A stretch of 64,000 nt of DNA, from contig JACKER010000007.1 in the NCBI GenBank assembly GCA_020632925.1, positions 52,910 through 116,909 of the forward strand, read 5' to 3'. The stretch comes from Alphaproteobacteria bacterium (GTDB taxonomy: Bacteria; Myxococcota_A; UBA796; GCA-2862545). Positions 1 to 64,000 of this stretch are shown piece by piece. Numbering within the stretch: the stretch's first letter is position 1; every line of letters begins with the position of its first letter. The position numbers and the translations under genes were made by a program. Under the pieces are notes generated by a model. That model did not search any database. It had not been told where the DNA came from and saw nothing but the letters and a program-made list of their open reading frames with translations.

Positions 1-1
1 G

Positions 2-3000
2 TCGCCGACGGGCCGCTGCCGGTCGTTCTCCGCCGACGCCGACGGGTACGTGCGCGGCGAGGGCGCCGTCGTGCTGGTGCTCGAGCCGATGTCCCGCGCG
101 CGGCGGCTGGGGCACCGCGTGTGGGCGGTGGTGGCGGGCACGGCGGTGGGCCACGACGGACGCTCTGGCGGGCTCACGGTGCCGAGCGCGCGGGCACAGG
201 AGGAGGTGCAGCGGGCCGCGCTGGCGGACGCGGGCCTCGATCCCGGCGACGTCGACGTCCTCGAGGCCCACGGGACGGGCACGCCGCTCGGTGACCCGAT
301 CGAGCTCGGCGCGGTGTCGCGCGTGCACGCGGGCCGCTCGCGTCCGCTCCTCGTGAGCGCGCTGAAGACGCGCATCGGGCACGTCGAGGCCGCCGCCGGC
401 CTGGCGGGGACGTTGGCCCAGGTCCTGGCGATGGCGCGCGGCACCGTGCCGCCGCTGCTGCACTGCGACGCCCCGAACCCGGCGCTGCCGGAGGGGCCTT
501 GGGAGCTCGTGCGGGCGGCGGTGCCCTGGCCGGAGCGCGAAGGGCCCCGCGTGGCGGCGGTGAGCTCCTTCGGTCTGTCCGGGACCGGCGCTCACGTCGT
601 GCTGCTCTCGGGCGACCCCGAGCCCGAGGTGCCAGCGGACGGTGCCGCGGCGCTGCTCGTGGCCTCGTCGCACGACGAGGAGGCGCTGGCAGTCGACCTC
701 GCGGCCCTGGCCGACGCTGGGCCGGCGGTGGCCTCCGCGCTCGCCAGGGCCCGCTCGAGCCGCGCGATCCGCGTCGCGGCCGTGGGCGGCCTGGCGCAGC
801 TGCGGGCTGCGGTCCCACGACGGGCCACGCCGGGGCTCCGGGTGGGGTTCGTGTGCGCCGGACAGGGGCTGGCGCTTCCACCCCTCGCGTCGTCGCTGGA
901 CGAGCCCACCTTCCGCGCGGCGTTCGAGGAGGTGGTGGGGGCTCACCCAGACCTGCGCCAGGTCCTGCTCGCGGGTGGAGAGCTGGACGACGCCGAGGTG
1001 GCGCAGCCGGCCCTGGTGGCGCTGGCGCTCGTGTTCGCCCGCTGGTGGCGGTCGGTCGGGGTCGAGCCCGTCGTGGTGGCGGGTCACTCGCTGGGCGAGC
1101 TCGCGGCGGCCGCGGTCGCGGGGTCGCTGTCCGCCGAGGACGCCCTTCGCTTCGCGACGGAGCGGGGGTCGGCGTGCGCACGCCTCGCGGGCGAGGGCGC
1201 GATGGTTGCGCTGCGGGCCACGCCGGACGAGGTGTCGGCGGCGCTGGCCGGTCGGTCCGACGTGGCGCTGGCGGCGGTCAACGGTCCGGGCCGGGTGGTC
1301 CTCGCGGGGCCACGCGCAGCGCTCGAGGCGCTGGTGGCCTCCCTCGGAGACCGCGGCCCCGCCTGGCTGCGCACCACGCACGCCTTCCACTCGGCCTCGA
1401 TGGATCCGGTCGTTCCCGAGGTCCGGCAGCTGGCCTCCGCCCTGGCGCACGCGTCGCCGGCGATCCCGCTGCTCACGGGGCTGACCGGGCTCACGGTGAC
1501 CCCCGACGCCGAGCACTGGGCGCGCCACCTGCGCGAGCCCGTGCGGTTCGATCGCGTGCTGCACGGGCTGGCGGAGCGCTGCGACCTCGTGATCGAGCTC
1601 GGTCCGGGCATCGGCTTCGCCGCGCTCCTGGCGGCGCCCGGGCTCGAGGTGGTGGCGGCGGACCTCCGGGAGGGCAGGACGGGCCTCCTGGCGGCGGCGG
1701 GGCAGGCGTGGACCCACGGCGCTTCCGTCGTGCCCGCGCGGCTCGTCCCCCGGGTCGCTGGCCCGCCGTTGCCTGCGCCGCACCGCCGCCGTCGTCGCGC
1801 GTGGCTGCCGCTGCCCGGCGAGCGCGCTGCGGCCCCCACCTGGGACGTGCGGTGGGAGGCGGCGAGCGCCGGTGCCGCTCCGGTGGACGCGGAGGTCGTG
1901 GTCGCGACCACGCTGGCGGACGCGCTGGATCGCGTGCGCGCCGCGGTGCCGGGGAGGGCGCTCGTGTTTCGCACGTCCGGTGCGTTCACGGGCACCGACC
2001 CGGTGGCCGCGGGTCTCGATGGCTTGCTGGCCTCGGCCCGCATGGAGCACCCCGAGCTCGATCTGCGCGTGCTGGACGACGTGCCGGACGGGGAGCTCGA
2101 CCGCGCGCTGGCCGTCGGCGAGCCCCGGGTGGGGTGGACCGACGGCCCGCGGGTGCCGCGCCTCGTCCCCGCCCCGCCCGGACCGCCGCTGGACCTCCGA
2201 CCCGGCAGCACCTGGTGGGTGACGGGCGGAGCGGGCGCCGTCGGTCGGCGGATCGCGGAGGCGTTGCGCGCGCGCGGTGTCCGCGTGGTGGCGATCGGTC
2301 GGTCCGAATCCAGGCACATCGATGACGAATACGTAGCGATCGACGTTCGTGATCGCGACGCGATGTGCGCGCTGGTGGAGCGGGCGCGGCCCGACGGCGT
2401 GGTCCATGCGGCGGGCGTCGCGCGGGGCCAGCTCGTGCGTCAGGAGAGCGAGGAGGGGCTCGCGGAGCCATGGGGTCCCAAGGTCGACGGCGCGCGGATC
2501 CTGGCGGAGCTGCTCCCTCCAGACGTGCCGCTGGTCGTGATTGGCTCGGCCATCGGGTGGCTGGGCCGCGTGGGGCAGGCGGCCTACGGGGCGGCCAACG
2601 CCGGGGCCGAGGCGGTGGTGCGTGCACGGCGGGCCGCGGGCGGGCGCGCCTGGTCACTGCGCTACGGCCCCTGGTCGGTCGGCATGGCGGAGGACGCGGA
2701 CTGGGCCGCGGACGGCGTGAGCCCGCTGACGGTGGAGCAGGGGGTCGCCGCCCTCGACCGCGCCGCGGACGGCATGCCCATGGCCGTCGACTGGGCCGTC
2801 TTCGCCCGGCGGCACCCCGCGCCCTGGATCCCCGCGGCGCCGACGGCCCCTGCCGCGAGTGAGCTCATGGGCTGGCCCGAGCGCGAGCGTCGGCCCGAGC
2901 TGCTGCGGCGGGTGCTGGCGCTGGCGGCCTCGGTGCTGCCGCGCCCGCCCGGCCCCGACACGGGCTGGTTCGACGCCGGCGCGGACTCGATCGCGGCCGT

Positions 3001-6000
3001 CGAGCTGGCGCGGCGCTTCGGCGAGGTCGTGGGGCGCGCCCTGCCCGCGACGCTGCTCTTCGATCACGGCACGCCGTCGGCCGTCGTCGACGCGCTCCTG
3101 CCACCACCCGCGTCCGTCCCGGTCGCGTCGACCCGCGTCGACCGCGAGCCCATCGCGATCGTGGGCATGGCGCTGCGCTTCCCGGGCGCGGCCTCGCCCG
3201 ACGAGCTCTGGGAGCTGCTGTCCGAACGGCGGATCTCCGTGCGCCGCGTGCCTCCCGAGCGCTGGGACGCGGACGCCTGGTACGCGCCCCACCCGTCCCC
3301 GCCGGGCCGCGCCTACGCCACCGACGGCGGGTTCCTGGACGGGCTCGACGCCTTCGATCCGGACGCCTTCGGCATGTCCGCTCGCGAGGCCGAGCGCCTC
3401 GATCCGCAGCAGCGGCTGCTGCTCGAGCTCTCTCGCGAGGCGCTGGAGCGCGCTGGCCACCTGGTGGCCGATCTGCGGGGCAGCCGCACGGGCGCCTGGT
3501 TCGGCATCGCCGACCGGGGCTGGGCGCACCGCTTCCGGGCCACGGGCGCGCCGCTCTACCCCGACGCCTGGGCGGGGACGGGGACCGAGCCGGCCTTCGC
3601 CGCCGGGCGGGTGGCGCACGCGCTGGGGCTGCGCGGTCCGGCGGTCGCGCTCGACACGACGTGCTCGTCCACGCTGGTGGCGGTGCACCTGGCGGCGCGC
3701 GCGCTCCGGGACGGCGACTGCGACCGGGCGCTCGCGGGCGGCGTCGCGCTGCAGTGGCTCCCCGACGACACCGCCTACCTGTGCTCGCTGGGCGCGCTGT
3801 CCCCGACGGGCCGCTGCCACGTGTTCGACGCGAAGGCCGACGGGTACGTCCGTTCCGAGGGCTGCGGGGTGTTCGTGCTCCGGCGGCTCTCGGACGCGGA
3901 GCGCGACGGCGACGAGATCCTCGGCGTACTCCACGGGTCGGCCGTCGACCACGACGGCGCGTCCGGCGGGCTCACGGTGCCGAGCGGCGAGGCGCAGCGG
4001 CTCGTGTTGCGCCAGGCGCTCGCGGACGCTGGCGCCGAGCCGTCGCGCGTGGCGTACCTCGAGGCGCACGGGACGGGCACGCGGCTGGGGGACCCGATCG
4101 AGGTCTCGGCCGCGCGCGAGGTCTATGGCGACCGCGACGAGCCGCTGCTGATCGGCGCGATCAAGGCCAACCTGGGACACGCGGAGCTGGCGGCGGGGGC
4201 GGCCTCGCTGGCGAAGGCGCTGCTCGCGCTGGGGCGAGGCGTGGTTCCTCCGCAGCCGGTCCCGGTGGAGCCGAGCCCCGAGCTCGACCTGCGCGGGCTG
4301 CGCATCGTCCAACAGGCCACCCCGCTCGGCCCCGACGCGCTCGTGGCGGTCTCGGGCTTCGGCCTGTCGGGCACCAACGCGCACCTCGTGCTCGGACCAC
4401 CCCCGCGGGTGGAGCGCGCCGTACCGACGCCCTCCGCCCGTCCGGTGACGCTGCTGGCGGTCTCGGGCTCGACGCCGGCGGCCGTGGGTGCCCGGGTGGA
4501 CCAGCTGCTGGCGCTCGGTGCCCCGCTGCCCGACGTGGCGGCCGCCGCGCACCGGGTGGCGCCGGGTCCGTGGCGCGCGGCGGTGGTCGTCGCCGACGCG
4601 GGCGAGCGCCCCGCCGTGGTGCCGCACCGGCCGGTGGGTGCCCCGCGCGTGGGCTTCCTGTACTCGGGGCAAGGGACGCAGCACGCCGGCATGGGGCTCG
4701 CGCTGGACGCCGCGTCTCCCACCTTCCGCAGCGCGCTCGACGCCTGCGCCGCGGTCCTCGACCCGCTCCTCGGACGGCCGCTCCGCGAGCTGCTCGCGGA
4801 CGACGAGGCGCTCGGTCGCACGGCCGTGACCCAGCCCGCGCTGTTCGCCGTGCTGTGGGCGAAGACGGTGTTGCTGCGCTCGCTGGGCCTGGAGCCGACG
4901 GTCGTGGCGGGGCACTCCCTGGGGGAGCTCGTGGCCGCCACGGTGGCGGGGAGCTGGGCGCTGGAGGACGCGCTGCGGCTGGTGGCGGCCCGCGGCCGGT
5001 GGATGGAGGAGCGCGCGCTCCCGGGGCTGATGGCCGCCGTCCAGCTGGCGAGAGAGGACGTGAGCCCTGCACTCACGTCGGGTTGCGAGGTCGCGGCGGT
5101 CAACGCGACGGACGAGGTCGTGATCGCCGGACCCCAGGACGCCGTGCGCGCCACACTGGCGGCGCTGCCGCCGGGGACGCGGGTGACGGAGCTGCCGGTG
5201 GGGCGCCCGTTCCACTCGTCCTGCGTGGACCCGATGCTCGCGGGATGGGAGGCGGAGGTGGCGGCGCTCCCGTCGCGAGCGCCCGAGCTGCGCTGGGTGA
5301 GCCTGCTCGACGGGGAGGAGGTCGCCGAGGCGCCGCCGGCCTCCTTCTGGCGTCGGCACGCCCGGGAGCCCGTGCGCGTCGATCTCGCCGCCAGGCACCT
5401 CGCGGGGCTCGGGGTGGATCTGTGGCTCGATCTCGGCCCGCACCCGGCGCTGCTGGGACTGCTCCGACGGGCGGAGGTCGAGGGTCGCTTCGCGGCGACG
5501 GAGCGTCGTGGTGGCGAGGCCTGGCGCGAGCTCGCCAGCGCCGTGGGCGCCGCCTGGGAGGTCGGGCTGCCGGTGGATCTGCAGGCCTGGGAGGAGGGGC
5601 GGACGACGACGCGGATCCCGCTGCCACCGACCCCGCTCGATCGGCGCCGCTGCTGGCCGGAGGAGCCCCTCCCGCGCGCGCCGTCGTACCGCGTGGCGCT
5701 GGTGCCCGCGCCCAACGCGGAGCCGGTGGCGGTCGAGCGCGTCGCGCCCGAGGGCGCCTCGCTGACGGACCGTGTGCTGTCGCTGGCGCGCGTCACGGGG
5801 GGCGCCGTGGTCGTGGACGGCGCGGACGAGGAGGCCTGGGCGCTGGTGGCGGCAGCTCGTTGCCTGCGCTTCGAGCGGCCCGCGGCACCGCCGCGCGTGT
5901 GGTGGGGTGCCCCCGTCGAGGGCGCCGTCCCGAGCGAGCCCGAGGTCTGGTGGCGAGATGGGCGGCCGCACGTCCCCCGCTTGCAGGCGTTCCACCCGGT

Positions 6001-7150
6001 GGCCGCCGAGCCGTCGTTCTCGGGGACCTGGTGGGTCACGGGCGGGCTCGGTGGGGTCGGGCTGCACGTCGCCGGCTGGCTGTGTGAGCGCGGTGCAGGG
6101 CGCCTGGTGCTGGTCTCGCGCCACCCGCGCGACCCCGAGGACCCGCGGCTGGCCCGGTGGCGGGCGCGGGGCGTGGAGGTCGTGGTGGTCGCTGCCGACG
6201 TCGCCGACGGGGCGGCCCTGCGACCCTGGCTCGAGCGCTTCCCGCCGGACGGCGTGGTGCACGCGGCCGGCGCCACGCGGCCTGCGGACCTCGACGAGCT
6301 CGATCGGAGCACGGTGGACGAGGTCCTGCGCGCGAAGGTGGAGGGGGCGCGCGTGCTCGACGCGTGGCTCGGGGACCGCCCGCTCCAGGCGTTCGTGCTG
6401 GTCTCCTCGGTGGCGTCGGTGTGGGGGAGCCGTCGCCTGGTGCCCTACGCGGCGGCGAACGGCTGGCTCGACGGGCTCGCCGAGCGCCGGCACGCGCGCG
6501 GGCGGACGGCGGTGTCCGTGTCCTTCGGGCCGTGGGGCGGCGGCGGCATGGTGGACGCCGGTCGCGCCGAGGAGCTAGCGCGCGCGGGCCTCGCGCTGCT
6601 CGAGCCGGGGGACGCCCTCCGCGCGCTGGGGGACGTGATCGCGTCCGGGGTGCCGCGCGCCGTGATCGCTCGGGTGGACCTGCCGCGCCTGGTGGGGGCG
6701 TTGTCGACGGCGGGCCCGCAGCCGCTGTTCGACGACCTGCTGCCGCCGCCCCCGACGGTGGCCTCCGCTCCGACGCCTGCCAGACCCGCCGACCCGCTGG
6801 TGGTCATCACGGCCCTGGCCCGCCAGGTCCTGCGTCTCGCGCCGGACCGTCCGCTGCCCCCGGACCTCCCGTTGGCCGATCTCGGGTTCGACTCGCTGAT
6901 GGCGACGGAGCTCAAGGCGGGCCTGCTCGCCGAGGGGGTCGATGTGCCGCTCGGCAGGCTGCTCGCCGGGCCCTCGGTCGAGGAGCTCGCGCGGATGGCC
7001 GGCGCGCGTACGAGCGTTCCCGAGCCCCCGGCCGCGGCGGAGGCGGTGGAGGCCGGGGAGCCCGCGCCGGACCGGCTCCTCTGGTGGACGCACCTCGCCG
7101 CCGTGGTCGTCGGCATCGCCCTGGCGAGCGGCGTCTGGGCGCTGCTGTAG
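2..7150 (+). CDS. Modular type I polyketide synthase, 3' portion; 5' end lies outside the window. Domain order: partial KS, AT, KR, ACP, KS, AT, KR, ACP, then a C-terminal hydrophobic segment.
   Basis: The reading frame is open from nt 2 and starts inside the KS motif SPTGRCRSFSADADGYVRGEG. KS1 has EAHGTGTPLGDPIE. AT1 has GHSLGE at about nt 1085 and a HAFH motif at about nt 1381. KR1 Rossmann motif TWWVTGGAGAVG is at about nt 2209. ACP1 GADSIAAVEL is at about nt 2985. KS2 has DTTCSST (active-site Cys, about nt 3660), HGTGT and NLGH. AT2 has GHSLGE at about nt 4915 and an unusual GRPFHSS motif. KR2 TWWVTGGLGGVG is at about nt 6030. ACP2 LGFDSLMATEL is at about nt 6885. The protein ends LWWTHLAAVVVGIALASGVWALL followed by a stop, with no TE domain. 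Confidence 0.93.
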   Translation, partial: SPTGRCRSFSADADGYVRGEGAVVLVLEPMSRARRLGHRVWAVVAGTAVGHDGRSGGLTVPSARAQEEVQRAALADAGLDPGDVDVLEAHGTGTPLGDPIELGAVSRVHAGRSRPLLVSALKTRIGHVEAAAGLAGTLAQVLAMARGTVPPLLHCDAPNPALPEGPWELVRAAVPWPEREGPRVAAVSSFGLSGTGAHVVLLSGDPEPEVPADGAAALLVASSHDEEALAVDLAALADAGPAVASALARARSSRAIRVAAVGGLAQLRAAVPRRATPGLRVGFVCAGQGLALPPLASSLDEPTFRAAFEEVVGAHPDLRQVLLAGGELDDAEVAQPALVALALVFARWWRSVGVEPVVVAGHSLGELAAAAVAGSLSAEDALRFATERGSACARLAGEGAMVALRATPDEVSAALAGRSDVALAAVNGPGRVVLAGPRAALEALVASLGDRGPAWLRTTHAFHSASMDPVVPEVRQLASALAHASPAIPLLTGLTGLTVTPDAEHWARHLREPVRFDRVLHGLAERCDLVIELGPGIGFAALLAAPGLEVVAADLREGRTGLLAAAGQAWTHGASVVPARLVPRVAGPPLPAPHRRRRRAWLPLPGERAAAPTWDVRWEAASAGAAPVDAEVVVATTLADALDRVRAAVPGRALVFRTSGAFTGTDPVAAGLDGLLASARMEHPELDLRVLDDVPDGELDRALAVGEPRVGWTDGPRVPRLVPAPPGPPLDLRPGSTWWVTGGAGAVGRRIAEALRARGVRVVAIGRSESRHIDDEYVAIDVRDRDAMCALVERARPDGVVHAAGVARGQLVRQESEEGLAEPWGPKVDGARILAELLPPDVPLVVIGSAIGWLGRVGQAAYGAANAGAEAVVRARRAAGGRAWSLRYGPWSVGMAEDADWAADGVSPLTVEQGVAALDRAADGMPMAVDWAVFARRHPAPWIPAAPTAPAASELMGWPERERRPELLRRVLALAASVLPRPPGPDTGWFDAGADSIAAVELARRFGEVVGRALPATLLFDHGTPSAVVDALLPPPASVPVASTRVDREPIAIVGMALRFPGAASPDELWELLSERRISVRRVPPERWDADAWYAPHPSPPGRAYATDGGFLDGLDAFDPDAFGMSAREAERLDPQQRLLLELSREALERAGHLVADLRGSRTGAWFGIADRGWAHRFRATGAPLYPDAWAGTGTEPAFAAGRVAHALGLRGPAVALDTTCSSTLVAVHLAARALRDGDCDRALAGGVALQWLPDDTAYLCSLGALSPTGRCHVFDAKADGYVRSEGCGVFVLRRLSDAERDGDEILGVLHGSAVDHDGASGGLTVPSGEAQRLVLRQALADAGAEPSRVAYLEAHGTGTRLGDPIEVSAAREVYGDRDEPLLIGAIKANLGHAELAAGAASLAKALLALGRGVVPPQPVPVEPSPELDLRGLRIVQQATPLGPDALVAVSGFGLSGTNAHLVLGPPPRVERAVPTPSARPVTLLAVSGSTPAAVGARVDQLLALGAPLPDVAAAAHRVAPGPWRAAVVVADAGERPAVVPHRPVGAPRVGFLYSGQGTQHAGMGLALDAASPTFRSALDACAAVLDPLLGRPLRELLADDEALGRTAVTQPALFAVLWAKTVLLRSLGLEPTVVAGHSLGELVAATVAGSWALEDALRLVAARGRWMEERALPGLMAAVQLAREDVSPALTSGCEVAAVNATDEVVIAGPQDAVRATLAALPPGTRVTELPVGRPFHSSCVDPMLAGWEAEVAALPSRAPELRWVSLLDGEEVAEAPPASFWRRHAREPVRVDLAARHLAGLGVDLWLDLGPHPALLGLLRRAEVEGRFAATERRGGEAWRELASAVGAAWEVGLPVDLQAWEEGRTTTRIPLPPTPLDRRRCWPEEPLPRAPSYRVALVPAPNAEPVAVERVAPEGASLTDRVLSLARVTGGAVVVDGADEEAWALVAAARCLRFERPAAPPRVWWGAPVEGAVPSEPEVWWRDGRPHVPRLQAFHPVAAEPSFSGTWWVTGGLGGVGLHVAGWLCERGAGRLVLVSRHPRDPEDPRLARWRARGVEVVVVAADVADGAALRPWLERFPPDGVVHAAGATRPADLDELDRSTVDEVLRAKVEGARVLDAWLGDRPLQAFVLVSSVASVWGSRRLVPYAAANGWLDGLAERRHARGRTAVSVSFGPWGGGGMVDAGRAEELARAGLALLEPGDALRALGDVIASGVPRAVIARVDLPRLVGALSTAGPQPLFDDLLPPPPTVASAPTPARPADPLVVITALARQVLRLAPDRPLPPDLPLADLGFDSLMATELKAGLLAEGVDVPLGRLLAGPSVEELARMAGARTSVPEPPAAAEAVEAGEPAPDRLLWWTHLAAVVVGIALASGVWALL

Positions 7151-7166
7151 CGGCCGCTCTCGCGAG

Positions 7167-8702
7167 CTACTGCATCACGAACGGGTACGTGATCGCGGTG
7201 CCCTTGCTGGCCGCCGGGAAGCGGATGCTCGCGATCGCACGGCCGAGGCAGGCCTCGAGCTCGGTCCCCCGGTACTGCTGCTGCAGCAGCGTCACGCCGG
7301 TCGCCTGGCCGCCGGGGGAGATCGTGAACTTCGCGTCCACGCGCGGCGGGAGCGCTCCGGCCTTGAACAACGGCACGAAGCACTTCTTGACCTCGATGTT
7401 GTTCGACACCATCACGTGCACCGCCTCGATCGGCACTGTCTCCATCTGGGCCGGAGCGGGCGCGGGCGGAGGGGCCATCGGGGCCGGAGCCACCGGCATC
7501 GGCGCGGGCGCGATGGGCTGTGGCGTGGGCTGCGGGCGGGAGGGCTGGGGCTTGGGGCGCGTCGGCTGCGGGCGCGGGCGCGACGGCTCGGGGACCGCCG
7601 GCTCCGGCTCGACGGGGGGCGGCTCGACGACGGGCTGGGTGTCCGGGGTCGGGGTGTTCGACACCGACGCCAGCGTGTTGGTCCCGCCGGTCGGGACGGC
7701 CATGCCCGCCAGCGCGCCCTGATCGGAGAAGTTGATCGCCTCGACCGCGCGCTCCACGCCCCACTTCGTGCCCACGAGCAGCGAGGCCATGACGACCGCC
7801 ACCATGAACCCGAGGACCACGGAGAGCAGCGTCTGGGCGGGCTTGCGGCCGCGTCCGCCGGTGATGAGCACCAGGAACGAGAGCACCCCGCCGCCGAAGG
7901 TCATGGCGAGGCCGAACCACATCACGAGCGCGTGGTTCCAGATCGAGAGCACCGACAGCAGCACGCTGCCCATCAGCGCCATCGACGTGCCAAGCAGGGC
8001 CCAGTTCAGGTCCCCCGCGGGATCGTGCGCCATCGGCGCGTACGCCGCGACGGGCGGCGGCATCGGGGTCGCCGTGCGCGGGTACGCCGAGCCGGGGGTC
8101 TGACGCTGCGGCGGGGGGGCCGGCGTGCGCCGCTGGGGCGGAGGCGCGGGCGTCCGCCGGACCGGCGGGTTCGAGGGGGGCGCGTGGTAGGACGCGGGCG
8201 CTGGCGTCTGCGACCGGCGCGGCGGCGGCAGCGAGGCCGGTCCGCCTTGCGGCGGGCGCGCGGGCGGGCGCTCCTTGTGCGTCACCTGCTCGGACGGCGG
8301 CACGGACGAGCGGATGTGCGTCACCACGTCGGGCTCGTACTCCGGCTGCCCGTAGGGGGTCGCGTACGGATCGTGCGCCTGCAGCGTGTCGCCCGACCGC
8401 GGCGCCATCATCGGCGTCTCCATGTGGACGTCGTCGGAGACCACCGGTCCGCTCGGCGCGCGGCCGGGCAACGTCGACTCGTGCTCGTCGTCGCGGTGCG
8501 AGGCCATGCGCGGGGGCGCGCCGACCGGCGTGGGCGGCACGGCCGTGACCAGCGTGCGCTCCTCCGGATCGGCGTTCGGCTTGGGACGGGGGATGAGCAT
8601 GCGATGGCCGCAGTTGCGGCACGTCGCCTTGTTCACCGCCTTGGTGAGCTTGTCGTCGGGGACCTTGTACACCGCACGACAGTTGTCGCAGACGACCTTC
8701 AT
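7167..8702 (-). CDS. Zinc-ribbon (MJ0042-type) protein with a Pro-rich linker, transmembrane segments and a C-terminal AgmX/PglI or TonB-C-like domain.
   Basis: The N-terminus MKVVCDNCRAVYKVPDDKL...CRNCGH has a double CxxC motif. It is followed by a long P/Q/R-rich low-complexity region, then hydrophobic helices (ALLGTSMALMGSVLLSVL...), then a C-terminal domain ending ...ASIRFPAASKGTAITYPFVMQ. GC3 is high in this frame. The gene is convergent with the PKS. Confidence 0.6.
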   Translation of the reverse strand: MKVVCDNCRAVYKVPDDKLTKAVNKATCRNCGHRMLIPRPKPNADPEERTLVTAVPPTPVGAPPRMASHRDDEHESTLPGRAPSGPVVSDDVHMETPMMAPRSGDTLQAHDPYATPYGQPEYEPDVVTHIRSSVPPSEQVTHKERPPARPPQGGPASLPPPRRSQTPAPASYHAPPSNPPVRRTPAPPPQRRTPAPPPQRQTPGSAYPRTATPMPPPVAAYAPMAHDPAGDLNWALLGTSMALMGSVLLSVLSIWNHALVMWFGLAMTFGGGVLSFLVLITGGRGRKPAQTLLSVVLGFMVAVVMASLLVGTKWGVERAVEAINFSDQGALAGMAVPTGGTNTLASVSNTPTPDTQPVVEPPPVEPEPAVPEPSRPRPQPTRPKPQPSRPQPTPQPIAPAPMPVAPAPMAPPPAPAPAQMETVPIEAVHVMVSNNIEVKKCFVPLFKAGALPPRVDAKFTISPGGQATGVTLLQQQYRGTELEACLGRAIASIRFPAASKGTAITYPFVMQ

Positions 8703-8799
8703 CCGCTGCTCCCCAGAAGGTCCCCCATCTACCGGTGCCGGCCCCGTCTCGCAACGGCCCTTCGCGGGCTCTTGACGGGTGCGGTCGCTGGCGAGGCCG

Positions 8800-9436
8800 T
8801 CAGAGGAAGCGCTCGATCGCCCGGTGCAGGTCGAGTCGATCGACGAGGTCCGACAGATAATCGGCGTTCTCGCTGTCCCAGATCACGAGCGGCGAGTGGT
8901 TCCAGCCGCCGATCCACTCCTCGTACAGGCCGTTGAGGCGCCGGAGGTACGTGACCGGGATGTCCTGCTCGCTCGGACGCCCGCGCTGGCGGATGCGGGA
9001 GCGGATGGCCCGCACCGAGCACCGCAGGTGGATCATGAGATCCGGCGGACGGAGGCTCTGCTTCATCGCCTCGTAGAGCTCGAGGTACGTCGAGAAGTCG
9101 CGCTTCGAGATCTTCCGGCTGCGCGCGAGGTAGGTCGCGAAGATCTCGGCGTCCTCGTAGATCGTGCGATCCATGACGAACGTGCCGGGCGCAGCCTCGA
9201 GATCCTGGTGCAACCGGAACTTCCGCGCCAGGAAGAACACCTGGCTGTGGAAGGCCCAGCGGTCCATGTCGGCGTAGAAGTCGTCGAGGTAGGGGTTGTC
9301 GCCGAACGGCTCGTAGACCGGGACGATGCCGTACCGCTCGGTCAGGTACCGGACCAGGGTCGTCTTGCCGACGCCGATGTTCCCCGACACCGCGACGAAC
9401 CTGTCGGCCACCGGACCTCCCCGCGCCCCGTTCACA
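8800..9436 (-). CDS. Deoxynucleoside kinase (dAK/dGK/dCK family).
   Basis: P-loop FVAVSGNIGVGKTT, then a typical dNK core (YEPFGDNPYLDDFY...DRTIYEDAEIFA...) to the stop at 8800. The listed 481-aa ORF is an over-extension. GTG at 9436 is the likely start, so start confidence is moderate. Confidence 0.75.
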
Positions 9437-9514
9437 CGCGACCGCCGCGACAGCCACCCCGATCCGATCGAAGATGCGGGCCGCGGACACGTCGATGGCG
9501 GACCGGAGGGCGGG

Positions 9515-10285
9515 ATGTGGTGGTGGACGGCGGCTCTGGCGGCGGAAGGGGATCCCGAGACCCCCGCGCCGGAGCCGGAGGAGCCCGAGGTGATCGAGAT
9601 CAGCGCCCCCGAAGAGGAGCTCGGGAGCGCGATCGAGGGCATCGACGACGTCCACGCCGAGGTGAAGCTCGGGCCGCAGCTCGAGGACTGGGTGCCGCTG
9701 CCAGGGAACCTGGTCCGCGGCCGCTTCGTCGTCCGTCCGTTGCTGGGGGCCGAGGGCGCGCAGGGGCGGTTCGCGGTCACCGCCGGGGCGGCGCTGGGCC
9801 ACCAGTGGTGGACGCTCGGTGACGGGCCGGTGGGCGCCGGGGGCGAGGAGCTGGTACGGGTGAGCGCTCCGATCGGCGGGTTGAAGGGACGCCGGGTGGA
9901 CGCGGAGATCGTCGGTGGTCCGTGGGTGGGTCCGATCGGGCTGCGCGTCGGGCCGACGCTGACCTGGGATCGGCTGGACCCCGGCGGCGACCTGCCGGTG
10001 CTCGAGGACGCCGTCCTCGTCGGTGGCCTCGTGGACCTGTCCGCCATGCTCGGGCCCGTCGTGCTGACCGCGGGGCTGCAGCCGGCGTGGGTGGTGGGCG
10101 GGGAGCGCGTCGGCGCGGATCCGGAGGCCGTGCCGCTGCCCGTGCTCGGGGACGAGACGACCTGGCGCGCGGGGGTCGGCCTGATCGGCGACCACCTGGA
10201 GCTGTTGCTGGGGGCGGCGCTCCGCGAGACCGCGATCGGACCCATCGGCGAGGGGACGCTCGGCCTGCGGGTGAGGCTGCTGTGA
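9515..10285 (+). CDS. Hypothetical protein, Gly/Val-rich and possibly secreted.
   Basis: ATG at 9515 (MWWWTAALAAEG...). GC3 is strongly biased in this frame downstream of the dNK gene. No recognisable domain. Convergent with the ParA-like gene. Confidence 0.45.
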   Translation: MWWWTAALAAEGDPETPAPEPEEPEVIEISAPEEELGSAIEGIDDVHAEVKLGPQLEDWVPLPGNLVRGRFVVRPLLGAEGAQGRFAVTAGAALGHQWWTLGDGPVGAGGEELVRVSAPIGGLKGRRVDAEIVGGPWVGPIGLRVGPTLTWDRLDPGGDLPVLEDAVLVGGLVDLSAMLGPVVLTAGLQPAWVVGGERVGADPEAVPLPVLGDETTWRAGVGLIGDHLELLLGAALRETAIGPIGEGTLGLRVRLL

Positions 10286-10287
10286 GG

Positions 10288-10905
10288 TCAGGCCTCCTGC
10301 ACGAAGTCCAGCAGCGGACGCCACTCCTCGCGCCAGGACACGAGCTTGTGCGAGGGGTCGTCGAACAGGGAGCTGCCGACCTCCGCGAGGTTCGCGTACG
10401 TCTGGGTGTCGCGCAGGCGGGCGAGCGTCTGGACGGGCAGGGTCTCGAGGAAGTCCTCCAGCCGCTTCGACGCGCGGGTGCGCGCCCGGTACCGGTTGGC
10501 GACGACGCCGATCGGGCGCTTGTTCTTGCGGATCACCTTGAACTCGCTCACGAGGTCGACGAACCGCTGGGTGCCCGCCTCGTCGAAGACGGAGGCCTGG
10601 ACCGGGACCACGATCGCGTCGGCGGCCTTCACGAGCTCCTCGAGGTCCTTCTTCCGCAGGGCAGCGGGCACGTCGACCACGATCCGGTCGTACCCCTTGG
10701 GCTTCTCCCACCCCTTCGACAGGTCCAGCCCGTGGATCGTCGGGAGAGACGCCGGGCGCCGCTCCAGCCACGCGAGCGCGGACTGCTGCTTGTCGAGATC
10801 GGCGAGCGCGGTCCGGTCCCCGAGGTGAGCGAACCACGCGGCCAGGTGCGTGGACACCGTCGTCTTGCCCACGCCTCCCTTCACGTTGGCCACCATCACC
10901 ACCAT
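10288..10905 (-). CDS. ParA/MinD-family P-loop ATPase; an orphan small ParA.
   Basis: Deviant Walker A motif VANVKGGVGKTT. The 205-aa length and overall architecture are typical of small ParA-like ATPases. Confidence 0.8.
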   Translation of the reverse strand: MVVMVANVKGGVGKTTVSTHLAAWFAHLGDRTALADLDKQQSALAWLERRPASLPTIHGLDLSKGWEKPKGYDRIVVDVPAALRKKDLEELVKAADAIVVPVQASVFDEAGTQRFVDLVSEFKVIRKNKRPIGVVANRYRARTRASKRLEDFLETLPVQTLARLRDTQTYANLAEVGSSLFDDPSHKLVSWREEWRPLLDFVQEA

Positions 10906-10979
10906 CGGCGCCTCCCAGGTCGGACCACGGTCCTACCGCGCGGGTCGCGCGCGCGCTCCCGTACGAGCGAGGAGAGATC

Positions 10980-11846
10980 ATGATCGTCGCCTGGATCGCC
11001 AGCGCCCTGGCCGCTCCGCCCGAGGGGGTCGACCCCGACGACGTCTTCCACTGGGAGGCCGGGAGCCGCGCCCTGCTCGACGGACCTCCCGGGTGCTGGG
11101 AGCTGTCGGGCCAGCTCGATCTCACGCTCTCGGGCTACGTCCCCGCCTCCCGCTGGACGCGTCCCGAGCGGCGGGACCACAAGATGCACGGCACGTTCTC
11201 CGGTCGGATCGACGGCGGCACGTGGACCTCGTTCACCTACGAGCTGGACGACGGCGAGGACGACATGACCGTCCCGCTGTTCCCCATGACCGGCCGCATC
11301 TCGCCCGACGTCGTGAAGCGCCTCGACGAGCCGTCCGAGAGCACGCTGCAGATCTCGAGCGACGGAAATGGGGAGGAGGAGGCGGTGAACACGCTCCGCC
11401 GGACGCTGGACGCGATCGATCCGGAGACCGAGACCGCCTACGCCGAGTGGTCCGACGGCAAGGGCGCCGTGCGCCTGCTGCAGGACATCCCGTTCGAGGG
11501 GAGCGGCCGGGACACCGTCGTCGTCGAGACGCTCTTCCCCAACGGGGGGCCGGCCACGAGCCTGGACGTGACGTTCCCCCGACGCGTGAAGGTGGGCGAC
11601 GCGCTGCTCAAGGTCACCGTGTTCGACGGCCAGATGCACCTGCGCGGTCAGCAGGTCGGGGACCTGGTGATGCCGGCGCTCGAGAGCCTGTCCGTGGGCA
11701 TGGGGGCGCTGGGGCTCACGGGCGCCTGGGAGCAGAAGCTGACCTACCAGAAGGCCCAGCGCTGCGCGGCGTCCGCGGCGCCGGCACCCGCTTCCGCGCC
11801 GGAGACGCCTCCGCCGCCGGCACCCGAGCACACGGATCCAGGGTAG
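10980..11846 (+). CDS. Secreted hypothetical protein with a Pro-rich C-terminus; paralog of the 46164..47060 gene.
   Basis: Signal-like N-terminus MIVAWIASALAAPP. Conserved blocks (PPGCWELSGQ..., AYAEWSDGKGAVRLL..., LDVTFPRRVK..., QKLTYQKAQRC) are shared with the 46164..47060 protein, and both end in a PAPAPE-type Pro-rich tail. Confidence 0.65.
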   Translation: MIVAWIASALAAPPEGVDPDDVFHWEAGSRALLDGPPGCWELSGQLDLTLSGYVPASRWTRPERRDHKMHGTFSGRIDGGTWTSFTYELDDGEDDMTVPLFPMTGRISPDVVKRLDEPSESTLQISSDGNGEEEAVNTLRRTLDAIDPETETAYAEWSDGKGAVRLLQDIPFEGSGRDTVVVETLFPNGGPATSLDVTFPRRVKVGDALLKVTVFDGQMHLRGQQVGDLVMPALESLSVGMGALGLTGAWEQKLTYQKAQRCAASAAPAPASAPETPPPPAPEHTDPG

Positions 11847-11855
11847 GGAGCCCGT

Positions 11856-12821
11856 ATGCTCCTGTTCTCCCTCATCGGTTGTGGTGCGGGTGCGTCGCCC
11901 GCGGTGATGCCTCGCGCGGAGGCGCCCCGGGACTTCTGGTCCCACTGGGGTGACGGCAAGGCCGAGCTCGACGGATACGCGTACACCGCCCGACGCTACG
12001 GCGAGCTGCGGACCGGCGAGGAGATCCAGGTCTGGGTGACGGAGGACTTCACCGCCGGCCAGCTGGTGAAGTCGAACGGCGGGCACGGCGACGAGTTCCC
12101 CGTGCTCAAGCTCAACGACATCCGGCGCTTCCAGACCGGCATCTACGACTACCACCTGCTGCAGAGCGTGTTCGTCCGGGCGGACGGCAAGCAGGCGCTC
12201 GGGCTGCCGGTCAAGGAGGTGCTGTCGGTGGACGAGTGGTGCGGGGCGGCGTTCGAGGAGCTCGTCGTCCGTGACGGTGTGGTCCACGGCGTCGGCCACA
12301 GCTACTTCGACGGCGAGGGGGACCGCTCCTGGGAGGACGAGCGGGTGCCCGCGATGGGCGTGATGGCGGACGCCCTGCCCTACCTCGCGCGCGGCCTGCT
12401 GGGCGATCCGGTCGCGCCGGGCGCGTCGGTGGCCGTGCAGCTCCGGCACTCGCAGATCGATCAGCGCCTGGCACACCGCGAGCCCGCCTGGGTCCCGGCG
12501 ACGCTGTCCCGGGCCGCCGAGGTGGAGTCCGTCGAGGTGCCCGCGGGCACCTTCGAGGTCCGGCGCTTCGAGGTGACCACGGACGACCCGGCGTGCGGCA
12601 CGGCCAGCGGCATCGCAGCGGACGGCACGACCTGCAAGGCGACCTGGTGGGTGGAGGAGGCGGCGCCCCACCGGATCGTGCGTTGGTCGCGCGACAACGG
12701 GGAGGACGCCGTGCTCACGGGCTCGTTCCGCGGCGCCTACTGGTCGATGCACGGTGAGGGGCAGGAGGAGGCGCGGCGCCAGCTCGGCCTCGGCCTCCAC
12801 CCCTACGCGCCGGCTCCCTGA
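11856..12821 (+). CDS. Lipoprotein, hypothetical.
   Basis: Signal peptide plus lipobox LFSLIGCGAG. GC3 is high. No known domain. Lies 10 nt downstream of the preceding gene. Confidence 0.6.
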   Translation: MLLFSLIGCGAGASPAVMPRAEAPRDFWSHWGDGKAELDGYAYTARRYGELRTGEEIQVWVTEDFTAGQLVKSNGGHGDEFPVLKLNDIRRFQTGIYDYHLLQSVFVRADGKQALGLPVKEVLSVDEWCGAAFEELVVRDGVVHGVGHSYFDGEGDRSWEDERVPAMGVMADALPYLARGLLGDPVAPGASVAVQLRHSQIDQRLAHREPAWVPATLSRAAEVESVEVPAGTFEVRRFEVTTDDPACGTASGIAADGTTCKATWWVEEAAPHRIVRWSRDNGEDAVLTGSFRGAYWSMHGEGQEEARRQLGLGLHPYAPAP

Positions 12822-15800
12822 GCCTGGCGAACGGCGGCCAGCCGCGCGCGGATGGGGTGACCGGGGGGTAGCCCGGCACCACGGACCAGCTCCTCGGCGT
12901 GATCGAGCGCCCGACGCGCCTCCGGGCCCCCGCTCGCCAGCGCCACCACGCGCCACCCTTCCGCCGCTCGGACCAGGCACCCGGCGTCCTCCGCGCGGGC
13001 CGCGATCTCGCCCGCCAACGCGCGCGCCTGCTCGACCGCGCCCGACCCCGCGAAGAGCTCGGCCGCCTGCAGGCCGGCGTCGTCCCGGCCCATCCCCGGG
13101 ATCCGGGCCAGGCTCCTCCACGCGGACCCCAGGTCGGCGACATCGACCGCGACGCCGGCCCGGGAGCGCACCCAGGCCGCGAGGATGCGTGCCGAACACT
13201 CGCGGACGGGGTCGCCTTCGGACGCGAGCGCCACAACCTCCGTCCACTGGATCGCCGCGGCCGGATCGCCGTGTTCGACGAGCAGCTCCGCCATCAGGTG
13301 CGCCGAGGTACGGCGGTCCTCGTCGTCTCGCCGCTCGTCGTGGACCCCGCGCGTGAGCCTCATGGCCTCCGTCGTCGCCCCGCGCGCGCGGGCGATCCGC
13401 GCCTGGACCAGGCGTGCCTGGTGGAGGACGGCCACCCCGTTCGGCGCCAGGCGCAAGGCCTCTCCCGCGACGTGCTCGGCCTGCTCGAAGCGTGCGAGCT
13501 CCACCAGCGCGATGCCGAGGTTCGTCAGCGTCAGCGCGCGGGACTCGTCCAGCCCGAAATCCGCCTTCCACTGGGCCGCCTGCTCGAGCGGGGCGATCGC
13601 CTCCCGGGGACGGCCGAGGTCGACGAGCGTGATGGCCTCGTTCATCCAGAGCGCCGTGACGTGGATGGTGGGCTCGTTCCCGAACAGCCGCCGGGCCCGC
13701 GCGAACCCTTCGAGCGCCCGTTCGCTCTCGTGGAGGTACAGGTCGATCAGCGCGATGTTGGAGATGTCGGAAGCCACGCCGTAGTGGTCTCCCATCCGCC
13801 GGTTCGCGGCGGCGCTCTCCTCGAACCGCTCTCGGGCGAGGGCGTGCGCCCCCGTGAGCCACGCGACGGTCCCCGCGAGGGTCGCGACGCGTCCTGCCAG
13901 GAGCGGGTCGTCGATCCCGCGCGCCATCTCGACCGCTCGGAGGGCTTCCTTCTCCGCTTCCTCGCCGTGCCCCTGCTGAGCCAGCGTCACCGCCCGCTGC
14001 CCGGCCAGGCGGCAGACCCTGGAGCGGTCGCCGAGCCGCTCGCCCAGCGGGATGGCCTCGTCCAGCAACGTCCGGCGCCGCGCCCGTTCGCGCGCCAGCC
14101 CACACGCGATCACCGCGCCCTCGAGGGCGAGGAGGCGCTGCTCGTCCGTCAGCTCTCCGGCGAGCACCCGGTCCCAGAGCTCGACCAGGACGCGCGCAGG
14201 TCCGCGGCGGGTCAGGACGGCGGCGGCGGCGGTGGCACAGCTCACCGCGATCTCGCTCCGGCCCTGATCGACGGCCGCGCGGGTGGCGGCCATCAGGTTC
14301 GCGACCTCGAGGTGGTACCGGTCGTGGTGGCGGGGAGCGTCGATCGTCCGCAACAGCCGGAGCCGATCGGGGCTCCCCAGGGCGGCGAAGACCTCGCCGT
14401 GACGCCGGACGGCCGCGTCGAGCGCTCCGGGCGTGGCCTGGCGTCGGACCCACTCCTGGACCACGACGGACATCCGGAAGCGCTGGTGGGTCGGGTCGAG
14501 GCGGAGGACCGAGGCGTCCACCAGCGTCGCGAGGACGTCGATCGCCCAGGGCGCCTCCTCGTGATCGGCGAGGTCCAGCACCTGCTCGGCCATCTCGAGG
14601 GCCGCCCCACCCTCGAACACGGAGAGCTGCACCATCGCCGCGCGGCCCCAGGCGGGCAGCAGTCCCCAGGACACCGCGAGGGAGGCCGCGAGGCTCCGCT
14701 GGCGCTCGGGACGGTCGCGCTCACCGCCCGCCAGCAGGTCCAGGCGGTCGCGCAGGCGCTCGAGCAGGACGGGAGGCGGCAGCAGGCGGGTTCGCGCGGC
14801 GGCGAGCTCCAGGGCCAGGGGCATCCGCTCGAGCGCGTCCACCAGCGCACCGAGAACGCCGTCGTCCACGGGGACGCCGTGGGCCCGCGCCGCGAACAGC
14901 GCGAGGGCGTCCGCGTGGTCCAGCGGCTCCACCTCGAGCTGCTGCTCGCCACGCAGGCGCAGGGAGACCCGCGTGGTGCACAGGAAGGTGGCGGAGGGTG
15001 CGGTCGCGAGCCAGCGCCCGAGCGTCTCGGGGAGCGCGTGGACCACCTGCTCGAGGTTGTCGAGCACGACGAGGACGGCGCCCCGCGCCCGGAGCGCCTG
15101 ACCCACCTGCTCGGTCGGATCGGTGCCCACCATCGGGATCGAGAGCGCGGCCGCGGTGCGCGCGGTGACCGCGTCGGCATCGCGGGCGTCCGACAGGTCC
15201 ACGAACCAGCGCTCCGCGAAGCGTCCCGCGAGCTGTGCCGCGCGCAGCGCCAGTCGCGTCTTCCCGCTCCCTCCGGGCCCCTTGAGCACCACGAGCCGCT
15301 GGTCGCGCAACAGCGCCGCCAGCGCGTCGAGCTCCCGCACCCGACCGACGAAGGAGCTCCGATCGGGCTCGAGGTTGCCGCCGAACGGGTCGAGCGTCCG
15401 GTCGAGCGAGCCGACGGAGGGCGCGCTCGGCGTGATCGGGCCGTCGAACGTGTCGGAGGAGGAGCCCTCCAGCAGGTCGAGCAGGCTCCGGCTCTCCGCG
15501 TGGCGCGGGCGCAGCTCGGCCAGGGCCTGACGCAGGGCGGCGGCGGAGGACCAGCGCTCCGACGGCGCCTGGCGGAGGCAGCGGGCGACCAGCTCGCCGA
15601 GCCCCGGCACCGCCTGCTCGACGGGATCCAACAGCCCCTCCGCCACGTGACGGTCGGCCTCCAGCACCCGGAAGAGCGCGGGCGCCCCGGTCCCGAACGG
15701 CGGGACACCGGTCGCGAGGTGGGCGAGGGTGGCACCGAGCGCGAACAGGTCGGCCTTGGCGTTCTCCCGGCCGTCGACCTGCTCCTCGGGCATGTACCCG

Positions 15801-16441
15801 GCCGTGCCCGCGGGCGCGTCACGCGTGGCCTGGAGACGCGCCACGCCGAGGTCCGCGATCTTGACCAGCCCGCTGCGGTCCAGGAGCAGGTTGCTGGGCT
15901 TGATGTCGCGGTGGACCATCCCTCCGGCGTCGCCCGCCCGCTGGCCGTGGAGGTGGGCGAGCCCGGCGCAGACCTGCAGCCCGACCTCGACGATCGCCAG
16001 GGGGGGCAGGGGACCGCGCTCTCGTAGCAGGCGAGCGAGCGAGACCCCGTCGCAGAGCTCCATGGCCACGTACCAGCGGCCGTCCACCTCCCCGAGGTCG
16101 TGGATCCCCACGATGTTCGGGTGCTGGAGCATCCCGCCGAGGCGGGCCTCGCGGATCAGGCTGCCGCGGTCGAGCTCGGGATCGCCGCGCAGGACCTTGA
16201 GGGCGACGGGCTTGCGGAACCCCTCGGGCCCCACGAGCCAGGCCTGCCACACCTCGCCGGTGCCGCCCACGCCGAGCCGTCGGAGGATCTCGTAGCGGCC
16301 GAAACGGTCGTTGGGCTGGAGCGGCGCCTGCGGCACGCGCCATCCTACCGCTGGTGGGGCGGGCGTGCGCCGGTCGTGGTACACCGGCGGGATGCGTGCG
16401 TTCCTCGCTCGATCCGCCGGCCTGACCGCGGTCGTCACCAC
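12803..16441 (-). CDS. Ser/Thr protein kinase fused to a STAND-type P-loop NTPase and TPR repeats.
   Basis: Kinase subdomains: G-loop LGVGGTGEVWQA, VALKVL, HRDIKPSNLL, DLGVA and GTAGYMPEE. P-loop LVVLKGPGGSGKTRLA is at about nt 15270. The remainder is long, helical and TPR-like. The start may be GTG at 16441 or GTG at 16336. Confidence 0.9.
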   Translation of the reverse strand: MVTTAVRPADRARNARIPPVYHDRRTPAPPAVGWRVPQAPLQPNDRFGRYEILRRLGVGGTGEVWQAWLVGPEGFRKPVALKVLRGDPELDRGSLIREARLGGMLQHPNIVGIHDLGEVDGRWYVAMELCDGVSLARLLRERGPLPPLAIVEVGLQVCAGLAHLHGQRAGDAGGMVHRDIKPSNLLLDRSGLVKIADLGVARLQATRDAPAGTAGYMPEEQVDGRENAKADLFALGATLAHLATGVPPFGTGAPALFRVLEADRHVAEGLLDPVEQAVPGLGELVARCLRQAPSERWSSAAALRQALAELRPRHAESRSLLDLLEGSSSDTFDGPITPSAPSVGSLDRTLDPFGGNLEPDRSSFVGRVRELDALAALLRDQRLVVLKGPGGSGKTRLALRAAQLAGRFAERWFVDLSDARDADAVTARTAAALSIPMVGTDPTEQVGQALRARGAVLVVLDNLEQVVHALPETLGRWLATAPSATFLCTTRVSLRLRGEQQLEVEPLDHADALALFAARAHGVPVDDGVLGALVDALERMPLALELAAARTRLLPPPVLLERLRDRLDLLAGGERDRPERQRSLAASLAVSWGLLPAWGRAAMVQLSVFEGGAALEMAEQVLDLADHEEAPWAIDVLATLVDASVLRLDPTHQRFRMSVVVQEWVRRQATPGALDAAVRRHGEVFAALGSPDRLRLLRTIDAPRHHDRYHLEVANLMAATRAAVDQGRSEIAVSCATAAAAVLTRRGPARVLVELWDRVLAGELTDEQRLLALEGAVIACGLARERARRRTLLDEAIPLGERLGDRSRVCRLAGQRAVTLAQQGHGEEAEKEALRAVEMARGIDDPLLAGRVATLAGTVAWLTGAHALARERFEESAAANRRMGDHYGVASDISNIALIDLYLHESERALEGFARARRLFGNEPTIHVTALWMNEAITLVDLGRPREAIAPLEQAAQWKADFGLDESRALTLTNLGIALVELARFEQAEHVAGEALRLAPNGVAVLHQARLVQARIARARGATTEAMRLTRGVHDERRDDEDRRTSAHLMAELLVEHGDPAAAIQWTEVVALASEGDPVRECSARILAAWVRSRAGVAVDVADLGSAWRSLARIPGMGRDDAGLQAAELFAGSGAVEQARALAGEIAARAEDAGCLVRAAEGWRVVALASGGPEARRALDHAEELVRGAGLPPGHPIRARLAAVRQAQGAGA

Positions 16442-18374
16442 GCTGCTCGTGGAGACGGGCTGCGGTCGGCTGTCCCAGGAGCCCTGGTGGTTCTCGGAGC
16501 TGGTGCCGGACTCGCCCTGCTACCGGGTCGACCTGATGGACGGCGTCGACGAGGCCTCGACGACCGAGCTGCACGACCTCTACGACTGCCTCGATCAGGG
16601 CGGGATGCTGGCGTCGCTGCAGCCGCTCGACACCGACCTCGACTTCGACACGCGCAGCGGTGACCCCATCGGCATCGAGCTCGCCCGGGTCCTCAACCAC
16701 CTCCCCGAGGTGGACATCGACCCCTTCGCCATCGGCGGCGTGCTGCTCGACGCGCTGAACGCTCCCGACCGCCCCGTGGACGAGCTGCTCGACACCGCGA
16801 CCGAGGCGATCTACGGCTGGCGGACCGCCGAGGTCCGCGACCAGTCCCTCCAGCGCGACGACCCCGTGGCGCTGCAGGCGGGGCTGCTGGCGCCGCTGCG
16901 ACCGGTCCTCCCCGTGGCCGCCACCGCGCTGCTCGCGGACGGTACGGGGGCGCTCGACCTCGCAGGCGACACGCTCGCGGACCCGGAGGCCGGCGAGTGG
17001 CTGCTCACGGTCTCGTCCGTGCTCTCCTCCGAGGAGCCCGCGATCCGTCAGCCGCTCGATCCGCTGCTGGCCGACCTCGGCGTGATGGTGCGGGAGACGC
17101 GGACCCCCGGCAACGACCGGTGGGAGGCGGCGTCCGGGGACAGCCTCCGCGACGTGGCGGACTTCTTCGTGGTCCGCGACAACCCCGTGGTGGACGAGAT
17201 CTCGCCCGCGGTCGCCGACATGCTCGGGGACGACGTGGTCCTCGACGCGCTGGTCCCGATGATCGACGAGCTGGCGGCGGGGGACCACCTCGTGCCGCTG
17301 CCGCCCGAGATCGGCTGGCTCGCGTCGGTCGACACCGACGGCTCCCCACTGACGCCCGCGGAGCTGTCCGCGCTCACGCGCTTCGTCCGCCTGCTCGCCG
17401 ACAACAACCACGAGGTGGACTGCCAGATCCTGTTCTTCCGCTGGCAGCTGCCGAACCTCGCGGTGAGCACGTTGGAGCTCATCGCGGACATGGAGCCCGG
17501 CGAGGTGGTCGACCTGGCGTCGGTGATCGAGTCGTTGACCGGAAACTTCGTCGGAGAGCTGGCGTTCGAGGCTGCCATCGCGACCTGCCCCACCATCTCG
17601 CCCACGGCGTACGACGACCTGCAGGTGCTCGAGACGATCCAGATGCCCGAGTCCGAGGACGTGCTGGTGGCCTTCGTCGCGCTGCTGCAGGTCCTCAAGC
17701 ACGGCCAGCAGGACCACATCCCGGCGTTCGCCGACATGGCGGAGGCGCTGTACGACGCGGGCGGGCTGGAGCCGGGCGAGGAGCTGATCCGCGACATCGC
17801 GCGCGAGAAGGCGTTGACGGACGTGCTGACCGTGCTGCCGGTGCTGGTCCACCCCGAGGAGCACGGCATCACGGCGGGGGGCGCGCCGGCCAACGATCTG
17901 GCGGACCTGCTCGGCATCGTGCGCTGGGCCTTCGTGGTCGATCCCGAGACGGGCCTGACCGGCTTCCAGCGGACGCGGCCCTGGATGGCGCCGGTGCTCG
18001 GTGAGGACGGCACCTGGGTCACCATCGGGAACCTCGCGCGGACGCTGGACACGCCGGGGACGCAGCTGTCGCGCTCGCTGGACCTGATCCCCGTGCTGGT
18101 GGACCTCGACCCGGACCTCGTGCTGCTCGACCAGATCGCCACGGTGCTGCACGACGAGGAGCTGTCGCTGCCCCTCCTCCGGCTGCTCGAGCGCGACGAG
18201 CTCATCGACGACGCGCTCGCCGACCAACCGCCGCCCGACGCGATCGACGAGGTGCCGCTGGCCTTCGGTGGGCGGCTGCTGCTGACCGGCGCCCTCGAGG
18301 ACGTGCTGCGCCTCGTGGACCTGGTGATCGGCTCCATCCCCGGCTCCACGACCTCGAGCACGGGCGGACCGTGA
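16392..18374 (+). CDS. Acidic (D/E/L-rich) hypothetical protein, probably secreted.
   Basis: ATG at 16392 gives MRAFLARSAGLTAVVTTLLVETGCG, which is signal-like. GC3 is strong over 2 kb. The stop overlaps the next gene start in a GTGA arrangement. The 5' end overlaps the divergent kinase 5' end, so start assignment is uncertain. Confidence 0.6.
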   Translation: MRAFLARSAGLTAVVTTLLVETGCGRLSQEPWWFSELVPDSPCYRVDLMDGVDEASTTELHDLYDCLDQGGMLASLQPLDTDLDFDTRSGDPIGIELARVLNHLPEVDIDPFAIGGVLLDALNAPDRPVDELLDTATEAIYGWRTAEVRDQSLQRDDPVALQAGLLAPLRPVLPVAATALLADGTGALDLAGDTLADPEAGEWLLTVSSVLSSEEPAIRQPLDPLLADLGVMVRETRTPGNDRWEAASGDSLRDVADFFVVRDNPVVDEISPAVADMLGDDVVLDALVPMIDELAAGDHLVPLPPEIGWLASVDTDGSPLTPAELSALTRFVRLLADNNHEVDCQILFFRWQLPNLAVSTLELIADMEPGEVVDLASVIESLTGNFVGELAFEAAIATCPTISPTAYDDLQVLETIQMPESEDVLVAFVALLQVLKHGQQDHIPAFADMAEALYDAGGLEPGEELIRDIAREKALTDVLTVLPVLVHPEEHGITAGGAPANDLADLLGIVRWAFVVDPETGLTGFQRTRPWMAPVLGEDGTWVTIGNLARTLDTPGTQLSRSLDLIPVLVDLDPDLVLLDQIATVLHDEELSLPLLRLLERDELIDDALADQPPPDAIDEVPLAFGGRLLLTGALEDVLRLVDLVIGSIPGSTTSSTGGP

Positions 18375-19156
18375 ACGCGCTGGAGGGCTGGGAGCGGCGC
18401 GACTTCGCGCACGAGGGGGCGTCCCGCGAGGTCTACGTGCGCGGGGAGGGCCCCGCGGTGGTCGTGATGCACGAGGTCCCCAACCTCCACCCGGGCGTGA
18501 TCCGCTTCGGGCAGCGGCTGGTGGACGAGGGCTTCCGCGTGTGGATGCCGTCGCTGATGGGCGTACCGGGGCGCCCGGTCTCGGTGCGCACGTCCCTGCG
18601 CTCGATCGGGCGGGCCTGCGTCTCGCGCGAGTTCGCCACCTGGGCGCTCGGGCGGACGAGCCCGATCACCGTCTGGCTGCGGGCGCTCGCGCGGCACGCG
18701 GGGGAAGGGCGGCCGGTGGGCGCCATCGGGATGTGCCTGACCGGTGGGTTCGCGCTGGCGATGGCGGTCGACGACGTGCTGGCCGCCCCCGTGCTCTCGC
18801 AACCGTCCGTCCCGTTCGCGCTCAGCCCGTGGCACGCACGTGACCTGGGCGTCAGTGACGAGGACCTGGGGACGTTGCGGCGCCGCTGCGCGGACGAAGG
18901 GCTGTGCGTGCTCGGGCTGCGGTTCTCCATGGACGCGATGGCGCCCGGCGCTCGGTTCCGTCGCTTGCGAGAGGAGCTGGGGGACGCGTTCCTCGCGGTC
19001 GAGATCGATTCGTCGCTCGGCAACCCGCACGGCATCCCGCCCTGGCACCACTCGGTGCTCGCCCACCACTACGTCGATCGGCCGGACCACCCGACGCGCC
19101 AGGCCGAGGACCGCGTCGTGGCCTTCTTCCGCGAGCGCCTCACGGCAGATCGCTGA
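18371..19156 (+). CDS. Dienelactone hydrolase family protein (Cys nucleophile).
   Basis: VVVMHEVPNLHPGVIRFGQRLVDEGFRVWMPSL and nucleophile motif GMCLTGGFAL. GTG start overlaps the upstream stop (GTGA). Confidence 0.8.
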   Translation: MNALEGWERRDFAHEGASREVYVRGEGPAVVVMHEVPNLHPGVIRFGQRLVDEGFRVWMPSLMGVPGRPVSVRTSLRSIGRACVSREFATWALGRTSPITVWLRALARHAGEGRPVGAIGMCLTGGFALAMAVDDVLAAPVLSQPSVPFALSPWHARDLGVSDEDLGTLRRRCADEGLCVLGLRFSMDAMAPGARFRRLREELGDAFLAVEIDSSLGNPHGIPPWHHSVLAHHYVDRPDHPTRQAEDRVVAFFRERLTADR

Positions 19157-20705
19157 CCGCTCCGGCCTCCCAGCCGACGGGCAGGCGCTGCGAGCGGTAG
19201 CTGTTCCAGCCGTCGGGCACCTCGTCCATGTCCGACGACAGCTCCACGTCCCACAGCAGCTCGCCGGTCTCGGGCACGAACTCGACGAGGCGGATCAGGT
19301 GCCGCCCCAGGCCGTAGTCCGCCAGGTAGCGTCCGTTCATCGCGATGACGCCGGCGAAGTTCCCGAGCACGTCGCCGTTGGGCAGGTGGTCGGCGTCCCC
19401 CATGTAGTCCCCGAACAGCCGGACCCCGGGGATCTCGAACTCCCACGCCTGTTCCACGGTCATCGCCTGCTCGTCGATGCGGTACTCGACCACCCGCGAC
19501 CAGGTCTCCAGCGCGCCCAAATCGTCCTCGCCGGTCCACGGGCTCGCCTGCCGGTTGCCGTTGTCGAACATCATGATCCGGTCGCCCCCGAACCACTCCG
19601 GCGCGTGCTGCTTGTACGGCCAGCGGAAGGGCTGCCCGACCGGCTGCAGGCGCAGGCTCTCAGACGCGGTCGGCCAGTTCGCGGGGTTCGCGAGGATCCA
19701 CCGGACGGTCCCGTCGAGGTCGAGCCCCGCGAGCGCGTCCTGCGCGCGCGAGGAGATCACGATGGCGTCGTTCTCCGGCGACCAGGCCACGCCGTTGCCG
19801 TGCACCCAGTCCTTGGGGTTGCCGACGAGCGAGGTGTACCCGATGCGTTCGTACGGGATGGCGGTCGAGTACGGGATCTCGCGGATCACCGTGCCGTCCT
19901 GGGCCAGGAGCACGATCTCGTCGTCGCGCACGGTCGCGTCCGCGCGCACCAGCGGGTCGTCGTAGCTGGCGGGGAAGTCCTGCACCGTGACGTTCTGCTT
20001 CGACATCGCGAGCATCGTCCCGTCCGGGAGGCGCTGCACGTCGTGGTGGAAGGTCGGGAGCGCGACGGGGATGGTCGTCCCCGAACCGCCGCCGGGCACC
20101 CACTGGCGCTGGATCCGCCCGAGCCAGTCGAGCTCGATGAGCGCCCCCTCCTGCGCGTTGCCGAGGAGCATCCCGTCGCTGCGCAGCTGCAGCTCGAGCA
20201 TCCGCGGGTCGCGGGCCCACCACCACACGATCTCGCCCTCGGGGCTCAGGACGATCTGCCAGGCCCCGACGCCGCCCGCGACCACGCCGACCAGGGTGTC
20301 GCCCGGCTCCATCGCGTCGGCGTCGAGCTGGTGAACCGTCACGTCGGGGAACTTCGGCGGCAGGCTCGCGGTGTGGAAGGTCAGCGTCCGTTCGGCGGTC
20401 GCTCCCTCGGCGCGCAACGTCAGGTGGACCTCGACGTCCCGGTCCGCGCGCATCCGCAGCAGCGGCAGCTCGTGCTCGGTGGCGGCGGGCAGCTCCACCG
20501 TCGTCGCGAGGTCGCCGTCGGACCAGGTGACCGTCGCCTCGCTCGGCACCTCGGTGGCGAAGGACAGCAGGCGGGCCAGCGGGACGGCGGGGTTCACGAG
20601 GGTGGCTGTCGGCTCGGCCGTCAACACCAGCTCCTCCGGCGGCGGAGGGGGATCGGTTCCCGCCGGCGGTCGCTCGCACCCGAGCACGGCCAGCGCCGCG
20701 ATCAC
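19140..20705 (-). CDS. Arylsulfotransferase (ASST)-family beta-propeller protein, lipoprotein/secreted.
   Basis: ASST-like blocks are present (FHHD..., WVHGNGVAWSP..., FDNGNRQ...). GTG start at 20705 gives VIAALAVLGC, a signal peptide plus lipobox. The listed 636-aa ORF has a spurious N-terminal extension that overlaps the amidotransferase gene. Confidence 0.65.
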   Translation of the reverse strand: MIAALAVLGCERPPAGTDPPPPPEELVLTAEPTATLVNPAVPLARLLSFATEVPSEATVTWSDGDLATTVELPAATEHELPLLRMRADRDVEVHLTLRAEGATAERTLTFHTASLPPKFPDVTVHQLDADAMEPGDTLVGVVAGGVGAWQIVLSPEGEIVWWWARDPRMLELQLRSDGMLLGNAQEGALIELDWLGRIQRQWVPGGGSGTTIPVALPTFHHDVQRLPDGTMLAMSKQNVTVQDFPASYDDPLVRADATVRDDEIVLLAQDGTVIREIPYSTAIPYERIGYTSLVGNPKDWVHGNGVAWSPENDAIVISSRAQDALAGLDLDGTVRWILANPANWPTASESLRLQPVGQPFRWPYKQHAPEWFGGDRIMMFDNGNRQASPWTGEDDLGALETWSRVVEYRIDEQAMTVEQAWEFEIPGVRLFGDYMGDADHLPNGDVLGNFAGVIAMNGRYLADYGLGRHLIRLVEFVPETGELLWDVELSSDMDEVPDGWNSYRSQRLPVGWEAGAVSDLP

Positions 20706-21538
20706 GCCGGCACCGCGGGGAACCGGTGGAAGCGCATGAAGGGGTCCACCGCCACGACCTCTCCCTCGGCCAGCCGCTCCCACGCGTTCTCCCCGAGGAG
20801 GGGTTCGCTCGAGACCAGCAGGTGGTTCACGTGTTGGCGGTGCGTCACCGGCGCCTCGCAGGTGGGTCCGAGGAAGGTGCAGGTCTCCCGCTCGGGGCAG
20901 CGCTGCTTCCACGTGGAGTAGCAGAGGTCCTTCCCGCCGTGGTGGGCGACCAGCAGCTCCCCGTCCGTCACCATCAACGTCAGCAGGCTGCGTCGCTCCG
21001 GGCTGTCCGCCAGCTCGCGCACGATCGCGACCGTCTCGCGCAGCGCGCACACCACGTCGTCGAGCGGCGTGCCGCGACGGTGCAGGTCGACGCGCTCAGC
21101 GAGACGCCCCAGGAACAGGTGGAACACGACCTCGCTGTCCGTGTCGCCCATGAGGAAGCGGCGGAACTTGGGGGCGACCTGCTCGACGAGCGCGTCCCGC
21201 ACCTCGGGGAAGGCGGGGATGTCGCCGTTGTGGGCCATCACCCACCGACCGTGCTGGAAGGGGTGGCAGTTGAGCGTGGACAACGCACCCTGCGTCGCCC
21301 GGCGGACGTGCGCGACGACGGTGTCGCTCGTGAGCAGGCCGCTGACGCGCTCGAAGAGGTGGTCGCTGCCCGCCGTGCCCGTCGACTTCAGGATGTGCGG
21401 CGATCCGGCGACGTAGTAGGCGACCCCCCAGCCGTCGGGGTGCTCGCGGGACTGGACGGCGAGCGCGTTGTCGGCGCTGCGGAGCGAGCGGTGGACCTGG
21501 CTCTGCAGGACGGAGCGGAAACCGAACAGGCGACACAT
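20702..21538 (-). CDS. Class II (Ntn-type) glutamine amidotransferase, YafJ-like.
   Basis: Starts MCRLFGF, giving the Cys2 nucleophile. Other motifs: DGWGVAYY, HVRRAT and NCHPF. ATG at 21538. Confidence 0.8.
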   Translation of the reverse strand: MCRLFGFRSVLQSQVHRSLRSADNALAVQSREHPDGWGVAYYVAGSPHILKSTGTAGSDHLFERVSGLLTSDTVVAHVRRATQGALSTLNCHPFQHGRWVMAHNGDIPAFPEVRDALVEQVAPKFRRFLMGDTDSEVVFHLFLGRLAERVDLHRRGTPLDDVVCALRETVAIVRELADSPERRSLLTLMVTDGELLVAHHGGKDLCYSTWKQRCPERETCTFLGPTCEAPVTHRQHVNHLLVSSEPLLGENAWERLAEGEVVAVDPFMRFHRFPAVPA

Positions 21539-21662
21539 GCCTGCCAGCCTAACAGGCCGCTCGTGACGTGTTCGGACCCGAACGTGTCGGATGACACGCG
21601 TAACAGTGTGTTGCGGTGCGGCGGACCAGGGGGCGGAGTAGGCCGACGGCCAGAGGTGATCC

Positions 21663-22046
21663 ATGGTGTTGCTGATGTGGCTCGCCGCGTGCGACGACAC
21701 GGAGTTCCCGGCGATCGGCGGGGAAGGCGTGGTCGGCGACACGTACGAGGACGTGCAGAAGGTGTTCGAGGCGGACTGCTACGCGTGCCACGGCGCCGCG
21801 TCCGCGCTCGGTGGGCTGGACCTCGAGACCGACGCCTGCGCCGCCATCGTGGGCGTGACGGCCGCGGGGTACGACGGGGAGCTCGTGGTGCCCGGCGACT
21901 CGGCCGCCAGCGTGCTGTGGACCAAGATGGCCGACACGAAGGAGTTCGGCGGGATCATGCCCCCCACGGGCGCGAGCGCGCAGGAGTCCATCGACACGGT
22001 CGCCGCCTGGATCGACCTCGGTGCCGACTGTGGGGGTGCGCGATGA
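21663..22046 (+). CDS. Small lipoprotein with one c-type haem-binding motif.
   Basis: Lipobox LMWLAACDD and CYACH (CxxCH). ATGA overlap with the next gene. Confidence 0.65.
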   Translation: MVLLMWLAACDDTEFPAIGGEGVVGDTYEDVQKVFEADCYACHGAASALGGLDLETDACAAIVGVTAAGYDGELVVPGDSAASVLWTKMADTKEFGGIMPPTGASAQESIDTVAAWIDLGADCGGAR

Positions 22047-22876
22047 TCGCGCTGCTGTCGGCCTCCGCGGCCTTCGCCCAGATCGCTCCCGAGTGCGCGG
22101 ACGTCGCCGCCGGCGACGCGCCCGGCTGGTACGTCGACGACCAGCACCAGCAGGACTTCCTGCTGAACTTCTTCGCGCTCGCGACGACCTTCTCCCCGAT
22201 CCACGCGCCCATCCCCGACGAGCCCGGCCACGGCGACGTGAGCCTCGAGCTCTCGCTGATCCCGCCGCTGTCCTGCGACCGCCGGCTGGTGCTGTCCCGG
22301 ACGAAGACGGAGGAGACGAACAAGGCGCCCATCCTCCCGCGTCCGCAGGGGCACTTCACGTTCCCCGAGATCGGCCGCTTCCGGCTCTACGGCGGTGCCG
22401 GCTACATCCCGCCGATCACCGTGTTCGGCACGCGCAACGTCATCGCGTCGGGAGAGGTCGGCTTCGGCTGGGAGTCGGAAGGGGGCTTGCAGCTGGCGGG
22501 TCGGTACCACTGGACGCTGATGAAGACCATCGCCGAGATCGCCGGACCCTTCGACCCCGAGAACGACCCCGTCGTGCTCGACTTCTTCTCGGGCTCGACC
22601 TTCGGGCTCGACCTGATGGCGGGCCTGCGGATCAAGAGCGTCATCCCGTACGTCTCGCTGGGCGTGACCGACGCGTCGACGTTCTTCTACATCGGTGACG
22701 ACGCCGTCGTGTCGAACAACCTGACGCCGTACATCGGCCCCGTCGCCTCGCTCGGCGCGCAGGGCTCGATCCAGCGCCTGGTCTTCGCCGGCGAGCTGTA
22801 CGCCGCGCCGAACACCTTCGACGCCTCCCTGGGCCACCTCTACACCGCCCGCGTCAGGGCTGGAGTGACGTTTTGA
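22043..22876 (+). CDS. Outer-membrane beta-barrel protein.
   Basis: Signal peptide MIALLSASAAFAQI, alternating amphipathic strands and a C-terminal ...RVRAGVTF ending in aromatic F. ATGA overlap upstream and TTGA overlap downstream. Confidence 0.65.
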   Translation: MIALLSASAAFAQIAPECADVAAGDAPGWYVDDQHQQDFLLNFFALATTFSPIHAPIPDEPGHGDVSLELSLIPPLSCDRRLVLSRTKTEETNKAPILPRPQGHFTFPEIGRFRLYGGAGYIPPITVFGTRNVIASGEVGFGWESEGGLQLAGRYHWTLMKTIAEIAGPFDPENDPVVLDFFSGSTFGLDLMAGLRIKSVIPYVSLGVTDASTFFYIGDDAVVSNNLTPYIGPVASLGAQGSIQRLVFAGELYAAPNTFDASLGHLYTARVRAGVTF

Positions 22877-23544
22877 CGACCCTGATCGCCCTGATGTCGG
22901 GTTTCGCCCTCGCGGAGGAGCCCACCGAGACCCCGGCCGAGGCCGCTCCCGCCGAGGCGCCCGCCGCTCCCGAGCCGCGCACCTGGAAGCTCGATCCGTC
23001 CGCGTCGACGCTGTTCGTCCTCGTGAAGCACGATCCGAACACGGCGCTGTCGGGCCTCGCCCACGACCACACCGTGGCGGCGACGGGCTGGTCGGGGACG
23101 GTGACCTGGACCGAGGGTGATCCGTCGGCCTGCAAGGTCGAGATCACGGTGCCGGTGTCCGGTCTCGTGATCGACCCGCCGGGGCTGCGTCAGCGCGCTG
23201 GCCTGGAAGGGGACACCCCGGACAGCGACAAGGCCAAGATCTCGGACAACATGTGGGGCAGCCGGCAGCTCGAGAAGGACGTCTTCCCCTCGATCTCGTT
23301 CGCGTCGACCTCGTGCAACGGGTCGGGCTCGGTCATCACCGTCGCCGGGAACATGACGATCCACGGCGTGACGAAGGCGGTCAGCCTGCCGATGACGATC
23401 AACGTCTCGGGCGACACGTTCTCCGCCAAGGGGACGATGCCGTCGACGGCGTCGGCGTGGGGCTTCCAGCCGTTCACGGCGGCCTTCGGGGCCATCAAGA
23501 ACCTCGACGAGCTCCAGTTCACGATCGACGTCCGCGGTCGCTGA
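22873..23544 (+). CDS. YceI-family protein (polyisoprenoid-binding fold), secreted.
   Basis: TWKLDPSASTLFVLVKH...GTVTWTEGDP...MTIHGVTKAV are typical of YceI. The TTG start is translationally coupled and gives the signal peptide MTTLIALMSGFALA. Confidence 0.75.
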   Translation: MTTLIALMSGFALAEEPTETPAEAAPAEAPAAPEPRTWKLDPSASTLFVLVKHDPNTALSGLAHDHTVAATGWSGTVTWTEGDPSACKVEITVPVSGLVIDPPGLRQRAGLEGDTPDSDKAKISDNMWGSRQLEKDVFPSISFASTSCNGSGSVITVAGNMTIHGVTKAVSLPMTINVSGDTFSAKGTMPSTASAWGFQPFTAAFGAIKNLDELQFTIDVRGR

Positions 23545-23607
23545 TCTGGTCGCCGCGATCCGCACCACGACGAGCTGATCGCGGTCCTGCTTGACGGCGT
23601 CCAGCGG

Positions 23608-24945
23608 ATGGATACGGCCTCAGCGCCGGCGGCTGGAGTCCCGCTCGAGTCCGGTCGACGGGGACGGCCGACGTGCGTCTCACGGAGGCCGACCATGAAT
23701 GCACAGGACTGTGACCGCGCCGATGACGACCCGGAGGGCGACCCATCCCGCGCCTTCCTCGACACGCCGCTCGCTCCTCCCCGTCCCGTTCCCTCCCCGA
23801 CATCCGCACCGGACGCGCGCCAGCGCATCGAGGTGTTCCGACACACCCACTTCCCCGATGTCGGCGACGACCAGTGGGGAGACTGGCAGTGGCAGCTCCA
23901 GCATCGCTACCGCGACCTGAAGGGGCTCTCTCGGATCCTGACGCTCAGCGACGACGAGCTCACGACCATCCAGCGCATCGGTGGTCGGCTCCCCGTCGGC
24001 ATCACCCCGTACTACGCGTCGCTGATGGACCCGGACGATCCGTCCGATCCGCTGCGGATGACGATGGTGCCGGTCGAGGCCGAGCTCGTCCAGGGGCCCG
24101 GTGAGGCCGACGATCCGCTCGGCGAGGACGGCCACATGGTCGTGCCGGGGCTGGTCCATCGGTACCCGGACCGCGTTCTGTTCCTGGTGACGAACTTCTG
24201 CGCGACCTACTGCCGCTACTGCACGCGCGCCCGGCTCGTCGGCCACACCGGCGAGTACCACTTCAACAAGGCGCAGTACGAGAAGGCGATCGAGTACATC
24301 GCGGCGCATCCGGAGGTCCGCGACGTGCTGCTCAGCGGCGGCGACCCCCTCACCATGGGGGACGACCGCCTCGAGTGGCTGCTGGAGCGGCTCCGCGCCA
24401 TCCCGCACGTCGAGTTCCTGCGGATCGGCACGAAGGTCCCCCTGGTGCTCCCGCAGCGCGTCACCGAGAAGCTGACGTCGATGCTGAAGCGCTTCCACCC
24501 GCTGTGGATGAGCGTCCACGTCATGCACCCGAACGAGCTCACGCCCGAGGTCGCGCAGGCGTGCGACCGTCTCTCCAGCGCGGGCATCCCGCTCGGGAGC
24601 CAGACGGTGCTGGTCCGCGGCGTGAACGACGACGTGGAGACGATGCGCCGCATGGTGCACGGGCTGCTCAAGATCCGGGTTCGTCCGTACTACCTGTACC
24701 AGTGCGACCCCATCTCGGGCTCCGCCCACCTGCGCACGCCGATCGAGAAGGGCCTCGAGCTGGTGGCCGGGCTGCGGGGCTTCACGACCGGCTACGGCGT
24801 GCCGCAGTTCGTCGTGGACGCGCCGGGCGGCGGCGGGAAGATCGCGCTGCAGCCCACGTCCGTGGTGGGTCGGGACGGCGACGACGTGCTCCTCCGCAAC
24901 TACGAGGGCAACGTCTTCCGGTACCGCGACCCGGTGGGGGCCTGA
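23608..24945 (+). CDS. kamA: Lysine 2,3-aminomutase (KamA/AblA family) radical SAM enzyme.
   Basis: CATYCRYCTR (CxxxCxxC radical SAM motif), PLP-Lys motif APGGGGK, and YYLYQCDP. The length fits KamA rather than EpmB. An alternative start is ATG at 23695. Confidence 0.9.
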   Translation: MDTASAPAAGVPLESGRRGRPTCVSRRPTMNAQDCDRADDDPEGDPSRAFLDTPLAPPRPVPSPTSAPDARQRIEVFRHTHFPDVGDDQWGDWQWQLQHRYRDLKGLSRILTLSDDELTTIQRIGGRLPVGITPYYASLMDPDDPSDPLRMTMVPVEAELVQGPGEADDPLGEDGHMVVPGLVHRYPDRVLFLVTNFCATYCRYCTRARLVGHTGEYHFNKAQYEKAIEYIAAHPEVRDVLLSGGDPLTMGDDRLEWLLERLRAIPHVEFLRIGTKVPLVLPQRVTEKLTSMLKRFHPLWMSVHVMHPNELTPEVAQACDRLSSAGIPLGSQTVLVRGVNDDVETMRRMVHGLLKIRVRPYYLYQCDPISGSAHLRTPIEKGLELVAGLRGFTTGYGVPQFVVDAPGGGGKIALQPTSVVGRDGDDVLLRNYEGNVFRYRDPVGA

Positions 24946-24950
24946 CGGTC

Positions 24951-25469
24951 ATGGGAATCCATGGCTGCGCGACCCGGCTCTGGGGTTGTGCCGGACACGC
25001 GCTCATCGGGCAGACCTGCTGCCAGGGGACGGAGATCCTGGTCACGTCGCGAGACCGGGAGCGGATCGCCGCCTTCACGGCGAGGACCGACTTCTTCGAG
25101 CGGGCTCTCCCGATCGACCCGGTCTACCTCGACCAGGACGACGATCCGAACTGGCTCGTCTGGGCGTTCGACACCGACGGGACACGCCACGTCCTGAAGC
25201 GGGAGCCGAACGGCGACTGCGGGTTCCTGGGTCACCTCGGGTGCACGCTACCCCTCGACGTCCGGCCGCTGATCTGCCGCCTCCACCCCTACGAGTACAC
25301 CGAGGACGGCGTCACGGGCGTGAGCAGCCAGTGCCCGGACGAGGTCGTGCCGCCGGGGAGCACCATCGTCGAGGTGCTGGGGATGGTGCCGGACGAGGCC
25401 GAGCGCTGGCGCGACCAGATCTACGCCGAGCTCCGCGCGGATCACCTCGAGCGGGGAGGGAAGCCGTGA
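24951..25469 (+). CDS. YkgJ-family (CxxCxxCC-type) zinc/iron-chelating Cys-cluster protein.
   Basis: HGCATRLWGCAGHALIGQTCCQG, plus the hallmark block NGDCGFLGHLGCTLPLDVRPLICRLHPY. Starts 5 nt after the kamA stop. Confidence 0.7.
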   Translation: MGIHGCATRLWGCAGHALIGQTCCQGTEILVTSRDRERIAAFTARTDFFERALPIDPVYLDQDDDPNWLVWAFDTDGTRHVLKREPNGDCGFLGHLGCTLPLDVRPLICRLHPYEYTEDGVTGVSSQCPDEVVPPGSTIVEVLGMVPDEAERWRDQIYAELRADHLERGGKP

Positions 25470-26446
25470 GGATCGGATTCACCTACGATCTGCGCGACGA
25501 CTACCTCGCGATGGGCTTCGGCGAGGAGGAGACCGCGGAGTTCGACCGCGTGAGCACGATCGACGCCATCGAGGGTGCGCTGCGCGAGCTCGGCCACGAG
25601 GTCGAGCGCGTCGGGCACGTCAAGGCGCTCGTCGGGCGGCTGGCGCAGGGCGCGCGCTGGGATCTCGTGTTCAACATCGCCGAGGGGGTGCGCGGGGTCG
25701 GCCGGGAGGCGCAGGTCCCCGCGCTGCTCGAGGCCTACGACCTCCCGTACACCTTCGCGGACCCGCTCGTGGCCTCGCTCACGCTGCACAAGGCGATGAC
25801 CAAGCGGGTGCTGCGCGATCTCGGCGTGGCGACCACGGACTTCCGGGTGGTCGAGCGGGAGGCCGATCTCGACGCCGTGGACCTGCCGTTCCCGCTGTTC
25901 GTCAAGCCGCTCGCGGAGGGCACGGCCAAGGGCATCACCAGCACGTCGCGCGTGACCACCCGGGACGAGCTGGCCCGCGAGGCGATGCGCCAGGTCCGGG
26001 AGTTCCGTCAGCCCGTGCTCGTCGAGCCGTACCTGTCGGGGCGGGAGTTCACCGTCGGCATCACGGGCACCGGGGACGCCGCGCGCGCGCTCGGCACGAT
26101 GGAGATCGTGATGAAGGCGAACGCGGAGCCCCACGCGTACACCTACGTGAACAAGGAGAACTCCGAGGAGCTGGGCGAGTTCCCGCTGGCACCTCCGGAG
26201 TGGGCGGCGCTGGCGGAGGAGCTGGCGCTGCGGGCCTGGCGCGGGCTCGGCTGCCGGGACGCGGGTCGCGTCGACGTGCGCGCCGACGACCACGGCGTGC
26301 TGCACGTCATGGAGCTCAACCCGCTCGCCGGGCTGCACCCGACGCACAGCGACCTGCCGATGATCGCGACCGCGAAGGGCGTGTCCTTCGTGGAGCTGAT
26401 CGGGCGGATCGTCGCCTCGGCCGCCGAGCGCTGCGCGGAGGCCTGA
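25466..26446 (+). CDS. ATP-grasp ligase, D-Ala-D-Ala ligase-like.
   Basis: Ddl-like N-domain (DLVFNIAEGVRG...), ATP-grasp core (FPLFVKPLAEGTAKGI...EPYLSGREFTVG) and C-terminal MELNPLAG. GTG start overlaps the upstream stop (GTGA). Confidence 0.8.
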   Translation: MRIGFTYDLRDDYLAMGFGEEETAEFDRVSTIDAIEGALRELGHEVERVGHVKALVGRLAQGARWDLVFNIAEGVRGVGREAQVPALLEAYDLPYTFADPLVASLTLHKAMTKRVLRDLGVATTDFRVVEREADLDAVDLPFPLFVKPLAEGTAKGITSTSRVTTRDELAREAMRQVREFRQPVLVEPYLSGREFTVGITGTGDAARALGTMEIVMKANAEPHAYTYVNKENSEELGEFPLAPPEWAALAEELALRAWRGLGCRDAGRVDVRADDHGVLHVMELNPLAGLHPTHSDLPMIATAKGVSFVELIGRIVASAAERCAEA

Positions 26447-27411
26447 TGAGGGTCGCCCTGCTCCACGAGCGGCTCTCCGGGGACGCTCGCACCGACGAGA
26501 AGGACGCCCTCGTCCAGCGCGACGAGCTCGCGGCGGCGCTGCGTCGCCTCGGCCACGAGACGGTCTTCGCAGACCTCGATCTCGACCTGGCGACCGCGAC
26601 GCGACGTCTCCGCGAGCTCGCGCCCGACGTGGTCTTCAACCTCGTGGAGGCCGTCGGGGGGCAGGCGCGGCTGGTCGACGTGGTGCCCGGCCTGCTCGAC
26701 GGTCTCGGCCTGCCCTTCACCGGCAACGGGCAGGTGGCGATGTTCCTCACGAGCCACAAGCGGGTGGCGAAGGAGCGCCTGGGCGCCCTCGGGCTGCCGA
26801 CGCCAGCGCTGCTCGGCGATGGTCCGCGCGTGGGCCGGTGGATCGTGAAGCCCGTGTGGGAGGACGCCTCCGTCGGCATCGACGACGGCGCCGTGGTGGA
26901 CGCCGACCAGGTGGACCGTGCGTTGCGGGAGCGCGGCGCGGTTTACGGCGAGGTGTTCGCCGAGGCGTACGTCGAGGGGCGGGAGCTCAACCTCTCGCTG
27001 CTCGCGGACGGCGACAGTGTGGTGTGCCTGCCGCCCGCCGAGATCGCGTTCGAGGGGTTCCCCGAGGGGAAGCCGCGGATCGTCGGGTACGCGGCGAAGT
27101 GGGACGAGGGCTCGTTCGAGTACGCGCGGACCCCTCGCACGCTGGACTTCCCCGACGACGACGCCCCGCTCCTGCGGCGGGTGGCCGACCTCGCCGTCCG
27201 CTGCTGGTACGGCTTCGGGCTCACGGGCTACGCCCGCGTGGACTTCCGCGTCGATCGGGACGGGCAGCCCTTCGTCCTCGAGGTCAACGCCAACCCCTGC
27301 CTCGCGTCGGACGCGGGCTTCATGGCGGCCTCGGCGCGGGCGGGGCTCGGGGTGGACGCCGTCGTCGCGCGGCTGCTGGACGACGCGCTCACCCGCGCGA
27401 GGAAGGTCTGA
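26446..27411 (+). CDS. Second ATP-grasp ligase, D-Ala-D-Ala ligase-like paralog.
   Basis: Same architecture as the first (DVVFNLVEAVGG..., WIVKPVWEDASVGI..., EVNANP). ATG overlaps the upstream TGA (TGATG). Confidence 0.8.
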   Translation: MRVALLHERLSGDARTDEKDALVQRDELAAALRRLGHETVFADLDLDLATATRRLRELAPDVVFNLVEAVGGQARLVDVVPGLLDGLGLPFTGNGQVAMFLTSHKRVAKERLGALGLPTPALLGDGPRVGRWIVKPVWEDASVGIDDGAVVDADQVDRALRERGAVYGEVFAEAYVEGRELNLSLLADGDSVVCLPPAEIAFEGFPEGKPRIVGYAAKWDEGSFEYARTPRTLDFPDDDAPLLRRVADLAVRCWYGFGLTGYARVDFRVDRDGQPFVLEVNANPCLASDAGFMAASARAGLGVDAVVARLLDDALTRARKV

Positions 27412-27413
27412 CC

Positions 27414-29159
27414 ATGTTCCGCATCCGTCGGCTGTTCGACGACACGCTGCCGCTGGACGCCCGCGAGATCGCGCAGGTCCAGGACATCCTCCGCGCGCGG
27501 TTCTCGGCCGTCCGGGACGACGAGATCACGAACCTCCCGGCGCGGCTGCGCGACCCGGTGAAGTACGGCTGGCGCTACCTGCTGTTCGTCGCGGACGACC
27601 TGCGCGGCCAGGTGCGCGGGTTCGCGCTGATCGCGCACGATCCGAAGCTCGAGTTCGTCTACCTGGACTGGATCGCCAGCGGCAACGGCGCGGCGGGCGG
27701 CGGCGTCGGCGGTGCCCTGTACGAGCGGGTCCGCGACGAGGCGAAGGCGCTGCGCGCACGGGGCGTGCTGTTCGAGTGCCTGCCGGACACGAAGGGGGAC
27801 GTGAGCGACGCCGAGCTCAAGGAGAACGCCGCGCGGATGCGGTTCTACGAGCGGTACGGCGCGCGTCCGATCGTGAACAACGACTACCGGGAGCCCGTGG
27901 GCGACACGCCCGACCCCGGGTTGCCCTACCTCATGCTCGACCCGCTGGACGGCGAGCCGTTGGGCAGCGCCCGGGCCCAGCGCGTGGTCGCCGCCATCCT
28001 CGAGCGCAAGTACGCGTACCTGTGCCCGCCGGACTACGTCGCGAGGGTGGCGGCGTCGTTCCGTGACGACCCGGTGCAGCTCCGGCCCTTCCGCTACGTG
28101 AAGCCGGGCGCGGCGTCCCCGTCGTCCGAGACCCCCCGCGCCGACATGCTCGTCGATCTCGTGGTCAACGAGCAGCACGACGTCCACCACGTCCGCGACC
28201 GCGGCTACGTGGAGGCGCCCGTCCGCGTCCGCGCCATCCTGCGGGAGCTCGAGCCGAGCGGGCTGTTCCGCCGCGTGGAGGCGCGCAGCTTCCCCGATCG
28301 CCACATCCGGGCGGTCCACGACGGCGCCTTCGTCGACTACCTCAAGCGCGTCTGTGCCGGGATCCCGCCCGAGCGCAGCGTCTACCCCTACGTGTTCCCC
28401 GTCCGGAACGCCGCGCGGCCCCCCAAGGAGCTGTCGGTCCGCGCGGGCTACTACTGCATCGACACGTTCACCCCGCTCAACGCGAACGCGTACCTGGCGG
28501 CGCGTCACGCCGTCGACTGCACGCTGACCGCGGCGGACGCGGTGCTCTCGGGCCGCCGGCTCGCCTACGCCCTCGTCCGGCCGCCGGGTCACCACGCCGA
28601 GCGCGCGACCTTCGGCGGCTTCTGCTACTTCAACAACGGCGCGGTGGCGGCGCACTACCTCTCGCAGCACGGCCGCGTGGCCATGCTCGACGTGGACTAC
28701 CACCACGGCAACGGGCAGCAGGACATCTTCTACGAGCGCGCGGACGTGCTGACCGTCTCCCTGCACGGCCACCCCTCGTTCGCCTACCCGTACTTCAGCG
28801 GCTTCGCCGACGAGAAGGGGAGGGGTGCGGGCGAGGGGATGAACGTCAACTTCCCACTGCCCGAGACGCTGGACGGCGCGGGGTACCGGACGGCGCTGCG
28901 GAAGGCGGTCGGCGAGGTGCGTCGCTTCTCCCCGAACTTCCTGGTGGTCGCGCTGGGGCTCGACCCCGCGAAGGGCGACCCCACGGGGACCTGGACGCTG
29001 GCCCCGGTGGACTTCCGGCGGAACGGCGAGATCATCGGCGCGCTGCGCCTACCGACGCTGGTGGTCCAGGAGGGCGGCTACCGGACGCGCTCGCTCGGGA
29101 ACAACGCGCGGAGCTTCTTCGAGGGGCTGGTGGCCGGGATGTACGGGAGCGATCGATGA
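27414..29159 (+). CDS. Fusion protein: N-terminal GNAT-like acetyltransferase fold plus C-terminal HDAC/acetylpolyamine amidohydrolase (AcuC/AphA-type) deacetylase.
   Basis: N-terminal block LDWIASGNGAAGGGVGGALYERV resembles GNAT motif A. The C-terminal half has PPGHHAERATFGGFCYFNNGAVAA, DVDYHHGNGQQDIF and LVVQEGGY, which are HDAC zinc- and substrate-binding motifs. Confidence 0.8.
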   Translation: MFRIRRLFDDTLPLDAREIAQVQDILRARFSAVRDDEITNLPARLRDPVKYGWRYLLFVADDLRGQVRGFALIAHDPKLEFVYLDWIASGNGAAGGGVGGALYERVRDEAKALRARGVLFECLPDTKGDVSDAELKENAARMRFYERYGARPIVNNDYREPVGDTPDPGLPYLMLDPLDGEPLGSARAQRVVAAILERKYAYLCPPDYVARVAASFRDDPVQLRPFRYVKPGAASPSSETPRADMLVDLVVNEQHDVHHVRDRGYVEAPVRVRAILRELEPSGLFRRVEARSFPDRHIRAVHDGAFVDYLKRVCAGIPPERSVYPYVFPVRNAARPPKELSVRAGYYCIDTFTPLNANAYLAARHAVDCTLTAADAVLSGRRLAYALVRPPGHHAERATFGGFCYFNNGAVAAHYLSQHGRVAMLDVDYHHGNGQQDIFYERADVLTVSLHGHPSFAYPYFSGFADEKGRGAGEGMNVNFPLPETLDGAGYRTALRKAVGEVRRFSPNFLVVALGLDPAKGDPTGTWTLAPVDFRRNGEIIGALRLPTLVVQEGGYRTRSLGNNARSFFEGLVAGMYGSDR

Positions 29160-29632
29160 AGATGCGGGACGAGGTGGTGGCGGCGGACGAGGCGGCCGTG
29201 CGCGCGCTGGTGGCGGCGACGCGGATGTTCCACGACGACGAGGTCGATGTCGCGGCGGAGCTGGTCCGCGAGCGGCTGACCAAGGGGGACGAGAGCGGGT
29301 ACCACTTCCTGATGGCGGACGCCGAGGACGGCTCGCTCTCCGGGTACGCCTGCTTCGGGCCCATCCCGTGCACGCGGTCGAGCTGGGACCTGTACTGGAT
29401 CGCGGTGGACCCGGGGCTGCAGGGGCAGGGGCTCGGGCGCGCGCTGCTCGAGGCCTCCGAGGGGCGGGTGGCGGCCCTCGGGGGAACGCGCGTCTACGTC
29501 GACACGTCCGGGCGCCCCGACTACGAGCCCACCCGAGCGTTCTACGAGCGCTGCGGTTACGCCGTCGGCGCCCACCTCCGCGACTTCTACGACGTGGGCG
29601 ACGGCAAGGTGATCTTCGAGAAGGTCCTCTGA
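29156..29632 (+). CDS. GNAT-family N-acetyltransferase.
   Basis: 158 aa; GNAT motif A QGQGLGRALLEASE. ATGA overlap with the upstream gene. Confidence 0.8.
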   Translation: MKMRDEVVAADEAAVRALVAATRMFHDDEVDVAAELVRERLTKGDESGYHFLMADAEDGSLSGYACFGPIPCTRSSWDLYWIAVDPGLQGQGLGRALLEASEGRVAALGGTRVYVDTSGRPDYEPTRAFYERCGYAVGAHLRDFYDVGDGKVIFEKVL

Positions 29633-29740
29633 TCGGCGGCCGCCGAGGGGTGGCGCGAGGTGTCCCTCCATCTGGCGCGCGCGGTCGGTCGGCCGGGTGG
29701 GGTCGCCGGGTACGACACGAGCGTCCCCCTGGAGGTCTCC

Positions 29741-32059
29741 ATGCGCTCGGTCGTCCTCGTCGCTCTCGCCACCCCCCTGACCGCGTGGGCGGTCCCCTCC
29801 TACAGCGGAGACGCGCCAGGGACGCGCATCACCACCTCGGACCCGAACTACGACATCGCCACCGAGAGCCTGGTGGTCGGTGGCACCGTGCACGGGGTGT
29901 CGGCCGGTGCCCTGAGCACGAACTTCCGCGTGTTCTTCAACGGGATCGACGGCAGCATCTCCGGAACCCCGACCCAGGCGGTCGTGTCGGCCACCATCCC
30001 GATCGGCCCGGAGTTCGGCGGCAACCCCGGCCCGTGGCCGTCCTGGCTGCCGTTCGGGGACATGATGACCGAAGAGACCCTGGTGCCCAAGCCGCTGTTC
30101 TTCGAGGTCATGTCCAAGGCGACCAGGCAGGTGGTGTTCCGCGACCGGACCACCCTGTACGACCTGCGCCAGGACGGGCTGGTGCAGAACGCGTTCGCGG
30201 TCGTCGACGTGGAGGACGGGATGGTCGCGCAGCTCACCCCGATGGGCCTGGACGCGCTGATTCCGGTCCACGAGGCCGATCTCCCGTTCCCGGACGCGGC
30301 AGCGCTCGACACCGAGCTCCACGCGCGGCTGACCACCCTACCGGTCCTGGTCAGCGTCCCGACCGACGTGTGCCGCAACCTGGAGACGCTGGCCGCGAGC
30401 GAGCCCGGCTGGCTGCTCCTGCCCGAGTACGTGGAGGCCCAGGCCTCGGCCGCAGCGGCCTACCTGCTGTTCGCCGACGGCACGGTCACCTCCTGCGTCC
30501 AGACCCCGCCGCTGCCGTTCGACTTCGAGGTGTGCGTGAACCTCATCGAGGCCGAGGCCCTCGACCTGAACGTCGCCGGACAGAGCGTGGCCGCGCTCGA
30601 GTTCGGGGTCCCCACGCGCACGCTACAGTCCACGGTGGACCTCGACGGGCCGTCGGCCGTCTTCGAGCTCCGCTTGCGCGACCTCGAGGTCCGCTACCGG
30701 CACGGAGCGCCGGGGTGCCTCCCCACCATCGACCCGGTCCACCTGGACAACGGCATCGACGTCGGCCAGAACACCATCGACTCGACCGCATGGCTGGACG
30801 ACTGGGCGCGCTGCCCCGGCTCGATGGCCGACGCCGTCGCCGTGGCCTCGGGACCCCTCCTCCACGATCTGTCGGTGGGCCTCGACCCGGAGACGATCGA
30901 CGTGAGCGCCGGCGACCACGCGGCGTTCGATCTGCCGTCGCCGAGCTGGACCGCGTCCGGCACCTGCGTGGAGTCCTGGCTCAACCCGTCCGCGGCGGCC
31001 CTCCTCCCCGGGTTCGAGGTCCCGCTCGAAGCCGCGCTGGGGAGCGCGGTCGACGACGCCTGGCCCCGCACCGCCGAGGCCAGCGCCCTCGACGCGCTGC
31101 TGCAGCCCTGGGAGATCGGCACGCGCCCCCTCCCCGGCGCGGTGCTGACCGCCGACCTGACCGAGCTCGCCACCGACCCGCTGCCGGGGATGGTGACGCG
31201 CTGGCGTACCTCGTCCGAGCCCACGGACCCGCTCAGAGCCAGCCGCATGCTGGCGCCCTGGCTGTTCAAGGCTCCGCGGGCCTACGGGTTCGACGTCTCC
31301 GACGACGCGCTCGATCCCGACGGTCACCCGTTCGACAGCTCGTTCTCGGTCTCCACCACCCACCTCAACGCCCAGCTGCGCACCCGCAACGCGACGCATG
31401 GCGCGTGGCTCGATCTGCGTCCGAGCTACGCCGACCTGGGCCTTCCCTCCTCCGGCGGGAACCCCTCGAACGCCCCCGCGCCGCTCACGGGCGCCAACCT
31501 CGGCCAGTGGTTCTCCCCGTTCTCCAGCTACGGCGCGACGACCTTCACGATCACCGTGACCCCGACCCTCCCGCCGCAGGTGTTCATGGACCCGGACACG
31601 AGCTTCCCCGCCGGCGAGACCCCGCTCGCCTTCGCCTACCCGGCGCTGCGCGTGGACTTCGCCACGGTGGGGATCCCGTCGAGCGTGGTGGCGACGGTGT
31701 GGATCGACCTGTGGGACACCGACCTGGTGCTCGACCTGGACGGCTCCGGGGTCGTCCGCGCCGCGGTGGACACCCCGAGCTGGAGCTCGGTGGCGACGAT
31801 GACGCCCCAGGGGTGCCCGATGGCGCCGCTGCTGGACGTGCCGGCCTTCCAGAACTCGTGCGACGACGACTTCGCGGCCCACGTGCTGGCGCTCGTGCAG
31901 CCCTCCATCCTGGCCTCGACCGCGGCGGTGCTCGACGAGATCGCCGCGCTGGACGGCGTGGACACCCCGACCGGGGGCACCACCAGCCGGCGGCTCGACC
32001 CCATGCTGCAGTACCAGCACGGGATGTACGTCCGCTGGTTCGGGCAGCTGGTCCCCTGA
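29741..32059 (+). CDS. Large secreted hypothetical protein.
   Basis: Signal peptide MRSVVLVALATPLTAWAVPS. RBS GGAGG lies upstream. GC3 is strong over 2.3 kb. No known domain. Confidence 0.6.
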   Translation: MRSVVLVALATPLTAWAVPSYSGDAPGTRITTSDPNYDIATESLVVGGTVHGVSAGALSTNFRVFFNGIDGSISGTPTQAVVSATIPIGPEFGGNPGPWPSWLPFGDMMTEETLVPKPLFFEVMSKATRQVVFRDRTTLYDLRQDGLVQNAFAVVDVEDGMVAQLTPMGLDALIPVHEADLPFPDAAALDTELHARLTTLPVLVSVPTDVCRNLETLAASEPGWLLLPEYVEAQASAAAAYLLFADGTVTSCVQTPPLPFDFEVCVNLIEAEALDLNVAGQSVAALEFGVPTRTLQSTVDLDGPSAVFELRLRDLEVRYRHGAPGCLPTIDPVHLDNGIDVGQNTIDSTAWLDDWARCPGSMADAVAVASGPLLHDLSVGLDPETIDVSAGDHAAFDLPSPSWTASGTCVESWLNPSAAALLPGFEVPLEAALGSAVDDAWPRTAEASALDALLQPWEIGTRPLPGAVLTADLTELATDPLPGMVTRWRTSSEPTDPLRASRMLAPWLFKAPRAYGFDVSDDALDPDGHPFDSSFSVSTTHLNAQLRTRNATHGAWLDLRPSYADLGLPSSGGNPSNAPAPLTGANLGQWFSPFSSYGATTFTITVTPTLPPQVFMDPDTSFPAGETPLAFAYPALRVDFATVGIPSSVVATVWIDLWDTDLVLDLDGSGVVRAAVDTPSWSSVATMTPQGCPMAPLLDVPAFQNSCDDDFAAHVLALVQPSILASTAAVLDEIAALDGVDTPTGGTTSRRLDPMLQYQHGMYVRWFGQLVP

Positions 32060-32076
32060 GCGAGAGTCCCGCAGGA

Positions 32077-33102
32077 TCAGCCGCTGGGCTTTCTCGGGGG
32101 CTGGGCACGCCAGGCGTCGGGCGTCGTCCCGGTCCAGCGCTTGAACGCCCGGTGCAGCACCGAGGGCTCGGCATATCCGAGGCGCCAGGAGATCTCGGCG
32201 ATGTCGGCGCCCGCCGTCAGCAGCTGCTCGGCGGCGACCCGGCGCACGGTGTCCAGCTCGTCGGCGAAGCTCGTGCCCTCGGCCTTCAGGCCGCGCTGCA
32301 GCGTGCGTGGGCTGGTTCGCAGCGTGCTGGCGACGGTGACCAGGCTGGCCCCGCCGAGGAGGTGGTCGGCGAGCGCCTCCTCCAGCACCCCGCGGACCCG
32401 CTGGCCGACGCCGTCGCCCTCGCGCAGCGCCTCCAGGTCCCGGGTGGCCTGGGCCTCGAAGTGCTCGGCGAACATCGGGTTGCCCGTGACCACCGGGCTC
32501 GCCATCGTCTCGCGGCTCATGGCCAGGTACGTCTGCCCGGCGCCGAAGCGGACCGGGCAGTCGAACCACGCCTCGTACTCGGACAGATCTCCCTCGCGGG
32601 GATGCTCGAACACCGCCTCCACCAGCGGCACGCGGCGGCCCAGGGCCCGGTTCGCCGCCAGCAGACCCGACGCCAGGTTCTCCTCGCGCAGGTGCACCGA
32701 GGCGCGGCGCTCGGGCCGGCGGAGCTCGTAGCGGTACCGCGGGGGTTCGGCGGCGCGGTCGAGCGCGCAGCGGTAGGCGCTGGTCCACAGCCGCGAGAAC
32801 CGGGCGAGCCGGTCGATGGCCTGCCCGAAGTCGCGGCTGGCGAAGAACAGCAGGCCCGGCAGGGCGATGGTCTCGAGATCGTGGAGGCGGGCGACGTACA
32901 GGCCCAGGCGGTCGTCCCCCAGCAGATCCTCCGCGGCCTCGAGCAGGGCCTCGACGTGTGCCCACGGCTGGCGCACGCGCAGCAGTGACGTGGACGCGGG
33001 GACGCCCGCCAGCTCGAGCAGCTGGGCGCGGGGGGCTCCGAGCTCGACCAGGTTGTCGATCAGCCCGCGCACCAGGACGGAGGCGACCATCGGTTCGGAC
33101 AT
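32077..33102 (-). CDS. AraC-family transcriptional regulator.
   Basis: C-terminal AraC helix-turn-helix: ADIAEISWRLGYAEPSVLHRAFKRWTGTTP. Confidence 0.85.
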   Translation of the reverse strand: MSEPMVASVLVRGLIDNLVELGAPRAQLLELAGVPASTSLLRVRQPWAHVEALLEAAEDLLGDDRLGLYVARLHDLETIALPGLLFFASRDFGQAIDRLARFSRLWTSAYRCALDRAAEPPRYRYELRRPERRASVHLREENLASGLLAANRALGRRVPLVEAVFEHPREGDLSEYEAWFDCPVRFGAGQTYLAMSRETMASPVVTGNPMFAEHFEAQATRDLEALREGDGVGQRVRGVLEEALADHLLGGASLVTVASTLRTSPRTLQRGLKAEGTSFADELDTVRRVAAEQLLTAGADIAEISWRLGYAEPSVLHRAFKRWTGTTPDAWRAQPPRKPSG

Positions 33103-33164
33103 CGCGGGAGCCTACACCGACTCTCCGTCGGCGCGACACGCAGGGCCGCGCCACCTTCCATCGA

Positions 33165-33458
33165 CTACCGGGAGCAGCCTGCCCAGACGCAAGTGGGTGG
33201 GCTCGTCCGTCCGACGCACGAGTAGCACCCGAAGCCACAGAAACCGGTTGTGTCGCAGGGAATCAGGCACGTGCCCGAGGTGGTCGTCGCCACCCCGGAG
33301 TCGTCGAGCTCGTGGGCGCAGACCAGGCCCTCTCTGCAATTGTGGTCGAACAAGCACGGTTGGCCAGCCCCTTCCACGGTCTTCGTCCCTGGATGGTCGG
33401 CGCAGCCGAGCGCCGCGAGCGTCCAGAACGTTGGCGAGGGGAGCCGGAGCCGGTCCAT
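33165..33458 (-). CDS. Small Cys-rich lipoprotein, paralog 1.
   Basis: MDRLRL...TLAALGC lipobox, followed by GxGQPC and about 10 Cys. ATG overlaps the upstream stop (TGATG). Confidence 0.55.
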   Translation of the reverse strand: MDRLRLPSPTFWTLAALGCADHPGTKTVEGAGQPCLFDHNCREGLVCAHELDDSGVATTTSGTCLIPCDTTGFCGFGCYSCVGRTSPPTCVWAGCSR

Positions 33459-33745
33459 CACCTGGAACAGCCAGCGGGGACGCACACAGGTGTAATCGTG
33501 GTCGTCCGGCAAAACGCGCACCCTCTGCACTGGTCCGCTTCGTTGCAGGGGATCTGGCAGGTGTTCGAAAGGATGGACTCATACTCGGGAGCTTCGTCCA
33601 GGGCACAGACCGTCCCCTCTGCACACTCATCGTTGGACGCACAGGGCTGGCCGACGCCAGGCACGGTCGGGGTCGCTGGATCGTCGCTGCAGCCGGATGC
33701 CAACGCCAGGCACATCGACAGCAGCCGCTCTGGTCTCACTGCCAT
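33458..33745 (-). CDS. Small Cys-rich lipoprotein, paralog 2.
   Basis: MAVRPERLLSMCLALASGC lipobox, VPGVGQPC and about 10 Cys. Cys spacing matches the downstream paralog (C..IPC....C.GC..C......P.CV.AGCSR). Confidence 0.55.
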   Translation of the reverse strand: MAVRPERLLSMCLALASGCSDDPATPTVPGVGQPCASNDECAEGTVCALDEAPEYESILSNTCQIPCNEADQCRGCAFCRTTTITPVCVPAGCSR

Positions 33746-33757
33746 GAGGTGCTCCAG

Positions 33758-34444
33758 TCAGACGACCTGCGCCGATCCCAGCCAGTCCGCGTAGTTCGTG
33801 CGCGCCGCCGCGTTCGCCGCCACCGCCGTCAGTGCGGGGTTGCGGAGCACGGCGACCGGCTCGAGCACCTGCTGATCGAGGAGCAGCGGGACCCGGTGGT
33901 GGGTGGCCTCGAGGCGGGGGGCGGCGTCCCCGAGGGCCGCGCGGAGGAACTCGTCCACCAGCTCGGTGCAGTACAGCTCGTCGTTGTCCGGCTGGAAGCC
34001 GTAGTCGTAGGGCCGGCCGATGAGCGAGATCACGCGCTCGAGGCCGACGGAGAGCCGGTCGTCGGGCAGGTCGGGGTGCCGCACGACCACCCAGGTGTCC
34101 CGCTCGTAGCGGTCGAGGAAGCGGGCGAGGGGCTCGCGGATCACGCCGACGTCGCGGTCCAGGGCGCCGAACGTCCGCTTGACCGCGTCCCACATGGCGC
34201 CGAACCAGCCGCGCATGGTCTTCTCGGTGGCCATCGCGTGCACCAGCGCGCCCTCGCCCACGTGGACGCCGACGTGCGTGAGCCGGCCGTTGTTCCCGAG
34301 GAGCACGAAGTCGCCGGCCCGCAGCACGCGGAGCATGTCGTCGGTCGACGCCGCCGTGAGGCGCGGCAGCCCGTCGACGTCGTCCTTGTGGCCGCCCACC
34401 GTCCACGCGATCTTGAGCAGCACGCGCAGCAGCCAGGTCCTCAC
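33758..34444 (-). CDS. YiiX/YaeF-like permuted papain-fold (NlpC/P60 superfamily) protein.
   Basis: GDFVLLGNNGRLTHVGVHVGEGALVHA...ELYCTELVDEF. ATGA overlap with the patatin gene stop. Confidence 0.55.
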   Translation of the reverse strand: MRTWLLRVLLKIAWTVGGHKDDVDGLPRLTAASTDDMLRVLRAGDFVLLGNNGRLTHVGVHVGEGALVHAMATEKTMRGWFGAMWDAVKRTFGALDRDVGVIREPLARFLDRYERDTWVVVRHPDLPDDRLSVGLERVISLIGRPYDYGFQPDNDELYCTELVDEFLRAALGDAAPRLEATHHRVPLLLDQQVLEPVAVLRNPALTAVAANAAARTNYADWLGSAQVV

Positions 34445-35946
34445 GTCTCCTCCCGTCGGCCGGCGAAGAAGGCCCGCGTCGAGCGACGGCCGGTCTCCAG
34501 CAGGAACTCCCGGTCCCGCGCGTCGAGCTCGAAGTCGGTGGTGCTCACGTAGTCGGTGTCGATGGGCACGGTCCGCGTCCGGTCGTCCGGGACCAGCGAG
34601 ACCCGCCGCAGGTGCATGAGCAGCGTGTTGAACACGGTCGACACGAACGTCGACATCGAGCGCGGCTCGCTCCGCGCCAGCCCGAGGTGGGCGGTCAGGT
34701 CCACGTGGCGGCTGTCGATCGTGCGCACGATCTCGTCGTAGCTCACCTTTCCGTCGCCGTTGTGATCCATCGCCGAGAAGATCGCGTCGATGTCCTGGGT
34801 CTCGAAGAGGAGCTGAGCGTCCTGGTACGTGAGCCGCCCACCCGCGAACAGCCCCTGGACCTCCTTCCGATCGACGCGACCGTCCCCGTCCTCCTCGAGC
34901 TCGGCGAGCGCGTCGACCAGCCGCTGGGCCGCGCCGTCCAGCGCCTCGCGGAGGCGGGTGTGGGCCTCGAGGCGCTTCTCGGACTGCGCCCGGCTGCGCG
35001 AGAGCTCGGTGTCAGGTCGCTCGGGGGGCCGCATGTCGGCCGTCATCCACCACTCGCTCGCGTCGCCCAGCTCGGCCTTGTCGAACACGGTGAACCCGAG
35101 GGTGGCCGGGTTCCGGGGGCTGAAGCGCACGGCGTCGTGCGTGAGCTCCGTCACGCGGTCCAGCGGCCGCAGCTTGCGCAGGAACGTGTCCTGCCGGTCC
35201 ATGGACAGCCACCAGCCGTCGAAGGCGTGGACCGGGAAGTTGCAGAGCAGCCCGCCGTCCGTGTACAGGTCGGCCTGCCCGCCGGTCTGCTCCCCGCCGC
35301 GGACCACGCGGTAGGGCACCATCAGCACGGGCAGCGACATGGACATGCCGACCGCCAGCCGCACGGGCATGTCGGGCGTGGTCTTGGGGTGGCAGTACTC
35401 GGTGCACATGCGCGTGAGGTTGGTCACGGGCACGCACAGCTCGCGGCCGCACCGCTCGAGCACCTGGGCGAAGGTCACGTCCTCGCTGCCCGTCCGCTCC
35501 TTCAGCCGCTCCCCGAGGAACTCCAGCAGCCGCGAGCCGGGGTTCAGGCCGTAGATGGTGACCATGTTCCACAGACCGCTCACCATGCCGAAGCGGGCGT
35601 CGCGCATGACGGCCTCGAGGTCCGTCTCGGCGAGCATCTGCGTGAGCTCCTGCGAGGACATGCCGATGGCGAGCATGGCGGCGAGGAAGGAGCCCGAGGA
35701 GGCGCCCGCGACCCGCAGGACGTGCTTCGGGTAGATGCCCTCCTGCTCGAGGACCTCGATGGCGCCCATGTAGGCGATGCCCTTCGCCCCTCCGCCCTCG
35801 AACACGATGTTGGTGTACGGCCAGCGGGGGTGCGGCTCGCGCGTGGGCTTGACCGGCGGGCGCTGCAGCGCGCTCAGCGGCGGGAGCGTGGGCGGCCCGA
35901 TGCGCGACAGGTCGATGTTCCAGGGCTGCAGGACGACGCCGGCCAC
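34441..35946 (-). CDS. Patatin-like phospholipase with two C-terminal EF-hand calcium-binding loops.
   Basis: FEGGGAKGIAYMG (oxyanion loop), GASSGS (GxSxG) and DGG. EF-hand loops: DEDGDGRVDRKE and DHNGDGKVSYDE. GTG start at 35946 overlaps the upstream TAG (TAGTG). Confidence 0.8.
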   Translation of the reverse strand: MAGVVLQPWNIDLSRIGPPTLPPLSALQRPPVKPTREPHPRWPYTNIVFEGGGAKGIAYMGAIEVLEQEGIYPKHVLRVAGASSGSFLAAMLAIGMSSQELTQMLAETDLEAVMRDARFGMVSGLWNMVTIYGLNPGSRLLEFLGERLKERTGSEDVTFAQVLERCGRELCVPVTNLTRMCTEYCHPKTTPDMPVRLAVGMSMSLPVLMVPYRVVRGGEQTGGQADLYTDGGLLCNFPVHAFDGWWLSMDRQDTFLRKLRPLDRVTELTHDAVRFSPRNPATLGFTVFDKAELGDASEWWMTADMRPPERPDTELSRSRAQSEKRLEAHTRLREALDGAAQRLVDALAELEEDGDGRVDRKEVQGLFAGGRLTYQDAQLLFETQDIDAIFSAMDHNGDGKVSYDEIVRTIDSRHVDLTAHLGLARSEPRSMSTFVSTVFNTLLMHLRRVSLVPDDRTRTVPIDTDYVSTTDFELDARDREFLLETGRRSTRAFFAGRREET

Positions 35947-36425
35947 TACTCCTCCAGGCGGAGCTCGTACGTGATCACGGTACCCCCGAGCGGACGGGGC
36001 TCGACCGCGACGACGCCAGCGACCGGCCGGTCGGGCCCGGAGAGGGCGCGGATCGCGGCGCGCACGTCGTCCTCGGTGAAGGTCCCGCGCAGCGGCGCGC
36101 GGTGCAGGCAGCGTCGCCCGCCGTCGGCGCACATCGTCGCCACCAGCTCCGGGTCGGCGTCGTCCTCGAGTGCCAGCGCCACGCGCACGGCGGCGTCGAA
36201 CTGCCGGCGTTGGAGCTCCGGGTCCACCGGTTCTTCCGCGGGCTCGGGCTCGGGTGCCGGAGCGGGCGAGGGGAGCGCGGGCGGCGGGAGCGCACGCACC
36301 GCGGGTGGCGCTGGCACCGAGCGCTCGGGTGCTCGGGGCTGCCGCGTCCCCCACAGGAGCGCCAGCGCGCCGAGGAGCACCCCGACCAGCAGGGCCAGGG
36401 GCCACCAGCGGCGCGCTGGAGACAT
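35946..36425 (-). CDS. Membrane-anchored hypothetical protein with a Pro-rich linker.
   Basis: N-terminal TM helix WWPLALLVGVLLGALALLW and a PAPAPEPEP linker. GC3 is high. Confidence 0.5.
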   Translation of the reverse strand: MSPARRWWPLALLVGVLLGALALLWGTRQPRAPERSVPAPPAVRALPPPALPSPAPAPEPEPAEEPVDPELQRRQFDAAVRVALALEDDADPELVATMCADGGRRCLHRAPLRGTFTEDDVRAAIRALSGPDRPVAGVVAVEPRPLGGTVITYELRLEE

Positions 36426-36432
36426 CGCGACC

Positions 36433-36822
36433 TCAGATGCTCGTGATGGTGCAGGCCTCCCACTCGAAGGTCTTGCCCGGGTTGTTGGACTGCAGGATGG
36501 GGAGGGCCCAGGCGACGAACTGCGCGGCGTTGGTGATCGTGGGCGCGCCCGACGGGTAGGTCATCGTCCGGTTCACGCTGCCGGGCGAGGAGGGACCGAG
36601 GCGGTACCCGGTGACCATGCCCCACCACTCCTTGGAGCCGTCGCGGTAGCCGACCATCTGCACCTGGCTGCTGCCGTAGTTGGAGACCCAGATCGGTCCA
36701 TCGAAGATCTGCATGGGCTGACCGCTGTGCTCGGTCTCCACCTTCTTGCGGGGTGGTGCCTTCTTCTCTTCCTTCTTCCCGTGCTTCTTGGTCCCCTTGC
36801 CATCGCCTTTCTCAGCCGCCAT
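36433..36822 (-). CDS. Small hypothetical protein with a Lys-rich N-terminus.
   Basis: MAAEKGDGKGTKKHGKKEEKKAPPRKK...; GC3 is very high throughout. Lies 22 nt downstream of the kinase gene. Confidence 0.5.
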   Translation of the reverse strand: MAAEKGDGKGTKKHGKKEEKKAPPRKKVETEHSGQPMQIFDGPIWVSNYGSSQVQMVGYRDGSKEWWGMVTGYRLGPSSPGSVNRTMTYPSGAPTITNAAQFVAWALPILQSNNPGKTFEWEACTITSI

Positions 36823-36844
36823 CGGGCCACCTCCCGTGAGCAGA

Positions 36845-39064
36845 TTACTCGCGGGCCTCGGCCGTCAGGGGGAGTGGGAGGTCGCACTCGCCGCGAACTT
36901 CGCTTGGAGCGAGGATCTCCCGAGGCACATTCGCTCCGGTGGTCCACCAGGCCCGCTCTCGAGCTGCGGCGCGACAACGCTGTCGGAAGGGCTCGGGCGC
37001 GCCGGGCGCCTGTCCCAGGAGGGCGAGGATCTGTGCGCCCACGCCCGGTGGATCCAGGGCCTCTGCTTCTCGGCGTGTTCCTTCCAACTGGTCGGGCGGC
37101 CCTCCGTCCAACGACAGCAGCAACGCCGTCCCCAGCAAGGCCAGGGCGTGGCCTCGCCCTCGTCGCCCACTGGCCACGACGACCGACGCGAGCGCGCGGC
37201 AATCGTCCAGGGCGCCCGATCGCCACGCCAGACCGGCTTCGGCCAGCGCCGCATACGCGGTGGCGGCAGGGAGCTCGAGCGCCTCGAGATCCGCGACCAG
37301 GTCGAGATCCGGAGCAGCGCCGGACATCGATCGGTAGGCGCCATGTCGAAGCAGTCCGAGGGCGGACACCTCGTGCAGCAGTCTGCCGGCGCCAACGGCG
37401 TCCTGGAGTGCCCGCTGCGCCAGCTCGGAAGCGCCCTCGGGATCGGGTATCTCCAGCAGCGCTGCCCCGGCCCACATCAATGCCGCCGCTCGGCTACCCG
37501 CGTCTTTCAGATCCTCGGCCGCCATGAGCAGTTGCTGCGCGGCCGCCCGGAAGTCCAGCCGTCGATAGGACAGGGTCCCCCGCGCCATCAGGGCCTGTGG
37601 CCGGAGACCCGAATCGCTCTCGGCGAGGCGCTCGAGGTCGGTGACGACGCTCTCCAGCGCACTCTCGGCCCCGCGGCGGAAGGCCGACAGACGGACCATG
37701 GCGGCTCGATGTCCGCCGGTCGCGCCGAGCAAGGCCTCCACCCGGTCACGTTCCCCGCGCGCCGCGAGCATCCCGGCCTCTGCGATCTGCTCCAGCTCTG
37801 CGAGTGCCGGATCGTCGAGCTGACGGAGCACGACCAGCAGGGACTCGAACGCAGCGGCGGTGCCCAGCTGGAACGTTGCATCTGCCCAGATGTCGAGCAG
37901 TCGACGAACCGACTCCGCTCGATGGCGGAGCGGGAAGAGCGCCAGCTTGATCAGGGGAATGCTGGTGGCACCACCTTGCCTCTCCACCTCCGCCAGGACG
38001 GCCTCCTCCAGCGCCTCCTCGGACTGCGCGAGGGCGGCCTGGACGAGCGGTGACACCCGGTCGGCGCCACGCAGCGCCCGCAGGCGGTAGGCGTCGACCA
38101 CACCGTGCTGGTCGATCACCCCCGCGCGCTCCCAGCGACCGAGCTCCTCCAGCAGCAGCTCGGGGTCGCCGCCGGTCGCGTCCATCAGCGTCTCGGCGGC
38201 GAGCGTGCGGCTCCGCGACACCCGCTCCGGCCCGCGGAGCCAGGCGCGCAGTACGTCCACGTCGTACGGCCCCGGGGGAGGGCGGACCTTCGCCGTGGCG
38301 CCGAGCGCGCGGGCGGCGGCGCGCGCGTCCGGGAAGCGGTCGGCGGGGAGGCGCGCCACCAGCCGGTCGACGACCTCCGTGAACCGCGACGGGGGAACGC
38401 CGCGCTCCGCCAACGGCACCGGGTCCGACCCGAGCCGCGCGCCCACCAGGTCCGCGCCGTCGTGCGGGAGCTGGCCCGAGACCGCCTCGTACAGGACGAC
38501 GCCGAGCGAGTACAGGTCGCTGCGCGGGTCCACCGCGTCGTCCAGGAGCTGCTCGGGCGCGATGTACCGCAGGGTGCCCTGGTTCGCCTGATCCTGGCTC
38601 TCCGACCAGGCGACCCCTTCGCCGCTGGCGAGCCCGAGGTCGAGCACCGTGGGTCGCCCGTCGTCGCCCACGAGCACGTTGCTCGGCTTCAGGTCGCGGT
38701 GGACGATGCCGAGGGTGTGCAGCCGGTCGAGCACGTCGAGGACCTGCTGGGCGAGGATCGTGAGCCGCGCCGGGTCCGTGGTGTCGCCGGGGAAGCAGAC
38801 GCCCTCGACGTACTCCATCACCAGCAGCGCGGCACCGCCCCACTCGCCCTGGTCGAGCAGCTCCACCATGCCCGGGAAGCGCGCCGCCATCAGCGCGGTC
38901 GTCTCGTACCGGACCTCGCCCCGCTTGACCTGCTTGACCGCGACCCGGCGCCCCGTGATCGCGTCCGTGCCGTCCCACACGACGCCCTGACCGCCCTTCC
39001 CCGCGACCTCGCGCAGCACGTAGCGGCCGAGGACGCGGGCTCCGCTGTGCCAGCCGTCGCTCAT
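36845..39064 (-). CDS. Ser/Thr protein kinase with a helical, TPR-like C-terminal region.
   Basis: Kinase motifs: VAGKGGQGVVWDG, VAVKQV, HRDLKPSNVL, DLGLA and GTLRYIAPEQ. ATG at 39064. The listed ORF carries a spurious 136-aa N-terminal extension. Confidence 0.85.
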   Translation of the reverse strand: MSDGWHSGARVLGRYVLREVAGKGGQGVVWDGTDAITGRRVAVKQVKRGEVRYETTALMAARFPGMVELLDQGEWGGAALLVMEYVEGVCFPGDTTDPARLTILAQQVLDVLDRLHTLGIVHRDLKPSNVLVGDDGRPTVLDLGLASGEGVAWSESQDQANQGTLRYIAPEQLLDDAVDPRSDLYSLGVVLYEAVSGQLPHDGADLVGARLGSDPVPLAERGVPPSRFTEVVDRLVARLPADRFPDARAAARALGATAKVRPPPGPYDVDVLRAWLRGPERVSRSRTLAAETLMDATGGDPELLLEELGRWERAGVIDQHGVVDAYRLRALRGADRVSPLVQAALAQSEEALEEAVLAEVERQGGATSIPLIKLALFPLRHRAESVRRLLDIWADATFQLGTAAAFESLLVVLRQLDDPALAELEQIAEAGMLAARGERDRVEALLGATGGHRAAMVRLSAFRRGAESALESVVTDLERLAESDSGLRPQALMARGTLSYRRLDFRAAAQQLLMAAEDLKDAGSRAAALMWAGAALLEIPDPEGASELAQRALQDAVGAGRLLHEVSALGLLRHGAYRSMSGAAPDLDLVADLEALELPAATAYAALAEAGLAWRSGALDDCRALASVVVASGRRGRGHALALLGTALLLSLDGGPPDQLEGTRREAEALDPPGVGAQILALLGQAPGAPEPFRQRCRAAARERAWWTTGANVPREILAPSEVRGECDLPLPLTAEARE

Positions 39065-39643
39065 CGCGGGCACGATGACACGGGCAGCGCTCGGCTCCAA
39101 GGACGGCGCACGACCCGTGGAGGCGGTCCCGGTACGTCGCCGTCCGACCCGAGACGATCCCGGATGCCCCCCGTTCCGGTCCCCACCTCCGTCCCGCACG
39201 CCCCTTGAGCCCGGGGCGTGGGCTCGACAGCGGGCGCGGCGCCCCCCGGGCAACGCGTGACCTGGTCGATCGAGCGTCGGCGACGATCGCGCCGAGCCCG
39301 GCTCCGGTGTTGCCGTGCCGCTGATGGTGCCGCTCCGCAGTCCTCGCCTCCAGGGAAGAGAGCATTGGCCCCGCAGTTGCAGGCGGCGTCGGGTAGGGTT
39401 CTGGTGAGCGGGCGAGATCGCCGCTTCGGCCGTGAGGTGCTTCGTGAACATCGTGCGGGTGCTGCCCGACATCCAGAATTCTACTTGGCGTCCTCCGCTC
39501 CGGGCGGACAGCCGTTCGCGTTACGCCCTTGCTTCCTGCTCCTTGACCGATGCGCGCTGGGGGGCGGCCCGCGAACGCTGTCCCTCAGCTGCGGCCGACT
39601 CAGCGCCCGGTTCACCGATGAACGGCGTACCGGTCCCGTTCTG

Positions 39644-40405
39644 ATGTGGTGCTGGCTGCTCGCCGCGTCCGCGATGGCCGAGCCGTATGACGTGCTCTGG
39701 TGGGGGAGCTCGAAGGACGGGTGTTTCACAGAGCGTCGCCTCGCGGGCGCCATCCCCCACCGGCCCTCCCGGACGGGCTGGACCATCGAGGAAGCCGCCG
39801 CCAGCGTCAGCGGTACCTGGTCAGGGCGGCTGCTGTTCGATGGTGACAGCATGAATCCCAGCACGTGGTCGAGCGAGCAGACGGCTACGTTGGTCGCGGA
39901 GTTCGATCCGGAGGCGGAGGGTCAGGACGTACGGAACCAGCGTCTGCCACGCCTCATCGGCGACGACGATTGCGACTGTGGGTCCTGGCTGGAGGTTCGG
40001 GGAGCCTGGCGCTTCGAGGTCGAGGACGAGCTGGGACGTCGGATCACGGCGACCTTCCCGGCAGCCGAGCTCCATGCGCACGGACCGGACATTCGGTTCT
40101 TGCGGCTCGTCGACGACCCCATCTTGGTTCCGAACTTCGCCAGTGACGGTTGGTCTCTGGTAGAGCTCCTCGATCTGGCGGAGGAGCAGCTCACCTTGGA
40201 GGTCGGTGAGGTCCGAGGACGCCGTGGGCGGAGCTACCGGACCTGCTCCTTCGCCACGCCCGGGGAGTCGCCCTGGCGCCCTCCCGTCCTCTCCTTCTGC
40301 CGTACCGGTGGGTGCGACGTTTGGGTGCCGGACGGCGTACCGATGCCGACTCCCCCGTTGCAGCGGACGCTGCTGCTCGAGCGGATGGAAGCACGTGCCC
40401 CGTAG
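39644..40405 (+). CDS. Secreted hypothetical protein.
   Basis: Signal peptide MWCWLLAASAMA. GC3 is moderately biased and the local GC is lower than the surroundings. Confidence 0.45.
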   Translation: MWCWLLAASAMAEPYDVLWWGSSKDGCFTERRLAGAIPHRPSRTGWTIEEAAASVSGTWSGRLLFDGDSMNPSTWSSEQTATLVAEFDPEAEGQDVRNQRLPRLIGDDDCDCGSWLEVRGAWRFEVEDELGRRITATFPAAELHAHGPDIRFLRLVDDPILVPNFASDGWSLVELLDLAEEQLTLEVGEVRGRRGRSYRTCSFATPGESPWRPPVLSFCRTGGCDVWVPDGVPMPTPPLQRTLLLERMEARAP

Positions 40406-40428
40406 TGTGATCGGATAGGATGGACCCT

Positions 40429-40719
40429 ATGAAGGAGCGCGCCGTCCTCTTGGCGATCTGCGTTGCGGGTTGGTGGATCTCGTCCAACCACTCTGCCCAT
40501 GCGACCGACTGCGCCAGGACATCGATTGCGGAGCGTTTCGACCAGCCGCCGGCAGTGAGCGCGGATTCGACGGAGGCGGAGGAAGTGGCCCAACTGGAGA
40601 GCGTCGAAGGTGTGGTGTTGCTCCAGGTGTTCGTCCAAGCGTCGGTCTGCCTCGATGCGCCTACGACGTGGCCCCTGACGAGCCCGTGGGCGTTGGGACC
40701 ATGCGCGGAGGTCCCATGA
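40429..40719 (+). CDS. Small secreted hypothetical protein.
   Basis: MKERAVLLAICVAGWWISSNHSAHA is signal-like. AGGA lies upstream. ATGA overlap with the next gene. Confidence 0.4.
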   Translation: MKERAVLLAICVAGWWISSNHSAHATDCARTSIAERFDQPPAVSADSTEAEEVAQLESVEGVVLLQVFVQASVCLDAPTTWPLTSPWALGPCAEVP

Positions 40720-41015
40720 TCCTGCCGAACGGGGATCGATGGGTGCGGCGGGCGGGGGCCCTCGTCCTCGGCATGTTCCTGGGTGCCTCGAGCAGCGACT
40801 GCGTTCCGTGTCAGACACGGTTCGACGCAGTGCCCACGGGGGCGTTCGAGCTCTCGGACAGCTTCCTCGAGGAGCGTGGGTGGGAGCGGGGAACGATCAT
40901 CGTGACCGACGACGAGGTGCGTGTCGAGGTTCGGACCCTTGCCGGCGGCACCGCGACGTTGACGGGTCGCCGACCACCGCGGGAGGACGCGGTTCATGAT
41001 GGCTCGGCGCCATGA
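40716..41015 (+). CDS. Small hypothetical protein, N-terminal TM or signal segment.
   Basis: MILPNGDRWVRRAGALVLGMFLGASSSDC. GC3 improves sharply from this ATG onward. ATGA overlaps on both sides. Confidence 0.4.
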   Translation: MILPNGDRWVRRAGALVLGMFLGASSSDCVPCQTRFDAVPTGAFELSDSFLEERGWERGTIIVTDDEVRVEVRTLAGGTATLTGRRPPREDAVHDGSAP

Positions 41016-41905
41016 GAGCCACCTTGCTGGCGTCGGTGTGGGTTCTGCCATTGCTCTCCTGTGGCGAGCGGACCGTGGACTACGATCCGTGGATCGAGGT
41101 CGAGAGCTACGGACAGGACTACTCCGAGCTGAAGCAGGTCGTCTGGGTGCTCCCTGCACAATCCGCGATGGATGCTGGGGTCGACACGGACGTTCTGCTC
41201 GCCTCGTTCGAGTCCTTCGCACAGGTGTTCCAGTCGGAGCTCGTCGGCCAGGCCCGGTTCGCGCTGATTCGCCCGAACGGCCACTCGCTGCGCTTTGTCG
41301 GCGACCCTGCCTGGGTGGACGTCGTCGACGGATGGAGCAGCACGATCTCGGACCGTCTCGCGGACGCCGCGATGGCGTCGGGTGGCGGACGGTCGAATGA
41401 GCAGCTGTCGGCGGCCGGACACGCGTTCCTTCCTTCCAATGGCGCGGAGTGGCCCGCGAGCAACGCGGCCGTGGTGGTCGCGTCGCGGGCAGCGGAGCGT
41501 TTCCGCAGCACCGATGACTTCGTGGATGCTATCGGTGGCGTGCGGGGTACGGTGTCGGTCCTCCATCAGGAGGCGTGTGGTGGAGTGGGAGGGGCGGCGT
41601 ACGAGCAGGCCCTCGAGTTCAGTGGTGGCATCGCGGTGGATGGTTGTTCCGACGCCGATGGCCTGACCGAGCTCGGTATGCTCGCGGCTGGGCGAAAGTC
41701 GACGTTCTTCACCCTCGAGAAGATCGCGGGGGAGCTGGCCGTGGAGGTGGATGGCGTGCCCCTCGACGCCGGGTGGTCGGAGGGACCGTGCCGGGTGGTG
41801 TTCGACTTCGATCACGTTCCGGCGTCGGGCAGCTCGGTGACCATCAAGTACCACGCGCCCAACCACGACAAGTGGTGTACCAACATGTTCTCGCGACCAC
41901 CGTAG
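41012..41905 (+). CDS. Lipoprotein, hypothetical.
   Basis: Lipobox VLPLLSCG. ATGA coupling to the upstream gene. 297 aa. Confidence 0.55.
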   Translation: MRATLLASVWVLPLLSCGERTVDYDPWIEVESYGQDYSELKQVVWVLPAQSAMDAGVDTDVLLASFESFAQVFQSELVGQARFALIRPNGHSLRFVGDPAWVDVVDGWSSTISDRLADAAMASGGGRSNEQLSAAGHAFLPSNGAEWPASNAAVVVASRAAERFRSTDDFVDAIGGVRGTVSVLHQEACGGVGGAAYEQALEFSGGIAVDGCSDADGLTELGMLAAGRKSTFFTLEKIAGELAVEVDGVPLDAGWSEGPCRVVFDFDHVPASGSSVTIKYHAPNHDKWCTNMFSRPP

Positions 41906-42329
41906 GAACATCCCCGAGGTGATGGAGGTCCGCGACGGGCTCGGGATCTCCGGCCGCCCGGGTCAGGCGGATCTGTACGCGACCTGGCTGGGACGTCGGT
42001 CCGCGCCGGTCCACGTCGAGGTGCTCCCGGGAGGCTCGCCGGGTGTACGGTGGACGTGCCGACGCGGATCCTGGTGGGCGCGGAGTTGCAGCTCGGGGCG
42101 GGCGCGGTCACCGAGGACGGCCAGGTCCTGCGGCACCTCGCTCGCTCTGCGCCCCGGTCCCCAGGTGGTGCTCGCGCCGTGCGAGGCGCTGCCGCTCGAG
42201 GTCCGCGGCACGCTCGACGACGGCTCGGTGATCGACCTGTGTCCCGAGCGCCCAGGGCACCGTCCGCGCCAGCTGGGGCGACGTGACCTCGCCGCCCACC
42301 AGCGTCACCGCTGGCAGCTGATGTTGGGG

Positions 42330-42581
42330 CCGACAGCGAGAGCACCCCTGCTACAGGGAGAGCACATTCGCTACCCTCTCTCCCAACAAGCCCATGCCGA
42401 CAGCGAGAGCACCCTCGCTACCCCCTCTCCCCCACAGGGGGAGAGGGCTGGGGTGAGGGGGGGGCGGGAGCGCAGCGACCGGGTCGTGGCGCGGGTCCGT
42501 GGAGCTTCGTCCGCGCCAAGCCCTCACCCCGACCCTCTCCCAGAGGGAGAGGGGGAAGGAGGTAGCCTGTAGCCTGTAGCT
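42330..42581. repeat. Cluster of short direct repeats and GC-rich palindromes (REP-like).
   Basis: Three copies of GAGAGCAC-N4-GCTAC at about 42338, 42358 and 42406. Two of them sit within 24-nt direct repeats CGACAGCGAGAGCACCC(C/T)(T/C)GCTAC. Perfect palindromes CCCTCTCCCCCACAGGGGGAGAGGG and CCCTCTCCCAGAGGGAGAGGG. Long-range complement GGGGTGAGGGG...CCCTCACCCC. Tandem TAGCCTG x2.5. Confidence 0.7.
42533..42553. terminator. GC-rich hairpin (9-bp stem) 30 nt downstream of the minus-strand YyaL-Trx-NHL gene stop; probable bidirectional terminator.
   Basis: CCCTCTCCC-AGA-GGGAGAGGG. A second 11-bp-stem hairpin lies at 42424..42448. Confidence 0.5.
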
Positions 42582-42582
42582 C

Positions 42583-46155
<3,573 letters not shown>

Positions 46156-46163
46156 GGGTGCTC

Positions 46164-47060
46164 CTAGGGGGAGGCCTCCGGCGCGGGGGTGGGCGCCGGC
46201 TCGGGTGCGGTCGGGGTCTCCGACTCGGTCGGGGCCGGGGTTTCCGGCTGGTCGGGCGTCACCGGCTCTCCGTTGGAGCAGCGGGCGGCGTGGCGGTACT
46301 CCACCGTCTGGGCGCCGTGGAACCGCCACCCGAACACCGCGAAGCCGAAGGAGAAGGCCTCGGACGACGGGAACACCTTGCCCCCGTGGATCGTGCCGCG
46401 GATGTGCACCTCGGCGTCCCTGATCGTCCAGCGGGGGATGGAGCCCGCCTTGAAGCTCTCGGGGAACGTGAGGTCGAGCGCGGTCGGCAGCGTGCCCCCG
46501 CCCGGGAAGAAGATGGCGGCGTCCGCCTCGCCGTGCCCGCCCTCGAGCGGCAGCGCGCGGTGCAGGACCACGCCCTGACGGAGGTCGTCCCACTCGGCCC
46601 ACGAGGTGTACGCCTCGCCGGTGAGCTCGTCGAGCACGCTGCGCAGCGTGTTCGAGGCCTCCGCGTTCTCCTCGAGGCCCGCGTCGCCCATGGGCTTTCC
46701 GTCGGGCCCGGCGACCGTGACCTTGCTGCCCACGAGCTTGCCGACCAGCGGCGCGAACCGTGCCTCGCGCACGTCGTACACCCGCATGGGGAGGTCCTTG
46801 CCCTCCCACTGTTCCTCGCCGAGCGGGCGCAGCAGGATCGAGCCCCAGATGCCGTCCGTGGTCCGTCCGGCGAACACGGCGTCCCCACGGCTGCCCCCGA
46901 AGCGCCCCACGTCCCAGTCCCAGGAGCCCTGGCCGACCCACTCCCAGCACCCGCGGGGCATGTCGACGATGAGGTCGGCGGTGTCCTCCCATCGGCCGAC
47001 GTCCTGGAGGTCGACGTTGGGGGGCATGGCGGCGTGTGCGGCGACGGCTGGGAGGAACAT
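46164..47060 (-). CDS. Secreted hypothetical protein; paralog of 10980..11846.
   Basis: [14 protein letters not shown] signal-like start. Blocks shared with 10980..11846. Pro/Thr-rich tail [24 protein letters not shown]. Lies 6 nt upstream of the YyaL-fusion gene. Confidence 0.6.
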
Positions 47061-47245
47061 GGCCGGAGCACGTAACCCTCGTGCGTGGCGTCGGTCAGGG
47101 AAGAAGCGTGGTGTGGCGGAGCCGGGGTCGGTCGGATTCGTGGCCGGTGCTCCCTCGACGTTCAGCTCGCTTCGATTCTGTGACTTTCGACCGGAGAAGA
47201 CCATTCCGGTCGAGCGCGGGGCCACGCGTCCCGCAAGGTGTACAC

Positions 47246-47563
47246 ATGGCGAAGAAGCTGTTTGTCGGTGGTTTGAGCTGGAACACGTCGGACGAGAGCC
47301 TGCGCTCGTCGTTCGAGTCGTTCGGCCGCGTCTCCGACGCCCACGTGATCACGGACCGTGAGACCGGCCGCTCCCGCGGGTTCGGTTTCGTGACGTTCGA
47401 CGTGGACGAGGAGGGCGCCGCCGCGGTGTCCGCGCTGGACGGGACCGTCCTCGACGGGCGGACCATCCGCGTCAACGAGGCCGAGGATCGCAGGGGCGGC
47501 GGTGGCGGCGGTGATCGCCGTGGCCCGCCCCGTGGTGGGTTCGACCGCACGCCGCGCTGGTAG
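47246..47563 (+). CDS. RRM-type glycine-rich RNA-binding protein.
   Basis: RNP-2 KLFVGGLSW and RNP-1 RGFGFVTF, with a Gly/Arg tail. Confidence 0.9.
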   Translation: MAKKLFVGGLSWNTSDESLRSSFESFGRVSDAHVITDRETGRSRGFGFVTFDVDEEGAAAVSALDGTVLDGRTIRVNEAEDRRGGGGGGDRRGPPRGGFDRTPRW

Positions 47564-47601
47564 TCGCCGGTCGGACGGTGGGTCCGTGGTTAGGGGGCCA
47601 C

Positions 47602-48024
47602 ATGTCCGCCGTCCTCCCTCAGACCGCCCGGTACGCGCTCCGTGCCATGACCTGCCTGGCGTCGCAGCCGCCGGGACACAAGGTCCGAGCCGATACCATC
47701 GCGCGGGCCACGAACGTGCCCGCGGCCTTCCTGTCGAAGGTCCTCCGTCGCCTGGTGGCCGCTGGTCTGCTCCGCTCCGAGAAGGGGCACCACGGCGGGT
47801 TCGAGTTGGCTCGGCCGCGACAGGCCATCCGCTTCCTCGACGTGTTGGAGGCGGTCGACGTCGACCTCACGTCCGATGATTGCGCCTTCGGGTTCGGGCG
47901 ATGCAATGCCGCCAATCCGTGTCCGCTCCACGACTCCTGGATCGAGCTGAGGCAGTCGATGCTCGTCTGGGCGGCTCGCAAGACCCTGGACGACGTCCAG
48001 TGCGACGTGATGGGAGTGGAGTGA
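47602..48024 (+). CDS. nsrR: Rrf2-family transcriptional regulator with three Cys ligands (NsrR/IscR-like).
   Basis: N-terminal HTH with YALRAM. Cys triad CAFGFGRCNAANPC. Located beside the nor operon. Confidence 0.75.
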   Translation: MSAVLPQTARYALRAMTCLASQPPGHKVRADTIARATNVPAAFLSKVLRRLVAAGLLRSEKGHHGGFELARPRQAIRFLDVLEAVDVDLTSDDCAFGFGRCNAANPCPLHDSWIELRQSMLVWAARKTLDDVQCDVMGVE

Positions 48025-48072
48025 GCAGGGTGATCGTGTCATGATGGAGGTCGATATCCGCTGAGGTGGGCC

Positions 48073-48570
48073 ATGTTGGCGATCCTGCGGGTGGACGAGC
48101 GCGGGCGGGTCACGGCCGCCAACGATGCCGCCAAGACGCTGTTCGGGCGCGTCGTGGGTCAGCGATGCTGTGACGTGGTGGTGGCCCGGGACGGACGGGA
48201 CACGCTCTGCACCCCAGACTGCTCGCAGTCGCTGGCGGCGGGGGACCAGGCCGACAGCGAGCGTCCGGCGTCCATCCGGGGACGGCGCTGCGAGCTGGTC
48301 TGCACGCGGGTGGGCGCCGATCTCGTCGTGGTCGTGCGACCTGGACCGGCGCTCGAACCGGGGACCGAGGTGCTGACGCTTCGCGAGCGGGAGGTGCTCG
48401 GGCTGGTGGCGGCTGGCGTGGAGCCCGCGGACATCGCGCGGCGGTTGCGGATCGGGGGATCGACGGTGCGGACCCACGTCGAGCGTGCGCGCAGCAAGCT
48501 CGGTGCGCGGACGAGGGCCGAGGCCGTCGCGCGGGCCCTCGCCCGGGGCGAGATCCCACCGCCGGAGTGA
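48073..48570 (+). CDS. LuxR-family regulator with an N-terminal Cys-containing sensory region.
   Basis: C-terminal LuxR HTH LTLREREVLGLVAAG...IGGSTVRTHVERARSKLG. N-terminal CC...C..C cysteines. Confidence 0.75.
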   Translation: MLAILRVDERGRVTAANDAAKTLFGRVVGQRCCDVVVARDGRDTLCTPDCSQSLAAGDQADSERPASIRGRRCELVCTRVGADLVVVVRPGPALEPGTEVLTLREREVLGLVAAGVEPADIARRLRIGGSTVRTHVERARSKLGARTRAEAVARALARGEIPPPE

Positions 48571-50457
48571 TCAGCGCCCGGTCCACCGTCCGTAGACCTC
48601 GCTGAGCGCCGGGAGCAGCGCGTCGGGCGTGTGGGTCACGTGCCAACGACCGGCACCCAGCATCCGCGGCAGCCAGGAGACCGCGCCCGGATCGATCGCC
48701 AGCGCGTGGGTGGCGACGCCCATGCCGTTCGCCTCCCGCAGCGCCATCCGGACGTCGGCGATGCCGTAGGGACCTTCGTAGCGGTCGTGGTCGTTGGGCT
48801 TGCCGTCGCTGATCAGGAGCAGCAGGCGCGCATCGGCCGCCTGGCGGGCGAGATCGGCCGTCGCGTGGCGCAGCGCCGGGCCGATCCGGGTGTAGCCCAT
48901 GGGTTCGATCGCTCCGAGGCGGGCGGCACCCACCGCCCACGGCTCGTTCCATCGCTTGATCTCGAGCACGCGGCAGCGGTTGCGGGTGGCGCTCGCGAAG
49001 GCCAGGACCTGCATCCGGTCGCCGAGCCGGTGGGCGACGTCCCCCAGCACCAGGACGGCCTCCCGCGCCACATCGAGCACGCGGCGGTCGGCGACCCAGC
49101 CGTCGGTGGACAGCGATACGTCGAGCAGCACGGTGGTGGCCACGTCGCGGAGATGACGCTGCTGCCGGACGTAGAGCCGCCCGTCTCCAGAGCGTCCGGC
49201 ACGCACGTCGGCGAGGTGGTCCACGATCGCGTCCAGGTCGGGGTGCTCGCCATCGAGCTGGCGCGGACGCGGCGCGAGCCGAGCCCGGTGGTCGGCGAGG
49301 CGACGATGCAGGCGGCTGATGAGACGCTGGTGTCGTGAGCGTGCTTCCGCCGCCCACGAGGGGCGCGTGGCACGGACGGGCGTCGGGTAGACGGTGCACC
49401 AGTCCAGCCGATAGCGGGCGGCACGGTGGTCCCACTCGTCGTAGGCCAGGCCGTGCTCCCCGGGCGCGATGCTCTCCACGTCGGGGATGTCGGCCTTCAG
49501 GTCGAGGTCGGCGCGTAGGACCGAGCCTGCCTCCTGGCCTCCGCGGATCAGGGAGCGGAGGTCGACCTCCTGGAGCGCTTCGAGGTGCTCGTCGAGCTCG
49601 TCGCGGCCGTCCTCGCGCTGGACGGTGCCTTCCCAGGCGTCCAGCGTCTCCACCTTCTCGAAGGTGTGCGTGAGGACCTTCTGCTCCTCCTCCTCGGGGT
49701 CGAGGAGGACGCGGCGCAGGTCCTCGACCGCGGGAGCCTCGTGCTCGGTGCCCGCCGAGGGGGCGCGGTGCTGGTCCGGCGTGCGTCCACTGGTCGCGTC
49801 CTCGGTGTCGGCGGCGAGCAGGGCCCCCCACAGCAACACGGGTGGTCCGTCCGGGCCGCGCTCGTCCGCGAGCCGCGTGAACAGGGAGGGATCGGCCCAC
49901 GGGCGCTCGCCGCGCAGGGTCGCGACGCGGAGGCCCTCCGTCCGTCGGGGGCGTCCGCGCGCCACCTCGGCAGGCCGGGCCAGGAGCTCGGCGGCGACGG
50001 CCTCGTCCCACGCAGGCCCGAACAGCAGGAGCTCCTCGCGGAGGACATCCGCCGCCAGGTCCACCGCGCGCAGCGAGGCTCGGAGCCGCTCGCCCTCGTC
50101 GTCGGGGAAGGGCTGGTCGCGGGACACCCGCCGCATGGCTGCCGCGTGGACCACTCGCAGCAACAGCAGGCCGCGGTTCCCCTCTGGTGTGGAGGCGCGG
50201 TCGACCCAGGCCGGCACGAGCAGATCGCGTCCGCGAACGCCGCCGTGGACGCGCGCGGGCTTGAGGCTCACGGCCTCACCGGCGACGAGCTGCGCGAGGA
50301 GCTCCAGCGGGCGGAGGTGGTCCGCGAGGACCGCGGCGCGTCCGGCGTCGTAGGGCGGGGGCGCGGGGAAGAGGCGCACCCAGAGCGCGCGGACGGCCTT
50401 GAAGACGCCGACCTCCCAGTCGATCTCCAGCAGGTCGCCCGGCCGAAGTCCTCCCAT
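48571..50457 (-). CDS. norD: Nitric oxide reductase activation protein NorD (VWA domain).
   Basis: C-terminal von Willebrand A domain with LLLISDGKPND and metal-site motifs. Position after norQ. 1-nt gap to the norQ stop. Confidence 0.8.
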   Translation of the reverse strand: MGGLRPGDLLEIDWEVGVFKAVRALWVRLFPAPPPYDAGRAAVLADHLRPLELLAQLVAGEAVSLKPARVHGGVRGRDLLVPAWVDRASTPEGNRGLLLLRVVHAAAMRRVSRDQPFPDDEGERLRASLRAVDLAADVLREELLLFGPAWDEAVAAELLARPAEVARGRPRRTEGLRVATLRGERPWADPSLFTRLADERGPDGPPVLLWGALLAADTEDATSGRTPDQHRAPSAGTEHEAPAVEDLRRVLLDPEEEEQKVLTHTFEKVETLDAWEGTVQREDGRDELDEHLEALQEVDLRSLIRGGQEAGSVLRADLDLKADIPDVESIAPGEHGLAYDEWDHRAARYRLDWCTVYPTPVRATRPSWAAEARSRHQRLISRLHRRLADHRARLAPRPRQLDGEHPDLDAIVDHLADVRAGRSGDGRLYVRQQRHLRDVATTVLLDVSLSTDGWVADRRVLDVAREAVLVLGDVAHRLGDRMQVLAFASATRNRCRVLEIKRWNEPWAVGAARLGAIEPMGYTRIGPALRHATADLARQAADARLLLLISDGKPNDHDRYEGPYGIADVRMALREANGMGVATHALAIDPGAVSWLPRMLGAGRWHVTHTPDALLPALSEVYGRWTGR

Positions 50458-50458
50458 C

Positions 50459-51241
50459 TCAGAAGACCAGGGCGACCAGGTCGCGGAGCGCGGTCACCAG
50501 GTCGTCGTCGTCGGTGAGTGCCTGCACGATGGCGACGTCGCAGGCGAGTCTCGGCGGCAGCCCGCTGGCGATGAGGCGAGCGGCTGCCACGAGCAGCCGG
50601 GTGGACGGGATCTCGGCGAGCCCCAGCGAGTCGACGTGGCGGATCTTGTTCGCCAGCGCCACCAGCCGCTTCGCGACGGCGGCGTCGACGGAGGACTCAC
50701 CCACCAGGATGGCCGCCTCGAGCTCGGGTGCCGGCGTCTTCAGCGTCATCGAGACGAAGCGCTGGCGGGTCGAGGGCTTGAGCTCTTTCAGCCCGCGCTG
50801 GTAGCCGGGGTTGAAGCTGACCACCAGCATGAACTCGGGAGAGGCGTCGAGCACCTCGTCGTGCCGCTCGACCACGAGCTGGCGCCGGTGGTCCGCGAGC
50901 GGGTGGAGCACGACGATGACGTCGGGTCGGGCCTCCGCGATCTCGTCCAGGTAGAGGATGGCGCCGGTCCTCACCGCGCGCGTCAGCGGCCCGTCCTGCC
51001 ACACGGTCTCGCCACCCTGCACGAGGTACCGCCCCACCAGGTCCACGGCGTTGGTGTCGTCGTGGCAGGGCACCGTCACGAGCGGGCGCCCGAGCCGCGC
51101 CGCCATGTGCTCCACGAGGCGCGACTTGCCGCAGCCCGTCGGGCCCTTGAGCAGCAGCGGGAGCCGGTCGCGGTACGCGTGCTCGAACACGGCGCACTCC
51201 TGGCCGACCGGCTGGTACCACGGCAGCGGGTCGCCGCTCAT
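50459..51241 (-). CDS. norQ: NorQ/CbbQ MoxR-type AAA+ ATPase.
   Basis: Walker A LLKGPTGCGKSRL and Walker B ILYLDEI. ATG overlaps the norB stop (TGATG). Confidence 0.85.
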   Translation of the reverse strand: MSGDPLPWYQPVGQECAVFEHAYRDRLPLLLKGPTGCGKSRLVEHMAARLGRPLVTVPCHDDTNAVDLVGRYLVQGGETVWQDGPLTRAVRTGAILYLDEIAEARPDVIVVLHPLADHRRQLVVERHDEVLDASPEFMLVVSFNPGYQRGLKELKPSTRQRFVSMTLKTPAPELEAAILVGESSVDAAVAKRLVALANKIRHVDSLGLAEIPSTRLLVAAARLIASGLPPRLACDVAIVQALTDDDDLVTALRDLVALVF

Positions 51242-52599
51242 CACTTCGCCGGGACCGCGGCGTCGCCGTCGGGCTGGACCGCCTCGGGGCTGGGCATGCC
51301 GTAGCGGATGAAGTTCCACACGAACAGCGTGATGCCGACGGTGAACAGGCAGGCAGCCAGGATCAACGCCCAGAAATGAACCTCCACGGCCTTCTGGACC
51401 TCCAGGAAGTCCATGCCGAGGCGCCGCTCGAGGTAGACCTGGGTCACGCCGGCCACCGCGAACGCGCCCGTCATGCAGATCATCCCGATGTTCGAGGCCC
51501 AGAAGGCCCACTCTGCCATCCAGCCCTCGTAGAGCTTGCGCCCGGTGAGCTGCGGCATCGCGTAGCTGATGACCGCGAGGACCAGCATCGCGTAGGCCCC
51601 CCAGAACGCCATGTGACCGTGCATCGCGGTCACGAGCGTGCCGTGGGTGTACAGGTTCACCGAGGGCAGGGTGTGCGCGAACCCGAGGGCCCCGGCGCCG
51701 ACGAAGCTCATGATGCCGCAGCCCACGGTCCAATAGAGCGCGACCCGGTTCGGGTGCTGCCGCCCGCCTCGACGCGCCATCGTGATGCCGTACAGTGCCA
51801 TCCCGAAGAACGCGAGCGGCTCGAGGGCCGAGAACAGGCCGCCGATGGCGAGCCAGTACCTCGGGGTGCCGATGAAGTAGTAGTGGTGGCCGGTCCCGAG
51901 GATGCCGCTGACGAACGTGAAGCCCACGATGACGTACAGCCACTTCTCGATGACCTCGCGGTCGATGCCGGTGAGCTTGATCAGCAGGTACGACAGGATC
52001 GCCCCCATGATCAGCTCCCAGACGCCCTCCACCCACAGGTGGACGACCCACCAGCGGAAGTACGAGTCGAGCACGTGGTTGTCGAACCAGATCATGCCCG
52101 GGAGATAGAGCAGGGCCGCCGACACCAGGCCGACGAGGAGGACGATGCCGGTGGTCGTGTACCGGCGGCCCTGGAAGGTGGTCATCCCGATGTTCCCGAT
52201 GAACATCAGGACGTTGATGACGACGAGGAAGTCGAGCGGACGCGGGATCTCGAGGAACTTGCGACCCTCCCACCAGTCCATGTGGAAGCCCGCGATCGCG
52301 ATCACGCCGACCACCACCAGTGAGGCCCACTGGACCATGGCCAGCTTCGGGCTCCACAGCTCGCGGTTCGACTCCTCGGGGATGATGTAGTAGGCCGACC
52401 CCATGAACCCGGCGAGCAGCCACACCACGAGCAGGTTCGTGTGGGTCGCGCGCATGGCATTGAACGGGATCAGCGGGTGCAGCACGTCGTAGCCGGCGTG
52501 GGCGAAGGCCATCAGGAAGCCGTAGACGATCTGCAACGAGAACAGCAGCATGCAGGTCGCGAAGAAGAACCACGCGATCCGCTGGGATTGGAACTTCAC
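51241..52599 (-). CDS. norB: Nitric oxide reductase large subunit NorB (cNOR, haem-copper oxidase family).
   Basis: 452 aa with 12 TM helices and conserved His ligands (HHYYFIGTP, HGHMAFWGAY). Confidence 0.9.
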   Translation of the reverse strand: MKFQSQRIAWFFFATCMLLFSLQIVYGFLMAFAHAGYDVLHPLIPFNAMRATHTNLLVVWLLAGFMGSAYYIIPEESNRELWSPKLAMVQWASLVVVGVIAIAGFHMDWWEGRKFLEIPRPLDFLVVINVLMFIGNIGMTTFQGRRYTTTGIVLLVGLVSAALLYLPGMIWFDNHVLDSYFRWWVVHLWVEGVWELIMGAILSYLLIKLTGIDREVIEKWLYVIVGFTFVSGILGTGHHYYFIGTPRYWLAIGGLFSALEPLAFFGMALYGITMARRGGRQHPNRVALYWTVGCGIMSFVGAGALGFAHTLPSVNLYTHGTLVTAMHGHMAFWGAYAMLVLAVISYAMPQLTGRKLYEGWMAEWAFWASNIGMICMTGAFAVAGVTQVYLERRLGMDFLEVQKAVEVHFWALILAACLFTVGITLFVWNFIRYGMPSPEAVQPDGDAAVPAK

Positions 52600-52612
52600 G
52601 ATCTCCTCCGGT

Positions 52613-53302
52613 TCAGTGCAGGGTCATCAGCCAGCGGACGAGCTCTTCACGCTCGTTGCCGGCCAGCTTCAGGTCCGGCATGGCGGTGCCGGGCTTGATG
52701 GCCTGGGGGTTGGCGAGCCAGGCGTCGAGCTTCTCCGCGGTGTAGCGGGTGGCGACGTGGTCCAGCGCTGGACCGACGTTGCCCCCCTGCCCGCCGAGCG
52801 AGTGACAGGCCACGCAGACCTGGCCGAACTTCTCGGGCCGTCCCGCCGTCGCGACCGCGCTCACGGCCGTGGCGGGAGGGGGCGCGCGGAGGTCGGGCTC
52901 GGCGGGGAACCCGTTGGTGTCGATCCCACCGATCCAGCCGAGGAAGGCGACGACCGCATCGATCTCCTCGTCCGTGAAGTGGTAGTTCACCATCTTCCGC
53001 TGGCCGGGGAACATCGCCTCCGGGTCGCGGAGGAAGGTCTTCAGCCAGGCCTCGCCTCGGCGCTCGACGACCTTCGTGAGCTCGGGAGCGTAGTAGGCCC
53101 CCTCGCCGAGGATCGTGTGGCAGCCCATGCAGTTGTGGTCGTCCCAGAGCTCGCGGCCGTGGAGCACCTCCGGGGTCATCGCGTCCGCATGGCTGCGGGC
53201 GGGGACCTGGCGGATGGAGTCCACGGTGAGCCCCAGGAAGACCAGCGAGAACCCCGCTGTGGCCGTCAGGAAGAACAGCCTGGCCTGGGACTTGGAGAGC
53301 AT
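52613..53302 (-). CDS. norC: NorC-like membrane-anchored cytochrome c subunit with an extra C-terminal haem c domain (dihaem).
   Basis: TM anchor plus CMGCH, and a second CVACH about 100 aa later. Strong RBS GAGGAGG 7 nt upstream of the ATG at 53302. Confidence 0.8.
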   Translation of the reverse strand: MLSKSQARLFFLTATAGFSLVFLGLTVDSIRQVPARSHADAMTPEVLHGRELWDDHNCMGCHTILGEGAYYAPELTKVVERRGEAWLKTFLRDPEAMFPGQRKMVNYHFTDEEIDAVVAFLGWIGGIDTNGFPAEPDLRAPPPATAVSAVATAGRPEKFGQVCVACHSLGGQGGNVGPALDHVATRYTAEKLDAWLANPQAIKPGTAMPDLKLAGNEREELVRWLMTLH

Positions 53303-53320
53303 GTCGCGCGTCCTCCTCAA

Positions 53321-53334
53321 TGGATGAATGCATC
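53321..53334. promoter_or_regulatory. Near-palindrome GGATGAATGCATCC directly upstream of the norC RBS; candidate NsrR (Rrf2) operator.
   Basis: Contains the ATGCAT core that resembles NsrR half-sites. Lies in the norC/mobB divergent intergenic region. A complementary CAGCGGATG / CATCCGCTG pair flanks it about 95 nt apart. Confidence 0.35.
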
Positions 53335-53514
53335 CGCTGAGCAAGACGCGTGCCGACGGACGAAGACGCTGCGAACGTCGTTGTTGTGGGGGCGTGGAGT
53401 GGGATGGCCCACCGCTGCGTGTGGGATGACACAGCGGATGAATTGGTCGATTGAGTTGGGCTTGGCTCTGGGCCCGGTACGACCGTTGCAGGGTCTCGGG
53501 CGCGGAGGAAGGTG

Positions 53515-54015
53515 ATGCGGCTGCTGGGCGTGGTGGGGGAGAGCGACAGCGGGAAGACCACGCTGATCGAGGGGTTGGTGGGCCGGCTGGTCGCGCGGGG
53601 GAGGGTGGTGCACGCGGTGAAGCGCACCCACCACGACGTCGACGTCGATCGGCCGGGCAAGGACTCGTGGCGGCATCGGAAGGCCGGCGCCTCCGTCGTC
53701 GCGCTGGTCACGCCCACTCGGGTGTGCGTGGTGCACGAGCTCGGCGAGCAGCCGCAGCCCGCGCTGATCGAGGTGTGTCGCTCGCTCGGTCCGTGCGATG
53801 TCGTCCTGGTCGAGGGCTGGCGGGACGGCGACCACCCGCGCCTCGAGGTGGCCGAGGGCCAGGTCACTCCGCGGGTCGGGATCGCCGGGGGGCCGTGGTC
53901 GCGCGACGACCTCGACGCCATCGCGGCCTTCGTCGAGGAATGGCTGGATGGGGCTAGAAGATCGGCCAGAGCCCGTTCGGCGCCAGGATCTCGAGGATCA
54001 GATCGGGGCAGGTGA
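53515..54015 (+). CDS. mobB: Molybdopterin-guanine dinucleotide biosynthesis protein MobB.
   Basis: P-loop VVGESDSGKTTLIE. RBS GGAGG 7 nt upstream. Confidence 0.8.
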   Translation: MRLLGVVGESDSGKTTLIEGLVGRLVARGRVVHAVKRTHHDVDVDRPGKDSWRHRKAGASVVALVTPTRVCVVHELGEQPQPALIEVCRSLGPCDVVLVEGWRDGDHPRLEVAEGQVTPRVGIAGGPWSRDDLDAIAAFVEEWLDGARRSARARSAPGSRGSDRGR

Positions 54016-54346
54016 GCGCCCAGAGCAGGTTGCAGAGCGGTGCCACGCACAGCAGGAGCGCGAGGACGCGCATCGAGGAGCGCCAGGGCTTCGCCGCGAG
54101 GAGTGCCGCCCACGACAACGACGTGAGGCACAGCGTCAGCACGACCGTCCAGGCGATCACGCGCGCACCCCGGGTCGGCTGCAGCCCGGTGAGCATCATG
54201 GCCAACAGCTCGACCGGACCGAGCAGGAGCACGAGCGGGCCACCGAGCACGAGCTGGGTCAGCGGGAACACCAGGAGCGGGACCTGTAGCGCCGTCGCTC
54301 CTCCCAGCACCAACATCGCGCGTCCCCGCTCGGTCTTCGGCACCAT
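53954..54346 (-). CDS. Small integral membrane protein (4 TM), hypothetical.
   Basis: GC3 is very high. RBS GGGAGGA lies before the ATG at 54346. The 3' end overlaps mobB by 62 nt in convergent orientation. Confidence 0.5.
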   Translation of the reverse strand: MVPKTERGRAMLVLGGATALQVPLLVFPLTQLVLGGPLVLLLGPVELLAMMLTGLQPTRGARVIAWTVVLTLCLTSLSWAALLAAKPWRSSMRVLALLLCVAPLCNLLWALTCPDLILEILAPNGLWPIF

Positions 54347-54692
54347 CGGGTCCTCCCGTGGCCCTCTTTGCGCGGGTCGTGCCATCGATGATCCGCGTTC
54401 TTCCGATGGAGGACAGCCGACAACCGACATCGGATGTCGTCGTCGACGACTCGGGATGGTGGTTGCCCCTACGGTGTGCGGGGGCTTGCTCGTGATCGGG
54501 CGGAACAGGAGGCACGCGAGCTGCTGGCGGAGGTGCTGGACGCGCTCCCGTGATTCAGGTTACTCCGGCCGATTCTCGGCCTCCGCGGCCCGCAGTCGCG
54601 GGCCTTGACGAAGAATCTCCTCGTGATTGCCGCGCGAGAGAGCGGGGCGCAAGCGCCTTTTCCGCCCTCACGTACGACAACCACCACTCGAT

Positions 54693-55268
54693 TCAGCTCC
54701 CCAGCTCGACCAACGCCGAGCGGAGGCTCTCCGTGGAGCCGTCCGCGCCCTCCGAGCGGGCGATCGGGTGCCCGTCGGCGTCGAGGAGCACCAACGTGCT
54801 CGTGTGGTGGATCTCGCCGTCGGCGCCCGGACGGTACTGGATGCCCATGACGGCGGCCAGCTCGCGCACGCGGTCCTCGGGCGGGACGGCCAGCACCCAG
54901 CGAGCCGGGTCCGCGCCGTAGCGCTGCGCGGCCTCCTGCAGCGCGGCGGGGTCGTCGCGGGCAGGGTCCAGGCTGACGAGCAGCACGCGCAGATCGGCGC
55001 GGGTCGGGTCGTCCAGGGTCTCCTCGAAGGCTCGGACCTTCTGGACCAGCATCGGGCACGCCGAGTGACAGGACGCATAGAACATCGACACCAGCACCGG
55101 GTGCCCGCGGTGCACGTCGAGCGTGGTGGCGGCGCCGTCCGACGCGGTGAGCGGCACCTCGAGCTCGTACATCGACGGCGCGGCTGCCTCTTCCCCCACC
55201 GGTGGGGTGACGGGGGCGGTCACGGTGGGCGGCTGCTCGGCGCAGGCCAGCCACAACAGTGGGATCAC
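54693..55268 (-). CDS. SCO1/SenC-family copper chaperone (thioredoxin fold), lipoprotein.
   Basis: CHSACP (CxxxCP) and signal/lipobox [12 protein letters not shown] start overlaps the nirV stop (GTGA). Confidence 0.75.
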   Translation of the reverse strand: MIPLLWLACAEQPPTVTAPVTPPVGEEAAAPSMYELEVPLTASDGAATTLDVHRGHPVLVSMFYASCHSACPMLVQKVRAFEETLDDPTRADLRVLLVSLDPARDDPAALQEAAQRYGADPARWVLAVPPEDRVRELAAVMGIQYRPGADGEIHHTSTLVLLDADGHPIARSEGADGSTESLRSALVELGS

Positions 55269-55993
55269 GGGACCTCCGAGGCGCAACGGAACCCGAGGTT
55301 CCGCGTGGTGGTGGTCGCGCGCAGCGAGCTGCGGAAGGCGACCCTCATGAACGCTGCGTAGTCGTCGCGGTCGGCCGCACCGAGCGCCCCCGCGCCACAG
55401 AAGGCGACGCGGTCGGCGCCGGACTGCTCGCGGTTGTCCACCGAGACCAGCGACGCGTTGAAGTCCTCGACCCACTCCCACACGAGATCGTGCAGGTCGC
55501 GCGCACCCCAGCCGTTGGGCGGGCCTCCCACGGAGGGGTGGCGAGGGGGCGTCGGCCGGCCGTACCAGGCGAGCACCTGGGCGAGCTCGGCCTCGCTCAT
55601 CGTCCCGTCCGCTCGTCCCGCGGCGGCCAGCTCCCACTCGGACTCCGTCGGCAGCCGGGCGCCGCGCTCGCGGCAGTAGGCGCGGGCCGCGAACCAGGAC
55701 ACCCGCGTGACGGGCGCGTCGGCCAGCAGGCCCTCGCCCGGGGCTTCGGCGGTGGCCCAGTCCGTGAGGTAGCCCTCGTCGGCGAAGAGCCGGGAGACCC
55801 GATCGCGGCGCCACTCGGGGTGTCCGGCGACGAACACGGCGTACTCGGCGACGGTCACCGGGGTCTCGTCGAGCCCGAAGGCGGCGACGGGGACGGTGGG
55901 ATCGACGCCCTCCACAGGGTAGAGCGGCCGATACGTCCCCGGACCGACCGTGGTGACCCCGGCGAGGGCCAGCGCTGGCCAGGCCGCGATCAA
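55265..55993 (-). CDS. nirV: NirV: formylglycine-generating-enzyme (SUMF1)-family protein.
   Basis: [42 protein letters not shown] and NLGFRCA. TTG start overlaps the nirK stop (TTGA). Confidence 0.7.
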
Positions 55994-57468
55994 TGGGCGG
56001 CACCCGGGGGGCGCGGGGTCGAGGCGCGGACCGCGGCGACCTCCTCCGGCGTGACGGGATCGCCCGGATTGCCCCAGGCGCCGCGGACGTAGGTGAGGAT
56101 GTTGGCCACCTCGTCGTCGTTGAGCTGGCTCATCGGCGGCATGACGGAGTCGTAGCTCTTCCCGTTCACCGTGACCTTCCCGGACAGGCCGTTCACCACG
56201 ATGCCGATGGCGCGCTTCTTGTCGGCCATGAGGAAGTCGCTGCCGGCGAGCGGCGGGAACACGCCCTCGAGGCCCTTGCCGTCGGCCTGGTGGCAGGTCG
56301 AGCAGGTGCCCTGGAACAGCGCCTCGCCCGCCTTCGCCCGCTGAGCCGGCGTGGCGGCGTCCCCGGAGGCTGCCGCGACCGCCTGGCCCGACGCCGGGAC
56401 CGCCTTGTCCGCGAGGTAGACCGAGTCGACCTCCTTCCCGGAGTAGACCGGCTTGAGGTCCGGGCCCTCGACCTTGAGCATCCCGATGGCGCCCTTGTTG
56501 AACGCGCGGAACAGGGAGTGGTCGACCAGGATGTAGGTGCCCGGGACCTCGACCGTGAACTCCACCATCGTGGCGCCGCCCGCCGGAACCATCGTGGTCT
56601 GGACGTTCTCCTGCACGTGGCTGCCGGCCTCGGGCCACACGCGGTCGAAGATCTCGCCGATGACGTGGAAGGAGGAGGTGACGTTGGGGCCACCGACGCC
56701 GAAGTAGATGCGCACGGTCTCGCCCGTCTTCGCCTGCAGGGCCTTGTCGCCGACGAGCGCACCCTCGGAGCCGTTGAAGAGGACGTAGGTCGGCTCCTCG
56801 TCGATGGCCTTCTGCATGTCGAAGGGCTGCAGCCCCTTCTCGCGGTACTTGCCGACGGTGTAGAAGTCGCCCTGCATCACGTAGAACTCGCGGTCCACCT
56901 CCGGCAGCCCCTCGGGCGGCTCCACGAGGATGAGGCCGTACATGCCGTTCGCGACGTGCATCCCGACCGGTGCCGTGGCGCAGTGGTAGACGAACAGGCC
57001 CGGGTTGAGCGCCTTGAACGAGAACTGCGACTCGTGGCCGGGCGCGGTGAACGAGCTGGCCGCGCCGCCGCCGGGTCCGGTGACCGCGTGCAGGTCGATG
57101 TTGTGCGGCATCTTGTTGTCGGGGTGGTTCTTGAGGTGGAACTCGACCGTATCGCCCTGGCGGATGCGGATGAACGAGCCGGGCACGTCACCGCCGAAGG
57201 TCCAGAACACGTAGTCGACGCCGTCGCTGATGGGCTCGGTGTGCTCGACGACCTCGAGGTCGACGCGCACCCTGGCGGCGTGGTCGCGGTTCACCGGGGG
57301 CGGGACCTCGGGCGCCTGGGTGAGGACGGCGTGGATGACGTCGCCCGTGGGCTCGATCTTCGCGGCCTCCACCGAGGACAGCGGCCTGGGTGCCGGCGGC
57401 GGGGCGGTCGGCGCCGCTTGGGGGCCGGAGCAGGCGAACAGGGCCAGAAGCGGGAGCAGGGTGCGCAT
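55990..57468 (-). CDS. nirK: Copper-containing nitrite reductase NirK fused to a C-terminal cytochrome c domain; lipoprotein.
   Basis: Cupredoxin motifs HNIDLHAV...[18 protein letters not shown]-terminal CSTCH...M haem c domain. Signal LLALFACSG. Confidence 0.9.
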
Positions 57469-57484
57469 GGGAGTCCTCTGGAAA

Positions 57485-57781
57485 TCAGGGGTCGAAGTCG
57501 ATCTTCATTCGTACGAGCCGCACGCCACCCGGCGCGGGCATCAGGGTGTCGCGCCACTCCGCGCCATCGAAGGCGTAGCGGACCTGCACACCGCGAGCGC
57601 CGCCGCGCAGGATCTCGGGGACCCGGGTGGGGTCGTTCTCCGCGAGGGTGGCGAGCTCGCTCGGTCCACCCTTGACGAGCACGTCGAGCACGGTGGCGTG
57701 GTCGCGCAGGTCGGCGAGCAGCGTGCGCAGGGTGGCGTCGTCCAGCAGACCCTCCTGCAGCTCGGGCAGCTCCGCGCTCAC
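57485..57781 (-). CDS. Small hypothetical protein in the nap operon.
   Basis: GTG start overlaps the ferredoxin stop (GTGA). GC3 is high. 98 aa. Confidence 0.45.
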
Positions 57782-58140
57782 CGCGTCACCGGGCGCAGCG
57801 CGAGGGCGGGGATGGGGGCCGGGCAGCTCGCCACACACTCGCCGCAGCCGGTGCAACGAGGCGCGCGGACGACGATCTCCCGCCCCTGCTGGGTGATGGC
57901 GCCGGGCTCGGGGCAGCGCTCGAGACAGGTGCCGCACTCGGTCCCGAGGGTGAGCAGGCAGAGGCGCGGTGCGATCACAGCCCTGTTGGGGACGTCCCCG
58001 TCGGCGGCGCCCCGAGCGTCCATCGCTTCACGAAAGGCCCGGGCGCGAGCTGCGACATCGGGCGGCACCTCGGCGGGCCGGGATGGTGCGTGCGGCTCGG
58101 CGGCGCGGAACAACGTCAGCAGGGCCCGACGGGTGATCAC
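57778..58140 (-). CDS. 4Fe-4S dicluster ferredoxin (NapF/NapG-like) with a possible twin-arginine N-terminus.
   Basis: CLLTLGTECGTCLERCP and CTGCGECVASCP. N-terminal ITRRALLTLF. GTG start overlaps the upstream stop (GTGA). Confidence 0.65.
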   Translation of the reverse strand: MITRRALLTLFRAAEPHAPSRPAEVPPDVAARARAFREAMDARGAADGDVPNRAVIAPRLCLLTLGTECGTCLERCPEPGAITQQGREIVVRAPRCTGCGECVASCPAPIPALALRPVTR

Positions 58141-58901
58141 CGCGCCACCCCCGGTCGCAGGTCGACCTGCGCGGACGCGGCGTGGCACTGCTCGCAGCTC
58201 TGCCGATCGGGGTGCGGGGTCCGCATGGCGGCGCGACCGTTCACGCCGTGGCAGCTGTCGCAGCGCTCGCGCATGGCGGTGCGGTGCGGGACCTGCGGCG
58301 GCGCGATGGACCATGCCCGCGGCCCCGCCACCGGGGAGGCCAGCCCCACGAAGGCGTTGGGCACGTCGCGCGGATCGGGTTCGAGCTGGGCGAGCCCCGG
58401 CATGGGCGCGGCGTCGACGACGTGGCACTGCGTGCAGCTCGCCAGCTCCCGGTGGCTCATGGGGGTCGCGAGCCGTCCGCGGAACCGCAGCCCCACGTCG
58501 TGGCACGTGAGGCACTCGGCGGCGGAGTCCTGTCGCACGGGGTGCGGGATGCGCGGCGGCGCGCCGTCGAAGGAGCGGAGGCGGGTCCGGTCGGTCACCG
58601 CGAGCGAGGCGGGTCCCGCGTCGGGGACCGGGTCGGTGGGGGACGGGCCCCGCATGGACGCGAGCTCGGCGTCGAAGCCCGCGCTGTCGGCGCCGCGGGG
58701 TGCGTTGCGGAGCTCGGCGTAGGACAGCGCCTTCGGGACCTCGTGCAGCACCGGCGCGCGGTCGGAGACGGGAGGGGCGAAGTCGTAGTCGGAGCGCGCG
58801 GTCCCGGCGAGGAACGCGATGAGCGCGATGCCGGCGATCACTGCCCCCACCATCGGCACCGCCGCGAGCGGGTCGGCGCGGGAGGGGTCGGCGGTGGTCA
58901 C
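58137..58901 (-). CDS. Membrane-anchored tetrahaem c-type cytochrome (NapC/NapM-like electron donor).
   Basis: TM helix MVGAVIAGIALIAFLAG and four CxxCH motifs (CLTCH, CTQCH, CDSCH, CEQCH) that look like an internal duplication. GTG start overlaps the napA stop (GTGA). Confidence 0.7.
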   Translation of the reverse strand: MTTADPSRADPLAAVPMVGAVIAGIALIAFLAGTARSDYDFAPPVSDRAPVLHEVPKALSYAELRNAPRGADSAGFDAELASMRGPSPTDPVPDAGPASLAVTDRTRLRSFDGAPPRIPHPVRQDSAAECLTCHDVGLRFRGRLATPMSHRELASCTQCHVVDAAPMPGLAQLEPDPRDVPNAFVGLASPVAGPRAWSIAPPQVPHRTAMRERCDSCHGVNGRAAMRTPHPDRQSCEQCHAASAQVDLRPGVAR

Positions 58902-61303
58902 GGCGCACCTGCCACGGCGAGGCGGGTGACGCGGACCGCGCACTTCTTGTAGTCGGGCTGCTTGCTGAACGGGTCGTGGGCCTCGAGGGTGACCCGGTTG
59001 ATCAGCATCCGCTCGTCGAAGAACGGGACGAAGACGTAGCCCTGGGGCGGGCGGCCGCGCCCGTCGATCCACACCGGGAGGTCGCAGTGGCCACGGCGCG
59101 ACTCGACGCGCACGAGCTCGCCGTTGGAGATGCCCATGCGCTGGGCGTCCTCGCGGTTCAGCTCGACGTAGGAGGCGGGCATGGCGCGACGCAGCGGCGG
59201 GATGCGGCCGGTCATCGTCCCCGTGTGCCAGTGCTCGAGCACGCGCCCGGTGCACAGCCACATGGGGTAGTCCTGGTCGGGGCGCTCGGGCGGGTACTCG
59301 TGCGGGTGGATCCAGACCTGCGCGCGGCCGTCCTCCGTGTTCGAGTGATAGAACTGGATACCCTTGCCCTTCTCGACGTAGGGATCGTCGAACTCCGAGA
59401 AGCGGAAGCGGGTCTCGCGCCAGCTCCCGTCGGGCTGCTGGACGACGGGCCAGCGCATGCCGTACGCCTTCACGTACTCCTGGTACGGCGCCAGATCCTT
59501 GTGCTTCATCCGGGTGAACTTGCGGTACTCTTCGAACAGGACCTCGTCGACGTTGATGTCGTAGTAGCGGTTCCAGTCCCAGACGGGGACGTCGCCTGGC
59601 ATCGCGAACAAGAAGCGTCCGTCCTTGTCCTTCATCCCCGGCATTCCCCGGCGGAACAGCTCGTGGGCGACGGCGATGGTCTGCCAGCAGTCGTCGCGGG
59701 CCTGGCCCGGAGGCTTCACCTGCCGGAACCACTGCTGGGTGCGGCGCTCGGAGTTCCCGAAGACCCCGTTCTTCTCGACCCACATGGCGGACGGCAACAC
59801 CAGGTCGGCCTCGACGGTGGTGGCGGTCGGGTAGACGTCGCTGACGATCAGGAACTTGTCGGGGTCCTTCCGACTGGGGTCGAACAGGGCGTTGCGGTTG
59901 GGCAGCGTCTGACCGGGATTGGTGACCTGGACCCAGATCGTGTGGATGTCGCCGCCGTCGGCCTTCGGCTTGCTGAACTGCTCCCACATCTTCACGGTGT
60001 GGTAGCCGGGCTTGGCGTTCACGCGGCCGGCGGGGACGTTCCAGAACTCTTCGGACTGTTGGCGGTGCTTGTCGTTCGCGACGACGCGCCCGCCGGGCAG
60101 AGCGTGGGCGAGCGTGCCGACCTCGCGGACCGTACCGCAGGCCGACGGCTGACCGGTGAGGCTGGTCGGGGCGTCGCCGGGCTTGCCGAAGTGCCCCGAG
60201 AGCAGGTGCACGGCGTGGACCAGGCTGTTGATGGCCGTGCCCCGCGTGTGCTGGTTCATCCCCATGCACCACAGGCTCGTGATCTTGAGGTCCCGCCGGC
60301 CGAACAGGTCGCCGAGCATGCGGATGTCGCGGGCCGACACACCGGAGAGCTCCTCGACCTTCTCGGGGGTGTACGCCGCGATGTGGGCCTGGAACTCCTC
60401 CCAGGTCGCCGCCTGGCCCTTCAGCTCGGGCGGGTCCGAGGCCTTGCGGAACGCGAGGTGCTGGTCGAGGAAGGTCTGGTCGTAGGTCCCGTTCGCGACC
60501 AACAGGTGGAGGATGCCGTTGGCGATGGCGAGGTCGCCGTGTGGTTGGAACTCGAGGTAGTGGTCGGCGTGCGCGGTCGACCGGGTCCGGCGGGTCTGGA
60601 TGTCGATGAGCGTGACGTTCTCACCGCGCGTCCGGCGGTCGATGATCCGCGAGAACAGCACGGGGTGCATCTCGGCGGGGTTGTTGCCCCACAGGATGAC
60701 GACGTCGGCCTCGTCGAGGTCGGTGTAGCAGCCCGCGGGCTCGTCCACGCCGTAGACCGCGAGGAAGCCGGTCACCGCCGACGCCATGCAGAGCCGCGCG
60801 TTCGGGTCGATGTGGTTGTTCGACAGGCCGCCCTTCATGAACTTCTGGGCCGCGTAGCCTTCGGGGATGGTCCACTGACCCGAGCCGTAGAACGCGAAGC
60901 CCGCGGGGTCCATCTCCACCCGGTCCGCGATGACCCCGATGGCCTGCTCCCACGAGATGGGCACCAGCTTGCCGTCCTTGCGCAGCAGCGGCGTCGTCAA
61001 TCGGTCCTGGCCGTAGAGCGCGAGCCCCACGTGGTATCCCTTGACGCAGAGCAGGCCCTTGTTGACCTCGGCCTCGAGCGCGCCGGCGATGGCGACGACC
61101 TTTCCGTCGCGCGTGCCCACCTGGACGTGGCACCCGGTCCCGCAGAAGCGGCAGGGCGCCTTGTCCCAGTGGACGCCGGGGCCCATGCGGTCGCGGATGT
61201 CCTCGACCGGCGGCGGAGGCGTGGCGGCGCTGCCCGTGGCGGCGGCGGCGGTGGCGGCGGCCATGGCGGCCCCCTTCAGGAACGTGCGGCGATCGGGGTT
61301 CAC
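58898..61303 (-). CDS. napA: Periplasmic nitrate reductase catalytic subunit NapA (Mo-bisMGD, 4Fe-4S).
   Basis: Tat signal RRTFLKGAAMAAATAAAA and CRFCGTGCHV cluster motif. About 800 aa molybdopterin oxidoreductase domains. Confidence 0.9.
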   Translation of the reverse strand: MNPDRRTFLKGAAMAAATAAAATGSAATPPPPVEDIRDRMGPGVHWDKAPCRFCGTGCHVQVGTRDGKVVAIAGALEAEVNKGLLCVKGYHVGLALYGQDRLTTPLLRKDGKLVPISWEQAIGVIADRVEMDPAGFAFYGSGQWTIPEGYAAQKFMKGGLSNNHIDPNARLCMASAVTGFLAVYGVDEPAGCYTDLDEADVVILWGNNPAEMHPVLFSRIIDRRTRGENVTLIDIQTRRTRSTAHADHYLEFQPHGDLAIANGILHLLVANGTYDQTFLDQHLAFRKASDPPELKGQAATWEEFQAHIAAYTPEKVEELSGVSARDIRMLGDLFGRRDLKITSLWCMGMNQHTRGTAINSLVHAVHLLSGHFGKPGDAPTSLTGQPSACGTVREVGTLAHALPGGRVVANDKHRQQSEEFWNVPAGRVNAKPGYHTVKMWEQFSKPKADGGDIHTIWVQVTNPGQTLPNRNALFDPSRKDPDKFLIVSDVYPTATTVEADLVLPSAMWVEKNGVFGNSERRTQQWFRQVKPPGQARDDCWQTIAVAHELFRRGMPGMKDKDGRFLFAMPGDVPVWDWNRYYDINVDEVLFEEYRKFTRMKHKDLAPYQEYVKAYGMRWPVVQQPDGSWRETRFRFSEFDDPYVEKGKGIQFYHSNTEDGRAQVWIHPHEYPPERPDQDYPMWLCTGRVLEHWHTGTMTGRIPPLRRAMPASYVELNREDAQRMGISNGELVRVESRRGHCDLPVWIDGRGRPPQGYVFVPFFDERMLINRVTLEAHDPFSKQPDYKKCAVRVTRLAVAGAP

Positions 61304-61536
61304 GGTGACACCTCGACGAGGTCGGAGTGGTCGACGAAGGCGACGAAGACGGCGTGGACGTGGGGCGAGGCCTCGAGCTGCTCGAGCAGCTGACGATCCT
61401 CGCGACGGTGGTCGGTGACCACGACGATGGGGAGCTTGTCGCCGTTGCGCTCCCCCACGGTGATGCGCGGGTCGTCGAGCTCGGTGGGCGGCTCGAGACC
61501 GGGACGGAGGTGGAGCACGGCGCCGACGACGGGCAT
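61300..61536 (-). CDS. napD: NapD chaperone.
   Basis: 78 aa. Alignable to E. coli NapD from memory (AVLHL/SLVVQ; LPIVVVTDHRREDRQLLEQLE / LIVVVEAEDSETLIQTIE; FVDHSD / LVYHQQE). ATG overlaps the upstream stop (TGATG). Confidence 0.6.
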   Translation of the reverse strand: MPVVGAVLHLRPGLEPPTELDDPRITVGERNGDKLPIVVVTDHRREDRQLLEQLEASPHVHAVFVAFVDHSDLVEVSP

Positions 61537-62813
61537 CAGGACCTCCGCTCGTGGTGCATGCGGCCGGTGAACACCGCGATCGCGACCTTGAGGCCGAGGG
61601 TGTAGATCATGATGCCGAGCGCCCAGATCCCGAGCGACACCTTCCACTCGAGCTGATTGGGGACGTACTCGACGATCTCGTGCAGCGTGCTCGGGACGAA
61701 GCCGGGGACGATCAGCCCCAGCCCCTTCTCGATCCAGATGCCGAACAAGGTCAGGAGGCAGGCGACGTCGATGCGCGCGAGGTTCTTCACCGGGTCCGAG
61801 AACAGCAGCAGCAGCGCGGCGGTCACGTCCATCGCGAGCGCGGACCAGATCCACGGGACCAGGGCGTGCTTGCCGTGCAGCCCGAACCACAGGTAGGTCG
61901 CCGCCGCCGTGTGGGAGCCGCCAGTGTACAGCTCGGTGAAGACCTCGGCGAAGAGCATGAACAGGTTGAGGACGGCGGTGACCCGGAGCACGCCGATCAG
62001 CGTACGGATGGGCGCGTCTCCGACGTGGAAGTCGGTCAGTCGGCGGATGGCCTGCAGCGCGAGCACGATGAACGCGGGGCCGGTGACGAAGGCCGACGCG
62101 ATGAAGCGCGGTGCGAGGATGGCGCTGTTCCAGAAGGGACGGCTCCCGAGCCCGCTGTAGAGGAACGCCGTCACCGTGTGGATGGAGACCGCCCACACGA
62201 TGGAGAGGAACACGAACGGGAGGTACCAGCGCGGATTCGGTCGCAGGCCGAGGAAGCGGGTGTACAGCAGGTACCCGACGACGTGCAGGTTGATCAGGAA
62301 GTACCCGCTCAACACGATGACGTCCCAGGTGAGCATGGACACGGGCCAGTTGAAGCGGCCGATGTAGGGCAGGAAGTGCCAGAGCCGGTCTGGGCGTCCG
62401 ATGTCGACGTTGACGAAGGAGAGGGCGACGGCGACGGCCGCGACCGCCAGGATCTCGCCGACGATCACGACGTCGTGCATGTCGCGGTCTTTGTACAGGT
62501 AGGCCGGGATCACCATCATCACCGCGCCGGCGGCGATGCCGACCGCGTAGGTGAAGTTGCCGATGTACATGCCCCACGAGACATGATCGGTCATCGCGGT
62601 CGCGCCCTGGCCCTGGACGAGCTGGTGCGCGAAGGCGTTGACGCCGACCAGCCAGACGGCCGTGAGCACGGTCATCCAGACGTAGAACAGGGGACCGCCG
62701 TCGGTGGCGACCTTCAGCGCGCGCCAGAGGAACTCCGGGTACGAGGTGACGTACTCGGTGGGCTCGACCGCGGGCGTGTCGCGGCGGCTCTCGGTGTCGG
62801 GGAGGGTGGACAT
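61536..62813 (-). CDS. NrfD/PsrC-family integral membrane quinol-interacting subunit.
   Basis: 425 aa polytopic membrane protein with NrfD-like helices. Directly follows the FeS subunit. Confidence 0.75.
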   Translation of the reverse strand: MSTLPDTESRRDTPAVEPTEYVTSYPEFLWRALKVATDGGPLFYVWMTVLTAVWLVGVNAFAHQLVQGQGATAMTDHVSWGMYIGNFTYAVGIAAGAVMMVIPAYLYKDRDMHDVVIVGEILAVAAVAVALSFVNVDIGRPDRLWHFLPYIGRFNWPVSMLTWDVIVLSGYFLINLHVVGYLLYTRFLGLRPNPRWYLPFVFLSIVWAVSIHTVTAFLYSGLGSRPFWNSAILAPRFIASAFVTGPAFIVLALQAIRRLTDFHVGDAPIRTLIGVLRVTAVLNLFMLFAEVFTELYTGGSHTAAATYLWFGLHGKHALVPWIWSALAMDVTAALLLLFSDPVKNLARIDVACLLTLFGIWIEKGLGLIVPGFVPSTLHEIVEYVPNQLEWKVSLGIWALGIMIYTLGLKVAIAVFTGRMHHERRS

Positions 62814-62816
62814 GGA

Positions 62817-63728
62817 TCACACGTCGAAGAAGTAGAAGAAGCGAGGTTGCGTGCCGGCGTCCTCCTTGAGGACGAACACGCGCTTGTTCTCGAGCACCCA
62901 GCGGATCTCGGAGTCCGGGTCGGCGAGGTTCCCGAACACCCGCGCGCCGGTGGGGCAGGCCTCGAGACAGGCGGGCAGGCGCCCCTTGCGCGTTCGGTGG
63001 AGGCAGAAGGTACACTTCTCCATGACGCCCTGGGGCCGGATCCGATTGGAGAGGTACGCCTGGTCCGGGTTGATCTCGTCCGCCGGGATCTCGGGCTTCG
63101 TCCAGTTGAAGCGCCGCGCGTGGTAGGGACAGGCGGCTTCGCAGTAGCGGCAGCCGATGCACCAGTCGTAGTCGACGACGACGATGCCGTCGGGCTCCTT
63201 CCACGTCGCCTCGATCGGGCAGACCTTCACGCAGGGCGCGTTGTCGCACTGGTGGCACTGGACCGGCATGTAGTACTTGCCGGGCTGCGGCACGGGGTGG
63301 TCGTAGTTCGGGTTGCCATGCGCCAGATCGAGGCTTCCCTGGGTCATCTCCAGGACGCGGATGTAGCTGTTGTTGGTCCGCCGGTCGTGGTTGTTCTCCT
63401 GGTGGCAGGCCTCGGCGCACTTTCGGCAGCCGATGCAGATGGAGAGGTTCAGCGCGTAGGCGAACTGCACGCCCGGGATGGGGCGTACGTCCTGGATCTG
63501 GACCTCGCGGCCGTACTCGTCGGCGGTCTTCTGCTCGTGGCGGCGGAGGATGTCGTTCATCTCCTCCTTCGAGAGCTCCTTGTAGTGTTTCTGGAGGAAG
63601 CCATCGACCGACAGGCCGTCCACCCACTCGGTGACGGGCGCCACGGCACGGGCGAAGGCAGCGGCGCCGAGCGTGACCGCTCCTGCCTTCAGGACGTTCC
63701 TGCGGTCCGGATCGTCAGAGGTGGTCAT
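62817..63728 (-). CDS. NrfC/PsrB/DmsB-like four-cluster 4Fe-4S subunit with Tat signal.
   Basis: RRNVLKAGAVTLGAAAFA. Cys clusters CIGCRKCAEAC, CHQCDNAPCVKVCP, CIGCRYCEAACP and CTFCLHR...C. Confidence 0.8.
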   Translation of the reverse strand: MTTSDDPDRRNVLKAGAVTLGAAAFARAVAPVTEWVDGLSVDGFLQKHYKELSKEEMNDILRRHEQKTADEYGREVQIQDVRPIPGVQFAYALNLSICIGCRKCAEACHQENNHDRRTNNSYIRVLEMTQGSLDLAHGNPNYDHPVPQPGKYYMPVQCHQCDNAPCVKVCPIEATWKEPDGIVVVDYDWCIGCRYCEAACPYHARRFNWTKPEIPADEINPDQAYLSNRIRPQGVMEKCTFCLHRTRKGRLPACLEACPTGARVFGNLADPDSEIRWVLENKRVFVLKEDAGTQPRFFYFFDV

Positions 63729-64000
63729 GGGGAGGCTCCAGGTAGCGGTCGTGCGGCGGGAGCACCGGGCTCACCACTGGGATCGCCGGATCGTGGGGGG
63801 CGTGGCACACCACACAGTGGTTGCGGGTCCGTGGGCCCTGGCGCAGGTCCCAGTACCCGTTCATCCCGCCGTGGGCGCCGTGCTGGTAGTTGGTGTACTG
63901 CTTGCCGTGGCACTGCGCGCACAGCTGGATGGCGGCGCCCATCTCGATGGAGGTCCCGTCCGCGAGGTGGAGGCGCGTCCGGTCCGCGGGGTCGTGACAG
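63715..64000 (-). CDS. Multihaem c-type cytochrome, 3' portion only; the gene continues beyond the window.
   Basis: CAQCH and CVVCH lie within the window. The frame is open to nt 64000, where it ends in ...CH of a further CxxCH. Confidence 0.7.
   Translation of the reverse strand, partial: CHDPADRTRLHLADGTSIEMGAAIQLCAQCHGKQYTNYQHGAHGGMNGYWDLRQGPRTRNHCVVCHAPHDPAIPVVSPVLPPHDRYLEPPHDHL

Follow-up and report, generated by a model that had tools for sequence, protein, structure and literature searches.

The closest described relatives of the patatin studied here, VipD, ExoU and PlpD and the CBASS proteins CapV and CapE, are patatin-fold secretion or defence effectors whose activator is either a host protein (Rab5, ubiquitin) or a cyclic nucleotide. 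Phospholipase A can also be coupled to a Ca2+ signal: iPLA2beta (PNPLA9) is a patatin-family enzyme under calmodulin control and cPLA2 is regulated by Ca2+ via its C2 domain. The other point of comparison is provided by permuted NlpC/P60 enzymes, namely E. coli YiiX and the YaeF/YiiX (Peptidase_C92) family, with their His-before-Cys core, and PLAAT/HRASLS/LRAT and Tox-Act1, which process phospholipid acyl chains via a Cys acyl-intermediate. A fatty acid occupies the hydrophobic S1 pocket of YiiX, and enzymes with the permuted NlpC/P60 fold are active on lipids (PMC3142127); Tox-Act1, one such enzyme, is a phospholipase (PMC12994826).

In the window, that is, the whole 64-kb stretch of DNA analysed here, relatives of both enzyme types are encoded within a run of seven co-oriented minus-strand ORFs (39064-33165). 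We propose, with a probability of about 0.6, that this cluster combines three pieces inherited independently of one another, co-oriented and packed here by chance, and that its core is a two-enzyme lipid-acyl unit. The first piece would be a bicistron encoding an EF-hand patatin and then a YiiX-like enzyme, preceded in the closest relatives by a small anchored protein; the second would be a pair made of a Ser/Thr kinase and a 129-aa protein, and the third a set of local additions, two Cys-rich lipoproteins and an AraC-family regulator.

The EF-hand patatin and its YiiX-like partner

The first core gene (34441..35946, minus strand, GTG start) encodes a patatin-like phospholipase of 501 aa, matched by the Pfam families Patatin (98.6 bits, cut-off 27.7) and EF-hand_7 (35.8 bits, cut-off 30). 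Its sequence reads GGGAKG (51-56), GASSG (81-85) and DGG (230-232), the oxyanion loop and Ser-Asp dyad motifs, and contains two EF loops, EEDGDGRVDRKE and DHNGDGKVSYDE; the EF-hand pair lies at about residues 340-410, inserted ahead of the last strand and helix of the patatin fold. G51-G53, K55, S83, D230-G232, D355/G356/E362 and E405 are invariant in 18 homologues. Sequence comparison with the PDB returned VipD, ExoU and PlpD, and a calmodulin lobe for the EF-hand pair, while the top Foldseek matches of the AF2 model (pLDDT 76.6), whose fold is also likened to Pat17, were VipD, CapV, CapE, patatin, PlpD, ExoU and iPLA2beta (6aun). The catalytic apparatus (GGGxKG oxyanion loop, GxSxG serine, DGG aspartate) is common to the cluster protein and the effectors. 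However, unlike VipD, ExoU or CapV, the protein carries an EF-hand pair within its own chain and lacks both a delivery domain and a neighbouring cyclase, and no signal peptide could be read from its sequence. As a phospholipase that may be coupled to a Ca2+ signal it resembles iPLA2beta and cPLA2, with the difference that the predicted Ca2+ sensor is part of the enzyme itself instead of being supplied in trans; both activation and inhibition are conceivable. The EF-hand patatin family is widespread, including in freshwater Actinomycetota, and its members are about 500 aa long throughout. In the Actinomycetota loci the gene adjoins ordinary genes, a large conserved 813-aa ORF or a conserved ORF of about 335 aa that looks like a LacI-type regulator.

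The second core gene (33758..34444, minus strand) encodes a 228-aa permuted NlpC/P60 enzyme of the YiiX/YaeF type (Peptidase_C92, 38.7 bits, cut-off 27). H57, H69 and C159 are invariant in 29 homologues, and the protein keeps a His-x11-His...Cys arrangement whose spacing resembles that of PLAAT3. Its AF2 model (pLDDT 86) is best matched in Foldseek by E. coli YiiX (2if6), followed by PLAAT3, AdPLA and H-REV107 at probabilities of 0.82-0.99. The protein is not orthologous to E. coli YiiX: the YiiX equivalog model of NCBIfam scores 24 against a cut-off of 216, and the subfamily differs from YiiX by a conserved N-terminal helix and the invariant insert MATEKTMRG. LRAT is matched in sequence only below threshold, as scored on a relative of the protein. 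Unlike PLAAT and Tox-Act1, the YiiX-like protein lacks a C-terminal membrane anchor and is not found in a toxin context, and again no signal peptide was read from its sequence.

The first-pass annotation had linked the patatin to a permuted papain-fold gene, and this linkage extends well beyond the window. The two genes adjoin in this order, often overlapping and with unrelated flanks, in 12 independent lineages (the window, L083, the L084/L038/P0151 contig, the P0005 contig, L003, L005, L094, L095/L096, L092, L088, L007 and L093), the overlap being 4 or 11 nt in the window, L083, L092, L093 and L094. About 19 further YiiX homologues occur on contigs equal in size to those bearing EF-hand patatins and may share them; the comparisons were mostly made on metagenome contigs with short flanks. 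The pairing is not obligatory, since each gene also occurs without the other: the patatin in L006, L008, L009, L010 (Cystobacter fuscus) and all Actinomycetota loci, the YiiX subfamily in L097, L102, L085, L089 and L091.

A packed cluster and its upstream genes

The tight packing of seven minus-strand ORFs, as first described, is confirmed by the ORFs and by the public gene calls, which agree with those of 739, 129, 159, 501 and 228 aa; the patatin and YiiX-like start sites are backed by N-terminal conservation among relatives. All junctions are gaps of at most 22 nt or stop/start overlaps. The kinase is separated from the 129-aa gene by 22 nt and the YiiX-like gene from the first lipoprotein gene by 12 nt, and the lipoprotein genes are joined by TGATG, exactly as claimed; the stop codon of the 159-aa gene does overlap the patatin start, by 1 nt (TAGTG). 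Elsewhere the first-pass annotation needed correction: the gap between the 129- and 159-aa genes is 7 nt, not 5, that between the second lipoprotein gene and araC is 62 nt, not 63, and the overlap of the patatin and YiiX-like genes, although present, reads GTGA and not ATGA, the latter gene starting with GTG instead of ATG. Internal promoters and terminators had been named as arguments against a single operon; neither a sigma-70-like promoter nor an intrinsic terminator was found inside the cluster, by searches that are weak for such an organism, and the 62-nt gap holds a hairpin without significance. Only 5' of the kinase do the public calls leave about 580 bp of non-coding DNA. The seven genes are probably co-transcribed in the source genome.

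The kinase gene (36845..39064, minus strand) encodes a Hanks-type Ser/Thr kinase of 739 aa with its kinase domain at residues 17-202 (Pkinase, 100 bits, cut-off 31.7); the Pfam scores thus bear out the earlier domain calls for the kinase, the two-EF-hand patatin and the permuted YiiX/C92 protein. The C-terminal region of about 480 aa has no Pfam match (residues 261-739 fall in no family). A second kinase is present in the window, where kinases are dense. The 129-aa protein (36433..36822, minus strand), with a Lys-rich N-terminus, has no family in Pfam, NCBIfam or PADLOC, and an exhaustive HMMER search returned only P0122 (76%), P0189 and P0190, besides repeat-protein matches. Its gene always lies just downstream of a kinase homologue. 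In L083, the closest relative with context (identities: patatin 80%, YiiX 75%, kinase 50% over its full length, 129-aa protein 42%, 159-aa protein 31%), the kinase/129-aa pair lies about 4.6 kb from the patatin in the opposite orientation, with a Trx/AhpC/NHL gene ahead of it. The genes have diverged unevenly in L083, as would be expected of separately inherited pieces. In L098-L101 the kinase C-terminus is 60% identical and directly precedes the 129-aa homologue (74% identical) with a gap of 21 nt. Since the pair is inverted in L083 and kept in kinase-first order in L098-L101, it is separable, and on these comparisons the kinase and 129-aa genes are a conserved pair distinct from patatin/YiiX.

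The 159-aa protein (35946..36425, minus strand) has a hydrophobic N-terminal segment, a putative anchor, and no Pfam family. Its weakly conserved C-terminal domain, with two invariant Cys, recurs only in the ORFs directly 5' of the patatin in L083, L084 and L038, a distribution that marks it as a lineage-restricted companion of the core pair.

The first-pass annotation saw in the seven genes one membrane-lytic, predation or defence module, in which the kinase would control the Ca2+-dependent lipase as well as the YiiX hydrolase and both secreted lipoproteins. The packing, the lack of any terminator-like site and the position of the non-coding DNA would suit such a module, as would the generic kinases that lie no more than 5 kb away from the pair in L007, L087/L092 and L088. 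However, the latter match in the catalytic domain only (about 30% identity) and are thus not orthologues, kinases are dense in the window anyway, and the L083 kinase pair is inverted. Most tellingly, the seven-gene order is not kept in any other lineage: outside L001 and L002, which are the window's own genome, the kinase and 129-aa genes do not lie upstream of any patatin/YiiX pair in the same orientation, nor do the lipoproteins or AraC lie downstream of one. The defence reading also found no echo in the tests for membership of a defence or toxin system: PADLOC gave only generic, sub-threshold kinase and phospholipase matches and the patatin reaches only 22 bits with the CBASS lipase model of NCBIfam (cut-off 200). 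We therefore regard a single module as improbable.

A somewhat better, though still unlikely, explanation is that the kinase/129-aa pair was recruited recently in this lineage to a position before the 159-aa, patatin and YiiX-like genes and now regulates them by co-transcription, perhaps by phosphorylation, the ancestral units being independent. The tight packing agrees with this, and the two units are neighbours in L083, though divergently arranged, a proximity that shared ancestry explains. In L098-L101 the 129-aa gene is followed by an ORF opening with a TM segment, so that the upstream order is possibly shared by close kin and the kinase link may be young and lineage-specific, but these contigs stop before any patatin could show. 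No phospho-acceptor or docking features are in evidence.

Lipoproteins and regulator downstream

The composite reading is also consistent with the 3' end of the cluster. Two predicted Cys-rich lipoproteins of 95 aa (Lpp1, 33458..33745, minus strand, lipobox LASGC) and 97 aa (Lpp2, 33165..33458, minus strand, lipobox AALGC) are paralogues, 42-48% identical, whose Cys residues, that of the lipobox and 10 others, all align. Their ORFs are uncalled in the public annotation, but they look like real genes: their GC3 (0.74 and 0.84) exceeds their GC1 and GC2, while lying below that of the neighbouring genes. Lpp1 matches TIGR04201 (Myxo_Cys_RPT) weakly, below threshold. The regulator that follows (32077..33102, minus strand, 341 aa; Arabinose_bd 99.5 bits, HTH_18 63.4 bits) is absent from all other patatin/YiiX loci, and no Lpp1/Lpp2 homologues were found beside them. 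By this distribution, the lipoproteins are local additions and AraC lies outside the conserved unit.

Phospholipase toxins are typically trailed by lipoprotein immunity genes, sometimes duplicated. The patatin and/or the YiiX-like protein could accordingly be exported lipid toxins (Tle/Tox-Act1-like) with the lipoproteins as periplasmic immunity proteins, the more so as phospholipid-cleaving permuted NlpC/P60 toxins exist (PMC12994826) and the lipoprotein genes have a lower GC3 than their neighbours. We consider this very unlikely: neither enzyme has a signal peptide or delivery domain, no secretion-system gene is among the called neighbours, the lipoproteins are missing from every other patatin/YiiX locus, and the constant size of the patatin family and its Actinomycetota neighbours are unlike polymorphic toxins.

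S. aureus LnsA is reportedly an NlpC/P60-superfamily protein, and its partner LnsB a CAAX-protease-like membrane protein. By analogy, the YiiX-like enzyme might N-acylate or deacylate lipoproteins, with Lpp1 and Lpp2 as substrates and the patatin as acyl supplier, a scheme to which we give hardly any credence. Cleavage of fatty-acyl amide bonds, such as those of lipoproteins, has been suggested for YiiX (PMC3142127), and a two-component lipoprotein N-acylation system has been described in S. aureus (PMC7387801). The YiiX-subfamily member L097 adjoins an Rce1-like membrane protein, but this is the only such case. Lipoprotein acylation takes place outside the cytoplasm, whereas the YiiX-like protein has no export signal and lipoprotein genes are not conserved beside it.

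A candidate lipid-acyl unit

As far as gene order and homology can tell, the seven genes do not make up one new system. The suggestion of a lipid-remodelling module nevertheless survives for the patatin/YiiX pair, though not for the seven-gene unit, whose order is unconserved: such a role is plausible for the pair because of what is established for permuted NlpC/P60 enzymes (PMC3142127, PMC12994826). The cytoplasmic patatin is presumably Ca2+-gated and made together with the YiiX/PLAAT-like permuted NlpC/P60 enzyme, with which it may form a physical complex. A rise in cytoplasmic Ca2+ would be sensed by the EF-hands and gate the patatin, which would deacylate phospholipid on the cytoplasmic side of the membrane. 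Co-translated with it, the YiiX-like thiol enzyme, probably seated at the membrane via its conserved N-terminal helix, would take a fatty-acyl group on its Cys for hydrolysis or transfer, as in PLAAT/LRAT chemistry. The conserved core is thus best read as an uncharacterised unit of two enzymes, the patatin and its YiiX-like partner, that together would remodel or turn over the acyl chains of membrane lipids.

Gene content and packing of the cluster

The cluster occupies 39064-33165 on the minus strand and begins with a Ser/Thr kinase gene (39064-36845, 739 aa), followed by K129 (36822-36433, 129 aa with a Lys-rich N-terminus), TM159 (36425-35946, 159 aa with a hydrophobic segment at its N-terminus), a patatin (35946-34441, 501 aa, GTG start), a YiiX-like enzyme (34444-33758, 228 aa, GTG start), two Cys-rich ORFs, Lpp1 (33745-33458, 95 aa) and Lpp2 (33458-33165, 97 aa), and, on the same strand, an AraC regulator (33102-32077, 341 aa). 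In Pfam profile searches, the Pkinase, Patatin with EF-hand, Peptidase_C92 and AraC matches all scored above their curated cut-offs; at E-values up to 5, nothing usable appeared in the C-terminal 479 aa of the kinase, in K129, in TM159 or in Lpp1 and Lpp2. The public annotation calls the five large genes with identical ends and does not call the Lpp1 and Lpp2 ORFs. GC is ~0.70-0.75 over the region, and GC3, 0.86-0.98 in the larger cluster genes, is lower in Lpp1 (0.74) and Lpp2 (0.84) than in their neighbours. Judging from their sequences, we regard Lpp1 and Lpp2 (33165-33745, minus strand) as real genes missed by the public annotation, since they encode paralogues (42-48% identical) whose lipobox Cys align, as do ten other Cys, both ending in AGCSR. 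Their putative signal peptides end in LALASGC and LAALGC, which we take to be compatible with the loose lipobox pattern PROSITE PS51257, and one of the two gives a sub-threshold match to the myxobacterial Cys-rich repeat TIGR04201.

The first-pass annotation had presented the seven genes upstream of AraC as one operon, and its description of the junctions is mostly right, with three small errors: the gap between K129 and TM159 is 7 nt rather than 5, the patatin/YiiX overlap reads GTGA rather than ATGA, and the AraC gene is preceded by 62 nt rather than 63. The seven genes are co-oriented and their gaps are short or absent, the same-strand packing of a single operon. Nothing resembling an internal promoter or terminator, which would have split the operon, was found inside the cluster by a scan that is a weak test for this organism, and the hairpin in the Lpp2-AraC gap folds no more strongly than shuffled sequence (z = -0.69). 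Co-transcription of the cluster genes in this organism is thus plausible. A repeat scan of the cluster gave chance-level matches only.

Three flanking ORFs on the plus strand belong to no Pfam family (29660-32059, 799 aa; 39218-40405, 395 aa; 41012-41905, 297 aa); the public record gives the second of these a later start (253 aa). Proteins identical to those of the window occur on a contig of the MAG GCA_020632835.1; judged by the coordinate offset, contig JACKEU010000024.1 begins at about window position 45645, so the window has to belong to a longer record of this organism. The NCBI labels of identical or near-identical proteins disagree (Myxococcales vs Alphaproteobacteria), and we therefore regard the taxonomic assignment as uncertain; Myxococcota is the label of most close relatives.

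Conservation of the patatin/YiiX pair

All eight window proteins were compared by tblastn with 80 genomic loci, 7 metagenome loci retrieved with the YiiX-like protein as seed and a dozen contigs obtained by exact protein look-up. Twelve independent lineages have the YiiX-like gene directly after the EF-hand patatin gene: the window; L083, the closest relative with context; L084, L038 and the P0151 contig; the P0005 contig; L003; L005; L094; L095 and L096; L092 and L087; L088; L007; and L093 and L090. Patatin identity to the window falls from 80% to 54% over these lineages, five of which show an overlap of 4 or 11 nt between the two genes. L004 represents a thirteenth lineage, where a 407-aa leucine-rich-repeat gene (11578-12801) separates patatin from YiiX, its stop overlapping the YiiX start. 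The flanks of the pair are different in each lineage and include a divergent VIT/VWA gene, an enoyl-CoA hydratase, an ABC ATPase, EamA with an unknown gene, a GDSL lipase with a PI-PLC, a GNAT acetyltransferase and a tRNA synthetase. Patatins without a YiiX neighbour are found in L006, L008, L009, L010 (Cystobacter fuscus) and all the Actinomycetota loci: the pairing is frequent, not obligatory. Among the genomes covered, those of Cystobacter and Archangium carry the patatin alone. Conservation of the whole gene order, on which the first-pass annotation had made its single module depend, is not seen, only patatin then YiiX being kept in independent lineages.

In the marine lineage L093, the flanking GDSL lipase and PI-PLC genes (5017-6102 and 9197-10162) both encode lipid-acting proteins. 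On the P0005 contig, the enoyl-CoA hydratase gene (6222-7043) ends 2 nt ahead of the patatin start. An 800-aa patatin/acyl-CoA dehydrogenase fusion (P0109) might have served as a Rosetta-stone link to beta-oxidation; with both halves truncated and a single 3.7-kb ENA contig as its source, it is probably a chimeric call and we do not use it as evidence. The P0109 fusion and the P0005 neighbour hint weakly at a connection with fatty-acid breakdown.

The kinase and K129 behave differently from the pair. L083 is 80% identical to the window in the patatin, 75% in YiiX, 50% in the kinase (full length), 42% in K129 and 31% in TM159, and carries K129, the kinase, a Trx/AhpC/NHL gene and a 301-aa gene on one strand, with a 150-aa TM159 homologue, the patatin and YiiX, in that order, on the other. 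A kinase and K129 co-oriented upstream of the pair were found at no locus outside the window's own genome (L001, L002), and kinase then K129 recurs, with a 21-nt gap, in L098-L101. The kinase and K129 are a separate unit, separable from patatin/YiiX. In L100, an ORF beginning with a TM segment follows the K129 stop just before the contig end, so the kinase-K129-TM arrangement may be common to very close kin of the window.

At three other loci, generic kinases are encoded no more than 5 kb from the pair and match in the catalytic domain only, at ~30% identity. Kinases are dense in this genome: the same 64-kb window encodes a second Ser/Thr kinase domain (15506-16303, minus strand) that shares 29% identity with the first. 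K129 belongs to a tiny family: a word-indexed search recovered 2 proteins and an exhaustive HMMER search 3 real relatives. We rejected a wider family, the remaining HMMER matches being to YDG, NHL and WD40 repeat proteins over ~30 residues and judged compositional. In L083, the gene of a large thioredoxin/AhpC/NHL-repeat protein (287-6089) directly precedes the kinase. In the window, a gene of the homologous type (~42600-45645) is found ~3.5 kb upstream of the kinase, with three opposite-strand genes between, an arrangement that points to a local inversion or insertion distinguishing the two genomes.

Homologues of Lpp1, Lpp2 and AraC were found beside the pair at no locus outside the window's own genome. 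Overall, and with a probability of about 0.6, we read the cluster as a composite of a patatin/YiiX core acting on lipid acyl groups, a kinase/K129 pair and the local Lpp1, Lpp2 and AraC genes; our confidence in any specific chemistry is much lower. The cluster itself is ordinary genome packing and the proposed seven-gene system is not a new system. What had first been observed is largely confirmed, and how it was interpreted is supported only in part.

The EF-hand patatin and the YiiX-like enzyme

The patatin is a member of its family, predicted to work like the VipD/ExoU-type bacterial phospholipases A. It scores 98.6 bits against the Patatin profile (PF01734, cut-off 27.7) and contains a GGGAKG oxyanion loop (residues 51-56), a GASSG nucleophile motif (81-85) and a DGG motif with the catalytic Asp (230-232); the GGGxKG loop, Ser83 and Asp230 are invariant across 18 homologues of 40-80% identity. 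The EF-hand profiles also exceed their Pfam cut-offs (EF-hand_7, 35.8 vs 30; EF-hand_1, 31.6 vs 25.4). The two 12-residue loops, EEDGDGRVDRKE and DHNGDGKVSYDE, have acidic ligands at positions 1, 3, 5 and 12 and Gly at position 6, and are predicted to bind Ca2+; D355, G356, E362 and E405 of these loops are invariant in the same 18 homologues. The AlphaFold model is of medium confidence (pLDDT 76.6, pTM 0.75) and places a long helix and the EF-hand pair (~314-412) between core strand 282-288 and the last strand/helix (459-500), so that the predicted Ca2+ sensor is modelled as an insertion within the patatin fold and not as a tail. Foldseek matched the patatin to VipD, CapV, CapE, plant patatin, PlpD, ExoU and iPLA2beta, with a probability of 1.0 for the alpha/beta fold to VipD, CapV, Pat17 and PlpD; among solved structures, those closest in sequence are VipD, ExoU and PlpD, and residues 336-412 lead to calmodulin-like lobes.

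A protein search with the patatin returned 174 homologues at E <= 1e-10. Among the 120 listed, nearly all are ~500 aa long with the same Patatin and EF-hand architecture, and their sources are Myxococcota-labelled MAGs, Cystobacter, Archangium, a Bryobacterales-labelled MAG and many Actinomycetota. The family is widespread and apparently uncharacterised. Members at 40-47% identity, in which the second EF loop is partly degenerate, occur widely in MAGs labelled Ilumatobacteraceae, Acidimicrobiia, Nanopelagicales and Propionibacteriaceae (L011-L046). In several JGI records the Actinomycetota protein is called 'arachidonate 5-lipoxygenase', which looks like a mis-annotation. Downstream of the patatin, Actinomycetota carry either an 813-aa ORF or one of ~335 aa resembling a LacI-type regulator, both of them conserved. 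ORF clustering around 41 Actinomycetota loci was noisy, with shadow ORFs in the high-GC DNA, and a common partner of the patatin in this phylum was rejected on direct inspection, which revealed unrelated downstream genes.

The YiiX-like enzyme belongs to the YaeF/YiiX type of permuted NlpC/P60 enzymes and scores 38.7 bits against Peptidase_C92 (PF05708, cut-off 27). H57, H69 and C159 are invariant in 29 homologues, with the catalytic His ahead of the catalytic Cys (permuted order), an MATEKTMRG insert is likewise invariant and the N-terminal helix is conserved. The best fold match of its model (pLDDT 86) is E. coli YiiX (2if6), but the enzyme is not a YiiX orthologue, its score against the NCBIfam equivalog PRK10030 (24.2 bits) being far below the cut-off of 216. 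The next fold matches are PLAAT3, AdPLA, H-REV107 and HRASLS2 (Foldseek probability 0.82-0.99). E. coli YiiX holds a fatty acid in its hydrophobic S1 pocket, and permuted NlpC/P60 enzymes have been argued to target lipids or lipidated proteins (PMC3142127); phospholipase activity has been demonstrated for a bacterial member, Tox-Act1 (PMC12994826).

Members of the YiiX subfamily also occur without a patatin, three of them on short contigs. One lies immediately after a MurJ/MatE-family gene, which it overlaps by 4 nt (L102, 3646-5711). Another adjoins an Rce1-like/CPBP membrane protein (L097, 6001-7647), a pairing that resembles the S. aureus LnsA/LnsB pair for lipoprotein N-acylation; a 321-aa ORF upstream of it, Arg/Pro-rich and of no family, is likely spurious.

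The first-pass annotation had also suggested a defence role, for which PADLOC and NCBIfam returned generic catalytic-domain matches only. A patatin effector of the CBASS CapV type would fit the fold; PADLOC gave the patatin weak generic phospholipase matches, the CBASS lipase equivalog NF041079 scored 22 bits against a cut-off of 200, and no CD-NTase cyclase is present among the eight genes or the called neighbours; a role for the patatin in CBASS or other defence is rejected. The kinase has the motifs of a Hanks-type Ser/Thr kinase (a GKGGQG Gly loop, VAVK, HRDLKPSN, DLG and IAPE) and scores 100.1 bits against Pkinase (cut-off 31.7). Its PADLOC matches to PD-T4-6, MADS Mad6, BREX PglW and Stk2 cover the catalytic domain only, the NCBIfam equivalogs score well below threshold (Mad6, 111.6 vs 460; PglW, 43.7 vs 990) and the partner genes of these systems are absent; we rejected kinase-based defence as well. 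A T6SS toxin/immunity cassette of the Tle/Tli kind, with the lipase as toxin and the lipoproteins as immunity proteins, is very unlikely: no toxin features were seen in the patatin, the eight genes and called neighbours hold no delivery domain or secretion system, and Lpp1 and Lpp2 are absent beside the pair at all other loci compared. One locus is insufficient to annotate the kinase, the small proteins and the lipoproteins as a new defence or predation system.

Possible Ca2+ control of membrane lipids

The two enzymes have intact catalytic residues and are encoded as a frequently overlapping bicistron; the patatin has no signal peptide and the YiiX-like enzyme no export signal. We propose that Ca2+ on the EF-hands would gate the patatin, e.g. 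through movement of a lid or by promoting membrane binding, and that the patatin would then take an acyl chain off a phospholipid on the cytoplasmic side of the membrane. Held at the membrane through its N-terminal helix, the YiiX-like enzyme could carry an acyl group as a Cys thioester and hydrolyse or transfer it, the output being membrane lipid remodelled or degraded upon a Ca2+ signal. In eukaryotes, iPLA2beta is controlled by calmodulin and cPLA2 by a C2 domain, which, by analogy, resembles the Ca2+ logic proposed for the patatin.

That the patatin and its coupled YiiX-like enzyme are indeed a Ca2+-gated two-enzyme machine for phospholipid deacylation/transacylation, and the fused EF-hand patatin a widespread bacterial Ca2+ effector, is a speculation that we consider rather unlikely. 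If true, the machine would parallel, in prokaryotes, the eukaryotic Ca2+-controlled PLA2 and PLAAT pathways, a cytoplasmic Ca2+ signal would alter membrane lipids (lyso-lipids, N-acyl lipids or remodelled acyl chains), and such an effector would be widespread, freshwater Actinomycetota included.

A literature search of incomplete coverage found no paper on a bacterial EF-hand patatin or on a patatin/YiiX pairing, and we therefore regard this conserved combination of known folds as undescribed. To our knowledge, few effectors of bacterial Ca2+ signalling have been described; a conserved phospholipase carrying its own EF-hand pair offers a concrete candidate for testing, from Myxococcota to the abundant freshwater Actinomycetota. 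One clade has this patatin hard-wired to an enzyme of the YiiX type. Although YiiX/YaeF enzymes are common, we know of no member with an established substrate; the fixed partnership with a phospholipase provides a first genomic hint at the pathway to be examined.
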